A DNA stretch of 59,907 bases from Candidatus Hydrogenedentota bacterium. GTDB taxonomy: Bacteria; Hydrogenedentota; Hydrogenedentia; Hydrogenedentales; SLHB01. This document shows, one piece after another, positions 1 to 59,907 of the stretch. Position 1 is the stretch's first letter. Each line of letters starts with the position of its first letter. The translations under genes were made by a program, and so were the position numbers. The notes beneath the pieces were generated by a model, which was not told the origin of the DNA, did no database searches, and saw nothing but the letters and a program-made list of their open reading frames with translations. The DNA is taken from contig JARKSN010000246.1 of NCBI GenBank assembly GCA_029974275.1, positions 1 through 59,907 of the forward strand. The letters are read 5' to 3'.

Positions 1-845
1 GCCACCAAACCAAAATAATACCGACCATTCCCGCCCGCCGGAACATAACCAAACGTCCCCGACGAAGCGCTCTGCGTCTGACCCGTATCCACCCACGAGC
101 CCGAATCCTTCCGAACATACAACCGAACCCGCTTCAAACCGCCCGCATCCGATGCGCCAGCATAGGAGACCTCAATGGGACTTGTCCTCGCGTAGGCGGC
201 AACGGTTAGAGATGGAGAAGTCGGGGCAGTTGCATCGTAGGTAACGCTGACCGCCCCATCGCCTGTCGGCGTCGCGGACACATTGCCAGCGTTGTCCTCC
301 GCGACAGCGGCGAAGCGATATACGCCTTCGCCCGCCGCCAACGCATAGGTAAACGTCCCCGTGGCGCCTGTCTGCGCCACGCCCGTATCGACCCACGCCG
401 CGCCTTCCTTCTTGGCCCACAAAACGACCCGTTTCAACCCGCTTCCTCCGGTGTCCGCCGCGCCGTCATAGGAGATAGACGCACTCCCGGTCTTTACGTA
501 TGCCGCCGCAGCGTTCAACGATCCCGCTGTGGGAGCCAAGGCATCCAGCACGGTCTGGGCCGCGCCGGAGCCCGACGGCTGCGCCGACGCATTGCCGGCA
601 TGATCTTCCGCCACAATCGCGAAATGGTATACTCCCTGCCCCGCTGCCGCAGGATACGAAAAAACGCCGGACGCTGTAGCGGCGGTCAAGGTGGTGTCGG
701 CCCACCCGCCAGCATCTTTTTGGGCCCACAAACGAACCGCTTTGAGACCGCTGCCCCCCGCATCGGACACGCCGCTGTAGGTGACCGGGATGGGACCTGC
801 GCTGACAAAGCCGGGCGCCTCAACAGAACCGACGACCGGCGGCGT
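1..845 (-). repeat. Intragenic tandem ~300-nt repeats encoding Ig-like modules (SGLKxVxLWxxK...W.DT...GVYxFAxVAEDxAGN)
   Basis: Three similar units in the C-terminal part of the GH9-like protein: GSGLKAVRLWAQKD, GSGLKRVVLWAKKE, GGLKRVRLYVRKD. Confidence 0.8.
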
Positions 846-3800
846 CTCATCGTCAGAAGAGGGCGGCGGGGCGGTCTCCGCGAATCGAGGCGCCAGCGTA
901 TTGCGGTGTTCGCTGCCGCCAGGCAGGAACGAAGAAGGCGGCGTCATTCCCGGAGCCACCACCATGGCCAACAACTCCGCGTTGCGCGCCTGGATGCCGT
1001 TATCGAATTCGTTATTCATAATAAAGGTGCGGATGTCGACATACCGTCGGCAAAGGGGATGGTCCGCATACGATGGGTAGAGACAATTCACCCCGTAGTC
1101 ATACCACGCCGCGGTCGACATGCCCTGAGCCGGACCGTACACCGGAATCCCCGGCATGCTCTGCATGCCCTGCTTACGAAACGTGAGCGAATCGTTGTGC
1201 AGCACATCGATGGGGTAACTGGTGCCAAGTCCGGATATCCACACCATGCCCTTCGGATTGCAGCCCAGCAGATAATCCGCCGACAGGCTGGTCGCGTCAA
1301 AATACCGTTGCTGCTGGTCGGCGGATATGCCCCCCAACGTCATGCGCCCAAAAATACGCCGCACGTATTGCCCCACTGCGGATCCCTGTCCCCAACTCGG
1401 ACTCCACGCCGCAGGACGTCCGTTGCGATGAGCATGCAGATCGTTCACATCGACGACCGCCGTGTCCGCCGCCGTATTGAGAGTCTTCATCGCCGTGGTC
1501 ACGTACGAAGCCGTGGCGTTCGGCATGCCAACATACCCCACCACAAAATCCGCCAGGGTCGGCTGCGTCGTATCACGATAGGAAGAGGTCCAAGGCATGA
1601 ACGAATAAATCGAGGGGCCGCGCCCTGGATTGTCATTCGCCACCCACGTCGCGTCGAATTTCGTCTTGTACTTCTCCTCGCCGGTAAGTCGATACAGCTC
1701 GCTTGCCGCAAAAAACATCGGGCCCGCTGTCGTTTCACCGACGCCATTGGCCAAGGCATAGTCGTACGCCTTGATCGCACGAACGCGGAGTTCGCCCGCG
1801 CGGCTTTGCGAATACGGCGCAACGAGTCTCGCCGCCTGGGCGAACAGCGCCGCCACGCGCGCCGTATGAATGGGATCGCGCGCATACGTCCAGTACGGCA
1901 AGGGGTCTTCATCGGCGAAATAAATGCCATAGGGATGCCGGTACGATTCCGCGCCCATCCGGACGCCTCCGTCCTCCTCCTGCAGCTGTTCCCACGCCTT
2001 GATGCTGTACAGGGCCTCGTCCAACAGATCAGGAATGCCGTTGCCGCTCTCCGGAATGGTCAACTGCCCATCCACGAAGGCCGTCGCATTGATTTCGAAG
2101 GCCCTCATGAGCGACATGGAAACCATGTAATGCAAATGGCGGAGGTCATAATCGCCAGCGTCATGATGACCGCCGGACAGCGGACGTTCCCCTATTTTGG
2201 GCGTCGTCTCGGAAAAGTTCTTGCGTTCCAGCCACCATTCGACATTGTCGCACGTGTAGACGGTCGGATGGTCCGGAGGGCGCACGCTCCAATCGGTATA
2301 CTGTGCTTGCAGATCGCGTCCCCAACGGTTATAGAACAGACCGCGGACAATGGTGTAATACGCCTTGAATACCGCAATTTCGCTGACTTGCGTGGGCCAC
2401 GAAACGCCCACGCCGGGAATGCGCACCCGGTACATACGGCCTTCCGCGGCCGGAACCGAACTCAAATCAATATCGCGCACTTCCGTGCCCGCATCGGTGT
2501 CGTTCGCGGATCGCAAGGATATCGGCAGATCAGACACGACGCGCGATCGGGGCGCGATCGGATCGTCGGACTCGATCAAGACGTCCGCCGTCGCCGGAAA
2601 ACCGGCGAGTGAAAGCGGGCCGCCATCGCCCATCCACCCCGAGACATACGCGTAGCGCTTCGTGGAACGCGGCGAATATCCGACCTGATTCACCTGCAAG
2701 ACCGACGTCTCCAAATAATTGTCACTCACGGGGATATACACATCGGCCGACAACGGGCCGGTAACGTGCAACACCTCGCGATTCCCCACGGGTTGGTTCA
2801 GCACAAGATAAATATAATGGTTCACATCCATCAGATGGTCCTTGGTGTCCGTCCCATAGCCCACATCGTAGTATGGCTGACCGCATGGCAAGGACTCCCG
2901 ATGCACCTGGGCGACCTGCAAAGACGTCCCATCGCGACGAACCACCGTCCAAGGGCCGGCCTGCAGTTCCGGTCCGGTGAAGCCTCGAAGTTGGTTATCG
3001 CCTTTATCAAACGTGTCCGTCCGATCTGAAAATGAGTGAACATTCATATCCGCCATAACCAGCAGCAATATATTGGGCGCGTAAAGATGCACCTGGCGCA
3101 CCTGTGAATTCAGATCGGCCACCTGCCCCCCTACCGTCCGAACATGCGCATTGCCCGCCGCAAGAACATTGCCCCCGGAAATCGTCTCGACGCGAATAAA
3201 CACGTCCACTGCGGCAGCAAGTTTTTCGATGCGATACGACGTGGTCGAAGCGGGAAAAGAAGCCAACAACAGCGAATCCGGCAAGGCGGCCCCGCGCACC
3301 GCGGGCGGCTCCGCCCCGATATAAACGCGCGTCTCTTCCCCGCCCAATAGCCGGCCCCATGTCAAATCGACGGAACTCGACGTCACTCCGCTTGTCCGGA
3401 CCGTAAGCCCCGCCGAAGAATCGCCCGCCTCCACGCCCTTTCCCAGCAGAGACGCGACTATTTCCGGGTTGTTCGGATCGTTGCTATGCATGTGAAGGCT
3501 CCCGGACGCGTCTCCGGAAGACGTCGGCGCAAAGGTGACGTCCAACGACTGGCTTCCGCCTGCGGGAATCGTCACGGAAGCGAGCGAAGATGCAAAAATC
3601 TCGCTGGAAGCGACGATGGACGATAGAGCCAAATCCTGATTCCCGGTGTTGGTGGCACTCAACCGCCACTGCATGCTCTGCCCGACAGCCACCGTGCCGA
3701 AATCAATCGTATTGGCGGACAAAGAAAGCGTGGAACCCGTCCCGGTCCCCGACAAGGGAGCCACGGTCGTAACGCCATTGACAGAACGGTTATGCGTCAA

Positions 3801-4613
3801 CACAAACGAAGCCGATTTCAAGCCGGGAGAGGCTGGCGTGAACGTAACGCTCACGTTGTGCGTCGCGCCTGGCGCGACCGTGAAAGGCGTAACCGGAGCC
3901 GAAAAATCGCTCGCATTCACGCCTGCTATCGACACGCTGCTGACCTGAAGCGGCGCCGCGCCGACATTCGATACCGGCAAATTGATCTGCACCGGATTCT
4001 TGACCGAAACATCGCCAAAATCGGTCTTGGGCAGAGCGCCAACCACGGGGATCGTGGCCGGATCCGTCTCCGCAAAACTGACGGCCCAGACATCATCGAT
4101 GTACAGTTTATGCCCCGAGGTCGGCTTGGCGACGCCAAAATACAGGTATTCCACCTTTTCCAGCGAATACGTGTCCGTTTTCAGAGCCGATATTGGAATG
4201 CGCACAAGGCGATAGGCTGTGTCCAAGCTGCCGCCTTGGATGTACGGATCGATGTTCACCACGTTGCTGGTGCTCGGGTACGCATACACGCTGAAATCCA
4301 GCGTTTTCCCCGGTTGATCGGCCTTCGCGAAAAACCATATTTCATCGTACTCGGAGAGGTTCGCGCGATACGTTGGGAGACCTGTCAACCGGATCGCCGA
4401 TTGATGCCACGCGTCGGGCGTTCCCTCAAAACAACCCGCCCCTCGAAACACGTTCGTGGCGCTGGCCGAACCGTAGGCGCTTTGGAACGCGCTCTCGCCA
4501 TCCCATACCAAAAGATTAGGGGCCGCCTCGGCAAACGTCGGCATAAGGACAAACGCCAACAGAACTGCCCCGGCAACATGCGCGATATGGCGGTGTGTGG
4601 TGGCTGTAAGCAT
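1..4613 (-). CDS. Large secreted glycoside hydrolase family 9-like multidomain protein (3' end runs off the window; >1537 aa)
   Basis: Manual translation: ATG at 4613 preceded by GAGGAGG, and the frame stays open to position 3. It is absent from the ORF track because there is no stop in the window. Signal peptide (MLTATTHRHIAHVAGAVLLAFVLMPTFAEA). GH9 hallmarks: VNQVGY (~2693), LSGGHHDAGDY (~2180), ESGNGIPDLLDE (~2050), YLLGCNP and C-terminal NNEF (~1010). Two ASH/choice-of-anchor-D-like Ig domains (DFGDV, DFGTV) and at least 3 C-terminal ~100-aa Ig-like repeats. Confidence 0.85.
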   Translation of the reverse strand, partial: MLTATTHRHIAHVAGAVLLAFVLMPTFAEAAPNLLVWDGESAFQSAYGSASATNVFRGAGCFEGTPDAWHQSAIRLTGLPTYRANLSEYDEIWFFAKADQPGKTLDFSVYAYPSTSNVVNIDPYIQGGSLDTAYRLVRIPISALKTDTYSLEKVEYLYFGVAKPTSGHKLYIDDVWAVSFAETDPATIPVVGALPKTDFGDVSVKNPVQINLPVSNVGAAPLQVSSVSIAGVNASDFSAPVTPFTVAPGATHNVSVTFTPASPGLKSASFVLTHNRSVNGVTTVAPLSGTGTGSTLSLSANTIDFGTVAVGQSMQWRLSATNTGNQDLALSSIVASSEIFASSLASVTIPAGGSQSLDVTFAPTSSGDASGSLHMHSNDPNNPEIVASLLGKGVEAGDSSAGLTVRTSGVTSSSVDLTWGRLLGGEETRVYIGAEPPAVRGAALPDSLLLASFPASTTSYRIEKLAAAVDVFIRVETISGGNVLAAGNAHVRTVGGQVADLNSQVRQVHLYAPNILLLVMADMNVHSFSDRTDTFDKGDNQLRGFTGPELQAGPWTVVRRDGTSLQVAQVHRESLPCGQPYYDVGYGTDTKDHLMDVNHYIYLVLNQPVGNREVLHVTGPLSADVYIPVSDNYLETSVLQVNQVGYSPRSTKRYAYVSGWMGDGGPLSLAGFPATADVLIESDDPIAPRSRVVSDLPISLRSANDTDAGTEVRDIDLSSVPAAEGRMYRVRIPGVGVSWPTQVSEIAVFKAYYTIVRGLFYNRWGRDLQAQYTDWSVRPPDHPTVYTCDNVEWWLERKNFSETTPKIGERPLSGGHHDAGDYDLRHLHYMVSMSLMRAFEINATAFVDGQLTIPESGNGIPDLLDEALYSIKAWEQLQEEDGGVRMGAESYRHPYGIYFADEDPLPYWTYARDPIHTARVAALFAQAARLVAPYSQSRAGELRVRAIKAYDYALANGVGETTAGPMFFAASELYRLTGEEKYKTKFDATWVANDNPGRGPSIYSFMPWTSSYRDTTQPTLADFVVGYVGMPNATASYVTTAMKTLNTAADTAVVDVNDLHAHRNGRPAAWSPSWGQGSAVGQYVRRIFGRMTLGGISADQQQRYFDATSLSADYLLGCNPKGMVWISGLGTSYPIDVLHNDSLTFRKQGMQSMPGIPVYGPAQGMSTAAWYDYGVNCLYPSYADHPLCRRYVDIRTFIMNNEFDNGIQARNAELLAMVVAPGMTPPSSFLPGGSEHRNTLAPRFAETAPPPSSDDETPPVVGSVEAPGFVSAGPIPVTYSGVSDAGGSGLKAVRLWAQKDAGGWADTTLTAATASGVFSYPAAAGQGVYHFAIVAEDHAGNASAQPSGSGAAQTVLDALAPTAGSLNAAAAYVKTGSASISYDGAADTGGSGLKRVVLWAKKEGAAWVDTGVAQTGATGTFTYALAAGEGVYRFAAVAEDNAGNVSATPTGDGAVSVTYDATAPTSPSLTVAAYARTSPIEVSYAGASDAGGLKRVRLYVRKDSGSWVDTGQTQSASSGTFGYVPAGGNGRYYFGLV

Positions 4614-4959
4614 ATTCAATAGCCCTCCTCCCCGCGTCGCGGGTATGGCAAAACGGCTTTTCTCAAAGGTTCCGGCGCGCAACGGATATCTTCTCTATCC
4701 GCAACACGAAGCCGCCGGCATACCTTCCGCACAACGCGCCCGCCTCGCCCAAAACGGGAAACGGTTTTCGTGCGCCATTCATCGCTACGCATATCCTAGG
4801 CCAAATGCGAATGAGGGACAATCCCCATGCTGCGCGCCGCTGAGCCTTCTACTAATAATTGCGTAATAGGAGATGGAAAGCAAAAAATCCGTCATTTTGC
4901 CAAAGGCCTGTCGGCGGGAACGGCCCGCCGCAAAAGGGGGAAATTGACTTGATCTCCGG

Positions 4960-6006
4960 TCAGCGCGCTTTATTCCGGGGGCCTTGGGCTGGCTTTGAGG
5001 GGCGGCGAGCAAGCGCTGCCAGCTTAATCACCAAAAGCTCGAGGGCCAATGCGGGGATAACGCCCGTGGATCGGAGCATGAGTTCGGTGTCCATGCTCAA
5101 ACGGAAGGTGAGAGGCATCTTCTCGGGACCGATTTTCTCTGCGAGGGAGCCGATTTTTTGGGCGACGTATGGGTTCACTTTGGAGGATCCGCCGGAGGTG
5201 GTGAGCGCGTACGCGGTCTTGAGCAGCCAGTTGATGGCGCCCATGATCTCGACCTCTTTCATCCCCATGCCCATGAGTTCGCGCAGCACGCAGATCGCCT
5301 CGCTGGTATTCGACTGAGCGATGGCATCGGTCAACGCCCAAATTTCGTCCTCGGCGACGTCGGCGCACGCGGCGCGCACATCCTCCTCCCGAATCGCCGA
5401 AACCGTCGCGCCGACATAGTCGCATACGAGCGAAACCGCGTTGTTGACGTCGCTTAGATGTGCGCCGGCGCGATGCATGAGCAGATCGAGGGCGCGCGGC
5501 TCGATGGTTTTGGATCGGGCCTTCATCTCGTCGCGAATCCACGCGGCGATCTGCGCGCCTTTGAGTTCCGGGCACTCAACAACGGCTCCCGCATTTTGAC
5601 AGGCCTTGAAAAACTTGCTGCGGCGATCGATCTGGTGAGCGACCAGCAGCAAAAGGGTGGTTTCGCAGGGGTTGGCCAAGTAGGCCAGCATGGGCTTGAC
5701 CGCCGCCTCGGATTCGAGGCGATGCGCATGGTTCACGAGCACCACGCGCCGTTCGGTGAGAAAGGGAAGGGTCGACGCCATCGAAACAATCTCGCTCGTG
5801 TCGGTCTCGTCCGCGTAATATGCCGCGAAGCCAAGGTCGCGCATCGATGGCTCGACATACCGCGCGATGACCTTGTCGACGGCCCGCTGCGCCAAAATCG
5901 GTTCGAAGGTTGAAGCCTTGGCATTCGGAGCCTTGAAAGGACAGAACAGATACACCGGCGCCGGAGCGATCGTATCGAAAGATTTGAGGAACTCTTCAAC
6001 GTTCAC
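4960..6006 (-). CDS. holA: DNA polymerase III delta subunit
   Basis: PVYLF, TLPFLTERRVVLV and IWALTDAI motifs; lies directly after lptE (conserved lptE-holA order). Start placed at GTG 6006; the track gives 6018. Confidence 0.9.
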   Translation of the reverse strand: MNVEEFLKSFDTIAPAPVYLFCPFKAPNAKASTFEPILAQRAVDKVIARYVEPSMRDLGFAAYYADETDTSEIVSMASTLPFLTERRVVLVNHAHRLESEAAVKPMLAYLANPCETTLLLLVAHQIDRRSKFFKACQNAGAVVECPELKGAQIAAWIRDEMKARSKTIEPRALDLLMHRAGAHLSDVNNAVSLVCDYVGATVSAIREEDVRAACADVAEDEIWALTDAIAQSNTSEAICVLRELMGMGMKEVEIMGAINWLLKTAYALTTSGGSSKVNPYVAQKIGSLAEKIGPEKMPLTFRLSMDTELMLRSTGVIPALALELLVIKLAALARRPSKPAQGPRNKAR

Positions 6007-6011
6007 GCCGG

Positions 6012-6584
6012 CTACCAAGGCTCAACGGTGCGATAAAAAATCTCCGACGCGAGCTGCTCGAGCGCTTCCGAAGCCGCCCGGTTCTCTTCTTCGCTGGAAA
6101 ACGAACGGACGGTTGCCAAAAAGACTTCGGCATTGCCCCGCAAACGGTCCGACGACTGCCCCGAGGCCCGCGTGTAATAGCTTGTCTCGCCGGTCACGTC
6201 CTTCGCCTCCCACAGGACTTTGCCCGTCTGTCTCTCGGACACGCGCACCCCGCCGGTGATCACGCAAATATACTGCGTCACGTTGTCCTTCTTGTCGTAG
6301 GTAAGACCGCGCAATGCATACTTCAGGACCACCCCTTCGAGCACCAAATCCGCGGTCTCATACGGAGCGACCCTCAAACGTCCGTCGTTGGTGAATTTCC
6401 GGATGACGGCGTTGGTCAACGGCGCCGCAAGGTCGTACTCCTTGCTGTGGTTCTTGAACGCGGAAACGTAGATTGTCTGGTACTTCGGAAGCAGCGAACT
6501 CTGCGTCGTATACCCGCAGCCCGTCATGCCGGCAAAGAAACCGGTCATCACGATCGCCATGACTCCTGTCCGCATGGCGCTCAT
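6012..6584 (-). CDS. lptE: LPS assembly lipoprotein LptE family
   Basis: Lipobox MTGC followed by GY, IYVSAFKN and ADLVLEGVV. ATG at 6584 overlaps the bamD stop (ATGA). Confidence 0.8.
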   Translation of the reverse strand: MSAMRTGVMAIVMTGFFAGMTGCGYTTQSSLLPKYQTIYVSAFKNHSKEYDLAAPLTNAVIRKFTNDGRLRVAPYETADLVLEGVVLKYALRGLTYDKKDNVTQYICVITGGVRVSERQTGKVLWEAKDVTGETSYYTRASGQSSDRLRGNAEVFLATVRSFSSEEENRAASEALEQLASEIFYRTVEPW

Positions 6585-7558
6585 GATGATGACGAAACGC
6601 CTTCCGTTGAATGACGCGCGAGCCACTCTTGCGCCTCCCGGGCGAAGGGGGTTTCAGAGAATTGATCGACCACGACTTGATAGCTCAAGCGGGCCGCCTC
6701 GAACTTCCGGCGCTTTTCATAGAACCGAGCCGTTTCCAGGCGCTGTTTGGCAATGACGTTGCGCATCTCGGCCCGCTTTCCGCTGAGGTCCTCCACGCGC
6801 GCATCCACGGGAAAACGCTGCTTGAAATCATCAATGGCGCCAATCGCAAGTTGGCTTGGGGCCTGATCATACGCCGCAGGCAGCGACTGCTCGTAATACG
6901 CCATCGCCAAGCCATAGCTGGCGTCGTCCACCCATTCCGATCCCGAATAATCTTCGATGACCCTGCGGTACTCATAGGCAGCCTCGGCGTACTCCTTGCG
7001 CATGACGTGGCACAATCCGACTTTGTATTGCGCCTCTGCCGCCGCAAGCGTGAAGGGCTGGTTGGCAATCACCATGCGGTACACTTCGATGGCCTGCTTG
7101 AAGGGCTTCTTTTTGAACGGGCGAAAACGCTTTCCTTTCCGCTCCAGGCCGCTTTCATACAACTTGTCGCCGATCTCATACTGTTTCGCGATGACCGCAT
7201 CGTAAAGCGCGCTAGCCGGATACGCGGTCACGACCTGCTGAAATTCCTTGGCGGCATCGACATACTCTTCCTGGGCCAAGCGAATCTCGCCGCGCAAAAA
7301 CTGGTTTTGATCGCTGAGCGGACTGCCCGCGTAGTAGTCGATGAACTTGTCCGTCTCTTGATAGGCCTTGCGATAGTCGCCCTTCACAAGCAAACCCCGC
7401 GCATACTCGATTTGCAGTTCGTCGGTCTCCTTGGGCATTCGCTTGACGTTGATCCAACGCTTGGTCTGCGGGGTCCACGTCCACTGGGCCTCGGCGGCCG
7501 TCTGGACGACAAAAACAACAGCCACCGCCCACGCTGCACAACTCAACCACTTACGCAT
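6581..7558 (-). CDS. bamD: Outer membrane protein assembly factor BamD-like TPR protein
   Basis: TPR repeats, YDQAPSQLAI..F..RFP and ETARFYEKR..AARLSYQ.V (BamD C-terminal pattern). ATG at 7558 followed by a signal peptide. Confidence 0.8.
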   Translation of the reverse strand: MRKWLSCAAWAVAVVFVVQTAAEAQWTWTPQTKRWINVKRMPKETDELQIEYARGLLVKGDYRKAYQETDKFIDYYAGSPLSDQNQFLRGEIRLAQEEYVDAAKEFQQVVTAYPASALYDAVIAKQYEIGDKLYESGLERKGKRFRPFKKKPFKQAIEVYRMVIANQPFTLAAAEAQYKVGLCHVMRKEYAEAAYEYRRVIEDYSGSEWVDDASYGLAMAYYEQSLPAAYDQAPSQLAIGAIDDFKQRFPVDARVEDLSGKRAEMRNVIAKQRLETARFYEKRRKFEAARLSYQVVVDQFSETPFAREAQEWLARHSTEGVSSSS

Positions 7559-7633
7559 ATTCACGTCCTCGTGTTCTCCTGATCGCTGGCGCATTCGGCG
7601 CACGCCGCCTCGGGCGGACGCCCCGCGCCGCAA

Positions 7634-7662
7634 AGAATACTAAATCAATCGCGCGAGGTCAA
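7634..7662 (-). promoter_or_regulatory. sigma70-type promoter for bamD-lptE-holA
   Basis: TTGACC-17 nt-TATTCT on the minus strand upstream of bamD. Confidence 0.55.
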
Positions 7663-7693
7663 CGCGAGGAAGACGCGCTTTATGCGCAAAAAG

Positions 7694-9085
7694 CTATTTC
7701 TTCCCCGGCAATGTATGAATGCCCACGCCCAAAAAATCCTCGGCGGCTTCCATGACCGTCTCGGCGAGGGTGGGATGCGTATGGATCGTGTGGGCAATAT
7801 CGTCGACGGTCGCTTCGAGCGACATGGCCATCGCGGCGGCGGCGTTCAGTTCGCCTGCCTCGGGTCCCATGATATGCACGCCGACGACTTCGTTGGTGCG
7901 CGCGTCGCCGACGATCTTCACCATGCCGTCGGTCTCGCCCATCGCTTGCGCGCGACCGCTGGCGACAAAATCAAAGCGGCCAATCTTCACGTCGATACCC
8001 GCTGCACGCGCGGCGGTTTCGGTCAGGCCGACGCTGGCCACTTCCGGCGAGATGAAATTGCACGCAGGAACGACGCGATAGTCCATCTTCTTGCGCCCGC
8101 CCGTCGCGTTCTCGGCGGCGACGAGTCCCTCGCACGAAGCGCCGTGCGCGAGCAGGGTCTTCCCCACCACGTCGCCTATCGCGTAAATGCCCGGCACGCT
8201 GGTCTCCAGGTATTCGTCCACGAGGATCTCGCCGCGCTTGCCGATTTTCACGCCAAGGCCAGGCGTCGAGGTAACCACTTCGCTATAATAGCGGCGCCCA
8301 ATGCCGACCAGCACGAGGTCCACGTCGATAACGCCGGCCTTTGCGCCTTCGAGCGTTAGCGTCACCCCCGAGGGCTTGCGTTCGAGTTTCGCGACGGTCG
8401 TGCCCGTGCGGACGTCGATGCCTTTCTTCTTGAACCCTGCCGCAACGCGTTTCGCGAGTTCCTCGTCCTCGCGCGGCAGGACATTCGGCATCATCTCGAT
8501 CAACGTGACCTCGACGCCGAACGCATTCCAGATGCACGCGAACTCGGCGCCCAACGCGCCCGCGCCGATGACGGCGATGCGTTTCGGCAACTCAGCGAGT
8601 TCAAGGGCTTCCGTGCTGGTGATGACCTGCTTGCCGTCGGTTTCGAGACCCGGCAACTGCGCAGGGCCGCCGCCCGTCGCGATGATGATGGACTTGACGG
8701 TGTAGGGGGTTCCAGCGGACTCAACGGTGCGCGGTCCCGTGACGCGCGCGTCCCCTTTGACAACATCGATGCCGTGGGCCTTGAATAGGGCCGCGATGCC
8801 GCCCTTGTTGCGGCGGATGACGTCGCGTTTGCGCTTAAGGATGGCGCTCATGTCAAAACCGAGCCCCTCGACCTTCAGGCCGTACTCGGAGGCGTGTTGC
8901 AGCTTGCGGTAGAGATCGGCGCTGGTGATCAGGGTCTTGGTCGGGATACAGCCCCAATTCAGACACACGCCGCCCAACTCCTCGCGCTCGAACGCCACGA
9001 CCTTCGCCCCGCGCTGCGCCGCGCGAATCGCCGCCACATACCCGCCAGGCCCAGCGCCAATCACTGCAACATCATAGGATGACAT
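7694..9085 (-). CDS. lpdA: Dihydrolipoyl dehydrogenase (E3)
   Basis: GAGPGGYVAAIRAAQ, GGVCLNWGCIPTK redox disulfide and HTHPTLAE. Confidence 0.95.
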   Translation of the reverse strand: MSSYDVAVIGAGPGGYVAAIRAAQRGAKVVAFEREELGGVCLNWGCIPTKTLITSADLYRKLQHASEYGLKVEGLGFDMSAILKRKRDVIRRNKGGIAALFKAHGIDVVKGDARVTGPRTVESAGTPYTVKSIIIATGGGPAQLPGLETDGKQVITSTEALELAELPKRIAVIGAGALGAEFACIWNAFGVEVTLIEMMPNVLPREDEELAKRVAAGFKKKGIDVRTGTTVAKLERKPSGVTLTLEGAKAGVIDVDLVLVGIGRRYYSEVVTSTPGLGVKIGKRGEILVDEYLETSVPGIYAIGDVVGKTLLAHGASCEGLVAAENATGGRKKMDYRVVPACNFISPEVASVGLTETAARAAGIDVKIGRFDFVASGRAQAMGETDGMVKIVGDARTNEVVGVHIMGPEAGELNAAAAMAMSLEATVDDIAHTIHTHPTLAETVMEAAEDFLGVGIHTLPGKK

Positions 9086-9105
9086 TCGATTACCTCATTG
9101 CTGTT

Positions 9106-9340
9106 TTAAGATTCACCACGGAGACACAGAGAACACAAAGAAATCACAGAGGAAGAGAATTGAACCACAGATGGCCACAGATGAAGAAATATCGGATTTG
9201 CCGTCTTTTCTCTGCGCCTTTGCGTCTCCGCGTCATTGCGTTAAATTCTTCCTTGTGCCTTTGTCTCTTCGATCCTTTGTGTTAAATTCTTCTCTTACTC
9301 TTTCTTCATCTGTGGCCATCTATGTGCATCTGTGGTTAAA
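9106..9340. repeat. Intergenic composite REP-like repeat, copy A
   Basis: TTAAGATTCACCAC followed by (a/g)CACA(a/g)AG units. TTTCTCTGCGCCTTTGCGTCTCCGCG (9207-9232) is identical to 10807-10832. Perfect 21-bp inverted repeat 9169-9189 / 9301-9321. Confidence 0.85.
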
Positions 9341-10658
9341 AATCCGCCGATTCGAGTATTTTTTTCAGCGCGCCCATGAACTGGGCTGCCACGGCGCCGT
9401 CGATGACACGGTGGTCGCTCGACAACGTCAGTTTCGCGATGGGCCGAACCTGGATGCCACCGTCGATTACAACGACCGAATCCTTGATTTGTCCGACGGC
9501 CAAAATCGCGCTGTCGGGCTGATTGATGATCGCCGTAAACTGATCCACGCCGAACGCGCCGAGGTTGCTGATCGTGAACGTGTTGCCGGAATAGTCGTCC
9601 GGCGTGAGTTTGCCGGTCTTGGCCTTCTCCGTCATGTCGCGCGTTGCCTTGCTCAATTCCTGCAACGACATGGCCTGGGCGCGTTTCACAACCGGCACAA
9701 TCAGGCCGTTCGGCAACGCCACCGCAACGCCGAGATTGACGTCGCCCAACTCTTCGATCGCGTCGCCCGCCCAACGCGCGTTGACCTGGGGAAATTGTTG
9801 AATGGCCTGCACGACCGCGCGCATGACAAGATCGTTAAATGACGCTTTATAGGACAACGTGCCGCGGAATTGCCTTGCCCTGGTCATGTCGACCTCGACC
9901 GTCACGAAGTAGTGCGGCGCCGTAAACAAGCTCTCGCACATCCGCTGCGCGATGATCTTGCGCATTGGGGTCAGCGGCGTCCGGCGCACTTCGCCCGTCG
10001 CGGGCGGCAATGCGGCGGGAACCATCGGCGCGACAAAGCCCGCCGCCGTCTTCAGCACATCGGCTTTCGTGACCCTGCCGTGCGGACCGCTTCCCTCAAT
10101 GGCGGCGAGGTCCACGCCTTCGCGTTGCGCAAGCTTGCGAGCCATCGGCGTAGCCTTCACGGAGCCCGCATACGCCACAACATCCGCTTCCATCACGCGT
10201 CCGCCCGCGCCCGTCCCTTGAATGCGGGTCGGGTCAACACCCAATTCCGAAGCAACCCGACGTGCCCGCGGCGACACGGGCGAACCGGACGCCGAGGCGT
10301 TCGTTACCGTTGCCTGGACCGGAGCCGGCGCAACACTCGCCATGGGAGCGGTTGCAGCAGGCTGGGCTGTCGGAACAACCGCTGCTCCACCGCTGTATTG
10401 ACGAAGGTCAGGCATCGGTTCATCGGCCGTGCCGACCAATGCCACCACGGTAAGCACCGGAACAAGTTCATCCGGCGGAACTATGATCTTGCGCAAAACG
10501 CCCGACGCCGTGGATTCGCATTCAATTTCTGCCTTGTCGGTCTGGATGGAGAAAAGAGTTTCGCCTTGTTCGACGCTCTCGCCTTCTTGTTTGCACCACT
10601 TGATGATGGAGGCTTCCTCCACCGATTGTCCGAGCTGGGGCAGTTTGATTTCGTTCAT
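9336..10658 (-). CDS. 2-oxoacid dehydrogenase E2 (dihydrolipoamide acyltransferase)
   Basis: Lipoyl domain with TDKA, two peripheral subunit-binding domains, and FTISNLG and SDHRVIDG catalytic motifs. Confidence 0.93.
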   Translation of the reverse strand: MNEIKLPQLGQSVEEASIIKWCKQEGESVEQGETLFSIQTDKAEIECESTASGVLRKIIVPPDELVPVLTVVALVGTADEPMPDLRQYSGGAAVVPTAQPAATAPMASVAPAPVQATVTNASASGSPVSPRARRVASELGVDPTRIQGTGAGGRVMEADVVAYAGSVKATPMARKLAQREGVDLAAIEGSGPHGRVTKADVLKTAAGFVAPMVPAALPPATGEVRRTPLTPMRKIIAQRMCESLFTAPHYFVTVEVDMTRARQFRGTLSYKASFNDLVMRAVVQAIQQFPQVNARWAGDAIEELGDVNLGVAVALPNGLIVPVVKRAQAMSLQELSKATRDMTEKAKTGKLTPDDYSGNTFTISNLGAFGVDQFTAIINQPDSAILAVGQIKDSVVVIDGGIQVRPIAKLTLSSDHRVIDGAVAAQFMGALKKILESADF

Positions 10659-10670
10659 GATTTACCTTTT

Positions 10671-10845
10671 TTAAGATTCACCACAAAGGCACAAAGAACA
10701 CAGAGGAACACAAAGTGAAGAAAAAGAAAACCACCGATGCACACAACTGGAGGATAAAATGAGGAGTTCATTAACTTCCTTTGTGCCTTTGTGTTAAAAA
10801 TCTTTCTTTCTCTGCGCCTTTGCGTCTCCGCGCCTCTGCGGTAAG
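10671..10845. repeat. Intergenic composite REP-like repeat, copy B
   Basis: TTAAGATTCACCACAAAGGCAC (shared with copy C), CACAAAG/CACAGAG units, the complementary CTTTGTGCCTTTGTG, and the CTCTGCGCCTTTGCG block. Confidence 0.85.
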
Positions 10846-10852
10846 TTCCTTC

Positions 10853-12037
10853 TCACTTCTTCAGCCAACCTTCCGCTTGCAGGCGGTCCATACCTTCTTC
10901 AACAAAGTCCGCGAGGGGCGAGTCTGCGGAAACCTGACAATACTGTTCGAGAACTCCCACAAGGCCGCGTTCACGAAATGCCTGTTGCACCTGCTGCGCC
11001 GCAAGATCATCCGGGTGATCGTAGCGAATCGCCGCTGCGGCTGCAAATGCCACGTGTTTCGGCGCAATGCCTTGCTCCAAGCACATCAGCGCCGAGCCGA
11101 CAAGACGGTCCCTCGGGCCGAGTTTCCGAATCGGGTCTTTCGCGACGCGCGCGACCGTGTCCCCCAGCGCTCTGTTATGAAACCGATGCACGAGATCGGC
11201 CCAGTGTTCCTGCAACGCCGCTGCATCAAGGCCGTGCTTTTTCACCAACCCCGCACAGGTCTCCTGCATCGCGGCGTCCACTTCGCTGCGCACGCTCGGA
11301 TCGGAAATCGCCTGCCAAATATACTCGTGCCCGCGGAAATAACCGAGATAGGCCGTCGACGCATGCCCCGCATTGTGGACGAAAAGTTTGCGCTCCACGT
11401 ACGCCCCGAAATTCGCGAGCGGCTCCATATGCTTCAGCGGCGGAATAGCCCCCTTGAAGCCGCATGCATCCACCGGCAAATGGCAGTACGGCTCGACACA
11501 CACCAGCAACGGGTCCTCGGCCCGCTGCTCAGCGGTCATCACCGGCACCATGCGTCCGATGCTTGCCTCGACAAATCCTACCTTTTCGTCAAGCGCCGAA
11601 TAAAAACGCGGATCGAGATGCTCCCGCACCTTCTCGCGCAGGAACGGGCCCGCTTCCAACATGTTTTCGCACACGATGAAGTTCAGCGCCGGCGCATCGC
11701 CCTGCGCAAACCGCCGCGCAACCCCCGCCGCAAGCGCCGGGGCAATGCGAGGGAGTACATTCACGCCGACCGCCGTCGCCGCGAGGTCTGCCTGCGCAAG
11801 CGCCTCCTCAATAGCCTCGACGTCGCCCGCATGGATTGCGGATACATGCCCAATCGTCAAGTCCACGCTCGTTTCCTCGACAACCCGCAACGGATACGCG
11901 CGCCGGCGATTCAATCCCTCGATGACCTCCGGCACGACATCCACAAACGTCGTCTCGTAGCCCGTCTCAAAAAAAAGCTGCCCCAAAAAACCCCGGCCAA
12001 TATTCCCGGCTCCAAACTGCACCGCGCGCAATGCCAC
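10853..12037 (-). CDS. mtlD: Mannitol-1-phosphate 5-dehydrogenase family
   Basis: AVQFGAGNIGRGF, ATAVG, IVCEN, YVERKLF.HNAGHA and RVAKDPIRKLGP.DRL. GTG at 12037 with AAGGAG RBS. Confidence 0.88.
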   Translation of the reverse strand: MALRAVQFGAGNIGRGFLGQLFFETGYETTFVDVVPEVIEGLNRRRAYPLRVVEETSVDLTIGHVSAIHAGDVEAIEEALAQADLAATAVGVNVLPRIAPALAAGVARRFAQGDAPALNFIVCENMLEAGPFLREKVREHLDPRFYSALDEKVGFVEASIGRMVPVMTAEQRAEDPLLVCVEPYCHLPVDACGFKGAIPPLKHMEPLANFGAYVERKLFVHNAGHASTAYLGYFRGHEYIWQAISDPSVRSEVDAAMQETCAGLVKKHGLDAAALQEHWADLVHRFHNRALGDTVARVAKDPIRKLGPRDRLVGSALMCLEQGIAPKHVAFAAAAAIRYDHPDDLAAQQVQQAFRERGLVGVLEQYCQVSADSPLADFVEEGMDRLQAEGWLKK

Positions 12038-12302
12038 GTCCTGCTTCTCCTTGATGGCTTGAAAATCCCCAACTAAAATGAACTGGATTGTAGCAGACTG
12101 GCCTTGGGGAATCGATTTCGCTGTGGAAAAAAACCGCGAAAACGGCGACACGGCTCTATTTTATCGCAAGTCCTGCTTCAACCGGAAAAACGGAGACATG
12201 GGTCGTTTGCGGCAGGCGCGCCTCCCGAGTAGCATAAGGAGCTGGGGAGCCGGCATTGGCGGTTCCTCGTTTAGCATGACCGTATTCACGAAAGGAGTCG
12301 CT

Positions 12303-13361
12303 GTGTCCGTCGAGCCCGTTCGTTGGATAAACAACAAACTCGTCATCATTGACCAAACCCTCCTCCCCGCCCTTTACAAGGAAATGGAGTTAAACACCGC
12401 CGCCGATGTCTGGGAGGCCATCAAGGTCCTGCGCGTGCGCGGAGCCCCGGCCATCGGCGTTTGCGCGGCGTTTGGCGTGGTGGTCGGCGTGCGCGAAAAA
12501 GCGCCGCAAACGATCGAGGAAGCGCATCGGGCGGTCAACGAAACAGCGGCCTTCCTGGCGACATCCCGTCCGACGGCAGTGAATCTGTTCTGGGCGCTGG
12601 ACCGCATGAAAGCCTTCGCGGCGGCATGCGACGCATCCCGACTCCCGGCCTTCCTACAAGCCATCGAGGCCGAGGCCGTCGATATCTGCGAAGAAGATAA
12701 ACGCCGTTGCCGGGCCATCGGCGAGCACGGCGCCGCGCTCATTCAGAATGGCTACGGCGTTCTCACGCACTGCAACGCCGGCGCGCTGGCGACAGCGGCC
12801 TATGGAACAGCCTTGGCCGTGATGTTCCGTGCGCACGAACTGGGCAAGCGCTTCGCGGTCTTTGCGGATGAGACGCGCCCTCTGTTGCAGGGCGCGCGGC
12901 TGACCGCGTGGGAATTGCAGCAAGCCGGCATCGACGTCACGCTGATCTGCGACAACATGGCCGCGCAGGTGATGCGCGAGGGACGCATCCAAATGGTCGT
13001 CGTCGGCGCAGACCGCATCGCTGCGAACGGCGACGTCGCAAACAAAATCGGCACCTACGGCGTAGCGACGCTTGCCAAGGCGCACGGCATCCCATTCTAC
13101 GTGGCGGCCCCCCTCTCGACGTTCGACTTGACCCTCGAATCCGGCGCTGAAATACCCATCGAACTTCGTGACAGCGAGGAAGTCACGCATGGGTTCGGCA
13201 AACAGACCGCGCCGGACGGCGTAAAAGTCTACAACCCCGCCTTCGACGTGACGCCCGCCGAACATATCGCCGGCATCATCACGGAGCAGGGCATTCTGCG
13301 CAGGCCTTTTGAGGAAAGCATCGAATCGGCAATGGACCGCTCCAACACGACAGGAGGATGA
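12303..13361 (+). CDS. mtnA: S-methyl-5-thioribose-1-phosphate isomerase
   Basis: VRGAPAIG, SRPTAVNL, LTHCNAGALAT, DETRPLLQGARLTAWEL, ANKIGTY and NPAFDVTP. GTG at 12303 after AAAGGAG. Confidence 0.95.
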   Translation: MSVEPVRWINNKLVIIDQTLLPALYKEMELNTAADVWEAIKVLRVRGAPAIGVCAAFGVVVGVREKAPQTIEEAHRAVNETAAFLATSRPTAVNLFWALDRMKAFAAACDASRLPAFLQAIEAEAVDICEEDKRRCRAIGEHGAALIQNGYGVLTHCNAGALATAAYGTALAVMFRAHELGKRFAVFADETRPLLQGARLTAWELQQAGIDVTLICDNMAAQVMREGRIQMVVVGADRIAANGDVANKIGTYGVATLAKAHGIPFYVAAPLSTFDLTLESGAEIPIELRDSEEVTHGFGKQTAPDGVKVYNPAFDVTPAEHIAGIITEQGILRRPFEESIESAMDRSNTTGG

Positions 13362-13365
13362 AACC

Positions 13366-14025
13366 ATGTCTCCCAAGAGGAAAACTAGCCTCATCATCGC
13401 AGTGTTATGCGGCGCGACCCTGGCGGCTGTCAGCGCGGCGGAGGATCGGAAAGGCGACCCATATCCCCTAGGCTTCTGCCCCGTAAGCGGGGAACGCCTG
13501 GGTTCGATGGGCTCGCAGATGATCAAAACGTACGCGGGCAGAGAAATACGATTCTGCTGCGCCGGATGCACGGCCGCGTTTGAAGCCGACAAGGCCAAGC
13601 ATCTCAAAAAAATCGACGAGGAGATCATCAAACAACAGGCGACGCAGTATCCGCTGGACATATGCGTGGCGACCGGAGCGAAACTCGATGCGAGCGCCGT
13701 GGAATGCGTGATCGGCAATCGCCTGTTCCGGGTGTGCCGCGAGGGCTGTAAGGCAGAGGTGGAAAAGGATTTGGCGAAATACCTGGACATCCTCGACAAA
13801 GCCGTGGTTGCCAAGCAAAAAGACGCATATCCATTGGATGTATGCGTCGTCAGCGGCCAAAAATTGGGGAGCATGGGGGAACCGGTGAATTACGTCATCG
13901 GATCGCGCTTGGTCCGTTTCTGCTGTTCGGGCTGCATCGCGTCGTTCGAAAAGGACCCGGCGAAATACTTATCTGTGCTTGACGCGGCGCCAAAGCCCGC
14001 GGCCGCCAGCGCGGAAACCCGATAA
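13366..14025 (+). CDS. Exported protein with three YHS/TRASH-like Cys-rich repeats
   Basis: Signal peptide; three YPLxxCxVxG...RxCCxGC-type units; AGGAGG RBS. Confidence 0.7.
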   Translation: MSPKRKTSLIIAVLCGATLAAVSAAEDRKGDPYPLGFCPVSGERLGSMGSQMIKTYAGREIRFCCAGCTAAFEADKAKHLKKIDEEIIKQQATQYPLDICVATGAKLDASAVECVIGNRLFRVCREGCKAEVEKDLAKYLDILDKAVVAKQKDAYPLDVCVVSGQKLGSMGEPVNYVIGSRLVRFCCSGCIASFEKDPAKYLSVLDAAPKPAAASAETR

Positions 14026-14029
14026 CTCC

Positions 14030-14881
14030 TCACAGGCCAAGGCGAACGAGACGCGAAGCGACCTCCTCGTTGAAACGCGCGATAATGTCCGCGATGAAGT
14101 TGGCAGGGCTCAGCATGTCGTTGACGATCAGCGGCGTGAGATCCATCGCAAAGCTACAGCCCGTCGTGACGTCCGTGCCGTGCGATGCGTGGTACGTCGC
14201 GTGCGCGCGCCGCCGCCCCATCGTAGCGAGGTCATACCGTTTTCCGCCGGCAATCTGCGAATCGAACACGCCGAGCAGTGCCGCTTGAAGGTTCTCATGG
14301 CCGGAACAGTCGAACGCGATTTTGTCGGCATCGATCATCCAATCAAGGTCGCGCCAGACCTCGCACCCGTAGAGCGCTTTCGGGCGTCGCGCCGTGGGTA
14401 GACTACGAATCGCGGCGATGGTCTTGAGCGCAACGCCAACGTGCGTATCGTGCTTGTCCGCGAGATTATGGGTGTACATGACTTCCGGTTGCATCGCGTC
14501 GATCAGCAGGGCGATGTCCGCGATTGGTTCCCGGTTTGCGCCGTCTTTGACCGCCGAACTGGGGAAGTCCAGCAGCGCCAATGCCGCGTATTCGCCCACA
14601 ACAGCCGCTTTTTTCTGCTCTTTGAAGCGGACCGTATGCATGTCCTCGTCCGAAAAATCCCTGTATACATCGTCTCGCGGCGATCCCCGGCCATCCGTCA
14701 GCACCACGCCGGAAAACCACTTGTCCTCGCGCTGGAAGCACCGCACAATCCCGTCGTACGCCATGATTTCGAGGTCGTCCTGATGCGCTGCCACGGCCAA
14801 ATGCGTCGTGCGAGACAAAGCTTCCGGCTCCGCAACCCCATCCGCAACGAACAACTGCGCCGTATTCTGTGAGAACGTCAT
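14030..14881 (-). CDS. PIG-L/LmbE family deacetylase
   Basis: AAHQDDLE and THNLADKHDTH metal-binding motifs. Confidence 0.85.
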   Translation of the reverse strand: MTFSQNTAQLFVADGVAEPEALSRTTHLAVAAHQDDLEIMAYDGIVRCFQREDKWFSGVVLTDGRGSPRDDVYRDFSDEDMHTVRFKEQKKAAVVGEYAALALLDFPSSAVKDGANREPIADIALLIDAMQPEVMYTHNLADKHDTHVGVALKTIAAIRSLPTARRPKALYGCEVWRDLDWMIDADKIAFDCSGHENLQAALLGVFDSQIAGGKRYDLATMGRRRAHATYHASHGTDVTTGCSFAMDLTPLIVNDMLSPANFIADIIARFNEEVASRLVRLGL

Positions 14882-14996
14882 GGAAAGTCCTTTCTTCTAT
14901 GCCTTTCGTCACCCTTCCCTTTGCGCGAAGCGCACGCAAACGTTTTGGGTAGAAATCCGGCAAAAACCTTCTTTTCAAAAGGTTCGCCCTGCGCCT

Positions 14997-16391
14997 CTAT
15001 AACGCCGGCAAACTGGCCGCAGCGATGGATTGCCCCACGCGCCGGGCCTTCTCGTCTGGAAGCTGGACCTTGATTTGTCTTGCAAGCGCTGGAAACTCGC
15101 CATCAAGCACTTCCTGCGCCCCCGTGACAATCAAATCACCGCCGCGCCCTGACGTGCACCGCCCCAGAATCAGCACATGTTTCAGCGCGTAAAAATCGGC
15201 GTAATGCGCGATCGCGTAGCCGAGGTAGCGCCCCATGCTCTGCCAAATCTTCTGTGCGCCCTCGTGGCCTTCCTCTAGCTTCGCCTGTACAAGCTTCAAC
15301 CGATCGGCATCCGTGACGTTTGCCGGCAACTCAATGCCTGCCTTTGCCGTCAGGCGAAATACGCATTGTTGCGACAAGTACAGAGCGCCCACGCCTCGGT
15401 CTTGCGACCATTCGTCCGTGGGCGCATCGGGGCTATAGTCAATCGGGGCGAACGCCAACTCGTTGAGCCACCCCGTGATATTGCCGTCCAACGTGACATA
15501 GCCGCCGGCCTCGCTTGACCCCAATGCCACGCCCAGCACGCCGTTGTCTTCCAGCGACATGGAACCTGCCAGCGCCGTCACCTCGCCGTCGTTGACGACT
15601 TCGACCGGCACGTCCATCTCCCGTTGGATACGCAAGAAAAGGTCATGCACCTTATGAAACTGGTCCTTGGGAACGCCGCGAAACAGCGAAGCAATCATCG
15701 GCCGATTGTTGATGATCACCCCCGCCGAACTGCCGCCGATCGCATCCACCCGTGGCATTTTCGTCGCCGCCGCTCGGAGGGCAGTCATGATTTCACGGAA
15801 ATGATACTCGGGGTCCGTCTGCTTGCGCGGTTCCCAAACGACTTCTTCACTGTATACGGCTTCGCCGTCCACGACAGCCGACACTTTGCGATCCGACGCG
15901 CCGAGATCGAAGCCGATCCGGCAACCGTCCAGGTGACGCCCCAAGGGCTTCGTGGTTTCTCTCTCGGCGGGCACGTTCTGCACCGAGCACGCGACGATGG
16001 AAAAGGTTTTTTCGTAGACCGATTCGCCCATGAACTGGTGATCGAAGCGACGGTCGCCCTGAGGCGAATAGCACGCGCGAAGATGCGCGGCAATGTCCGC
16101 CGAACCACCCACATACACCGTGCATCCGCCGCGTTGCCACAGCAAAAACTTCAACAACCGCTCCACATAGCACAGATTTGCCCCGGCGCGCGGGTGGCCG
16201 TCGGGGTACACCCGAGTCTCATACCGCGACACCGAACCATCGCCCCGCTCCAACCCCAACGCCAATGATGTCGCGACGCCCGATGCGTCCAGTTCGCGCA
16301 AGTACGCGTGGTTGGCCAAGACCGCCGGACGGAAGCCCGGGTCTAGCGGCGGCGTAAAAGCGGGAGAAACAAGCGGAAATCCCTCTGTCAT
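14997..16391 (-). CDS. ROK family sugar kinase-like protein with N-terminal extension
   Basis: IGFDLGASDRK, VVNDGEVTALAG, ALGSSEAGGY and NELAF. ATG at 16391 after GAGGAG. Confidence 0.8.
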   Translation of the reverse strand: MTEGFPLVSPAFTPPLDPGFRPAVLANHAYLRELDASGVATSLALGLERGDGSVSRYETRVYPDGHPRAGANLCYVERLLKFLLWQRGGCTVYVGGSADIAAHLRACYSPQGDRRFDHQFMGESVYEKTFSIVACSVQNVPAERETTKPLGRHLDGCRIGFDLGASDRKVSAVVDGEAVYSEEVVWEPRKQTDPEYHFREIMTALRAAATKMPRVDAIGGSSAGVIINNRPMIASLFRGVPKDQFHKVHDLFLRIQREMDVPVEVVNDGEVTALAGSMSLEDNGVLGVALGSSEAGGYVTLDGNITGWLNELAFAPIDYSPDAPTDEWSQDRGVGALYLSQQCVFRLTAKAGIELPANVTDADRLKLVQAKLEEGHEGAQKIWQSMGRYLGYAIAHYADFYALKHVLILGRCTSGRGGDLIVTGAQEVLDGEFPALARQIKVQLPDEKARRVGQSIAAASLPAL

Positions 16392-16979
16392 GGCGACGCA
16401 CTCCTCGCACTCGTTTACATAGGATAGCCCTCGCAAAAAACCGACTCTGGATATATACAGAAGAAAAGATCCTCATTCCAGCTTCTTCACGCCCCCGCCG
16501 TACAAGCCTTCGCCTCATGCCGCCATTCCGTCCGTTCCGCCGCCCCCCTGAGTCAAACAGACGCATTTACCTTCAAAGCTATCGCATTAACATTTCAATC
16601 CGTCCGAGCGCGCGTTGGGGCAAGCGACAAGACGCCATCCCGCCGTTCCGGATCCGATCGGCCAGAACGCTCTGCCCCTCAAACGTGCTTGGCATATGAA
16701 TATCGACTCTTGCGCCCAGACCCTCGGCGCAAAAACCGGCGCTACGGCACATCACCGATGACCATGCTCATCTGCCGTTGCCTTGAACCCATTCCGTCCA
16801 GCTTCTATCATGCGGGCGATCGGTTGCCGGGATGAAAACGCGTCCTGTTTTTTTTGCGGCGTTCGCGCAACGGGAGTACACTAAGCCATACGGAAAAACG
16901 CCGCACAACGCGCCGGTCCGGTCCTAGCTTGGGCAATCCGTCCCTAGGCGAGGATTCCCGGAGAATAAGGTAAGAACGC

Positions 16980-19235
16980 ATGCCATACGAGTATCTGGGG
17001 CTTCTAAAGACGCTATTGCCCTCGCCGCCCGCAGAGCCGCACGAGGGAGCGGAATCCGTTGAGTTTGGCCCCGATGACCTGATGCGGTGGACAGTGGAAG
17101 ACCTCGATTCCAACATCGAGTGGAAACACATCCCCGCAAGCCATTCGCGCACGGACGAGGGCGTTCGGCTGGTGGGGCGTTTCGAAGACGTTCGACGGAT
17201 GGACTGCCTGGAGCCAGACGATCCCCGTTTCTGGGTTCCGTTGGGGACGTGTGGCGTCAAGGATGATCGGTTTCCCGTGGACGCTCTCCGCTTTCCCGTG
17301 ATGGAGGTGACGTACCGGTGCCTGTCCGAAAACGCCTTTCCCGCCATCGCCTGGAGCTATCGCGGCGGCGAACACATACATCGTCTCTCCTCGTCGCGAC
17401 GTTGGCGCACGGCAGCCTGCTGCATCTCGCATAACGGTTTCCCCGAACGCCTGGAAAGCGTCATCATCCGTCTCTTCTCGACCTCGCGAAGCAGCGAATC
17501 GATGGAAGTGCGTTCGATCCGGTTCCGAACCATGAGTTCGTCCGAAGCCGAGGCATTCCGCCTCTTCCAGACGCAGGCCGCCCGGTTCACGCCGCCGCCG
17601 TCCTATCAATCATTGAACGACTTCATGCCTTTGGGCACCGTCATGAACGCCCAAACGGCGCGACGCATGGCCGAAACGCTGGGCATCGGCGCGGACGAAT
17701 ACTGGTCGCTTGCGCTCGAAGACCTTGTCCGCCACCACCACAACTGTGTCATGCTCGAAGACGGCCAGACCATGACCGCAAACGAATGGGAAGAATTGCT
17801 CGCTCTATTTGAACGCTTCAAGATGAAATTGCTGCCCATGGTCGATTTCCCCGTCGAAGAAGAGCCATCGGCGTGGCAAGAATACATCGCGAACCACATC
17901 AAGCCGTATGCGCAATCCGATGCAATCCTAGCCTGGTCGCTCAACCACGCGCCGGAACGTCATGCCCTTCCGCGCCTGACAGATGCGCGTGCGCTTATCG
18001 AGCAAGCCGATCCGCGTCATCCCCTGGCCGTGATAACCCGGCAGCCGGGCGCCTATGTCTCTTTGGCGCCGTATTTTGCGGCCTCTGGCATTGCCCGCTT
18101 CGTCTCACATGCCTCCTGGCACATGGGAGAACTGGCGCGCGAACACAGCCGCCTCTGCCGAGGACAGCAATTCTGGCTGATGGCCCCGGCATTCATCCAC
18201 GCGTCGGGCGCTCCGGACTGGAACAGCTGCGCCGAAATGCGGCTCATGGCCAATCTGGCCCTGGCCAACGGAGCGCGCGGCTGGTTCACCTATGCCTATC
18301 ATAACGATCCCGTCTGGATGTCCGGAGATTGCCAACGTTCCCTCACCGGCCCTTTTCTCGCGTTCAGCGATCTCTGGCTCGAACTCGACCAGCGAATGGA
18401 CCGGCTTCGCACGCTGGCCCCGCTTTTCTTGAACGCCTCCGCGGAAGAAATCTCGGGGAATTGGTACATCAGCAGCGTGCAATCCGGCGATCACACCTAC
18501 CTTCCAGGGGGGGCGGCGCCCATAGGATCGTTCCGTTTTCTCGGCCCGGACTACGAACTGTACGTCATCATCAACAACGATATCCGCGGAATGGCATCCC
18601 TCAACATCGATTTTCCTCCGGAATCATTGGACGGCCAGGAATTATATGACGTTTCCGACTTCATCTCGGAGCGTCAGTGGGTTCCCATGAACCTGAATCG
18701 TCACCTCGAAATGTTTCCGGGACAAGCTCGGGCCATCCTCAAAGCGACGCCTGAGGTGTGCGCCTTCTGGCGCAACAATTTGGCCAGCGCCCTTATCGAA
18801 GACGACCGCCAAATCATCGCCTATGACTACAAGATCGCCCAGACCTACGGATTGAACACCGCCGAGATCGAGGAGAATTTGGAACAGGGCGAGGCAAGCG
18901 GCGGGCTCCTCAACAGTCTGGCGTACATGGATCGCGCCCGAGCGCAACTTGTAGACCTCATTTACGACGCCCCCGCCATCAGCATCGCGCGCAGCCGCGT
19001 CATTGAAGCCAGCGCCGCGCTATGCGCGTGCGACGGAGCCTTGTGCCGCGTCATGGCGCGCGGAAAGGTCGAAAAAGCAAGGGAACTGGGCCAGCGGCTG
19101 ACGCCTTTGGCGCGCGAGTTCATCCACATGCGTCTTGAACTGCGCCTTGGACACGGAAGCGCCATCGTGCAACACGCCGAGAGCGTCGTACGCCGCACCC
19201 TGGAACTGCTCGCCGAAATACGATCGCACGCATAA
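16980..19235 (+). CDS. Hypothetical 751-aa protein with a glycoside-hydrolase-like TIM-barrel segment
   Basis: Long ORF with typical codon use. Segments AILAWSLNHAPE, DPRHPL and EMRLMANLALANGARGWFTYAY resemble clan-A GH barrels. No signal peptide. Confidence 0.6.
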   Translation: MPYEYLGLLKTLLPSPPAEPHEGAESVEFGPDDLMRWTVEDLDSNIEWKHIPASHSRTDEGVRLVGRFEDVRRMDCLEPDDPRFWVPLGTCGVKDDRFPVDALRFPVMEVTYRCLSENAFPAIAWSYRGGEHIHRLSSSRRWRTAACCISHNGFPERLESVIIRLFSTSRSSESMEVRSIRFRTMSSSEAEAFRLFQTQAARFTPPPSYQSLNDFMPLGTVMNAQTARRMAETLGIGADEYWSLALEDLVRHHHNCVMLEDGQTMTANEWEELLALFERFKMKLLPMVDFPVEEEPSAWQEYIANHIKPYAQSDAILAWSLNHAPERHALPRLTDARALIEQADPRHPLAVITRQPGAYVSLAPYFAASGIARFVSHASWHMGELAREHSRLCRGQQFWLMAPAFIHASGAPDWNSCAEMRLMANLALANGARGWFTYAYHNDPVWMSGDCQRSLTGPFLAFSDLWLELDQRMDRLRTLAPLFLNASAEEISGNWYISSVQSGDHTYLPGGAAPIGSFRFLGPDYELYVIINNDIRGMASLNIDFPPESLDGQELYDVSDFISERQWVPMNLNRHLEMFPGQARAILKATPEVCAFWRNNLASALIEDDRQIIAYDYKIAQTYGLNTAEIEENLEQGEASGGLLNSLAYMDRARAQLVDLIYDAPAISIARSRVIEASAALCACDGALCRVMARGKVEKARELGQRLTPLAREFIHMRLELRLGHGSAIVQHAESVVRRTLELLAEIRSHA

Positions 19236-19335
19236 GACCGCGCCGCATTCGCCGCGCATTTTCGTTGCGCGAGCCGCGCGCAGATCGTATCATGCAGCCT
19301 TGCTCCGTCGCTTCACAAAGAAGGGGGAAAGCGCC

Positions 19336-20256
19336 ATGCGCGAAATAGGACAGATTCTGACGCCGATGGTGACGCCATTCAACGCCAAAGGAGAAGTGGA
19401 CTTCGCGCGCGCGGGAAAATACGCAAAATGGTTGTGCGAGACGGGCCGCGCCGACAGCATCATCGTAAGCGGCACCACGGGCGAGTTCCCGTCGCTAACG
19501 TTCGAAGAGCGGGCGCGGCTGTTCGAGATCGTCATGGAAGCAGTCGGATCGAAACTGCCCGTGATCGCGGGCACGGGCTGCGCCTCAACGGACGAAACCA
19601 TCCGGCTGACGAAAGCGGCGGAACGGATCGGCGTAGACGTAGCCATGATCGTTGCGCCGTTCTACTGCAAGCCCGACCAGGAGGGCATTTACAATCATTA
19701 CAAAACCGTGGCCAAAGCCACGTCGTTGCCCATCATGCTCTACAACATCCCGCTGTTCACCGGCGTCAACATCGAGCCCGGCACGCTAGCGCGTTTGGCG
19801 AAAATCAACAACGTCGTCGCCATAAAAGAGGAATCCGGGATCAACCCCTTGCAGACGACGCGCTATCTCATGACTGCGCCGAAAGGATTTCGCCTCTACG
19901 TCGGCGACGACACGATGGTGTTGCCGATTCTCGCGCAAGGCGGCGCGGGCGTGGTCAGCGGCGGCGCGCAAATCTGCGGCGCGGACCTTCGCAAACTTAT
20001 CGACGCCTTGATCGCGGGCGACATCGCCACGGCACAGGAATTCCACCGCAGGACCTTCCCGCTGTTCGAGTCGTTCTACCAGAACGGACGCATCAACCCG
20101 ATTCCGATTCTCAAGGCCGGCATCAAACTCGCGGGGTTCGACGTCGGCGAGCCGCGCAGTCCGCTCATGCCCGCGACTCCGTCCGAAGTGAAAGGAATCC
20201 GCGCCGTTATGGCCGAACGCAGCTACATCGGCAAACTGCGCACCGTCCGGAAATGA
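19336..20256 (+). CDS. dapA: 4-hydroxy-tetrahydrodipicolinate synthase (DapA family)
   Basis: TPMVTPF, SGTTGE, PFYCKP, LYNIP, Schiff-base IKE and NPIPILK. Confidence 0.88.
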   Translation: MREIGQILTPMVTPFNAKGEVDFARAGKYAKWLCETGRADSIIVSGTTGEFPSLTFEERARLFEIVMEAVGSKLPVIAGTGCASTDETIRLTKAAERIGVDVAMIVAPFYCKPDQEGIYNHYKTVAKATSLPIMLYNIPLFTGVNIEPGTLARLAKINNVVAIKEESGINPLQTTRYLMTAPKGFRLYVGDDTMVLPILAQGGAGVVSGGAQICGADLRKLIDALIAGDIATAQEFHRRTFPLFESFYQNGRINPIPILKAGIKLAGFDVGEPRSPLMPATPSEVKGIRAVMAERSYIGKLRTVRK

Positions 20257-20450
20257 GCGAGAGCAACGCACCCAAAAGAAACGCAAGGCCCCATTCCCAG
20301 GCGGATCCTCTTTGCGGCGCCCGGTCCCAGCGCCAAGCGCAAACGGGGAAAACGCCCGCAACCACGACGTGCCGCCACTGCCGCTACGAATACGCCTCCG
20401 ATCAGAAACGGTGCAGCATCTGCGGCTATCCCTGGCCATGGCTTGCCTAG
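20253..20450 (+). CDS. Small 65-aa protein with C-terminal zinc ribbon (CxxC-x10-CxxC)
   Basis: ATG overlaps the dapA stop (ATGA); ends CRHCRYEYASDQKRCSICGYPWPWLA. Confidence 0.55.
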   Translation: MSESNAPKRNARPHSQADPLCGARSQRQAQTGKTPATTTCRHCRYEYASDQKRCSICGYPWPWLA

Positions 20451-20515
20451 AAAACCTCCCGCGCGCGCCGCACCGAAAAATTCGCGCCCAGTAGTCTCCC
20501 CCTCTCCAGGGTCGC

Positions 20516-22150
20516 CTATTTCTTCCGGGTGACAACGGTCGAACTCACGCCCGTGTTCTTCACGTTTACCTTTTCGATCTTTCCCTGAGGCGTCTGGCCC
20601 GCAGGAATCGCCATCGTGCCCGCCGTTTCGATCGTGGTCTGGCTGCTCCGAATCCAACCGGTGGCAGGATCAATCTCCACGACGCCGGTTCCAGTCCCGG
20701 AAATATCCATCTTTCCGGGAAACGACGAATCGCCATTGCCCGGAGCAGGAAAAATTTCCATCGTGCGGGCCAACACGATTGCATCCGGTCGCACTTCCTT
20801 CAGGGTCCACGTATTCTTCGTCGACAACGCAAGCCCAAAATCGGCGCTGGTCAGCTTGCTCCACGACTCCCCGACCCGGACGGGTTCCCCCGGAAGGTAC
20901 AGAAAAAATCCAGACCCCGTCGCTTTCAAATTCTCCGGAGAACATATTTTCTGAATCATCTGATCAATGAGCGGACGGGCGTTCTCCGGAACTTGCAAGC
21001 TTTCAAGCGCAGCCGTATGCACCTCTGCAAGCCCCTCTATGTCGCCGACCTCTCCCCCAGGAGAAAGCAGGAACGTGAAGCTTTTTCCCGAGAGCGCCTC
21101 TCCAATGCTTGCACCGACATCCACGCCGCTCTTGAGAAGTTCCGCCAGGGGACCGCTGCCGTAATTCACGCTCACGGACTGATACGCCCCCTTTATCCTC
21201 GCGCTACCGTCAGCCTCCACCGCAAGGATTTCCATATCCATGACGGACGTTGAACTAGACGGAATGTCCATCGGCTTATTACGTAGATCAATATGCTGCG
21301 TCGATGTCTGATCCTGCTGAATGGTGAATATCTCGCCGGGCGTAAAGTTCAACGTCATGCTGACGTAGTCTCCGTACGCATCATGGGGCGTCCGCGACGC
21401 GAAAATGCCCACGACCAACGGGGCAGAACAAAGCAACACCGCCACAGCTACGCCTACCGCCACTTTCTTGGAAACAGCCGCCATGACGATTCCTCCCGTT
21501 TTTGTTAGGCCCGACGCAATGTCCGGCCTGATGGGCACTGGAGCTGCCAACACCAACGCCATGCATTTTTCCGTGTGCGGCCTAGCCGGTTTCGTCCGGG
21601 CGATGTCGTCGCCCAGTTCGCGGACCAAGTGCTTGCCGAGGACTTGGCGCGCACGCTGCAGGCGTTTGCGGGCGGCGACGCGGCTGATGCCCAGCAAGTT
21701 CGCGATCTCCGGCGCGCGGCATCCGTCAAAATAACAGAGCACGAGCACCTCGCGGTCCTCGTCGTCGAGGGCATTGAGGTGCGTGCGGACGCGCTCGTGG
21801 ACTTCCATCCGATCGGGCTGGGGATGGACGGCGTCGGGAACGGATACCTGTTCGAGAGAGGCGGCTTCGCGCGCGCGTTTACGGAGGGCATCGCGACTGA
21901 GGTTGCGCGCAATTGAAAGTAACCAGTGGCCGAGTTGCGATACCTCTTGCAGGGAATGAAGGGATTGAAAGGCTTTCAAGAACGTGTCCTGGCAGACTTC
22001 CTCGGCTTCCTCACGATTGCCGAGGTGGGCATAGGCGACCCACTGGACCGCTCCGCCATAGGTCGAGACGATGGTCCGAAACGCGTCCGGATCGCCCGTC
22101 AATACCCGTCGCACCGCCATTGCGTCGCGTGCGCGCTGAAAGATACCCAT
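20516..22150 (-). CDS. ECF RNA polymerase sigma factor fused via a TM helix to an extracytoplasmic beta-rich domain
   Basis: Region 2 (AEEVCQDTFLKAF, WLLSIARN) and region 4 (REVLVLCYFDG...EIANLLG...RKRLQRAR), then hydrophobic VAVGVAVAVLLCSAPLVVGIF and a ~280-aa C-terminal domain. Confidence 0.85.
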   Translation of the reverse strand: MGIFQRARDAMAVRRVLTGDPDAFRTIVSTYGGAVQWVAYAHLGNREEAEEVCQDTFLKAFQSLHSLQEVSQLGHWLLSIARNLSRDALRKRAREAASLEQVSVPDAVHPQPDRMEVHERVRTHLNALDDEDREVLVLCYFDGCRAPEIANLLGISRVAARKRLQRARQVLGKHLVRELGDDIARTKPARPHTEKCMALVLAAPVPIRPDIASGLTKTGGIVMAAVSKKVAVGVAVAVLLCSAPLVVGIFASRTPHDAYGDYVSMTLNFTPGEIFTIQQDQTSTQHIDLRNKPMDIPSSSTSVMDMEILAVEADGSARIKGAYQSVSVNYGSGPLAELLKSGVDVGASIGEALSGKSFTFLLSPGGEVGDIEGLAEVHTAALESLQVPENARPLIDQMIQKICSPENLKATGSGFFLYLPGEPVRVGESWSKLTSADFGLALSTKNTWTLKEVRPDAIVLARTMEIFPAPGNGDSSFPGKMDISGTGTGVVEIDPATGWIRSSQTTIETAGTMAIPAGQTPQGKIEKVNVKNTGVSSTVVTRKK

Positions 22151-22173
22151 GCTTCACTCTCCCTACCCTACCA

Positions 22174-22199
22174 GACGCTCGGCGCGTGAAAGTGTGACC
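22174..22199 (-). promoter_or_regulatory. Candidate ECF-type autoregulatory promoter
   Basis: GGTCACA-15 nt-CGTC on the minus strand about 25 nt upstream of the ECF start codon; resembles the TGTCACA/CGTC ECF promoter type. Confidence 0.45.
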
Positions 22200-22298
22200 G
22201 GAAAAACGCGCGCACCATACAAATCTCCGGTATTGACGGCGCTTCCCGAAGGGATGAGCTCAACAGGGTCTGCTATCAATCCAATCCTTCGCGAGACT

Positions 22299-23564
22299 TC
22301 ATTCATCCACTCGCAACAAGAGATAATCGGTCGTCGACAGTGAATTCGTCGCGGAGCAGAACTGGTTGGTAACAGACGAGGGGACATTGCTGAACATCAC
22401 AGGAAGGCCATTGGCTGTCAACATGTCCTTTCCATCCATCAACTGGAAATGCAGGTGCGGATCGGACGAATGGCCGGTATTGCCGACTTTGGCAATGACA
22501 TCGCCTTTCCTTACACGGCCTCCAACTTTCACGCGAAGGGTGCCTTCGCTCAAGTGACAATAGTTGCTGAACTCGCCGTTTTCGTGATCGATAACAATGT
22601 AATTGCCGCAAACACTGTTCCGAAAACCAATCTCGGGAGTGAGCTTGTCGATAGTCGCATTGGAGCGCTCTTCCGAGAACTCCGATGGATCACTTACAAG
22701 GGATTCCGGAAACTTGTCCCCGATTTCCACGACCACACCGTCACCGGCTGCCATGACTTCGCGATGAAAGATCGTGTAATCCGTAAGCTTGTGACGAACG
22801 ACTCTTGCTTTTTTGTTCGCTAACGGCACACGTCGACACACGGTCTTTTCCGCATTGGGATCTCGGCTAGGTTGGAATATGCCTGGCTCTATGACGTCTA
22901 TGGCGAACTCTTGAGAAACACTACGCCGATGCCACCCCAAATTCATCGGGAGATTCGCGAGGCACACATCGCCTTTCACGGGCAAAATGTAGTCGCCCTT
23001 TGATTGGTAAGGAATAAACGCGACAGGGCACGGAATGCGGGTCGTCTGCTCCCCTTGCTTGACGCTCACAGTCACACGGAGATCGTCCACCTTTGCGAGC
23101 CCCGTATAGGAAAAATAGATCAGGTTCGACAGTAAGATGATCGCGCTCTGGTCTGTGTGGATGGCCTCCGTCTCACTGAGTCTCGTGTTTCCAAACGCCA
23201 TCGCGCCAAATAGCGGCGCGAGACGAAGGTTCAGAACATCATTGAGCGGATCAGTCCCGAGAATTTTCCGGAACTGCGTCGTAACTTGTTCGATGGATAG
23301 GTCATCGGCGATGCGGTTCACCACTACTTCCCGGCCGTTCACTAGCCCCGTAATCTCGACTTCACTGACGGTTACCAAATCGGGACCCCGATTGATGACG
23401 AGCAAGTCCGGCAACTTGATGTTGGTTGTCCAGAGCTGACCGCACTGGGAGTACAGCGGGATTACTTTCTTTCCTTTGGTCAAACACTGGACGGAGACCG
23501 GGGCCGCGTGGGAAGTCGCTGCAAACAACACGAGAACCGAGAACGCAAACGAAGCCCATTTCAT
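22299..23564 (-). CDS. Secreted M23 family metallopeptidase
   Basis: Signal peptide MKWASFAFSVLVLFAATSHA; H...EFAID, GNYIVIDH, YCHL and GNTGHSSDPHLHF motifs. Confidence 0.85.
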   Translation of the reverse strand: MKWASFAFSVLVLFAATSHAAPVSVQCLTKGKKVIPLYSQCGQLWTTNIKLPDLLVINRGPDLVTVSEVEITGLVNGREVVVNRIADDLSIEQVTTQFRKILGTDPLNDVLNLRLAPLFGAMAFGNTRLSETEAIHTDQSAIILLSNLIYFSYTGLAKVDDLRVTVSVKQGEQTTRIPCPVAFIPYQSKGDYILPVKGDVCLANLPMNLGWHRRSVSQEFAIDVIEPGIFQPSRDPNAEKTVCRRVPLANKKARVVRHKLTDYTIFHREVMAAGDGVVVEIGDKFPESLVSDPSEFSEERSNATIDKLTPEIGFRNSVCGNYIVIDHENGEFSNYCHLSEGTLRVKVGGRVRKGDVIAKVGNTGHSSDPHLHFQLMDGKDMLTANGLPVMFSNVPSSVTNQFCSATNSLSTTDYLLLRVDE

Positions 23565-23593
23565 AACAGTATTCCTTTCGTCTCTGACGCCAC

Positions 23594-25267
23594 TCACACC
23601 ACCTTCCGATAGCGGTGGCGGCGATTTTCGAACAAGCGTGTGCCGAGTTCCTTGAGGCGCCATTCTTCGTATTCTTGGTAGTTGCCTTTGAAGAAGCGGA
23701 CTTGGCCTTCGCCTTCGAAGACGAGCAGGTGGGTGGCGATGCGGTCGAGGAAGAAGCGGTCGTGACTGATGACCATGATGCAGCCGCTGAAATCCTCGAT
23801 GGCCTCTTCGAGCATGCGCAGGGTGTTGACGTCGAGGTCGTTGGTGGGTTCGTCGAGCAGCAGGACGTTGCCGCCGGTTTTGAGCACCTTCGCGAGGTGG
23901 CAGCGGTTGCGTTCGCCGCCGGAGAGTTCGCGGACGGTCTTCTGTTGGTCCGCGCCTTTGAAGCCGAAACGCGACAGGTATTGACGAATGGGGACGGCGC
24001 GTTTGCCGATCATGACTTCCGTGCCGCCATCGCCGACATCGTCAAGCAGCGTGCGATCCGACACCAGCGCGGCGAGGTCTTGTTCAACGTACGCGAATTT
24101 CACGGTGGATCCAATCGTGATGGCGCCGGCATCCGGTTGTTCCTTGCCGACGAGCATGCGGAACAGCGTCGATTTGCCGGTGCCGTTCGGACCAATCACG
24201 CCGACCACCGCGCCTTGCGGGATGCTAAAGTCCAAACCCTGAAACAAGGGCGTGTCGCTAAAACTTTTGGCGATGCCGGTCACGTCGATGACCTGTTCGC
24301 CGAGCGTTGGGCCGGGCGCGATCTGGATGACGGATTGGTCTTCCTTACTCGCGGCGGTCTCGCGCGCGACGAGTTGTTCGTATTGCGCGAGGCGATTGCG
24401 CGACAACTCGCGGCGGTCTTTGTTGCTCATGCGAATCCACGCGAGTTCATGGGCCAACGCGCGGCTGCGGGCGTTTTCTTTCTTTTCCTCGGTGGCCAGT
24501 TTCGTCAGTTTCTGCTCCAACCACGACGAGTAGTTCCCTTCCCACGGCACCCCGTGTCCGCCGTCGATCTCGAGGATCCACTTCGTCACGTTATCAAGGA
24601 AATAGCGATCGTGCGTAACGATGATCACCGTGCCGGGATAGTCGCGCAGTTGCACTTCGAGCCAGTCGATAGTCTCCGCGTCGAGATGGTTGGTCGGCTC
24701 GTCAAGCAACAACAGATCGGGCTGTTCGAGCAGCACTTTGCACAACGCGACACGCCGTTTCTCGCCGCCGCTCAACGTACCGACGATGCGGTCGTCCTCG
24801 GGCAACACCAACGCTTCGCTCGCCATGTTGAGTTTCTGATCTAGGTTCCATGCATCCGCCGCATCGAGCTTGTCCTGCAACACGCCCATGCGGTCGAGAC
24901 ACGTCTGCATCTCGTCGTCCGACATCTCCTCGCCCATGCGCGTGGTCAGGTCCTCGTACTCCTTTGTCAGCGCGACGATTTCCGAGAAGGCCTGCTCCAG
25001 CGTTTGGCGGACGGTCAGTTCCTTGTCGAGGATCGGGTCCTGCAACACGATGCCCGCGCGATAGCCCTTCGACAACGTCGCCTGCCCCTGAAAGTCTTGA
25101 TCCATACCGGCCATGATTTTGAGGATGGTCGATTTACCCGCGCCGTTCTCGCCGACAATGCCAATCTTCGCACCTGGATAGAAGCTAAGATAGAAATCCT
25201 TGAGGACATGCTTCTGTCCGTAGTGTTTGTTCAGACCGAGCATCGTGAAAATAAACTGTTCCGCCAT
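23594..25267 (-). CDS. ettA: Energy-dependent translational throttle ABC-F protein EttA
   Basis: N-terminus FIFTM...LSFYPGAKIGIVGENGAGKST; two ABC domains with LSGGE and LDEPTN; no TM segments. Confidence 0.92.
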   Translation of the reverse strand: MAEQFIFTMLGLNKHYGQKHVLKDFYLSFYPGAKIGIVGENGAGKSTILKIMAGMDQDFQGQATLSKGYRAGIVLQDPILDKELTVRQTLEQAFSEIVALTKEYEDLTTRMGEEMSDDEMQTCLDRMGVLQDKLDAADAWNLDQKLNMASEALVLPEDDRIVGTLSGGEKRRVALCKVLLEQPDLLLLDEPTNHLDAETIDWLEVQLRDYPGTVIIVTHDRYFLDNVTKWILEIDGGHGVPWEGNYSSWLEQKLTKLATEEKKENARSRALAHELAWIRMSNKDRRELSRNRLAQYEQLVARETAASKEDQSVIQIAPGPTLGEQVIDVTGIAKSFSDTPLFQGLDFSIPQGAVVGVIGPNGTGKSTLFRMLVGKEQPDAGAITIGSTVKFAYVEQDLAALVSDRTLLDDVGDGGTEVMIGKRAVPIRQYLSRFGFKGADQQKTVRELSGGERNRCHLAKVLKTGGNVLLLDEPTNDLDVNTLRMLEEAIEDFSGCIMVISHDRFFLDRIATHLLVFEGEGQVRFFKGNYQEYEEWRLKELGTRLFENRRHRYRKVV

Positions 25268-25298
25268 GATTCACCTATTTGTTGTTGGGTTTTGTGAC

Positions 25299-25386
25299 TT
25301 AAGATTCACCACAAAGGCACGAAGGACACAAAGAAACACAAAGGAAGAAATGGAACCCTTTGCATCTCCGCGCCTTTGCGTTAAAA
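25299..25386. repeat. Intergenic composite REP-like repeat, copy C (short)
   Basis: TTAAGATTCACCACAAAGGCAC, ACACAAAG units and CTTTGCATCTCCGCGCCTTTGCGTTAAA. Confidence 0.8.
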
Positions 25387-25407
25387 CCCTTTCTGTGTAC
25401 AGAATCG

Positions 25408-26706
25408 CTACTGTACCGCAAGCGGGTGTGATGAATAAAGATTGAGTTCGGATTCGCGCATGAACGCGAGGACTGCGGCAGGACCGTTCTTATGCGCCTC
25501 GGCGAAAACGATTTCATCGAGACCCGTCAGCGCGACGAGCCCCGGAAGGATGATCGCCGGGTCTTGGCTGGGGAACGCCGCGTCGCGCAGGGCGTGTATC
25601 GCGCGCAAGGTCTTGAGACCATCGAACCACCGATGGAACTCCCGCACCATGCGCGCGTCGTCCCGATGATTGCCGCGCAACGATTCCCATGCCTTCTCGA
25701 ACTTGCTTGTGCGCAGGAACGACGCAAGCGCGGGGTGTATCGCCTCGGCGTCGCGCAGCAGCCTGTCGCCGGACGCATCGAGACTTTTCTCCGCGAGCCC
25801 AAGCCATGCGCGAAGAACGCGATACGCCTCCGGATTGTACGCGAGAATGGCGTCGCCCTGGCCCGAAGTCGCAGCATGCACGCGCGGGCCCGTGCCGAAA
25901 GGCACGCGGCGCGATGCGCGCCCAGACGGGTGCACGCACGTGATTGCGATATCCCGCACATCGCCGGTCTTGACAAGTTCCTGCAAAAAATAAAAATCCT
26001 CGCCCGCCGTCCGCCGGTTCATTCCGCCAACGGCGGCGTAGGCCTCCGCGCTGCACGTGATGCGCGATCCCAACGCCGTGCGCCAGTATGGAGACCCCGC
26101 ATGCCGCAGCCCGATCGCGTGACACCGCAAATACAACTCGTACTGCACGATGGCGTCGTTATCAAGCGCATGCGCATAGGCCGTCGCCGCAGCCCAACTG
26201 TTGTGGTTGGCATAATGCGCGCGCACTGCCGGAAGGTAATTCGCTTCAACCAGCGTGTCCGCGTCGAGCGACAGCAGAATCGCCCGGTCCGCGCCCGTGC
26301 TCGCGAGGACTGCCAGACCCCAATCGAGCCCTATTTTGCGCGCAGCGCCAACGCCTTCACGGGGGGGCAATTCGCATTTCTCGGAAGCCGCATCGACAAC
26401 CGCCAGTCGAAGTCCATAGCGGCCTTCGCGCCGGGCTGCGTCTAACTCTGCCAGGACGCGTTGGTTCTCGCGTTTGACATCCATCGAATCATCGGCGCGG
26501 TTGTTGACAACGCAAATGACCAACGTGCGTTCGCGGTCTTCTGTCGGATTCACGCCGAGTGATGCGAGCGTATGAAACAGGAAAGACTCTTCTGCGTACG
26601 CCGGAATGACCACAACTTGGTCTACATCCAACACAGACGACGCAACCAAAGGTCTCGCGTCGAGGGCCGCCCTCTTGCAAAGATACTTCTCGATGGGCGA
26701 AATCAC
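25408..26706 (-). CDS. GT2/GT-A fold glycosyltransferase-like protein
   Basis: VVVIPAYAE, GVGAARKIG, SLDADT (DxD) and AGEDFYFLQ. Confidence 0.75.
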   Translation of the reverse strand: MISPIEKYLCKRAALDARPLVASSVLDVDQVVVIPAYAEESFLFHTLASLGVNPTEDRERTLVICVVNNRADDSMDVKRENQRVLAELDAARREGRYGLRLAVVDAASEKCELPPREGVGAARKIGLDWGLAVLASTGADRAILLSLDADTLVEANYLPAVRAHYANHNSWAAATAYAHALDNDAIVQYELYLRCHAIGLRHAGSPYWRTALGSRITCSAEAYAAVGGMNRRTAGEDFYFLQELVKTGDVRDIAITCVHPSGRASRRVPFGTGPRVHAATSGQGDAILAYNPEAYRVLRAWLGLAEKSLDASGDRLLRDAEAIHPALASFLRTSKFEKAWESLRGNHRDDARMVREFHRWFDGLKTLRAIHALRDAAFPSQDPAIILPGLVALTGLDEIVFAEAHKNGPAAVLAFMRESELNLYSSHPLAVQ

Positions 26707-27713
26707 GATCCGTCCGCTTGCGTTATGGCGGAAGGCGCTGGAGATTCAACGGGCGCCGACGGCGGGGAGGCGTTGCCGGGAGCGGCCCCAATATGTATGC
26801 GGCAAACCGCGCCGCGCGGCCGCACCCACCCCCTTGTGCGATCGCGCCGCGCAGGCGGCAACCTCGGCGTCAAGTCCTCGCAGGAAATGCTGTCCACGCC
26901 CGGGCCATATCCCTTCACCGCACACCAGCCGCTCACACAATCCGGCGCGGTCAAAAGATTGCATTCCGGCCCGAAACCAGAGGCGTCCAAGGGGGAAACC
27001 GCGAGCAGCGCAGGGGCGCGTCCTCCCGCGCGCGCGATGAATTCCATCGCCTCCGCCATCTGACGCCGTCGCACATTGTAGTATGACGCATCGCGATACT
27101 GCGCCTGCAACGTGACATTGAAAAGATCAATATTGCCGGCATCTCCGGGCAGTAGGAGCCTGACAAACGCCACGCCTTTTCCCATATACCAATCCCCGTG
27201 CCATGGCCGAAACCAATCGCCACTGGCGACAAAGCGATGATAACAGCGCTCACTGAAGGGATGCCGGCTCGCGATGAGCAGGCCGCTGCCACGCAACCCG
27301 GCGGGGAAGTGCGCGTGATAAACAAGCCCCGCTTTATCCAAAACAGAAATAAGCGTGTCGCGGTCCTGTTGATTCAAGACTTCCTGAAACGCGGCGACAT
27401 CGGGATGTTGCCCCACGACGACCTGCGCCACCTCCTCCAGGTACGCGCGCGCCGCCGCGCCCGGAATATGAAAACGCCCCTGGAGATCGAGAGACACCAG
27501 CGTCAGCTCAACGCGCTGCTGCGGGGGGAAAACCGGTTTTCCCGAGAGACATTTCGCCAAATCGGTTTGCGACGGAGTCCGTGCATTGAGAAAGATCAGA
27601 ATCGCCGCGACAAGCCCGCAGACAATCAACAACGACGCCATAGCCCGCAGCACACGCCGGAAAAAACGGAACCGCCACGACGATCTGGGCAACGGCGGTG
27701 TCGCATGCGCCAT
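26703..27713 (-). CDS. Membrane-anchored endonuclease/exonuclease/phosphatase (sphingomyelinase-like) fold protein, probably inactive
   Basis: N-terminal TM; PDVAAFQEV, SGLLIASRHP and KGVAFVRL. The usual NTHL, GDFN and SDH motifs are absent. Confidence 0.65.
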   Translation of the reverse strand: MAHATPPLPRSSWRFRFFRRVLRAMASLLIVCGLVAAILIFLNARTPSQTDLAKCLSGKPVFPPQQRVELTLVSLDLQGRFHIPGAAARAYLEEVAQVVVGQHPDVAAFQEVLNQQDRDTLISVLDKAGLVYHAHFPAGLRGSGLLIASRHPFSERCYHRFVASGDWFRPWHGDWYMGKGVAFVRLLLPGDAGNIDLFNVTLQAQYRDASYYNVRRRQMAEAMEFIARAGGRAPALLAVSPLDASGFGPECNLLTAPDCVSGWCAVKGYGPGVDSISCEDLTPRLPPARRDRTRGWVRPRGAVCRIHIGAAPGNASPPSAPVESPAPSAITQADGS

Positions 27714-27831
27714 GTCTTCTCAGCCTCCTACAGCGCTAACGATGCCACAAGCCGGCAGCGAGATCACGCGCCCGCATAACGCGCCATCCCCCCCACGCCG
27801 TCCGTGTGCATCCGCGCTCGTCCGATCGCTT

Positions 27832-30669
27832 TCATCTCAGGGCGTCCGCCAGCAACTCCGCGATGTGCAATGGCCTGGCCTCCGTCAAGTGCGTGATCTG
27901 ATGCCGGCAACTCGTGCCGCATGCCACGACGCAGGCCTCATCGTCAAGCGCCTCGATCTGCTCGACAAGCGGCTGCGCCACTTTGACGGACACGTCATAT
28001 TTTTCTTTCGACGCGCCAAAGGAGCCCGCCATGCCGCAACAGCCGGTGTTCATCATGCGCACAGCGCCGCCCGGGATGCGCTGCGCCAAACGCGTCTGCA
28101 CGCCGGCGTCGGTAAGCGCCTTGGCGTGGCAATGCGCGTGAATGGCAATCGTGCGCGGCATCTCGCGAAACGCAAGCGCCTCGGGGTCTTCTTGCAGAAG
28201 GTCCCAGATGAATTGCTCGAACAACATGCATTGTTTTGCGACTTCTTCAGCGCCTGCGATGCCGAGTTCACGGTAGTCCTCCGCAAACATCGCGTAACAC
28301 GAAGGCTCGAGAAACAGGATCGGCCACGTGATGTCCAGCGACTGGATCAGCCGAATATTGTGTTCGCCCAGCTTTCGCGCACGGTCGAGATGCCCCACGC
28401 TAAAAGAGGGACGGCCGCAACATTTGCGGCCTGCAATAAGATGAACGCGATAGCCCGCCGCTTCCAATACAGCGACCGCCGCCTGGCCGACGTTCGGCTC
28501 GTGATACCGCACAAAAGTGTCATCCCACAGAAAAACATCCCCTCGACGGCCAGATTTTGGCGCGCGGGCACGAAACCACCTATCGAAACGCGTGTGCGCA
28601 TACGGCGGCAACGGTCGCTTGAATGCAATGCCGAGCACGCGCTCCATGATCCGGCGCACCCATGTCCAACGAAGCGACGCATTTGCAACGCCAGGCGCAA
28701 GCGTGCCCAGCGCGCCCATAATATCCACCACGCTGACGACGCGTTCGCGCAGCGGAAGACCATACTTCCGATTGCGCGCGTTCAATAGCTCAGCCTTCAA
28801 CAGCGTCATGTTGACATTCGAAGGACACTCCGAAGTGCACGCCTTGCATGCCAGACAATAGGCGATGGCCTTGTCGATCGCCGGAGACTTCAGAGGATCG
28901 ATCGCATCCTGCAAACGACCATCGAGCACGGCGCGGATTGCATTGGCGCGGCCTCGCGTCGACATGATTTCCTCGCCCGTTGCGATAAATGTCGGGCACA
29001 TCGTCGGCGCATCCTTCCGGCATCCGCCGCAGCCATTGCACTGCTCGAGATTGCCCACGAACGATCCATCCTTCGCCGTAAAATGCAGCACGGGATCAAA
29101 CGGCTCCGGTATCGCATAGCCCGCCCCCCAGCGCAGATTCGACCCCGTCTCGAAAGTCCCGTCGGGAATCATCTTGCCGGGATTCATCACGCCACGCGGA
29201 TCAAAAAGCGCCTTGACTCGCTTCATCGCATCGAGCAGTTCCTCGCCGAGGTGCTCGCGCAGGAACGGGGTCTGCGCGATGCCGACGCCGTGTTCCGCCG
29301 AAATGGACCCCTTGAATTCGCGAACAAGCGCCGAGACTTCCTGCGTGACTTCACGGAATGTTTGCACGCCCTCGGCCTTGTGCAGATCGATGACCGGACG
29401 GATATGCAACAGGCCCGAAGCCGCGTGGCCGTATAGCGACGCGCGCAGACCGTGCTTGCTCATGATCGATTGCAGGCCCCGTACATAGTCAGGCAACCGC
29501 TCGGGACGCACGGCGGTGTCTTCGATGCCGACAATCGGCTTGCCCGAACCGCGCACACCCATCAACAGCGCCACGCCTGCTTTACGCATGGCCCACACCA
29601 TCTCCTGCTCGCGCGGATCGAGAAGGGTCTGCTGCCGAATGCCAATGCGGCGTTGGGTCAACGCGGCGAGTTGGTCGTCGACATCGTCCCAAAACTCGAC
29701 GATGAGAGCAGCCTCCGTCGTTTGCGCGTCGAGTTCCAGCAACGAACGAACCGGCGCGAACGCAAGCTGCCCGCGCGTCTGATCGAGCAACATACGATCG
29801 ACATGTTCGATGGCCGCCGGTTCAAGATCGAGAAGATCGACCGTCGCTTGCATCGCGTCGATCACCGACGCAAAAAAAAGCACGGCCAACCCCTTTCGCT
29901 TCGGGATGGGAACGAGTTCAAGTTCCGCCGACGTGATGGCGACAAGGGTGCCCTCGCTGCCGCTGAGAAGCGTCGTCAGATCGCCTGGCCGACGAAGCCA
30001 TTCGCCAAAGCCATAACCCGGCCACCGCTTGCGCAGACCATCCGGAAAACGCTCGCGGACCGCAGCCTCATGACGACCAATCTCCTCCGCAACAGCCCGA
30101 TTGAGACTGGGAAGCGTCGACGCGTCGCGACGCACCGTCTCGATGCGGCCATCCGCAAAAACCGCCTCAACGGAACGGATATGATCGCCCGTCAATCCAT
30201 ACTTCGGCGCGCGCGCCCCCGACGAATTGTTCGCGATCATCCCGCCAAGAGTCGCGCGTGAACTCGTCGCCACGTCCGGACCATACCACAAGCCATGCTG
30301 GCGCGCGTGCGCATTGAGTTGATCGAGCACGACGCCCGCCCCCGCACGCACCGTCCGTTGCTCCACGTCAATCGGCCCCAACTGGCGATTGTACTTGGAG
30401 AAATCAACGACAAGCCCGCTCCCAATGGCGCCGCCGGCAAGCCCCGTGCCCGAACCGCGCGGAACGATGGAAACGCCTGCCTCGCTGGCGGCGCCCAACA
30501 AGCGCGCGGTTTCTTGGGCAGACTTCGGAAAGGCCACGCCCAGGGGAACTATCTGATAAATAGATGCGTCCGTCGCATACAACTGACGGGAAAGATCATC
30601 GAAGCGGATTTCGCACCCCGACGAATCGAGAAGGAGGCGCTGCTTGGATTCGTGCATCAAAAACCTCAC
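27832..30669 (-). CDS. FAD-linked oxidase fused to 4Fe-4S and CCG domains (GlcD/GlcF-like, YdiJ-type)
   Basis: YATDASIY, PRGSGTGLAG, GGMIANNSSG, SAEHGVG, NPGK, CNGCGGC, CLACKACTSECP, CCGRP and CCGMAGSFG. Start could be ATG 30657. Confidence 0.9.
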   Translation of the reverse strand: MRFLMHESKQRLLLDSSGCEIRFDDLSRQLYATDASIYQIVPLGVAFPKSAQETARLLGAASEAGVSIVPRGSGTGLAGGAIGSGLVVDFSKYNRQLGPIDVEQRTVRAGAGVVLDQLNAHARQHGLWYGPDVATSSRATLGGMIANNSSGARAPKYGLTGDHIRSVEAVFADGRIETVRRDASTLPSLNRAVAEEIGRHEAAVRERFPDGLRKRWPGYGFGEWLRRPGDLTTLLSGSEGTLVAITSAELELVPIPKRKGLAVLFFASVIDAMQATVDLLDLEPAAIEHVDRMLLDQTRGQLAFAPVRSLLELDAQTTEAALIVEFWDDVDDQLAALTQRRIGIRQQTLLDPREQEMVWAMRKAGVALLMGVRGSGKPIVGIEDTAVRPERLPDYVRGLQSIMSKHGLRASLYGHAASGLLHIRPVIDLHKAEGVQTFREVTQEVSALVREFKGSISAEHGVGIAQTPFLREHLGEELLDAMKRVKALFDPRGVMNPGKMIPDGTFETGSNLRWGAGYAIPEPFDPVLHFTAKDGSFVGNLEQCNGCGGCRKDAPTMCPTFIATGEEIMSTRGRANAIRAVLDGRLQDAIDPLKSPAIDKAIAYCLACKACTSECPSNVNMTLLKAELLNARNRKYGLPLRERVVSVVDIMGALGTLAPGVANASLRWTWVRRIMERVLGIAFKRPLPPYAHTRFDRWFRARAPKSGRRGDVFLWDDTFVRYHEPNVGQAAVAVLEAAGYRVHLIAGRKCCGRPSFSVGHLDRARKLGEHNIRLIQSLDITWPILFLEPSCYAMFAEDYRELGIAGAEEVAKQCMLFEQFIWDLLQEDPEALAFREMPRTIAIHAHCHAKALTDAGVQTRLAQRIPGGAVRMMNTGCCGMAGSFGASKEKYDVSVKVAQPLVEQIEALDDEACVVACGTSCRHQITHLTEARPLHIAELLADALR

Positions 30670-30843
30670 CGCGGATCACGGCATGCCCCGCGCGAAACGC
30701 ACGCCGCCCTTCGCATACGTGTCAACGACTGCAAACGGCCTACGGCTGCGGCCCGAACAGGCCCGCGCCGACCCGCGGCTCCGCGCCGCGCGCGTTGGCA
30801 TCATACCGATCCGCTTGGAGACGTCGCAACAGGCCGCGGCGCG

Positions 30844-30872
30844 TTGACTTTGCGCCGTCGCAACGTTATCAT
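30844..30872 (+). promoter_or_regulatory. sigma70-type promoter upstream of GH4-purC-purF
   Basis: TTGACT-17 nt-TATCAT. Confidence 0.55.
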
Positions 30873-31050
30873 CTCGCCATGCGCGCCGCCTTTTGCCTGA
30901 TCCGGCAGCAACGCGGCGCAAGGCGCTGGGCGCGGTTTTGAGAAAAACCCGCCGCAACAAACCACCCCCCAGTATCGTGCGCCGAAAATTCTGAAGGCCG
31001 CCAAGGGCCAAAAGAATTTGAATTCCGTGGGGGGCGAGGACCTCGCACGC

Positions 31051-32349
31051 ATGAAACTGGCCGTGATAGGCGCTGGCAGTTCGTATACGCCCGAACTCAT
31101 CGATGGCCTTTTTGCGCGCCTTGACGCCATTCCAATCTCCGAAATCTGGATGATGGACCCTGACGCGGATCGGCTTGCCGTCACGTCGGGCTTGGCCCAG
31201 CGCATGAACCGCCGACACGGCAATCCGTTTTCGCTGCACGCCACCCACGACCTGCGCGAAGCCATTCGCGACGCCAAATACGTCGTCACGCAACTGCGCG
31301 CCGGGGGAATGCAGGCGCGCATCGCCGACGAAAAACTCGGCATCCGCCACGGCATCATCGGCCAGGAAACCACGGGCGTCGGCGGCTTTGCCTGCGCGCT
31401 GCGCACTATCCCCGCAGTGCTCGACATCGCCCGAATTATGGAGCAATTCGCCCCGGCGGGCGTCCTCGTCAACTTCACGAACCCCTCCGGCATCATCACG
31501 GAAGCCCTCATCCGCCATAGCGCCATCACGGCGGTAGGTCTTTGCAACATCCCCATCGGCTACGTGATGGACTTCGTAAAACATTTTGACTGCAACATCG
31601 ATGACATCGTCCTCGACTATGTCGGCCTCAACCACCTTTCGTGGATTCGTGGCGTCCAGATCAAAGGGAAAGACGCCACCCAAAAGGCGATCGACGCCTT
31701 TCTGGCCAACATCGACGAAGAGTGGACGAACCCGGCCATCCGCGACCACATGCGCATCGCCATCGAACAGACCGGGGCAATTTGCAACGGCTACCTTCAA
31801 TACTTTTATGCAACGGACGCAGCCCTAGCCCGCCAGCGCTCGCAGAACAAGACGCGCGGAGAAGAAGTCCTCGAGCTCGAACAGGCGTTGTTCGAAAAAT
31901 ACCGGTCCGAAACACTCGACAAAAAGCCCGAAGAACTTTCAAAACGCGGCGGGGCCCACTATTCAACCGCAGCCTTCAATCTGATTGACGCCATCGAGAA
32001 CGACCGCAACAACCGCCAAGTGGTCTGTTGCCGGAACGGCGGGGCCATTCCCTCCTTCGAAGCCGACGCCTCGATCGAAGCGACGGCCCGCATCGGCAAG
32101 GGCGGAGCGACGGCGCTGCCGCAAACGCTGCCGCCGCCAGAGATTCACGGGTTGATGCACTTGATGAAGGCCTACGAAACCTTGACCGTGCAAGCGGCCG
32201 TCAGCGGAGACCGGCGAGCCGCCTTCCATGCCATGCTTCTGCATCCGCTGATGCCCGGCGCAACCCAATGCGCCCACCTGTTGCAAGAACTCCTCGATAT
32301 CAACAAACCTTATCTAAATCCGGACTTTTTCAGGCGGAAACCCCAATAA
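31051..32349 (+). CDS. GH4 family 6-phospho-beta-glucosidase
   Basis: MKLAVIGAGSSYTPEL, GQETTGVGG, NFTNPSG, GLCNIP, GLNHL and KRGGAHYS. Confidence 0.92.
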   Translation: MKLAVIGAGSSYTPELIDGLFARLDAIPISEIWMMDPDADRLAVTSGLAQRMNRRHGNPFSLHATHDLREAIRDAKYVVTQLRAGGMQARIADEKLGIRHGIIGQETTGVGGFACALRTIPAVLDIARIMEQFAPAGVLVNFTNPSGIITEALIRHSAITAVGLCNIPIGYVMDFVKHFDCNIDDIVLDYVGLNHLSWIRGVQIKGKDATQKAIDAFLANIDEEWTNPAIRDHMRIAIEQTGAICNGYLQYFYATDAALARQRSQNKTRGEEVLELEQALFEKYRSETLDKKPEELSKRGGAHYSTAAFNLIDAIENDRNNRQVVCCRNGGAIPSFEADASIEATARIGKGGATALPQTLPPPEIHGLMHLMKAYETLTVQAAVSGDRRAAFHAMLLHPLMPGATQCAHLLQELLDINKPYLNPDFFRRKPQ

Positions 32350-32372
32350 AACAAGAGGAGCAGCGAGTCGCC

Positions 32373-33266
32373 ATGGAAACCAAAGCGCTATGTGAAACGC
32401 ACCTGCCCGCTCGAACCCCCATTGCCCGAGGAAAAGTGCGCGACATCTACGACCTCGGGGACCAGCTCGTGATTGTAGCCACCGATCGCATTTCCGCCTT
32501 CGACTGGGTCAACCCCGTCGGCATTCCCGACAAAGGGAAAATTCTCACCCAAATGTCCCTGTTCTGGTTCGAACAAACTGCCGACATCGTGCCGAATCAC
32601 CTGATTTCCGCCGATTTGAAAGACTTCCCGGAAGACTTCCAAGCCGATGCGGACCAGTTCGAGAGAAGGAGCATGCTCGTTCACAAATGCGCCATTTTCC
32701 CCATCGAATGCGTGGTTCGCGGCTACATGGCAGGAAGCGGTTGGAAAGAGTACCAAAAACATGGTACGATCTGCCGTATTCCATTGCCCGCAGGACTCGT
32801 GGAAGCAAGCAAATTGCCGGAACCTATCTTCACGCCTTCGACCAAAGCCACCGAAGGGCACGACCTGAACATCAGCCCGGACGAGGCGGCTGACATCATC
32901 GGACAAGAGTGGGCCGGCAAACTGGCGGAGACGGCCTTGAAGCTCTACAAACGAGCGCACGACGTCGCGGCGACGCGCGGCATCCTCCTATGCGACACAA
33001 AATTCGAATTCGGCGACTTCCACGGCTCGCTCATGCTCGCCGACGAGGTGCTCACGCCGGATTCATCGCGCTTCTGGCCCGCAAACGAATACGCCCCAGG
33101 CAGAGCGCAGGCAAGCTACGACAAACAATTCGTGCGCGATTACCTGGAAACGACGGACTGGGACAAAAACTCCCCCCAACCGCCGTTGCCGACGGACGTC
33201 GTGGCTCGAACGCGTGAAAAATACGTGGAAGCCTACCAGAAACTCACGGGAAGGACGGACTTTTAG
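32373..33266 (+). CDS. purC: SAICAR synthetase
   Basis: RGKVRDIY, ATDRISAFD, ECVVRGY, DTKFEFG, DEVLTPDSSRFW and DKQFVRDYL. Confidence 0.96.
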   Translation: METKALCETHLPARTPIARGKVRDIYDLGDQLVIVATDRISAFDWVNPVGIPDKGKILTQMSLFWFEQTADIVPNHLISADLKDFPEDFQADADQFERRSMLVHKCAIFPIECVVRGYMAGSGWKEYQKHGTICRIPLPAGLVEASKLPEPIFTPSTKATEGHDLNISPDEAADIIGQEWAGKLAETALKLYKRAHDVAATRGILLCDTKFEFGDFHGSLMLADEVLTPDSSRFWPANEYAPGRAQASYDKQFVRDYLETTDWDKNSPQPPLPTDVVARTREKYVEAYQKLTGRTDF

Positions 33267-33267
33267 C

Positions 33268-34815
33268 ATGCCGCACGACGCCGCGAAAACCTCGAAAGAA
33301 CTCTTGGCCCGCCTGATCGCCCCCGCGAAACGGGAAGTGTCAGACGACCGGCCCCGCGAAGAATGCGGCGTCTTCGGCATCCACGGCCACCCGGAAGCCG
33401 CAACCCTCACCTACCTGGGACTCTATGCCCTGCAACACCGCGGACAAGAGGGCGCGGGAATCGCCTGCTGCGACAAGGGCCAGTTGAACAGCTACCGCGG
33501 CGTCGGCCTCGTGGCCGACGTGTTCAAGCCCCACCGCTTGGCCCGCCTGCACGGCAACATGGCGATTGGCCACGTCCGCTACTCGACCTTCGGCACGAGC
33601 GTGCTCAAAAACGTGCAGCCCCTCATCGTCGACTACGCGCGCGGCTCCATGGCGGTGGCCCACAACGGCAACCTCGTCAATGCCGCCCAAATACGCGACG
33701 AACTCGAAGAAACCGGGGCGATCTTCCAATCCACCACCGACAGCGAAGTGATCATCCAGCTCATCGCGCGCTCCAAACAGAAGCGATTCGCCGACTGCAT
33801 CGTGGACGCCCTGAAACAAGTGGTCGGCGCCTATTCCATCGTAGCCACGAACGGCGACGACGTCGTAGCGGTCCGCGATCCGCTGGGATTCCGTCCCTTG
33901 TGGCTTGGCCGCCTAGGCGACGCACACGTCTTTGCCAGCGAAACCTGCGCGCTCGACATCATCGACGCCGAACGAGTGCGCGAACTCGAACCCGGCGAAG
34001 TCGTCGTCATCAATCAACACGGCGTGGAAGCCTTCAAGCCCTTCGCGCCCGCCAAGCCGCAGCCCTGCATCTTCGAATTCATCTACGTAGCGCGGCCCGA
34101 CAGCGTGATTTTCGGAAAAAGCGTCGATGACGTGCGCAAACAGCTTGGCCGGCATTTGGCCCGCCAGGCCCCCGTCGACGCCGACATCGTAATGGCCGTG
34201 CCCGATTCCTCCAATCAAGCCGCCTTGGGATACTCGCACGAATCCGGCATCCCGTTTGACATGGGCTTCATCCGCAACCACTACGTAGGCCGCACCTTCA
34301 TCGAACCCGACCAAACCATCCGCGACTTCGGCGTGAAGATCAAGCTGAACCCCGCCCGCAGCGCCATCGAGGACAAACGCATCGTCCTTATCGACGACAG
34401 CATCGTCCGAGGCACAACCGCCAAAAAAATCATCAAAATGCTGCGGCGATGCGGCGTGAAAGAAATCCACTTCCGAATCAGTTCGCCGCCGATCATCAAC
34501 TCCTGTCACTACGGCATCGACACCCCCCAACGAGAACGCCTAATCGCCTCGAACATGACCGTCGACCAGATTCGCGAACACCTCGGCGTCGACAGCCTCG
34601 TCTACCTGAGCATCGAGAACCTGGCGGCGGCGGCGGGATTGACCGCCGACCAATGCTGCCTCGCCTGCTTCAACAACCGCTATCCCACCCCCATCCCTTC
34701 CGAATTCGGCCCGGCGAAAAACAACCTCCGCCACCAAGACAGCAGCACCGATTTGCTCGACATGGGATTGGGCATGGGCATGGGATCAATCCCGAACGTA
34801 TGGTCCGGCCGTTGA
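33268..34815 (+). CDS. purF: Amidophosphoribosyltransferase (propeptide, 4Fe-4S type)
   Basis: REECGVFG, LQHRGQEGAG, GHVRYST, HNGNL, DDSIVRGTT and Fe-S cysteines (CIFE, CHYGID, CLAC). Alternative start GTG ~33337. Confidence 0.96.
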   Translation: MPHDAAKTSKELLARLIAPAKREVSDDRPREECGVFGIHGHPEAATLTYLGLYALQHRGQEGAGIACCDKGQLNSYRGVGLVADVFKPHRLARLHGNMAIGHVRYSTFGTSVLKNVQPLIVDYARGSMAVAHNGNLVNAAQIRDELEETGAIFQSTTDSEVIIQLIARSKQKRFADCIVDALKQVVGAYSIVATNGDDVVAVRDPLGFRPLWLGRLGDAHVFASETCALDIIDAERVRELEPGEVVVINQHGVEAFKPFAPAKPQPCIFEFIYVARPDSVIFGKSVDDVRKQLGRHLARQAPVDADIVMAVPDSSNQAALGYSHESGIPFDMGFIRNHYVGRTFIEPDQTIRDFGVKIKLNPARSAIEDKRIVLIDDSIVRGTTAKKIIKMLRRCGVKEIHFRISSPPIINSCHYGIDTPQRERLIASNMTVDQIREHLGVDSLVYLSIENLAAAAGLTADQCCLACFNNRYPTPIPSEFGPAKNNLRHQDSSTDLLDMGLGMGMGSIPNVWSGR

Positions 34816-34875
34816 CAAGACCGCGCGGGCGCAAACCACAACCAAGCCGCCGCGAAACGGACAAAGGAAACGATC

Positions 34876-35817
34876 GTGCCGGTTAGCACCTCGGTACATA
34901 TCAGCCACTGCATTGCGCAAATCATCTCCCTGAACCCGCGATCCATCCTGGACATCGGCTGCGGCTTCGGCCTGTGGGGCTTCCTGTGCCGCGAATACCT
35001 CGACGTCATGAACGAACGCGTCCAGCCGGACCAATGGCGCATCCGCATCGACGGCATCGAACTCTTCGAGCCGTACATCCAGGCCCATCAACGCGCACTG
35101 TACTCTTCCCTCCGCATCGGCGACATCCGAGACATCGCGCCGGAACTCGACGCCTACGACCTCATCATCGCGGGCGACGTCATCGAACACCTCGACAAGG
35201 ACGACGCCCTGCGCGTGCTGCAGCACCTGTATGACAAAGCGTCCGTCGCCCTCATGGTGAACATCCCCATCGGCCTGGGCTGGGACCACCCCGAACGACA
35301 TGGAAACCCCGGCGAATTGCACCGCAGCGTCTGGGACGCCGCCGACTTCGCGCAATACGCCCCCCAATCCGCCCTGTTCGATTTGCCCTGCGGAAAATAC
35401 GGAACTTTCCTCTGTCTCAAGGCCCAAAATCCTCTCGCCCGCGCAGAAAACTTATACAGCGCCGCCTTGGCCTGCGAGGCGCGCGGCGATCAAAACGCCG
35501 CCATCGAACATCTTCGCCAGGCCGCCGAACTCGACCCCGCACAAGAAGCCGTCATCGAAATACTGGCCGACCTATTGCTGCAACAAGGCGACTTGCCCGA
35601 AGCCGTGCGCGTGCTCGACGCCGCCGCGGCCGCCAACCCCGCCTTTCACTACGCCAAACTTGCCGCCGCTCAAATACTGATCGCCGCCTGCCGCTACTCG
35701 GCGGCCCGCGCACGCCTGGAAACGCTCCTCGCCGACGCAACCACTCCAGAGCCCTTTATGCGGCAAGCCGACGAGTTGCGGCAGCAAATACTGTCAAAAA
35801 CAAACTCCGCCCCGTGA
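34876..35817 (+). CDS. Class I SAM-dependent methyltransferase with C-terminal TPR repeats
   Basis: ILDIGCGFG and GDVIEHL, then helical TPR-like repeats. Confidence 0.8.
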   Translation: MPVSTSVHISHCIAQIISLNPRSILDIGCGFGLWGFLCREYLDVMNERVQPDQWRIRIDGIELFEPYIQAHQRALYSSLRIGDIRDIAPELDAYDLIIAGDVIEHLDKDDALRVLQHLYDKASVALMVNIPIGLGWDHPERHGNPGELHRSVWDAADFAQYAPQSALFDLPCGKYGTFLCLKAQNPLARAENLYSAALACEARGDQNAAIEHLRQAAELDPAQEAVIEILADLLLQQGDLPEAVRVLDAAAAANPAFHYAKLAAAQILIAACRYSAARARLETLLADATTPEPFMRQADELRQQILSKTNSAP

Positions 35818-35845
35818 AACCCCGAACCCGCACACGAGCAACCCC

Positions 35846-36967
35846 ATGATCCCTCCCCGCAAACCAACCGCCAAACCCCGGGCCCCGCGCAAACGCAAAC
35901 CAACGCCCCCACACATCCCTCCAACCGCAAACGACGCGCTCGCCCGCGACTACGAGTCCTTGCACCGCAGCTACCTCGCACTGCGTCGCGAAGTGGACCA
36001 ACTCAGCACTCTGCGCGAAATCGGCCTCGCCATCGCAGGCATTCTAGACTTGAACGAAGTCCTCGCAAGCATAGCCCGCGTCGTGCAAGGCGAATTGGAA
36101 GTGCGCCGCCTGACCCTCTACGAAGTTTCTCAAGACACGCAGACGCTACAACCCATCATCGCCCAATACGGCGACGACCTGATCCGGAAAAATCGACTCC
36201 AGGAAGAAAGCGCCTCGCTCCGCGGAACGACCCTCGGAACAGCGCTGCTGAACCGGAACGTAGTCATCGAGACAAACGCTTTCGGAAGCGTCGCCGACAT
36301 CCCCCTCGTGGCAAACAACGAACTGCTCGGCATGATGCGCTTGGAAGACCGGCGAGACGGACGCCCATTCTGCGACGACGACGCCGCGCTCTTCCGGCTG
36401 CTCGCGTCGCACATCGCCGTCGCCATCGCCAACGCGCGCCTGTACGCCCTCGCCGTAACCGACGGACTGACCGGACTCTATGTCCGCCGATATTTTGATC
36501 TGCGCATGGACGAAGAATTTCACCAAGCGCGACGCTACGGACGCGCCTTCTCCCTGCTCCTCTTCGACATCGACCATTTCAAGCGCATTAACGACGTCCA
36601 TGGACACCCAACCGGCGACGCCGCATTGCGCACATTCGCCGATCTGCTGCGCCGCAACACGCGTCGCGCCGACGTCTGCTGCCGCTACGGCGGCGAAGAA
36701 ATGGCCGTCATTCTCCCGGAAACGCGCCTCCAGGACGCCGTCCCGCTCGCAGAAAAACTCTGCGACGTCGTGCGAAAGCATCCTTTCCCCCGACAGGACG
36801 GCGCACATCTGCAACTCACCACGAGCATCGGCGTGGCAGAATACTGCTCCGCCTTCGAATCCGCGTCCGATGTCGTACGCGCCGCCGATCACGTTCTGTA
36901 CAAAGCCAAGGAAAGCGGACGGGACCGCGTGGGCGTCTGGAAAAACGCGGCCCCAACAGACAATTGA
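35846..36967 (+). CDS. GAF-GGDEF diguanylate cyclase
   Basis: GAF domain, TDGLTGL, DIDHFKRINDVHGH, RxxD I-site (RRAD) and RYGGEEM. Confidence 0.92.
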   Translation: MIPPRKPTAKPRAPRKRKPTPPHIPPTANDALARDYESLHRSYLALRREVDQLSTLREIGLAIAGILDLNEVLASIARVVQGELEVRRLTLYEVSQDTQTLQPIIAQYGDDLIRKNRLQEESASLRGTTLGTALLNRNVVIETNAFGSVADIPLVANNELLGMMRLEDRRDGRPFCDDDAALFRLLASHIAVAIANARLYALAVTDGLTGLYVRRYFDLRMDEEFHQARRYGRAFSLLLFDIDHFKRINDVHGHPTGDAALRTFADLLRRNTRRADVCCRYGGEEMAVILPETRLQDAVPLAEKLCDVVRKHPFPRQDGAHLQLTTSIGVAEYCSAFESASDVVRAADHVLYKAKESGRDRVGVWKNAAPTDN

Positions 36968-37029
36968 ACCCGCTCACGCCGGATGATATAATGCCCCCGC
37001 TTGACACAAGCGCAGGCAATGAGTATGCT
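36964..37029 (+). promoter_or_regulatory. Tandem sigma70 promoters for the tRNA pair
   Basis: P1: TTGAAC(36964)-17-TATAAT(36987) with extended TG. P2: TTGACA(37001)-17-TATGCT(37024). Confidence 0.75.
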
Positions 37030-37042
37030 CTTTCCTGCCGGT

Positions 37043-37118
<76 letters not shown>

Positions 37119-37126
37119 TCTTCTTT

Positions 37127-37202
37127 GCTGGAGTAGCTCAGTAGGTAGAGCGCATCACTCGTAATGATGAGGTCCGGGGTTCGATTCCCCGCTCCAGCTC
37201 CA
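37127..37202 (+). tRNA. tRNA-Thr (CGT)
   Basis: 76 nt; acceptor GCTGGAG/CTCCAGC, anticodon arm CATCA-CTCGTAA-TGATG, GGTTCGA T-loop, encoded CCA. Confidence 0.97.
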
Positions 37203-37262
37203 GGAAAAATCTTGCGCCGCCGCGGAGCGGCTGTGCGATAACGCGGACATGAAGAGTTCAGT

Positions 37263-37841
37263 ATGGAAACCAAGCAATCCTTCAGCACCTCGGAAGTAGC
37301 CAAGTACTGCCACGTTACGGCCGACACTATCCGCAAATGGGCGGAGGCCGGCCGCATCAAGGTATTCAAGACGCCGGGCGGTCACCGGCGCATCCGCCGC
37401 GAGGACCTCGTCAAGTTTCTCCGCGAAAACAGCATCCCCGTACACGGCGACCTAAGCAACACGGGCATGAAAATACTCGTCGTCGACAGCGAACGCCCTG
37501 TAATCACCATGGTGCGCCGGTTTCTCGAACGCGCCCCGTCCGCCTTTCTCATCGAAGCCGCCCACGACGCCTTCGACGCGGGATTCCAAGTCGCCACATT
37601 CCGTCCCGACATCCTCTTTCTCGACATGGGATTGCCCGGAATCGACAGCATGGAAATGTGCCGGCGCCTCAGGGAACTGCCAGAATTCGTCAATCTGCAA
37701 ATCATAGCGACCTTCGCGCAAGACCACGAAGATGCGACCTTGCGCGCCCTGGAAAACGGCGCGCGAGCCACCTTGCGGAAATCCTTCACCCCCGACGACC
37801 TGCGCCGGGCGCTGGCAAAAGTCGGCGTGGAAGTCATCTAA
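37263..37841 (+). CDS. Excisionase-like/MerR HTH (HTH_17) fused to a response-regulator receiver domain
   Basis: FSTSEVAKYCHV...TIRKW...KTPGGHRRI; receiver ILVVD, PDILFLD and LRKSF. Confidence 0.85.
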   Translation: METKQSFSTSEVAKYCHVTADTIRKWAEAGRIKVFKTPGGHRRIRREDLVKFLRENSIPVHGDLSNTGMKILVVDSERPVITMVRRFLERAPSAFLIEAAHDAFDAGFQVATFRPDILFLDMGLPGIDSMEMCRRLRELPEFVNLQIIATFAQDHEDATLRALENGARATLRKSFTPDDLRRALAKVGVEVI

Positions 37842-37886
37842 GGGCTTCGTGAACGCCTCCCCAAGGCAAAAAGAAAGGCGACAGAA

Positions 37887-37970
37887 ATGGGCTCTTTTCT
37901 TCAGATACTGCTGATCCCGATCTACCTCTTGTTGCTGATCCTGGGGCCGCTGTTCGGTCTGTACTACTGA
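37887..37970 (+). CDS. Putative 27-aa single-TM small protein
   Basis: AGAAAGG RBS, then MGSFLQILLIPIYLLLLILGPLFGLYY*; below the ORF-track cutoff. Confidence 0.55.
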   Translation: MGSFLQILLIPIYLLLLILGPLFGLYY

Positions 37971-37997
37971 TCCAAGCCTCCAATCGACGCCACGTCC

Positions 37998-39365
37998 TCA
38001 CGCGACCGCACGCCCGAACACGTCGTACGTCTCCGCGCGCGTCAGGACGACCTCCACAAAATCCCCGGGCGCGACCGGGCCCTCTGCCTCGAAAAACACC
38101 GCGCCATCCACTTCCGGAGCCTCCCCCGCGCTCCGCCCCATCCACATCGACCGGACCGCATCAAACTCCTCCACAAGCACCCGAACGCGCCGCCCCACCC
38201 GCGCCTCGTTCCGCTCGGCAGTGATCCGAGCCTGCAATTCCATCACCTCCCGCCAGCGCTTATCCCGCGTGCGCTTGCCCACCTGCTTCATCTCCGCCGC
38301 AGGCGTTCCCTCCTCCTCCGAATACGGAAACGCTCCCAGCCAATCAAAACGAAGCCGCTTCATCCCCTCCAATAAACGCCTGTGGGCCGCAGGGGTTTCA
38401 CCGGGAAAACCTGCAAGCAGGGTCGTCCGCAACACAACGCCCGGAACGTCCCGCCGAAGCCGTTCCACAAGCGCGAAGACGTCAACTTCACGGCAGGGAC
38501 GCCTCATCGCGCACAACACCTCTTCGTCCAGGTGTTGCAGCGGAATGTCCAGATACGGCGTCACCTTGGATTCCTGACGAAGCGTCTCGACCAGCGCGTC
38601 CGTGATCCCCCCCGGATAGCAATACATGCAACGCACCCAAAAATCGCCTTCCAACGCGCACAGGTCACGCAACAACTCCGGCAGACGATACCTCCGATCA
38701 CGGTCCTGCCCATACGCGGCGACATCCTGCGCGACAAGCACGAGCTCCCGCACGCCCTGATCCAGCAAACCGCGCGCCTCTCGGAGCAACGCCTCGCCGG
38801 GAACCGATCGCAGCGGCCCCTTCATCCCTGGAATAGCGCAAAACGTGCACGCATGATTGCAGCCATCGGCGATCTTCAAAAACGCATACGGTTTGTCGTC
38901 CAGCCGCTTACGCCGACTGAAGCCACACCCCTCAACCCGAGGCTCCGCCGCCACAATGTTGCGCGGCGCGCCGGCGCGCCAGAGCAGGTCGCTCAAAGAC
39001 TCCAATTGCCCCACCCCGGCAATGCCATCAATCTCCGGCATTTCGGCAAGCAGTTCCTCCGCATACCGCTGCGCCAAACAACCCGTCACGAAAAGCCGCA
39101 AACGCCCCCCCGATTCACGCTTGCGCCCCCCCCATTCCAAGATGCACGAAATGGATTGTTCCTTGGCGTCACAAATAAAACCGCAGGTGGCGATCACGAC
39201 GGCATCAAGTTCCTCAGGACCATCCAACGACGGAGACGGCACAACCTCGCAGCCGGCCTCGTCAAGAAGCCCCGCCAAGTGCTCGTTGTCGACCGTGTTC
39301 TTGTCGCAACCCAGCGTGACAATCCCGACACGCATCCGAGGCTTGTCGCCCGCCACCCTATCCAA
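37998..39365 (-). CDS. rimO: Ribosomal protein S12 methylthiotransferase
   Basis: TLGCDKNTVD, TCGFI, KIADGCNHACTFCAIP, YLDIPLQH and TRAM domain APEVDG. Start may be GTG 39356. Confidence 0.92.
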   Translation of the reverse strand: MDRVAGDKPRMRVGIVTLGCDKNTVDNEHLAGLLDEAGCEVVPSPSLDGPEELDAVVIATCGFICDAKEQSISCILEWGGRKRESGGRLRLFVTGCLAQRYAEELLAEMPEIDGIAGVGQLESLSDLLWRAGAPRNIVAAEPRVEGCGFSRRKRLDDKPYAFLKIADGCNHACTFCAIPGMKGPLRSVPGEALLREARGLLDQGVRELVLVAQDVAAYGQDRDRRYRLPELLRDLCALEGDFWVRCMYCYPGGITDALVETLRQESKVTPYLDIPLQHLDEEVLCAMRRPCREVDVFALVERLRRDVPGVVLRTTLLAGFPGETPAAHRRLLEGMKRLRFDWLGAFPYSEEEGTPAAEMKQVGKRTRDKRWREVMELQARITAERNEARVGRRVRVLVEEFDAVRSMWMGRSAGEAPEVDGAVFFEAEGPVAPGDFVEVVLTRAETYDVFGRAVA

Positions 39366-40689
39366 TGCTCACCGGACCAAACACGGGCGCGGCAAAGGAT
39401 TTGTCCCGCAGGTTCGTGGCGGGACTGAAGCCGCGGCCGTACCACAAGCGCGCGCCGGACTGCACGGAATGCGCCAGCCGGAGAAACACCTTGCTGCCAT
39501 TGGCCTTCGCCGACACAAGAGGCACGCGCGTCCCGTCCGCGTCTTCGACAAAAAAGCCCCAAACGTGGGACGAAGGCGCAAGCTTGCCGCGCACGTTTTT
39601 GTAGGTAATGCGCACTTCCATGCGCGCATCATCCTCGAAACGGACTTTATCGGGAGCCAAACCCAACGCCCCCCTCTTCTCGTATGCCAGCGCGCGCGCC
39701 AACTCCGCCAAACGCACGCCCAACCGGCGGCACGAAATCGAATCGTTATGAATCACGTCGCTCATCGTGCTGTCAATGGCCGCCGCCATGGCGACGTTGT
39801 CGATCTCCGACGCCAATTCAAGTTGCGCCTGCTGAATTTGGTTCCAAGAAACCGGCGAATTTGCAATCTCGTCCATGAAAAACCGCCCTATCTGCACATA
39901 GAGAAACGGCAACCGAGGCGAACCGAAATCACTGCGCATCGCAGCGACAAGCGCCTTCATGCGATCCTTGTACAACCGAGCCGCCTCCGGATTGGCGTCG
40001 CTCTCCCCCTGATACCAAATCACCCCCGCCACCTTGCCGCCGCAGGCATTCACCCGGCGCAGCATCGATCCATACAGAGACGCCCCGCCCTCCGATTTCT
40101 TTTGCGGATCCCATTGCTCCATGCTTGTGCCGCCATGCGAACAGACCAACAGCCCCACCGGCACGCCAGCGATCTTGCATATCTCCTTCCCGAACCGCAC
40201 GCCTATGCTCCCGCCATATTCGCGAAACGCACGGTCCTGCGCGCGCAACGCCTCGATATCGGCATCCGGCGCAGGCCAATGAACCGGATCGCGCGAATCC
40301 AACACGCGACACAAAGGATCTTTTGCCACGCCCCACGCATCGTCGTGGTAAAACGCATGCACCATCCGCGAAGGCGGTTCAAGATCGACGAGTTTCGCGC
40401 AGCCGTCCATGTTCGACTGACCCGCCATCACCCACAGATCGCCTACCAGCAACCCCGTCGCGGATTTGACGCCGCCGCCGCGCAACTCGACCTCCAACGT
40501 GTACGGTCCGCCCGCCGGAATGCCCGGAATGCTTCCTGTCGACATATGCCACGGCTTGATGATCCGCTTGCCCGCAAGAACCCTGGCCTTCACCGGAGCA
40601 TCCGTCTTGAACACAATCGCGGCGACATTGCTCTCGTTGCGCTGAAACACCCGGTTTTTCGCGGGCATCTCCAAAATCGATCCAGCCAT
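39358..40689 (-). CDS. Sialate O-acetylesterase (SASA/DUF303) family carbohydrate esterase
   Basis: GDLWVMAGQSNM, GGTSM..W, IWYQGESD and DVIH. ATG at 40689 with AAGGAG RBS. Confidence 0.85.
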   Translation of the reverse strand: MAGSILEMPAKNRVFQRNESNVAAIVFKTDAPVKARVLAGKRIIKPWHMSTGSIPGIPAGGPYTLEVELRGGGVKSATGLLVGDLWVMAGQSNMDGCAKLVDLEPPSRMVHAFYHDDAWGVAKDPLCRVLDSRDPVHWPAPDADIEALRAQDRAFREYGGSIGVRFGKEICKIAGVPVGLLVCSHGGTSMEQWDPQKKSEGGASLYGSMLRRVNACGGKVAGVIWYQGESDANPEAARLYKDRMKALVAAMRSDFGSPRLPFLYVQIGRFFMDEIANSPVSWNQIQQAQLELASEIDNVAMAAAIDSTMSDVIHNDSISCRRLGVRLAELARALAYEKRGALGLAPDKVRFEDDARMEVRITYKNVRGKLAPSSHVWGFFVEDADGTRVPLVSAKANGSKVFLRLAHSVQSGARLWYGRGFSPATNLRDKSFAAPVFGPVSIG

Positions 40690-40850
40690 AACGACTCCTT
40701 TCGCGCTATCGCGCATCATGCCTGCCGCGCCAAAGCTATATCCGGTGCGCGACGCGCCAACTCCGCGCCCAAACAAAACGCCTCCGATGCATCCGCCTGG
40801 ATGGATCGGCGAGACAGAACGGACAGCATACCAAAAACCTCCGCCGCCGC

Positions 40851-41915
40851 TCACAACGCCGAATCGATGAATTTCAGATTGGCCTTGGGAAACGCATAGC
40901 GCCGCAAATCGCCCCGAGCAACCCACGCAAGCGCTGTATGCCCAAGAGGGCGAGGCGTCCCAGATGCGATCACGCAGCGATACACATGCAACGTCACGCG
41001 GAAATGCGAGTAGGCATGACGCACCGTGGCGATGCATGCGCCTACGCGAACCGCCACGCCCAATTCCTCCCGCAGTTCGCGTCTCAATGCCGCCTCGCGA
41101 TCCTCGCCAGGAGCGACCTTGCCTCCGGGAAACTCCCATAGCCCCCCCAGCAAACCGCCCGCGGGCCGCTTGCCAATGAGATAGCGCCCTCGCCTGCATA
41201 TCACGCCGACAACAACGTCATAATGAGGAACCATCTTCTTCGGCGCACGAACCGGACGGTCTTCCTGCGTCCCCATGCGCCGCGCCGCACAAAACGCGCG
41301 AACAGGACAAGCGTCACATCGCGGTCCGCGCGGCAAACACGTCACCGCGCCCAGTTCCATCATGGCCTGATTGAAATCGCCCGGAGACGCAGGCGAAAGA
41401 AGCTCCTCCGCAAAACCCCACAGCCGCTTGCGCACGGACGGAGCGTCGGAACACGCAGCAATATCGAAAAGACGCGTCAATACGCGGATTACATTGCCAT
41501 CGAGCACCGCGACGCGCTCGCCAAAAGCAATGCTGGCGACCGCCGCCGCCGTATACGGCCCCACGCCCGGCAACATCCTCCATTCCGCGGAAGTCACAGG
41601 GAAAACGCCGCCGCGATCATGCACAATCAGCCGCGCCGCCTTGTGCAAATTGCGCGCCCGCGTATAGTAGCCAAGACCTTCCCATTGCTTGAGCACAGCA
41701 TCCAACGGAGCCGCCGCCAAGGCCTCGACGGTCGGAAACGCCGCCGCAAAACGCTCGTAATAGGGCATTCCCTGCCGCACCCGCGTTTGCTGCAAGAGAA
41801 TTTCAGATAACCACACGGCATACGGATCGCGCGTGCGCCGCCACGGCAAATCGCGCGCATTCTTGCGAAACCACGCCAGCAACGCGCGTCGAAAACGGGC
41901 AAGGTCCTCCATCAC
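40851..41915 (-). CDS. mutY: A/G-specific adenine glycosylase with C-terminal Nudix domain
   Basis: RDLPWR, SEILLQQTRV, WEGLGYY.RARNL, HhH LPGVGPYTA, LDGNV.RV and FeS motif C-x6-C-x2-C-x5-C. Confidence 0.95.
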   Translation of the reverse strand: MMEDLARFRRALLAWFRKNARDLPWRRTRDPYAVWLSEILLQQTRVRQGMPYYERFAAAFPTVEALAAAPLDAVLKQWEGLGYYTRARNLHKAARLIVHDRGGVFPVTSAEWRMLPGVGPYTAAAVASIAFGERVAVLDGNVIRVLTRLFDIAACSDAPSVRKRLWGFAEELLSPASPGDFNQAMMELGAVTCLPRGPRCDACPVRAFCAARRMGTQEDRPVRAPKKMVPHYDVVVGVICRRGRYLIGKRPAGGLLGGLWEFPGGKVAPGEDREAALRRELREELGVAVRVGACIATVRHAYSHFRVTLHVYRCVIASGTPRPLGHTALAWVARGDLRRYAFPKANLKFIDSAL

Positions 41916-42949
41916 ATCCGTTCAACCGTCGAAACCGCGCGCCCAGACGCAGCGGCGTCATAGATGGCCTGAATCACCTGCATGTAGCGAAGACCGTCTT
42001 CAAAACTCGGATGATAATCCTTGCCCTCGCGAATCGCGTCGATAAAATCCTGCTCCACGCGCCACTGCCGCACATCATACGCTTCGCCCGGCTCGAGGAT
42101 CACCGGATCCCAAGCGCCATCCATCCCGGCAAGGAAAAGCCTGTCCAGACCGACATCGTAACGCAGCGTCCCCTTGGATCCGTAGATTTCAACCCGATCC
42201 TCGCCGTGTAAAACGCACGTGCTGATGACGCACTCCACAGGAACGCCCGTCTCCAACGTCGCAAGAAACATCACCTGATCAGGAATCCGCACCGGAAAAC
42301 GCGCCCCCAAGGCGTCCGCCCGATCCAGAGTGAACGTCTGCATCGTCGCGACCAGATCGCGCGTCCACCCAAACCAGCGATGAATCAGCTCGATATACAT
42401 GCCGAGCGAACCCATGTTGAGCCCCGAAAGACGATGATCCTTGCGCCAATTCATCGGCGCAGCGGAATCCGCATACGCATCCGACATGCCCTGCGCCCGC
42501 ACAAGACGCACCGCGCCTATCGCATCATCGCGCAACAAACGCGCAACCGTCGCATCCACACTGAGGCCGAAAGGAACCGGGCACACCATCGCCACGCGCC
42601 CCGAACGACGCGCAGCATCGCACATGGCGCGCGCATCGTCGAAATCCATCGCCAAGCGCGCCTGGCAAAACACGTGCTTGCCCTGTTCCAACGCGGCCAC
42701 CGAAACAGGCCTGTGCATATAGGGCCACGTGCCGACAAACACTGCGTCGAGATCGTCGCGGGCGACAAGTTCTTCCCACGAAGAACAAATATCCGGGATG
42801 CCGAACTCCCGCGCCGCCCGCTCCGAGGACTCCCGGGTGCGATTGGAAACCGCAACAACCTCAACCCCTTCGATGCGCCGCAAGCCAGGCATATGCCGCG
42901 ACCGCGCAATGCCGCCCAGCCCCACGAATCCGATGCGCAGCCTCCGCAT
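41912..42949 (-). CDS. Gfo/Idh/MocA family oxidoreductase
   Basis: IGFVGLGGIA, DLDAVFVGT and GKHVFCQ (the usual EKP is replaced by QAR). Confidence 0.85.
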   Translation of the reverse strand: MRRLRIGFVGLGGIARSRHMPGLRRIEGVEVVAVSNRTRESSERAAREFGIPDICSSWEELVARDDLDAVFVGTWPYMHRPVSVAALEQGKHVFCQARLAMDFDDARAMCDAARRSGRVAMVCPVPFGLSVDATVARLLRDDAIGAVRLVRAQGMSDAYADSAAPMNWRKDHRLSGLNMGSLGMYIELIHRWFGWTRDLVATMQTFTLDRADALGARFPVRIPDQVMFLATLETGVPVECVISTCVLHGEDRVEIYGSKGTLRYDVGLDRLFLAGMDGAWDPVILEPGEAYDVRQWRVEQDFIDAIREGKDYHPSFEDGLRYMQVIQAIYDAAASGRAVSTVERM

Positions 42950-42963
42950 GCCGTCTCCTCTCG

Positions 42964-43266
42964 CTATCCCCCCGGAAGGGTGATCCGACGATCCGCCTCA
43001 TCCTCGTTCTGACGATAGAGGATGACAATGTTGCCGATGATGCCGACAATATGGGCGCCCGTGCCTTCTTCGATCCGCTGCGCCAATTCCTCGCGCTCGT
43101 CCTTGAAATCGTTGAACTTCACCTTGATAAGCTCGTGCGCGCCGAGAGCCTGACTCGCGGCCTCGATCAGGCTGTCCGAGACGCCCTGCTTGCCCACCAA
43201 AACCATGGGCTGCAACGAATGCGCCAAACCCCGCAGGTATTTGCGCTGCGCGCCGGTCAACTGCAT
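42964..43266 (-). CDS. yhbY: CRM-domain RNA-binding protein YhbY
   Basis: LTGAQRKYLRGLAHSL.P...VGKQG, HELIKVK and IGNIVILYR. ATG at 43266 with AAGGAGG RBS. Confidence 0.92.
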   Translation of the reverse strand: MQLTGAQRKYLRGLAHSLQPMVLVGKQGVSDSLIEAASQALGAHELIKVKFNDFKDEREELAQRIEEGTGAHIVGIIGNIVILYRQNEDEADRRITLPGG

Positions 43267-43358
43267 ACTGCCTCCTTCTGCGCCGAAACCGCCCAGCGCA
43301 TATGCACATAACGGGACAAACCCAAGCGTTCCAACCAATCAACGCACGAAAATACGAC

Positions 43359-44081
43359 CTACAACAAATGCCGGAACGCCATGAAGGCCTCCGCTGCGTC
43401 CACCGAAACCTCACGCCCGCGCACACGAGCCGTATATTCGACATTCTGCAAACTCGAATGGTGAATGCTGTCGCGCTGTTGCGACTTGTGCATCGACAAC
43501 GCCCGTAACTTGTGCTCTACAAAATTCGATATATCGATATAAAAATTCGGATGAAACTTGTCGCGCTCCAGACTCCAAAACAACGACGTATTGTCATACC
43601 CCAACACCAACGGCTGAAACGGCTTTATCGACGGAACCCCTGGGCGCGCCGCCGTCCACGCCGCGCGAAATACAGCCTCGTGATCCTGGTTATAGGACGA
43701 AACCGGAATCGCCAACATCGTCGGGCGAATACGGTCCAACGCCAGCTTGCTCTCCCGTTCCAACTTTCCGACAAGCTCGCGCCGCGGAATCGTGTCCAGC
43801 CGAAGATGCAGTTCCGACTCGCGATACAAAATATCCCAATCATCCACGCCGAGAAATCGCATCACCTGCTCAAACTCCCCGGCTCTGTTCTCGGCGGTGA
43901 CAATGCCCTCTTTTCCATCGTAATGCTTGAGGTCCCCCACCGAACATACAAGGCAATACACCTCGCCGCCCAAGCTCTTGATCCGCGCCATCGTTCCCGC
44001 GCACCCAAAACACTCATCGTCCGCATGCGGCGCAATCACCAACAAACGCTGACTGGCAAGATAAGCATCTTGTGCCGTCAC
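43359..44081 (-). CDS. PIG-L/LmbE family deacetylase
   Basis: VIAPHADDECFG, NQDH, YIDIS and K..ALSMHKSQ. GTG at 44081 with GAGGAG RBS. Confidence 0.88.
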   Translation of the reverse strand: MTAQDAYLASQRLLVIAPHADDECFGCAGTMARIKSLGGEVYCLVCSVGDLKHYDGKEGIVTAENRAGEFEQVMRFLGVDDWDILYRESELHLRLDTIPRRELVGKLERESKLALDRIRPTMLAIPVSSYNQDHEAVFRAAWTAARPGVPSIKPFQPLVLGYDNTSLFWSLERDKFHPNFYIDISNFVEHKLRALSMHKSQQRDSIHHSSLQNVEYTARVRGREVSVDAAEAFMAFRHLL

Positions 44082-44234
44082 AATGGATCTCCTCAACATT
44101 CCGGTTACAAACCCCGCCGTCATTGCGACCGTAGCAAAACAAAGGGCCTACCGTTTTTTCGACAGAACCTACAGAATGAGGAAAAACTGTTCTCGCCCCT
44201 TCCTCAATCCTGTCGAAACGCTTCCTTCCATCGC

Positions 44235-45395
44235 TCACAGCGACTTCGCGCGTATCAATTCCTCATACAACGACTCAATCTTCCGCACCATCGTCTCGAT
44301 GCCATACCGGGGCGCAACGTGACCGCGCGCTGCCATACCCATCCGATGGCGCAGGCCGGCGTCCTGCACAAGCCCAAGGATGTTGCACGCCAACGCCTGC
44401 GCATTGCGCGGCGGCGTCAGCAACCCCGTTACGCCATCGTGCACAATATTCGGCACGCCGCCCACTGCCGTCGCAACAGCAGGCACGCCCGCCGCGCCGC
44501 ATTCCAACAGCACGCGCCCCATCCCCTCATTGATCGACGGCAACACGAAAATATCCAGCGCGGCAAGCACGTCCGGCAGATCATCGCGAAACCCCAGAAA
44601 ACGAAATCGATCGCCCATGTCCGCCGCCTGCGCGCGCAATACGCGCTCCAACGGACCCCGCCCCGCCAACAGCATGCGCGCATGCGGCGCCTGGACGCAC
44701 ACAAGCCGCGCCGCCTCGACAAAATACGCAAAACCCTTCACCGGTTCAAGACGCCCCGCCGCCCCAATCAGCGCCTCATCGCGCCCATACCCCAACGCCG
44801 CGCGCATCGCATCGCGATTACGAATTGCGGCCTCGAAAGGCTCCATATCTATCCCGCTGAAAATATCCACATATTGATCGGGCCGCCCGATTCTCTCCGC
44901 CAAGTGCTCCTCGACGCCCTGCGGCGTCAGCGCGATGATCCGGTCCGTCCATTTCGCCGCCCGACGCTCCAGCCGCACAAACAGACGCGTCAAAGGAACC
45001 GGGAAATAGCCGTCAAACACATGCCCATGCGGCGTGTGCACGACAATCGGCGTTCCCGCCCTTGCCGCCGCCCAACGCCCCAAATAACCGGCTTTCGACG
45101 TATGCGTATGAACAATGTCATAACGGCCCTTCCGAATAAGCCGCTCAAGTTGATGCAACGCGCGCACATCGCGCCACGGAACCAACGGACGAACCAAATC
45201 CGGAACCCGCACAATACCAACGCCATACGACGCGGCCTTATCCTCGATGCTCGCCTCGCCGCCTACAATCCGCCCGCACAACAGATCAACCTCGTACCGG
45301 CCGCGGTCATGCAAACGCGCCGTATGCAACGTATTTTCCTGCGCGCCGCCCTGGCATAAACGGGTGATGATATGCGCGACGCGAATACGCCTCAT
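44235..45395 (-). CDS. GT4 glycosyltransferase
   Basis: HIITRL..GGAQ, VHTHTSKAG, GRLEPVKG and PSINEGMGRVLLE. Confidence 0.9.
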   Translation of the reverse strand: MRRIRVAHIITRLCQGGAQENTLHTARLHDRGRYEVDLLCGRIVGGEASIEDKAASYGVGIVRVPDLVRPLVPWRDVRALHQLERLIRKGRYDIVHTHTSKAGYLGRWAAARAGTPIVVHTPHGHVFDGYFPVPLTRLFVRLERRAAKWTDRIIALTPQGVEEHLAERIGRPDQYVDIFSGIDMEPFEAAIRNRDAMRAALGYGRDEALIGAAGRLEPVKGFAYFVEAARLVCVQAPHARMLLAGRGPLERVLRAQAADMGDRFRFLGFRDDLPDVLAALDIFVLPSINEGMGRVLLECGAAGVPAVATAVGGVPNIVHDGVTGLLTPPRNAQALACNILGLVQDAGLRHRMGMAARGHVAPRYGIETMVRKIESLYEELIRAKSL

Positions 45396-46522
45396 CGCCG
45401 CTCCCCCACCTCCGCCATCAGCCTTCTCGCAAATGCGGTCCAGTTAAGCTCTCGCGTCACGCGCGCACGGCCCGCTTCGCCCAGCCGTCGCGCCAAGGCA
45501 GAGTCGGTCAACACGCGCACCACCGCATCCGCAACCGCATCGGCGTCGGTCGGATCGACGAGCAATCCGGTCTCCCCATCGGCGACGGCATCGCACACCC
45601 CCCCCGAACGTCCCGCCACAACAGGCTTGGCATACGCCTGCGCCTCCGCAAAAACAAGACCGAATCCCTCCACCTGCCCCCCCTCGCCCTGCCCCGTCGG
45701 CAACGCAAATACGTCGCAAATCGCATACAGCGCCGCAATCTCCTCATCGGACAAACGCCCTGGAAACACCGCATGATCGCGCACGCCCAACGCATTGGCC
45801 AAACGCGCCGCCTTGTGCAACATCGGCCCTTGTCCAACCATGACCAACACCGCATCCGGAACCTGCGCCAAAATTTTCGGCAACGCCGCAACAAGCGTCA
45901 CGTGACCCTTGCGGCGGACAAAACGCCCCACGGCGAGGACAACGCGACGGCCCTCGAGCACATACCGGTGTCGCATCGCATTCAGCGCGTCTTGTTCGAA
46001 CGCAATTGGCCTTGGCGCTCCGGGCAGGACAAGCGCGACATGGCCGCGCGCGACGCCAAACGACTCCAGAGCATCGCGCGTGAACCGGCTGATGGCGATC
46101 GTCACGCACGACTTCCGGTACAAAAGCCGCAACAGACCCGGCAAAGGCCATGCGTGCGCAAACTTCATGAACTCGTAGGCATAGGCAAAAGTCACATAGG
46201 GCACGCCATACACGACGCGCCCCAGCAATCCAAGCAGGCCGCCGTAGGCGATATTGATGGCCAACGCCACATCATGCCGCCGCACGCGAGGCCACGCATA
46301 CAACAAAAAAGGAAGCGCGCGCAGCCATCCAAGGCCATAACCGCGAAATCGGATCACGCGCATGGGCTGCGCCTCGTCGAATTCTTCCTGCCCGGGGAAA
46401 TAGGGCGCCACGACCGTCACTTCGTGCCCAAGCTCACAAAGCTCGAGCGCGGTCTGATACGCGACCGTGCTGATCCCCCCTTCGATAGGCGGGAAATCCA
46501 CGGTAGGGATCAGCACCCTCAC
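45392..46522 (-). CDS. GT4 glycosyltransferase
   Basis: DFPPIEGGI, VGRFVRRKG, EGFGLVFAEA and GRSGGVCDAV. Confidence 0.9.
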   Translation of the reverse strand: MRVLIPTVDFPPIEGGISTVAYQTALELCELGHEVTVVAPYFPGQEEFDEAQPMRVIRFRGYGLGWLRALPFLLYAWPRVRRHDVALAINIAYGGLLGLLGRVVYGVPYVTFAYAYEFMKFAHAWPLPGLLRLLYRKSCVTIAISRFTRDALESFGVARGHVALVLPGAPRPIAFEQDALNAMRHRYVLEGRRVVLAVGRFVRRKGHVTLVAALPKILAQVPDAVLVMVGQGPMLHKAARLANALGVRDHAVFPGRLSDEEIAALYAICDVFALPTGQGEGGQVEGFGLVFAEAQAYAKPVVAGRSGGVCDAVADGETGLLVDPTDADAVADAVVRVLTDSALARRLGEAGRARVTRELNWTAFARRLMAEVGERR

Positions 46523-48207
46523 CGCTTGACCACCACGCAGCCGCCCATGACAAGCGCATCCATTCCCGTGCTATAAAAGCAGCGAACCGCGTCCGCGGGC
46601 GTATGCACGATCGGCTCCCCCATTACGTTGAACGACGTGTTCAGCACCATGGGCACGCCGCGACGGCGCTCGAAGGCCTCGATCAACCGGTAATACAGCG
46701 GGTCCGCATCGCGCGACACCGTTTGCACGCGCGCCGTGCCGTCGATATGCGTGATCGCCGGAACCTTGCTCCGCTGCTCCGGCTTGACCGGATGCACAAA
46801 CAACATAAACGGCGAAGACGCGCACCCCTCGAAAAACTCGCCCGCGCGTTCCTCCAAACAACTCGGCGCAAAAGGCCGGAATTCCTCGCGATGCTTCACG
46901 CACTTGTTGATGAGGTCTTTCATGTCGGGCCTCGTCGGATCCGCAAGAATGCTCCGCCCGCCCAATGCACGCGGCCCGAACTCCATGCGCCCCTGATACC
47001 ATCCAACGATGCGCCCCTCGGCAAGCAGATCCGCCGCGCGCTCCACAACGTCCTGCGGCCGTTCATACGGAATCTTCGTCATATCCAAAAACTCGCGAAT
47101 GGCCGCGTCGCCAAATTCAGGTCCAAGACGCGCCGAATTCATGACGTAACTGCGCGGCGCGCCCGTCATCGCATGGTGCAACTGAAACGCGGCGCCGATA
47201 GCGATGCCGTCATCGCCCGCCGCAGGCTGCACGAAAATGCGTTCAAACGGCCCCTCACGCAGGAGCCGCCCATTCATCGAACAATTCAGCGCGACGCCGC
47301 CCGCCATACACAGGTCCTTGAGTCCAGTTTCCTTATGCAGCGAATGTGCAAGCGCGAGCACGCTTTCTTCTAGCACCGTCTGCACGGACGCCGCGATATT
47401 TTGGTGGCGCGTCTCAATGGGCTCGCCCTTCTTACGCGGCGGTCCAAAGCGGTCGATGAACTTCTTCGAGAAATATCCGCACCGCGACCCCGGCAGGTAA
47501 TGACATGCCAACCAGGACAGGTCGATCGAGTAGCTCCCATTCGATTGAGCGCGAATGATCCTGCGGAATTCGTCGAGATACTCCGGCTCACCATAGGACG
47601 CCAGGCCCATCACCTTATATTCGTCGGACGCGCGCCGAAAACCGAGGTAGTCCGTGATCGCGGTATAGAAAACGCCCAACGAATTGGGATAGCGCTCCGC
47701 GAACAGCCTGCGAATGCGCGTCCCCTCCCCCATGCCCGCCCAGGTGACGTCCCACTCCCCGATGTAATCAATCGTGAGCAATGCAGCCTTCTCAAAAGGA
47801 CTCACCAGGAACGCGCTGGCCGCGTGCGCGGGGTGATGCTCCATGAAATGCAAGCGCGTCTTCTTGCCGCACAACGCCTTCATGCCAAACACGTATTGCG
47901 CGTTGTGCGCGACCTCGTACGCCATATAGGACGCTGCATATCGAGGGCTTTGGAAAAACGTGGAAAGACGATAGGGCAACCGTTTCAATAAACGCTGCCC
48001 CGGACGCATATAGCAGCCGATATAATCCACATCGTCGGCTGACAACCCTGCGGCATCGAGACAATACTGCACCGCCAGACGCGGCACGCCCCCCTGATGT
48101 TTCACGCGCGACAGTCGCTCTTCCGCAACCGCCGCCGCCAACACGCCATCGCACACCAACGCCGCCGCCGAATCATGCGAATAGCCGCCAATCCCCAAAA
48201 TATTCAT
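46519..48207 (-). CDS. NodU/CmcH family carbamoyltransferase
   Basis: HDSAAAL, EERLSRVKH, EHHPAHAASAF, EYKVMGLA, AGGVALN, EFGPRALG.RSILADP and LNTSFN. Confidence 0.93.
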   Translation of the reverse strand: MNILGIGGYSHDSAAALVCDGVLAAAVAEERLSRVKHQGGVPRLAVQYCLDAAGLSADDVDYIGCYMRPGQRLLKRLPYRLSTFFQSPRYAASYMAYEVAHNAQYVFGMKALCGKKTRLHFMEHHPAHAASAFLVSPFEKAALLTIDYIGEWDVTWAGMGEGTRIRRLFAERYPNSLGVFYTAITDYLGFRRASDEYKVMGLASYGEPEYLDEFRRIIRAQSNGSYSIDLSWLACHYLPGSRCGYFSKKFIDRFGPPRKKGEPIETRHQNIAASVQTVLEESVLALAHSLHKETGLKDLCMAGGVALNCSMNGRLLREGPFERIFVQPAAGDDGIAIGAAFQLHHAMTGAPRSYVMNSARLGPEFGDAAIREFLDMTKIPYERPQDVVERAADLLAEGRIVGWYQGRMEFGPRALGGRSILADPTRPDMKDLINKCVKHREEFRPFAPSCLEERAGEFFEGCASSPFMLFVHPVKPEQRSKVPAITHIDGTARVQTVSRDADPLYYRLIEAFERRRGVPMVLNTSFNVMGEPIVHTPADAVRCFYSTGMDALVMGGCVVVKR

Positions 48208-48308
48208 GCAGGGAAGACCCTCCCAGCCACACGAAAAAACTTCTTAAAAACACGCAACCAGCAGGCTCACTCAAAACATGCGCCCATTATGCGTCATCCG
48301 CAGCATCC

Positions 48309-48360
48309 AAACAAAAGAAACGCGCGACAAAAGCCCGCGAGAGGCTTCCGTCGCGCATTC
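48309..48360 (-). terminator. Intrinsic terminator after the ferritin gene
   Basis: Minus-strand stem AATGCGCGACGGAAGCCT / GGGCTTTTGTCGCGCGTT followed by TCTTTTGTTT. Confidence 0.7.
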
Positions 48361-48380
48361 CAAACCCCCGACAGCAATCG

Positions 48381-48881
48381 CTATCCCTGCGCCGGCTGGC
48401 GTCCCCCCAGCTGCGCATCCATCATGAACAATCCCTGAGGACTGTCGCCAATCATCTTCAACTTATGAATGATGTCGAGCGCCGTGGATTCTTCCTCCAC
48501 TTGCTCCGTCACGAACCACTGCAACATCGCTTCCGTGGCGTAGTCCGATTCCTTCCGCGCAAGCTCCACCAACTTGTAGATGCGCTTGGTGACCTTCTGC
48601 TCATGCCCCAGCGCACTCTCGAAAACCGCCAACGGCGAAGCCCACGTCGCCGGCGGCTTGTCGATGGAGTCGAGCGCAACCCGCGCCCCCGCCTGCGTCA
48701 TATACGCAAAAAACTTCATCGCATGCCCCACTTCCTCCTGCGCCTGCACCCGCATCCACCCCGCGCAACCCGGCAAATTCTTGTCCTCGAAATATGCGGA
48801 CATCGAAGCGTATATGTATGCCGAGTAAAGTTCATAGTTGATCTGCTCGTTGATCGCCTTTTCCATCGCTTTGCTGATCAT
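48381..48881 (-). CDS. ftnA: Non-heme ferritin
   Basis: AINEQINYELYSAY, QAQEEVGHAMKF, HEQKVT and LQWFVTEQVEEE. ATG at 48881 with AAAGGAG RBS. Confidence 0.92.
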   Translation of the reverse strand: MISKAMEKAINEQINYELYSAYIYASMSAYFEDKNLPGCAGWMRVQAQEEVGHAMKFFAYMTQAGARVALDSIDKPPATWASPLAVFESALGHEQKVTKRIYKLVELARKESDYATEAMLQWFVTEQVEEESTALDIIHKLKMIGDSPQGLFMMDAQLGGRQPAQG

Positions 48882-49009
48882 GGCCCTCTCCTTTGCTAAT
48901 GCCACATGACTGGCCGGGGACGAACAATCCTCCCCGGAAACGCCGCTTTTACACTTTCCCACAAAGACCCGCTTGATGCAACCCCAAACGCCGCCGCGAA
49001 ATTCCTGGG

Positions 49010-50608
49010 TCACCCGACCGTCTCCAAATCCTCCAGCCGACGCAACGCATTCTTGTCTATCTTGGCGGTCGGCAACATCGGAAACGCATCCCGAACGACA
49101 AACCGCTTGGGCACCTTATAATTGGCCAAATGGCGACTGCAGTGAACGCGAAGCGCTTCGCCATCCAGCGCCATCCCCGGCCGCAACGCCACGAACGCCC
49201 GCCCCGCCTCCCCATACAACGGGTCTGGAACCCCAATCACCGCCGCCGCCGCAACAGCCGGATGCCGCTCCAACACCTCCTCCACCTCCCGCGGATACAC
49301 ATTCTCGCCGCCCGTCTTGAACATCTCCGACCGGCGCCCAACCAGCCGCACATACCCACGCTCATCCAGCCAGCCAAGATCCTCCGTCCGGTACCATCCC
49401 CCCTCCGCAAACCGCGCCGCCGTAAGCTCGGGCATATTCAAATATTCCTTGAATAACATCGGCCCCCGCAGCCACACCTCCCCCACCTCGCCGCGCGCGG
49501 CATCCTCCCCTCCCTCGCCAACCACCCGCAGTTGATACCCCGGCGCCGCAACGCCGGCAGTCCGCGTCAACGTCTCCACGTCATCCCCCGGACGTGTATA
49601 CGCAATGAGCCCCCCGCCCTCCGTCGAACCATACGCCGCCGTCAAACGCCCCACATCCCCCCCCGCACACTCCAACAGCGCCGCCGCCAACAAATCCGAA
49701 GCATTGGCCCCCGACCATACAAACCGGCGCACACGCGAAAAATCCGTCGTGGAAAACCTTGGACACGCCATCTGCATCAAATACATCGTAGGCACTTGCC
49801 CCATCACCGTGATCCCCTCGCGCTCGATAAGCTCCAGCGAAGCCGCCGCATCAAAATGCGGCATATGAAACACCGTCCCCCCCGCATACAACGCCGAAAC
49901 CCCAATCTCGACAACAGAAGCCACGTGATTGATAGGAAAATGAACCAGCATGCGCGTGTCCTCGTCAAGACCCAACACCGCCGCCTCAACCGAAGCGCTC
50001 GCCAGCACGCTGGCATGCGTATGCACCACCCCCTTGGGACGTCCCGTCGAACCCGACGTATACATCAATAACGCCGGGGTCTCCGGCCGAACGCACGCGG
50101 CGCGACGCGCAAGCTCCCCCTCGCACAAAGGCCGCGAACGAAAAACAAACTCGCGAAACGAGTCCGCGCCCTTTACCGCGCCATCCAACGCCAACACCTT
50201 GCGGACCGACCGCGTCTGCGCCGCCACATCGCGAACCGCACCGTCAAGGTCCCTGCCTTGATATTCCCCCAACGCAAGGATGACTTCCGGCGAACAATCC
50301 GACGCGATCTGCGCGATCTCATCCCGCGTAAACTTAGGCGACAACCCTACCCACTTCGCCCCCACCTTGCCCGCCGCAAAAAACGCCGGCAAAAATTCAT
50401 TGCGCGCCGAAGACAACATCGCCACACATCCCCCCGCCGGCACGCCAATCTCCAAATACGCCTTGGCAATCGCATCAACCCAATCCCGAAACCGCCCCCA
50501 CGACAGACGCTCCCCCCCCGCAACCAACGCCTCCGCCTCCGGACGACGCTCAGCCCAATGATCCACTATCTGCCACAAACGATCGCTCGAACAACAACCC
50601 AACGCCAC
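49010..50608 (-). CDS. AMP-dependent acyl-CoA synthetase/ligase
   Basis: [33 protein letters not shown] and NYKVPK. Confidence 0.9.
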
Positions 50609-50918
50609 GTTTCCCCTCCTTCAGCGCATGACACAACAGCGCAGCCCCTCCCCTCACGCGCCCCCGCCAGCACGCCTACAGTATACCCCGCCTACCCCTT
50701 TCCCCCAACCCCTGCCCGCCCTTCCCCACGCACGACGAAAACCGCCACGCCCCAAACCCAGGAATAAACAAAACCTCCAAATCGTTTCGCCCTCTGAACC
50801 GGAACACGGGGGCGAAAAAACGGCGACCCGCGCGTTTTTCCGATCGACTCGCCTGCAAGGCGCGCCGCCCGCGCCTCAAGGCAACAAGAACCGCAAGGCA
50901 AACGAAGGAGATGTGCCC

Positions 50919-51515
50919 ATGTCAACCACGCTTGTAACCCAGCCCGCGCCCGAATTCAAGGCGCAAGTCGTATTGCCCGACAACACCATCGCCGAAAAAA
51001 CCCTGTCCGACCTGCGCGGCGGAAAATACGCGGTCCTTTTCTTCTACCCGCTTGATTTCACCTTCGTGTGCCCCTCCGAAATCATCGCGTTCGACAAAAA
51101 ACTCGCCGACTTCAAAAAACGCAACTGCGAAGTCATCGGCGTATCCGTCGACTCCCAGTTCACCCACTTCGCATGGAAACAAACCCCGCCCGAAAAAGGC
51201 GGCATCGGCAACATCCAATACCCGCTCGTGGCCGACCTCACCAAACAAATCGCCCGCGACTACGGCGTGCTGCTCGAATCCGCCGGCGTCGCCCTACGCG
51301 GCCTGTTCCTCATCGACAAAACCGGCCACATCCGCCACGCCCTTATCAACGACCTGCCCCTCGGCCGCAACATCGAAGACGCCCTCCGCGTCCTCGACGC
51401 CCTGCAATACACCGAAAAACACGGCGAAGTCTGCCCCGCCAACTGGAAACAAGGCCAAGACGGCATGAAGCCCACCGCCGACGGCGTCGCCACCTACCTC
51501 GCCAAGCACAAGTAG
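50919..51515 (+). CDS. ahpC: 2-Cys peroxiredoxin
   Basis: [14 protein letters not shown] and [11 protein letters not shown] at 50919 with AAGGAG RBS. Confidence 0.95.
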
Positions 51516-51533
51516 AACGCCACACCCAACATG

Positions 51534-51574
51534 AACAAGGGCGGTCGCCATTCAAGACGACCGCCCTTGCTGTT
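51534..51574. terminator. Hairpin terminator between convergent ahpC and murJ
   Basis: Perfect 12-bp stem CAAGGGCGGTCG (51536-51547) / CGACCGCCCTTG (51558-51569). Confidence 0.75.
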
Positions 51575-51615
51575 ATCCTCACAAAGAACCCGTTTCCGAT
51601 CTTGCCGCTTGCCGG

Positions 51616-53229
51616 CTACTTTCCCCTCCTCGCCATCTGCCACACCGCATCAAGCTCTCCAATCCCCATTGCCTTGCTTATCGCCCCATAGACCGCCGCA
51701 GCCGTCGCGATGGGCAAAGCAACGCCCGCCAGCCGCATCAAGACCGTATCCTGCGGCCACCAGATGTGCACGCGGACGTACACGCCATACGCCACGCACG
51801 CCATGATAATCGCCGCAAAAGTCATCTTCCCCAATCCTTCGAGAAAATTCCGATCCCACAAGCGCCCAATGCGACTGCACAACATCAGGTACAGCAACGC
51901 GAAGTTGACCGTGAAAGAAATCGTCGTCGCCAAGGCCAAACCACGAAAACCCATCGGCTTGATGAGCGCAGCATTGAGCAAGACATTGAGCAGAATACTC
52001 GCCGTCGCGATCTTCACGGGCGTCTTGGTGTCCAGCAACGCATAGAACCCGCCAACCGTCACCTTCACCCACGCAAACGCCAACAAGCCCGTCGAAAAAT
52101 AAGCCAGGGCCGCCGCTGCATCAAGCGTGGTCTGGGCATTCGTGCGCACGCCATACTCGAACAACAGCCGCATAATCGGCTCGCGCAACGCGATAAGCCC
52201 CAGCATGGACGGCGCGATCAAGAAAAAACTGAATCGCAGGCCCTGCATCAACGTCGCACGCATCTCGTCGTGCGCCCCGCGAGCGCCCGCCCGCGAAATC
52301 CGCGGCAGAATCGCCGCCGAAACAGCCATGCCAAACATGGCCAACGGAAGCTGCGTCAGGCGATTGCCAAGATACAACGCATTCACCGCGCCAGGCCCCA
52401 GCGAATTGGCGAACATCAGATCGATCAACTTGTTCACCTCATTGGCCGACTGGCCAATGAGAACGGGAACTAGCAGCAGATAGATGCGCCGCATATCGGG
52501 ATGATTATAGCGAAAAATAGGCATCCACACGCCCGTATGCTTGCCCATGGCGATCCAGTTGATGACGACATGCGAAATGCCGCCGACCCACACGCCCAGC
52601 GCCAGCGCATACGCGGGATCGGGAAACCTCTTCAAAATGAACGGCATGCTCGCAAGGATGAGCGCAACGTTGAGCAACGACGGCGTCCATGACGGCGTCG
52701 CATAATGCCGGACTGCGAACAACGGGCCCATCATGAAAACCGCCACGCCGATAAAAAACAGATACGGGAAAGTCCACCGCGCCACCGACGTGGTGAGCGC
52801 CACATACGCGGGGTCCAGCTTCTTCGCCCCCGTGAGCCACATGAGCTGGTCCGCCCCCGCCAACGGAAGATGCACAAACGCCACGCCCAACGCCGTCATC
52901 GCGGCAAGCACAACCAACATGTTGCCCAGCGCAACGCCCACCAATTCGCGAAACGCCGCATCATCGCGCTTCTCTTGCGTCTCGGAAAAAACAGGAATAA
53001 ACGCCGCATTTGCAGCGCCCTCGCCAATCAACTCGCGAAACATATTCGGAAGGCGAAACGCAATGTTGAAGGCCCCGAAAGAAGCCTCCGGAATCTGCGT
53101 CGCGTTGACGATATCCCGTGCCATGCCAAGCACGCGACTCAGCAGCGTGCCCATCGCAAAAACCGCCGCATTCCGCGAGAAATGCGCCTGTTTCGCCTCC
53201 TTCTTACTCACGACGCGCGCCTCGGACAT
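51616..53229 (-). CDS. murJ: Lipid II flippase MurJ (MviN)
   Basis: LLSRVLGMARD, AFRLPNMFRELIGEGA..AAFIP, RLTQLP and FYALLDTKTP; many TM helices. Confidence 0.94.
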   Translation of the reverse strand: MSEARVVSKKEAKQAHFSRNAAVFAMGTLLSRVLGMARDIVNATQIPEASFGAFNIAFRLPNMFRELIGEGAANAAFIPVFSETQEKRDDAAFRELVGVALGNMLVVLAAMTALGVAFVHLPLAGADQLMWLTGAKKLDPAYVALTTSVARWTFPYLFFIGVAVFMMGPLFAVRHYATPSWTPSLLNVALILASMPFILKRFPDPAYALALGVWVGGISHVVINWIAMGKHTGVWMPIFRYNHPDMRRIYLLLVPVLIGQSANEVNKLIDLMFANSLGPGAVNALYLGNRLTQLPLAMFGMAVSAAILPRISRAGARGAHDEMRATLMQGLRFSFFLIAPSMLGLIALREPIMRLLFEYGVRTNAQTTLDAAAALAYFSTGLLAFAWVKVTVGGFYALLDTKTPVKIATASILLNVLLNAALIKPMGFRGLALATTISFTVNFALLYLMLCSRIGRLWDRNFLEGLGKMTFAAIIMACVAYGVYVRVHIWWPQDTVLMRLAGVALPIATAAAVYGAISKAMGIGELDAVWQMARRGK

Positions 53230-54737
53230 ACAGCGATTCCGATAAACATGAACGTAAGCGCCAACGCAATCCACGGAAAGAACACAGGGCCGCCGGGCAG
53301 CGGGCTTTGCGCCGCCTTGGGCAACGGCAGCGCGCCTGCCAGGCGGTTGCCTTCCTGTATCAGTCGCCCTTCCTTCGCACAGGCAAGCGGAGTAAGAACG
53401 CCATAGGGATCGATTATCCCGGTGACCCCGGTATTGCTCACATGCACCATCGGCAGGCGCGTCTCGACGCAGCGCAAGCGCGCAATCTCAATCTCCTCCG
53501 GAATCGCGTTGCTCGCCCCAAACCATGCCAGATTAGTGATGACCACGAGAAAATCGGCGCCATCCCGCCGCAGGCGTTCGGCCATCTCGGGGAAAAGCGT
53601 CTCAAAACAGATGAGCGGTCCGAATCGCCGCTTGCCCACATCGAAGAGGCGCGCCTCGGCGCCGGGCTCGACCTCCCCGATCGACGGGACCACCTTGGAT
53701 ACAAACGGAAGCAGCCTGCCCAAAGGCACATACTCGCCAAAAGGAGCCAAGTGAATCTTGTCGTAATGCCCCGCAACCCTTCCCGAGGCATCCAACAACA
53801 CGCCGGCATTACGTTCGTTGCCGGTTTCGTCATCTTCGCGAAAGACCCCGGTGAACAACGGCGTGTTTGTGCACGCAGCCATCGCCTGAAGACGGGCGAA
53901 TATCTCCGGATCGCCGATATCGCGCATGACAAGCGCCTCCGGCCAGACAAAGAGGTCCTGCCGCCCCCCCGTCGCCAACGCCTCCGAATACGTCGCGGCC
54001 CGATCGACCATCTCGAAGGTATACGCCGGATCCCATTTCATTTCGAGCGGATAGGCCGATTGATACATGCCCACTTGGAAAGGATCCGGATCATATTGGG
54101 GCGCATCAAGCAAAAGATACTGACCGCCCAGATGGGTCAACCCTAGAATAACCGCGATCGCCGAACCGCGGATCGCGCCGACCAAGCCGCCAGGAAATTC
54201 CACAACAGCGGCTGCAACAAGGGCATTCACAAGGACAACCACAAACGCGATAAGCCCCGTCCCTCCCACAGACGCAAGTTGCAGCAACGGCAGGTCATTC
54301 GCCTGCGAATAGGCCAACGCCCCCCAGCCAAACCCCGTAAACAGACGGGCCTGCAGCCACTCCATGCTTACCCACACGACCGCCAGCGCAAACGACTGCG
54401 GAAGCCAGACGCATCGCCCCCGCATCCACGCCCACAACGCGCCGCACCCCGCCCAATATCCAGCCATCAACGCACAGAGCGCAAGATACCCCCAGATGGC
54501 CCAACCGCCCGCCCAATAAACGTTTGAAAGCAGCCATTGCAAGAGAAGAAGATAGAACACACCCCCCGCCAAAAAGAACTGCCGGGCCGACTCGGCCGGA
54601 CCGCAACGCAACGTCCTTGCCAACAACGGAACCAACGCGATCCAGACCAACCCATACAAATGATACGTCGGAAAACAAACGGCAAGCGCCGCCCCCGATA
54701 TCAGAGCGGCGCCATGTCGGCGAATGCACACATGCAT
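53208..54737 (-). CDS. lnt: Apolipoprotein N-acyltransferase
   Basis: FTGFGW, VWPE, YDKIHLAPFGEYVP, ICFE and TNLAWFG. ATG at 54737. Confidence 0.93.
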   Translation of the reverse strand: MHVCIRRHGAALISGAALAVCFPTYHLYGLVWIALVPLLARTLRCGPAESARQFFLAGGVFYLLLLQWLLSNVYWAGGWAIWGYLALCALMAGYWAGCGALWAWMRGRCVWLPQSFALAVVWVSMEWLQARLFTGFGWGALAYSQANDLPLLQLASVGGTGLIAFVVVLVNALVAAAVVEFPGGLVGAIRGSAIAVILGLTHLGGQYLLLDAPQYDPDPFQVGMYQSAYPLEMKWDPAYTFEMVDRAATYSEALATGGRQDLFVWPEALVMRDIGDPEIFARLQAMAACTNTPLFTGVFREDDETGNERNAGVLLDASGRVAGHYDKIHLAPFGEYVPLGRLLPFVSKVVPSIGEVEPGAEARLFDVGKRRFGPLICFETLFPEMAERLRRDGADFLVVITNLAWFGASNAIPEEIEIARLRCVETRLPMVHVSNTGVTGIIDPYGVLTPLACAKEGRLIQEGNRLAGALPLPKAAQSPLPGGPVFFPWIALALTFMFIGIAVCPRRAS

Positions 54738-54760
54738 GCTCCCCACATTCCCCCGTCGGG

Positions 54761-55843
54761 TCACCCCCCGCTTTGCATGATTTGGATTTCCTTCCTGAAA
54801 CCCTCGGTATGCTTCCACCCTTCGCTCTGCCAGAAATTCAATGCGTTGTTCGCCTCGGAATCAAGATTCCGGAGATCCACCACCGTCGGCGAAATAAACA
54901 CCAACAAATGACTCTTGGTCGGCTCTGTCCGGCGCGAACGGAACGGAATGCCCACCAGCGGAATCGCGCCCAACAACGGAACACGGTTCTCCGTACGGTT
55001 CACCACGCTGCTGGTCAATCCTCCTATCACAAGCGTCTGGCCGCTCGGCACCACCACAAGACCCGACTGCGATCGCGTCGAAAACACCGGCAAATCAATC
55101 CCACGCAGCCGCTGCACACGCGCAATATCGCTCACATCGAGCTGACCGATATTGATCTGCACCAGATTGTCCGCAATGGACTGAGCGTTCAGGCGCATCG
55201 TCACCCCCAAATCGCGCCATGCCACGTTCAACGTCGCCCGGCCGTTCGGATAACTAATGTCCTGAAACGGAAATTGCCCCCCCGCATGCACCAGCGCCTC
55301 CTGCCCATCCCGCACAAGAAGTTCGGGCTTACTGACCAAATCGGAATCCGTCTTTGTCTCGATGGAACGAAAAACGCCATCGATCGATCCATGCCGGCTA
55401 TCGACAATATCGAACGTCAGCCCAGCCCCATTCTGCGCCTGAATCCCATCCGACAACGGAGGATGCAAATCCGGACGCAACACCGTGCCGCTCGGGGGCA
55501 CATTCGGGACCCCCGTGAACGACGGATCGCTCGGATCCGTCACCGGCGCCGGCAACGTCACACGATATGAATTGCTGGTCGGACTGAATAGATTCGACGT
55601 CACCCGCCCCACCGCGCCATTCCGCGCCTCGCCGCGCACATACCGCGTATACGTGAGATTCGTGCCCAAATCGCGCAGGCCTTGCTCGCTCGTCTCGATA
55701 AACCACACCTTGATCTGCGTTTGCTTGATCGACGTCGCCAGCGCATCCCCCGCACCCGGGGCCGGCTCCTGAGCCTCCGCCACGCAACAAATGGCCGCCG
55801 CGCCGACCGCCAAGAGAACTCGCAAAACCCGCCGCCATTTCAT
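54761..55843 (-). CDS. Secretin-domain-only outer membrane protein (paralog 2)
   Basis: Signal peptide directly followed by QTQIKVWFIE; SKPELLVRDGQEA.VHAGGQFP, LGVTMRL, SGQTLVIGGL, VPLLGAIPLVGIPFR and LLVFISPTVV. Confidence 0.85.
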   Translation of the reverse strand: MKWRRVLRVLLAVGAAAICCVAEAQEPAPGAGDALATSIKQTQIKVWFIETSEQGLRDLGTNLTYTRYVRGEARNGAVGRVTSNLFSPTSNSYRVTLPAPVTDPSDPSFTGVPNVPPSGTVLRPDLHPPLSDGIQAQNGAGLTFDIVDSRHGSIDGVFRSIETKTDSDLVSKPELLVRDGQEALVHAGGQFPFQDISYPNGRATLNVAWRDLGVTMRLNAQSIADNLVQINIGQLDVSDIARVQRLRGIDLPVFSTRSQSGLVVVPSGQTLVIGGLTSSVVNRTENRVPLLGAIPLVGIPFRSRRTEPTKSHLLVFISPTVVDLRNLDSEANNALNFWQSEGWKHTEGFRKEIQIMQSGG

Positions 55844-57120
55844 TTCCTCTTCCCCCCGCCGCCCAACTCAGACTCAATCCCCTTCCCGTCGCCCGTGCGC
55901 CCAATCCCCTGCACAATCCCCTCGGGAATCGTCGAAATGCCCTCCAACACATTCGTGATGACATCCGACGGCGACGTCTTCGGCTTGCTCCCTTCCTCCT
56001 CGGCATTCTCGGTAAATCCATGCTCCGGCGCCACCGTAAACGCCGGCTTCCAAATCTCCGCCTTGATCAAAAAAACCAACTCCCGCCGCGTATTGTCCGC
56101 CTTTCGGCTTCCCACGGCGCTCGTGATCGGCGAACCGATAAAATCGCCCGGCACAACCCGCTCCACCAACCCCACAGCCAAATCCTCCGCACGCGGCAGC
56201 CACGGCATCGTCGCCACCGTCGTCTTGCGATTGTTCCGGTACATCCCCCCCAAAATCAGCACCTGCCCATTCTTCACCCACACCGTCGTATTCACGCGAC
56301 GCGTCACAAACTCCGGCACCTGAATCTGCCCCCCCGCCGCAGCATCCAACGCAACCACATACCGCTGCCCCGCCTCGTTCACCTCCGCGTCCACATTCAT
56401 CATGATGTACGTGTCATGGGTCGTGTTCCAGTCGCCATCATCATCTATCGCCTGCGGCACCGAAATCCGCAACTTCACCCCCGTCTCCCGGAACTTTGTC
56501 GTCGGCTGCACCGTAATCCCGACCACCGCCGTCTCCTCATACGGCACCTGATCCACCGTCTTGATCACCGTCGGGATCGGCGATCCCAACATCACCATGA
56601 CGCGAGGCTCCGACAAAATGCTCGCCCGATTCTCGCTCACCAGCCCCTGCAACGTTATCTCCATGTCTCCATTATTGATCTGAAGTTGATCCAGAAAAAC
56701 GCTCAGCCCCGACAACGACGGCGTCGGAAACGTCAAATCCGCCGACGTGATCGAACCGCCCCCCGCCACCACCCGGCCATACGCCCGAACCTCGTTCCGC
56801 CGCGCGAAATACGCGCTCAATCCCGTATCCACCCCGCGCGTCGTCTGGTATTCCACCACTTTCACCGAAACGTTAACCTGTTTGGGCGAACTCTCCACCG
56901 CCGGAACGACGCGCTGCTCCACAGGAGTCGGCTTCCATTGAATGGGCTGCGTCGGCTCAATCGGCGTCTGCTGCAAAAACGGCTCCGGAGGAGCCTGAGC
57001 CGCAGCCCCCACAGCCCACAATCCCGCCAGAACAAACGCCCGCCGCGCCACTGCCCTCGCCAGCGCAGACAAAAAACGTCCGATCCAACGTTCCTTATGC
57101 TCCCGTTGCCGCCTCTTCAT
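55840..57120 (-). CDS. Secretin-domain-only outer membrane protein (paralog 1)
   Basis: Signal peptide, Pro/Gln linker, PKQVNVSVKVVE, ILSEPRVMV, ETGVKLRI, NGQVLILGGM and RELVFLIKAEI. Start uncertain (57120 or 57132). Confidence 0.82.
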   Translation of the reverse strand: MKRRQREHKERWIGRFLSALARAVARRAFVLAGLWAVGAAAQAPPEPFLQQTPIEPTQPIQWKPTPVEQRVVPAVESSPKQVNVSVKVVEYQTTRGVDTGLSAYFARRNEVRAYGRVVAGGGSITSADLTFPTPSLSGLSVFLDQLQINNGDMEITLQGLVSENRASILSEPRVMVMLGSPIPTVIKTVDQVPYEETAVVGITVQPTTKFRETGVKLRISVPQAIDDDGDWNTTHDTYIMMNVDAEVNEAGQRYVVALDAAAGGQIQVPEFVTRRVNTTVWVKNGQVLILGGMYRNNRKTTVATMPWLPRAEDLAVGLVERVVPGDFIGSPITSAVGSRKADNTRRELVFLIKAEIWKPAFTVAPEHGFTENAEEEGSKPKTSPSDVITNVLEGISTIPEGIVQGIGRTGDGKGIESELGGGGKRK

Positions 57121-57172
57121 CCCCTGCCTCATGGTGACATTCCCATACGCCCTGTCCCGCCCACGCCGCGTC

Positions 57173-58159
57173 TCAACGATCAAAACTCGGCGCGCACTCA
57201 TACCGCAACACATTCTCAATATTGTCAAAATCGCCAAACCGGGCCGAAAAAGCCCGCGCCTCCCCCGCATTCAACCGCCCCAACGCAATCACCTTCGACC
57301 CATACACCGAATTGCCAAACCCGTAAATCGTCACCTCCACGCGAACCGAACGCAACGCCGCCCCGCTCCGATTCAACACGCGGCCCGAAACCACATAATA
57401 CAAATACGCATTCGTGCGCGAATCCCGACCGCTCTTGAACGAATGATCATCCACCACCGCCACCGGATTATCCTTGACGAACCGGCTCAACATCTCCGCC
57501 GGCGTCAACGGAATGTACTTCCCGTCACGCCGCCGCTCCACGCGCGATCGCACCTTCTCGTTCTGGGCATACTCCGGCTTCCGCTTCAAAAGAGCCGCAT
57601 ACGCCTTCGTCGCATTCGCATAATCCCCCTGACGCCAATACAAATCCGCCAACTCCAAGCGAAGCGACGCATCGTCCGGACTATCCCGCAGTTCCCGCCT
57701 CACCTCCCGAATACGCCGATCAAGGCCCTCCGCCGTATCAAACTTGCTCGAATATTCCTCCTTGAGACCCTCCAATTCCTCCCGCACCGCATCCGCCATT
57801 GGCCCATCAGGAGCCAACCGAAGATACTCCATCAAAACTTCCGCCGCCTCCTGATACCCATGAATCCCCCGATACGCCACGCCCAACCAATACCGAGCCT
57901 CCAACGCCGCCCGCGTGCCAGGATAGACCGTTACCGTCTGCCGCAACCGCGGAATCGCCGTCGCATAGTCCCGCGCCGCCACCAACTCGCGACTCTGCTG
58001 AACCGCCCGCTGTGCCGCCCCCTCGCGCAACGCCCCCCCCGAAGAAAGATCATCGGCCCTCAATCCACCCTGCGTCTGACAAGCGCCTGCCAACGCCACC
58101 CATCCCAACGCAAAAAGACAACGCGCCACAAGCGATGAAACACCTCTGACACGCCCCAT
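57173..58159 (-). CDS. TPR lipoprotein with C-terminal FxLYD-like Ig domain
   Basis: Probable lipobox (ALAGAC); TPRs (ARYWLGVAY, LELADLYWRQGDY); C-terminal VSGRVLNRSG...VRVEVTIYG...LNAGEARAF. Confidence 0.7.
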   Translation of the reverse strand: MGRVRGVSSLVARCLFALGWVALAGACQTQGGLRADDLSSGGALREGAAQRAVQQSRELVAARDYATAIPRLRQTVTVYPGTRAALEARYWLGVAYRGIHGYQEAAEVLMEYLRLAPDGPMADAVREELEGLKEEYSSKFDTAEGLDRRIREVRRELRDSPDDASLRLELADLYWRQGDYANATKAYAALLKRKPEYAQNEKVRSRVERRRDGKYIPLTPAEMLSRFVKDNPVAVVDDHSFKSGRDSRTNAYLYYVVSGRVLNRSGAALRSVRVEVTIYGFGNSVYGSKVIALGRLNAGEARAFSARFGDFDNIENVLRYECAPSFDR

Positions 58160-58255
58160 TACGCTTCCTCGCCCCAAATCATGCTCTCCCGCCTTTTCCA
58201 CAGCGGCCCTTCCTCTGCCAAAACTCCCCATCACCGTGCCGCGCCAACAACACCC

Positions 58256-58972
58256 CTACCCGCCCGACGCCCCAGAAACGGCGCCGGCATCGCCCGTCTT
58301 GGGCTTCTTCAACCTCCCCCAAAAACCGCGCTTTTCCTGCACGGGAGCTTTCTCGGACGTCTCCTTTTCCGTCGACGCAGACGAAACCGGCTCTTCCGTC
58401 GGAATCGACGATCCCTCCGGTCCTCCCGACGGGGCCGCCGGCGCAGGCTCCCCCGACGAAGCCGCCGGCGCAACCGAATCTTCCGGCTTCGCCGCCGCTT
58501 CCCGCATCTCGTTGCTTGCAGCCTTCTTCGCGACCGTCTTTGTCGATTTAAACGTTCTGCCTTTTCCGCGCTTCTTGTCCTGCAACTTCTCGATAACCCG
58601 CGCGGTCACATCATCCGCCTCGATAGGCGGTTGCAGACTGGCAAGATACCCCTTCGCCGCTATGAAATCGTACTCCATCTCCTGGGCCGCATCCGAAATC
58701 GCCCGAATCGCCCGATCGCTCGCCTGACTCAACAACAACCAATACTTGCCCGAACCCTGCTCCACCTTCTTCTTCTTCATATCCAAATATTCAGGAGCCG
58801 CCCGAACAATTTCGTCGAATCGAACCTCGCCCGGCTTGTCAAACCCCGCAACATTGCCCCAATACACCTTGGAAGAATCAACCTGAGCAGGAGGAACGCT
58901 GAACTGAGCCGCCCCTGCGGCCGTAGACAAACAAAAACCAAGAAGGAATGAAAACCAACGACATCGACGCAC
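58256..58972 (-). CDS. Exported OmpH/Skp-like protein lacking the long coiled-coil arms, with a low-complexity tail
   Basis: Signal peptide. KPGEVRFDEIVRAAPEY and AIRAISDAAQEMEYDFI...DDVTARVIEKL resemble the Skp N- and C-terminal body segments. Start uncertain. Confidence 0.5.
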   Translation of the reverse strand: MRRCRWFSFLLGFCLSTAAGAAQFSVPPAQVDSSKVYWGNVAGFDKPGEVRFDEIVRAAPEYLDMKKKKVEQGSGKYWLLLSQASDRAIRAISDAAQEMEYDFIAAKGYLASLQPPIEADDVTARVIEKLQDKKRGKGRTFKSTKTVAKKAASNEMREAAAKPEDSVAPAASSGEPAPAAPSGGPEGSSIPTEEPVSSASTEKETSEKAPVQEKRGFWGRLKKPKTGDAGAVSGASGG

Positions 58973-58985
58973 AACATGACAAACA

Positions 58986-59129
58986 TCAAGAACTTGCGTC
59001 ACCGATCCCGCTCGCCCCCAACCGGCGGAGCCATCTACGGATGTTCGGGTTCTCTGCACTGTGTACCGTCTCCACGCAGATAACTTCACCGGAGCCCGAG
59101 CGGGTGTCACCTTCTGACGCACTTCTCAA
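58986..59129 (-). ncRNA. Candidate rod-shaped structured RNA / 5' leader
   Basis: Nested pairings TTGAGAA/TTCTTGA, TGCGTCA/TGACGCA, CCCGCTCG/CGAGCGGG, CCGG/CCGG and ATCTGCG/CGTAGAT. G-U pairs work only on the minus strand. Begins right after a consensus promoter. Confidence 0.45.
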
Positions 59130-59134
59130 GAAAC

Positions 59135-59163
59135 ATTTTAGAGTGTGCGGCCCAAGCTGTCAA
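59135..59163 (-). promoter_or_regulatory. sigma70 promoter for the structured RNA and envelope operon
   Basis: TTGACA-17 nt-TAAAAT on the minus strand. Confidence 0.75.
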
Positions 59164-59523
59164 ACAACTACTTCCCCCCACACCCTACCCTCAACGAACC
59201 GCTTGCCCTGTCACAAAAAACATGGGCAACCCATACAAAATCATGCGTTTACAAAAAATCGCCGTCTGGCCTCGCAACCCGTTGCAGCAGCCTCGTACCT
59301 TCGAGGAGAACACTTGTTCCCGGGATCACAGCGCGACACCTTTTTTTCAAGGCTCCGCGCGCAGAGCCTAGGGCAAAAGGCCTCGCACAGGCCCGGTGAC
59401 GTGTGCATCGGGCTGCCAGACCCTTCCATAATCCCTTTGCCTCAAAAAAAGTTCCCTCTTGCCCATGACGATGCGATGCCATAGGCCCCAAGCCCCCCGC
59501 AATCAAGGCGCTTCTGCAGCGCC

Positions 59524-59907
59524 TCAATCAGCGGGTTCCGCAGGAGAAGAAACCGACGCCCGAGCACCTAATTTGGCAAGAGAGGCCAAATCCTCGAAAA
59601 AGGAACCAAACCATGCACGCATATCGTCTATCAGGGAATAAAACAACGGCACGACCACCAACGTCAATATCGTTCCCGTGATGAGGCCGCCAATGAGCGT
59701 ACGCCCCATGCTGCAAAACGACACCTGCCCCCCCGCCGCCGGCTCGAGCGCCATGGGCAAACTGCCCAGGACAGTCGTCAACGCCGTCATCATGACCGGA
59801 CGAAAACGGTCCAAACTCGCCTGCGATATCGCGTCGAGACGCGCCATGCCCCCGTTCCGAAGCTGATTGATATGATCGATGATCACAATCCCGTTTTTCA
59901 CGACAAT
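59524..59907 (-). CDS. RND efflux transporter permease (AcrB/CusA family), C-terminal fragment
   Basis: IVVKNGIVIID, RFRPVMMTALTTVLGSLPMAL and GGLITGTILTLVVVP; 5' part lies outside the window. Confidence 0.9.
   Translation of the reverse strand: MVVKNGIVIIDHINQLRNGGMARLDAISQASLDRFRPVMMTALTTVLGSLPMALEPAAGGQVSFCSMGRTLIGGLITGTILTLVVVPLFYSLIDDMRAWFGSFFEDLASLAKLGARASVSSPAEPAD

Follow-up and report, generated by a model that had tools for sequence, protein, structure and literature searches.

The TPR lipoprotein PilF/PilW/Tgl drives multimerisation of the type IVa pilus secretin PilQ, and the GspD pilotins PulS and AspS are small, non-TPR proteins. The small secretin pIV of filamentous phages keeps an N0 and an N3 domain. 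In a section of one report, N3 is given as the foundation of secretin oligomerisation (PMC6155069); excerpts of a second describe N0 as the docking site for GspC and PilP (PMC10499894). According to the same excerpts, RcpA of Pseudomonas aeruginosa lacks N3, carries an N-terminal VirB9-like domain (residues 28-112), is encoded in a tad locus alongside genes for an ATPase, a platform protein and pilins, and requires for its assembly a TPR lipoprotein that binds its C-terminal tip; PilF and TadD are described there as alike (PMC10499894).

Here we describe a four-gene cassette of a Hydrogenedentota bacterium. The module is real, conserved and, as far as our searches reached, undescribed. Its paired barrel-only secretins point to an undescribed kind of secretin channel.

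Results

The window, that is the whole stretch of 59,907 nucleotides analysed, carries the cassette on the minus strand between 58972 and 54761. We call its two secretin paralogues SecA and SecB, and the genome to which the window belongs G000. The features are, in order of transcription:

59135 to 59163, minus strand: candidate sigma-70-like promoter (TTGACA-17-TAAAAT, 11/12), upstream of the mini-Skp gene
58256 to 58972, minus strand: mini-Skp (ORF 58256-59122, likely GTG start at 58972)
57173 to 58159, minus strand: TPR-FxLYD outer-membrane lipoprotein (ORF 57173-58234; this form 328 aa)
55840 to 57132, minus strand: SecA (ORF 55840-57270, likely start at 57132 or 57120)
55840 to 55843, minus strand: ATGA, joining the SecA stop TGA and the SecB start ATG (sequence read directly: AAATGAAATGG)
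54761 to 55843, minus strand: SecB (ORF; Pfam Secretin)
53208 to 54818, minus strand: lnt, apolipoprotein N-acyltransferase, directly downstream of SecB (probable start 54737; TIGR00546, 275 bits against a cut-off of 132.9)
51616 to 53274, minus strand: murJ, lipid II flippase, downstream of lnt (TIGR01695, 337 bits against a cut-off of 235.6)

The promoter is a candidate only, because the region holds two such sites against a mean of 2.8 in shuffles, that is, no excess. An initial annotation of this DNA had reported the ATGA overlap of the secretin genes, which we read directly in the sequence. It had further listed the strands PKQVNVSVKVVE and QTQIKVWFIE and the insertion motifs YFARRNE..GRVV and YTRYVRGE..GRVT, all of which are present in the translations. 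It had also placed lnt and murJ downstream, and both pass their NCBIfam cut-offs.

Both secretins matched Pfam Secretin (PF00263) above cut-off, SecB with 114.1 bits over profile positions 3-169 of 169 and SecA with 74.9 bits over positions 2-137. As predicted, PF00263 came without Secretin_N, which like N0 was absent from both proteins in the Pfam scan (E up to 1). G000 also has six long secretins, of which five passed Secretin_N and the sixth, on contig C130, stayed under the cut-off in the ORF scanned; the secretin on contig C239 is without Secretin_N. Between the SecA signal peptide and the secretin barrel, which begins at residue ~85, lies a Pro-rich linker of about 37 aa that varies; a helix is inserted ahead of the final strand, and the disordered C-tail is conserved. 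In SecB the linker between signal peptide and barrel measures about 14 aa, the barrel begins at residue ~38, a Pro-rich loop at 84-139 (TLPxP, RPD) is conserved and the C-tail at 329-359 is helical. AF2 monomer models of middling confidence (pLDDT 70 for SecB, m1323ed8fc564, and 62 for SecA, m5c47dbd21dcc) display the signal peptide, the short linker and the barrel strands, with no alpha/beta domain before the first strand.

A PDB profile search returned 22 secretin chains with GspD as the best (E 2.9e-35, SecB), Foldseek yielded 40 matches at E<=0.001, all secretins among the matches listed, and VIA-align gave Z scores of 10-13.4 against 28 secretin entries. The alignment of SecB to V. cholerae GspD (Z 13.4) begins at the secretin domain; with InvG, GspD and RcpA alike, the aligned region opens at the start of that domain. 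SecB residue 38 corresponds to residue 131 of RcpA, the beginning of its secretin domain, and to residue 300 of InvG, whose chain (N3 and secretin) begins at 176 and whose N3 loop spans residues 217-265 in the section cited above (PMC6155069). The claim that N0, N1, N2 and N3 domains are missing was thus borne out, in that Pfam, AF2 models and structural alignment found none, N3-like ones included. Since N3 is regarded as the foundation of oligomerisation, an N3-less protein might assemble otherwise than assumed. As modelled, both proteins amount to a secretin cut down to its double-walled barrel: after the signal peptide and a short linker come only the secretin domain and a C-terminal tail.

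Every one of the 121 Hydrogenedentota genomes sampled, G000 among them, contained a match to SecB at E<=1e-10, although a few of the matches are weak or partial. The four-gene order on which the initial annotation had built is kept in relatives: miniSkp-TPR-SecA-SecB occurs in 50 of 50 species loci of the Hydrogenedentota whose upstream DNA covers 3.6 kb or more, and in a comparison of 20 loci the cassette was found in 18-19. SecA and SecB each form one clade (20 rows apiece; SH-aLRT 99 and 91), and both clades extend to the deepest lineages in the sample, with the deep-branching G001 represented in each. Stop and start overlap in 64 of 72 species pairs (4 nt in 48, 1 nt in 16), and every locus that covers both positions retains both paralogues; genus g12 has SecA and two SecB copies. 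The conserved translational coupling, together with the fact that both paralogues have been retained, leads us to infer the hetero-oligomerisation proposed in the initial annotation. SecA and SecB most likely act jointly, and plausibly form a mixed SecA/SecB ring.

Outside the phylum, a one-secretin version comprising a TPR-FxLYD lipoprotein, a mini-Skp and a barrel-only secretin occurs in Calescamantes-type metagenome contigs (L133-L138). Five of the six contigs encode the TPR lipoprotein, and all have a single barrel-only secretin, 306-311 aa long, that of L136 being truncated where the contig ends. FxLYD was seen in the three lipoproteins scanned, once above and twice below cut-off. The mini-Skp was detected in three of the six contigs and, where present, shares 4 nt with the start of the secretin gene. 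No pilus genes were seen in the flanks, which carry MutL, RuvB, GltX, V-ATPase and a Wzy_C protein.

This single-secretin module speaks for a second reading, in which SecA and SecB would be two homo-oligomeric pores with different jobs, coupled for co-expression and sharing the lipoprotein and the mini-Skp as assembly factors. Such an arrangement would suit the identity of only about 21-25% between SecA and SecB where they align, the flexible copy number in g12 and the solved secretins among the PDB matches, all homo-oligomers by their titles. The frequent stop/start overlap and the retention of both paralogues in all loci covering them argue against it, as does the loop before the last strand, which is canonical in SecB and has diverged in SecA, as would be expected of subunits that share one assembly and have subfunctionalised. 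These points are not decisive. We regard separate pores as rather unlikely.

The TPR lipoprotein that the initial annotation placed upstream has a lipobox Cys (residue 27 of the 328-aa form), conserved in at least 90% of 20 orthologues, a TPR region and a C-terminal FxLYD domain. TPR_16 scored 46.5 bits (Pfam cut-off 32.7) and FxLYD NF038353 27.2 bits (cut-off 23). BamD, YbgF and PilW models all fell far below their cut-offs, and the true BamD of the genome is encoded at window positions 6581-7633. By analogy with the TPR pilotins PilF and TadD, the most likely role of the lipoprotein is to target or clamp the ring in the outer membrane.

The mini-Skp is made up of a signal peptide and a conserved, OmpH/Skp-like core of ~110 aa without long arms; its low-complexity tail is shared only with the protein of the nearest relative. 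While the window protein itself had no Pfam match (E up to 1), all five orthologues tested matched OmpH below the cut-off (15-26 bits against 32.4), in keeping with the Skp-like protein originally proposed. The gene is single-copy in G000, G017 and G003, and a canonical Skp (77 bits) is encoded elsewhere in the genome, so that the mini-Skp is not the genome's Skp. Deep-branching G001, 93% complete, gave no match. Because G001 and three Calescamantes-type loci are without a detectable mini-Skp, it is not indispensable.

One protein, P0158 from a single 4.5-kb contig, joins the two components. Its residues 15-108 match the mini-Skp profile (hhalign, probability 98.4%, E 4.5e-15) and are directly followed by the barrel, with no second signal peptide; a weak search found no further long fused forms. 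The fusion suggests that the mini-Skp is a structural partner at the position where N domains normally sit. It most likely binds the periplasmic face or the N-terminus of the secretin. Given the fusion and the translational coupling in the one-secretin version, a stand-in for the missing N-domain ring, supplied in trans, is more likely than a dedicated escort. The label of chaperone given to it at the outset may be wrong: most of the OmpH profile is missing, and the P0158 fusion points elsewhere.

We then consider the machinery that a secretin could serve. tblastn (E<=1e-4; a positive control on contig C57 worked) detected no GspE/PilB/PilT/CpaF, GspF/PilC/TadB or PilM homologue in the window, and a prepilin motif scan gave one poor match there, in a 126-codon frame, and no credible one (59 matches genome-wide). 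The reported lack of ATPase, pilin and platform genes was thereby upheld. ATPase and platform homologues were likewise absent from 20 loci of ~17 kb and from the six Calescamantes-type loci, with one PilM match in that flank search; PilC-like matches occurred in only two of 78 loci.

The genome is nevertheless rich in machines, and the pair might be the outer-membrane exit of a T2SS/T4P/Tad-like machine encoded elsewhere, reached through a non-canonical adaptor instead of N0; the TPR-FxLYD lipoprotein, the mini-Skp or an N-domain protein from a separate gene are examples of what might fill that role. In the fragmented G000 assembly, 18 PF00437 matches include eight full-length GspE/PilB-type ATPases, which outnumber the six long secretins; the excess is similar in G017 and G022, and in the closed genome G017 no secretin lies within about 25 kb of at least three full-length ATPases. 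The cassette could thus have a client machine at a distance. In G001 the cassette lies directly upstream of pilM-N-O-P-Q on the same strand, which hints at a tie to type IV pili. Moreover, contig C130 of G000 holds a naturally split secretin, encoded as a protein with three Secretin_N domains and then a separate barrel gene with its own signal peptide, so trans-supplied N domains do exist in this lineage. However, both proteins lack the N0 docking domain, the G001 pil operon has its own PilQ (873 aa) and both PilM-containing clusters of G000 a long secretin downstream. Secretin_N in G000 is confined to long secretins, the flanks hold almost no ATPase or platform genes, and the ATPase nearest to the cassette in the closed genomes is 120 kb (G017) or more than 1 Mb (G022) away. 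We consider service to a distant machine unlikely.

The neighbourhood of lnt has a bearing of its own. lnt is next after SecB in 35 of the 62 loci with enough downstream DNA, often with murJ behind it (SecB-Lnt-MurJ in 35 of 78 loci), and this is the one basis on which the cassette is possibly linked to envelope biogenesis, as the initial annotation had suggested. A structural envelope element, e.g. an outer-membrane/peptidoglycan spacer or an envelope-growth scaffold instead of transport pores, would account for lnt and murJ. The module's phylum-wide presence resembles a housekeeping function, and an O-antigen-ligase-like (Wzy_C) TPR membrane protein follows the L133 secretin. But lnt does not adjoin in the other 27 loci, nor is its neighbourhood found in L135; in secretin alignments, both proteins retain the stretches that make up the inner barrel and the gate, and Pfam reports no AMIN, LysM, OmpA_C or SPOR domain in any of the four proteins. 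A purely structural role is thus improbable.

Discussion

We think it modestly probable that the four genes are a self-contained module that builds a secretin-type outer-membrane pore and is not hard-wired to a T2SS, T4P or T3SS. SecA and SecB are barrel-only, without the N0-N3 domains by which GspD, PilQ and SctC dock to an inner-membrane machine. Their translation is coupled, and both date back to before the sampled Hydrogenedentota classes split. The lipoprotein would target or clamp the ring in the fashion of PilF and TadD, and the mini-Skp would escort the secretin or replace the N-domain ring in trans. A gated channel free of these systems is proposed because N0 is absent and no motor gene co-travels in two phyla. 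Taken as a whole, the interpretation of the initial annotation is partly supported.

GspD/PulD (PDB 5wq8, 6hcg, 5zdh) match the barrel best in both sequence and fold (SecB against GspD: Z 13.4, 242 residues, rmsd 8.2), and they share a C-terminal, S-domain-like tail past the last strand. Unlike SecA and SecB, GspD has N0-N1-N2-N3, forms a homo-15-mer and is encoded with gspC-M; with the NCBIfam GspD equivalog, whose cut-off is 351 bits, the two proteins reached 105.9 and 52.3. PilQ with PilF/PilW/Tgl likewise combines a secretin and a TPR outer-membrane lipoprotein, but PilQ has AMIN, N0 and N1 domains, which SecA and SecB do not. The PilQ model reached 87.5 and 64 bits (cut-off 284), the PilW model 18.6 bits on the lipoprotein (cut-off 154), and full-length PilQ-type secretins are encoded separately in the genome, behind pilM. 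Filamentous-phage pIV (PDB 7ofh) is also a small secretin (414-aa chain) outside a cellular pilus operon (SecB model: Z 13.3, 188 residues, rmsd 7.2). It works with phage pI/pXI, whereas we saw no phage genes, and conservation of the module across the phylum is vertical.

Skp/OmpH (PF03938) and mini-Skp are both periplasmic proteins with a signal peptide; mini-Skp orthologues match the C-terminal part of the OmpH profile (about 93-141, E 9e-6 to 0.02), while their core is without most of the arm region. RcpA-TadD of the P. aeruginosa Tad/Flp pilus (PDB 8odn) resembles the cassette in its TPR lipoprotein and in its short secretin with no N3 before the barrel (SecB model: Z 11.7, 209 residues, rmsd 5.8). 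Compared with that system, tad genes are not nearby, and the cassette has zero N domains, an FxLYD domain on its lipoprotein, a mini-Skp and two secretin paralogues.

Gene organization of the secretin cassette

The final 8 kb of the window carry six closely packed genes on the minus strand. Four of them form a cassette (58972 to 54761) that encodes a small Skp/OmpH-like protein (mini-Skp), a lipoprotein with TPR and FxLYD domains, and the two secretin paralogues SecA and SecB; lnt and murJ follow downstream:

59163-59135, minus strand: sigma-70-like site (11/12 match) upstream of the first gene of the cassette
58256-59122, minus strand: Skp-like ORF (mini-Skp), conserved part from the GTG at 58972
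57173-58234, minus strand: TPR lipoprotein, likely ATG at 58159
55840-57270, minus strand: SecA, likely start at 57132 or 57120, immediately past the lipoprotein stop
54761-55843, minus strand: SecB
53208-54818, minus strand: lnt, passes the NCBIfam equivalog cut-off
51616-53274, minus strand: murJ, passes the NCBIfam equivalog cut-off

The overlap of the SecA stop with the SecB start, reported in the initial annotation, can be read in the sequence as ATGA at 55840-55843. Since sigma-70-like sites are not enriched in this region, we treat the one ahead of the cassette as a candidate promoter only. Upstream of it, the window end cuts the C-terminal part of a gene that by eye resembles an RND-type efflux transporter (59524-59907, minus strand).

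An oligo-dT RNA library from sludge (X20) yielded two short contigs, both adapter-ended, at 56978-57111 and 59047-59200, and zero cover over the remainder of the stretch. Given possible DNA carry-over in this library, these contigs were not counted as evidence of transcription. Homologue names assign the source organism to Candidatus Hydrogenedentota. The stretch was met again in metagenomes from wastewater, activated sludge and digesters, where seven runs contained at least half of the sampled words. So far, organisms bearing the module come from metagenomes only.

SecA and SecB are secretins without N domains

As the initial annotation had predicted, a Pfam scan found the Secretin domain without Secretin_N in both proteins. 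SecB matched the full Secretin profile (PF00263, cut-off 27.5) with 114.1 bits and SecA matched positions 2-137 of 169 with 74.9 bits; at E ≤ 1, neither contained Secretin_N (PF03958), N0 (PF21305) or any other domain of weight. The long secretins of the source genome served as control. Five of the six (503-1016 aa) passed Secretin_N, with the one on contig C130 below the cut-off in its ORF (19.7 bits), and some had N0, STN, TPR or Poly_export domains too. For the long secretin on contig C239, Pfam gave zero Secretin_N matches. All Secretin_N matches of this genome fell within long secretins. The NCBIfam models for GspD, PilQ, MshL and SctC stayed far under their cut-offs and matched only from about residue 36 of SecB and residue 117 of SecA.

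Structure prediction gave a corresponding picture. In the AF2 model of SecB (32-row alignment, pLDDT 70), a signal helix is followed by strands from residue 40, a Pro-rich loop at 84-139 that is disordered yet conserved, further strands of the barrel and, at the C-terminus, helices at 329-359. The SecA model (20 rows, pLDDT 62) comprises a disordered linker at 41-84, strands from residue 85, a helix insertion at 311-326 that precedes the final strand, and a tail that is also disordered. An alpha/beta domain before the barrel is absent from both models. The PDB fold search (Foldseek) was run with the SecB model. It returned 40 matches at E ≤ 0.001, every listed one a secretin, and gave a probability of 1.00 to 28 listed secretin entries. 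Structural alignment of SecB with InvG, GspD and RcpA (VIA-align; Z 11.7-13.4, rmsd 5-9 Å, ~200-250 residues) was highest in Z for V. cholerae GspD (5wq8_A; Z 13.4, rmsd 8.2, 242 residues). SecB residue 37 corresponds to residue 315 of this GspD, residue 38 to residue 300 of InvG, whose chain starts at 176, and residue 39 to residue 131 of RcpA. The space between signal peptide and strand 1 measures ~14 aa in SecB; in SecA it is a variable stretch of 37 aa that is missing from many orthologues.

Pfam, the AF2 models, the structural alignment ranges and the short space before strand 1 thus bear out the earlier description of the pair as barrel-only. An N3-like domain, named at the outset as the finding that would speak against it, was detected in neither N-terminus by Pfam, the models or the alignment ranges. 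The idea of a hidden N3, with strand 1 as its beta-1, first arose because the NCBIfam PilQ and SctC alignments begin at SecB residue 36-38; neither the secondary structure of the AF2 models nor the ranges of the structural alignments allow it. Several SecB orthologues contain long Pro/Ala-rich repeats of up to ~90 residues between signal peptide and first barrel strand (columns ~50-145 of the SecB alignment A1), and the length of these repeats is very variable among genomes.

Conservation and coupling of the pair

All 121 sampled genomes of the phylum, the source genome included, contained a SecB match at E ≤ 1e-10. Most matches were full-length with 43-64% identity, and a few were weak or partial. 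By tblastn, SecA and SecB were found in 20 of 20 regions of diverse genomes, the lipoprotein and mini-Skp in 19 each, Lnt in 13 and MurJ in 12. When loci were searched with a single SecB sequence, none of 124 pattern matches was confirmed, whereas the alignment A1 worked as query. A second, independent set comprised 78 species loci. By content all of these belong to Hydrogenedentota, and some of their records bear other automatic labels. Profile searches recovered the four-gene order noted in the window, on one strand, in every one of the 50 loci that extend 3.6 kb or more beyond SecB on the upstream side; of the 62 that reach 2.5 kb or more past it downstream, 35 have Lnt directly after SecB. 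Of 72 SecA-SecB pairs, 48 have a candidate SecB start that shares 4 nt with the SecA stop and 16 have one that shares 1 nt, counts that are favoured by our choice of the start nearest to -4. Conservation rules out pseudogenes or chance ORFs. We conclude that two secretins without N domains share a conserved, coupled expression.

In a quick maximum-likelihood IQ-TREE search (46 rows, masked L040 left out), SecA and SecB each formed one clade of 20 rows (SH-aLRT 99 and 91, respectively). Both clades include the deep lineage G001, indicating that the duplication is older than the sampled diversity and that both copies have been retained since. Long branches meet where SecA, SecB and the long secretins join at depth.

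Genus g12 carries a tandem extra SecB (miniSkp-TPR-SecA-SecB-SecB'-Lnt; L197, corresponding to G037:C30 3428-10633, and L198, L025 and L026). Many cassette-bearing records (L060, L070-L078, L121, L129 and others) are labelled 'uncultured Nitrospirales/Nitrospiraceae', and one record each with a Hydrogenedentota-type cassette is labelled 'Bathyarchaeia archaeon' and 'Eubacteriales'. These off-phylum labels are probably automatic or mis-binned.

A lipoprotein and a reduced Skp-like protein accompany the secretins

Among 20 orthologues of the lipoprotein, 90% or more have its lipobox Cys. Pfam TPR_16 (46.5 bits, cut-off 32.7) and FxLYD (NF038353; 27.2 bits, cut-off 23, residues 279-337 of the 353-aa ORF) were both detected. 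It shares with the pilotins (PilF/PilW/Tgl, TadD) the character of an outer-membrane lipoprotein with TPR. Matches to the BamD, YbgF and PilW models were all sub-threshold: the lipoprotein reached 18.6 bits for PilW (TIGR02521, cut-off 154) and 31.2 for BamD/YfiO (TIGR03302, cut-off 81.4), and belongs to neither family. The best 60 rows of a PDB profile search held generic TPR proteins, BamD and CpoB, and no PilF, PilW or TadD.

For mini-Skp, the window protein had no match to Skp/OmpH (PF03938) at E ≤ 1, and seven orthologues scored 15-26 bits (cut-off 32.4) at positions ~68/93-141 only, that is, over just the final third to half of that profile. A PDB profile search gave two chance-level rows only (E 0.63 and 0.78). 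The likeness to OmpH is real, yet by the curated threshold mini-Skp falls outside the family; the protein amounts to a nearly armless OmpH-like body. The gene is single-copy in the source genome and in the genomes G017 and G003, and was not found in G001 (93% complete).

That the two helpers are BamD and Skp is excluded. Bona fide copies of both are encoded elsewhere in the source genome, so the helpers are not these housekeeping factors; contig C231 carries the canonical Skp (77 bits, cut-off 32.4), and BamD is in the window:

6581-7633, minus strand: ORF of BamD, match at 6614-7117 (TIGR03302, 88 bits, cut-off 81.4), ~50 kb from the cassette

The two secretins are accompanied by a dedicated lipoprotein with TPR and FxLYD and by a protein resembling OmpH.

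The module outside Hydrogenedentota

When 1.84 billion representatives were searched by profile, many short proteins (~290-400 aa) emerged with the barrel directly after the signal peptide. In one of them, P0158 (398 aa), residues 15-108 form a mini-Skp domain (hhalign against the mini-Skp alignment A3, probability 98.4%, E 4.5e-15), joined by a 16-residue linker to the first barrel strand. P0158 has no second signal peptide, which makes a plain read-through of two genes unlikely. This fusion is known from one protein on one 4.5-kb contig; a weak, word-based screen of 669 longer candidates gave no other mini-Skp fusion at E ≤ 0.001. The closest relatives of P0158 are barrel-only secretins of 306-311 aa, one of them labelled Candidatus Calescamantes.

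Six contigs of this Calescamantes type (L133-L138) carry one secretin each, the copy on L136 being cut by the contig end. Five encode the TPR lipoprotein. FxLYD was detected in all three lipoproteins scanned, one above the cut-off (31.7 bits against NF038353 in L135) and two below. Mini-Skp was detected in three of the six, in each case with a 4-nt overlap between its stop and the start of the secretin gene. Flanking genes encode MutL, RuvB, GltX, V-ATPase subunits and a Wzy_C-TPR membrane protein. Another lineage has the module too, there with one secretin, and in one natural case mini-Skp is fused to the secretin N-terminus.

All six loci also encode a conserved secreted protein of 71-73 aa (L133 6442-6663, L134 3799-4014, L135 6719-6937), located between the lipoprotein and mini-Skp or the secretin. 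It consists of a signal peptide and ~35 residues with an Asp-box-like S/TxDYGxxW motif. No counterpart was found in the Hydrogenedentota loci or the window.

Motor genes and other secretins

The initial annotation had seen no ATPase or platform gene in the window. Tblastn with the genome's own motor proteins (GspE, PilB, PilT, CpaF, GspF, PilC, TadB and PilM) likewise found none there; a control contig gave the expected matches. Across 20 Hydrogenedentota regions and the six Calescamantes-type loci, motor tblastn returned nothing except one PilM. In that locus (L048, G001:C4 5899-14952), the same strand continues directly after TPR-SecA-SecB with pilM, a PilN-like gene, pilO, a PilP-like gene and PilQ, the latter an 873-aa protein with an AMIN domain. 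A PilC-like gene occurred within 6 kb of the cassette in 2 of the 78 species loci. No motor genes travel with the module.

SecA and SecB could still serve as the exit of a distal T2SS or T4P client machine. The source genome is rich in machines of these types, with 18 T2SSE matches (8 full-length), 20 T2SSF matches and six long secretins; its two PilM clusters have their own secretin each. For G017 and G022, both closed genomes, the ATPase nearest to the cassette is ~120 kb and more than 1 Mb off, respectively, and both genomes hold several ATPase loci without a nearby secretin, so that a distal client for SecA and SecB is possible. We judge this explanation unlikely.

Three of the other secretins of the source genome were noted for their domain layout. 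On C130 (L049, 13404-16497, plus strand), a secretin is naturally split: a first ORF (13404-15215) has three Secretin_N matches and then a stop, and a second gene (~15259 to 16497) has its own signal peptide, a partial Secretin_N and a full Secretin domain. The contig also bears an ATPase and a platform gene. On C167 (21228-22745, minus strand; L051 9229-10746), a 505-aa secretin combines an N-terminal Poly_export domain (Wza-like, PF02563) with Secretin_N and Secretin, which suggests a use in polysaccharide export. The 1016-aa secretin on C239 (2370-5420, minus strand; L054) has N-terminal TPR repeats and long Gly-rich stretches, and lies downstream of a PilM gene (8018-9025). It may be a true member of the NCBIfam Amuc_1098 family of type IV pilus outer-membrane proteins, to which SecA and SecB have weak matches.

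A proposed stand-alone secretin pore

We lean towards a model in which SecA and SecB subunits would build a secretin ring in the outer membrane, mixed from both proteins in Hydrogenedentota. The lipoprotein would act as PilF or TadD does. Mini-Skp, placed where the N domains usually are, may stand in for the N3 foundation, and the pore would not be hard-wired to an inner-membrane machine. Complex prediction of SecA 80-430 and SecB 36-360 with lipoprotein residues 28-328 scored 0.00 in two runs without controls, which gives no answer either way. SecA and SecB might instead form two separate pores, a reading that overlaps both with this model and with that of a distal client; a purely structural role of the pair appears highly improbable.

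A bolder reading, which we regard as doubtful, would make the module a fourth secretin system beside T2SS, T3SS and T4P/Tad/phage: an autonomous pore of N-domain-less subunits, in Hydrogenedentota the first obligate hetero-oligomeric secretin, with a periplasmic ring provided in trans by a tentacle-less OmpH-like protein, clamped by the TPR-FxLYD lipoprotein and working without an inner-membrane ATPase machine. Such a system would be ancient and present in at least two candidate phyla.

To our knowledge, all secretins studied in depth are regarded as outer-membrane ends of motors that span the envelope. The secretin family itself is already known, as is an N3-less case, RcpA of P. aeruginosa. 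In the literature searched, subscription-only papers lying outside it, we found no description of such a secretin module, and nothing on secretins without any N domain, on a conserved paralogue pair, or on a secretin with OmpH-like and FxLYD lipoprotein partners. A barrel-only pair throughout a phylum, accompanied by a lipoprotein and a reduced Skp-like protein in place of a motor, would test the generality of the N3 rule, the possibility of hetero-oligomeric rings, secretins as stand-alone gated channels and a new role for OmpH-fold proteins. The four genes represent a minimal system for secretin assembly and gating, of high interest for the secretion and envelope field.

Comparison with known secretin systems

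According to PMC6155069, the N3 ring is the foundation for pore assembly. P. aeruginosa RcpA, as described in PMC10499894, has an N-domain at 28-112 and a 20-aa linker without N3, and is thus a precedent for an N3-less secretin; the same paper states that TadD binds its last four residues. SecB orthologues have a conserved helical tail, in most of them with an acidic-Leu end that the window SecB lacks.

Against the GspD model (TIGR02517, cut-off 351.35), SecB and SecA reached 105.9 and 52.3 bits, over the barrel part of the model only and with no N0. The PilQ model (TIGR02515, cut-off 284.35) gave 87.5 and 64 bits at model positions 166/174-427 only. Compared with the canonical secretin core of N3 plus secretin domain, both proteins lack the N3 directly before the barrel. 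By profile score, SecA and SecB are members of the secretin superfamily (PF00263), and the AF2 model of SecB has its subunit fold.
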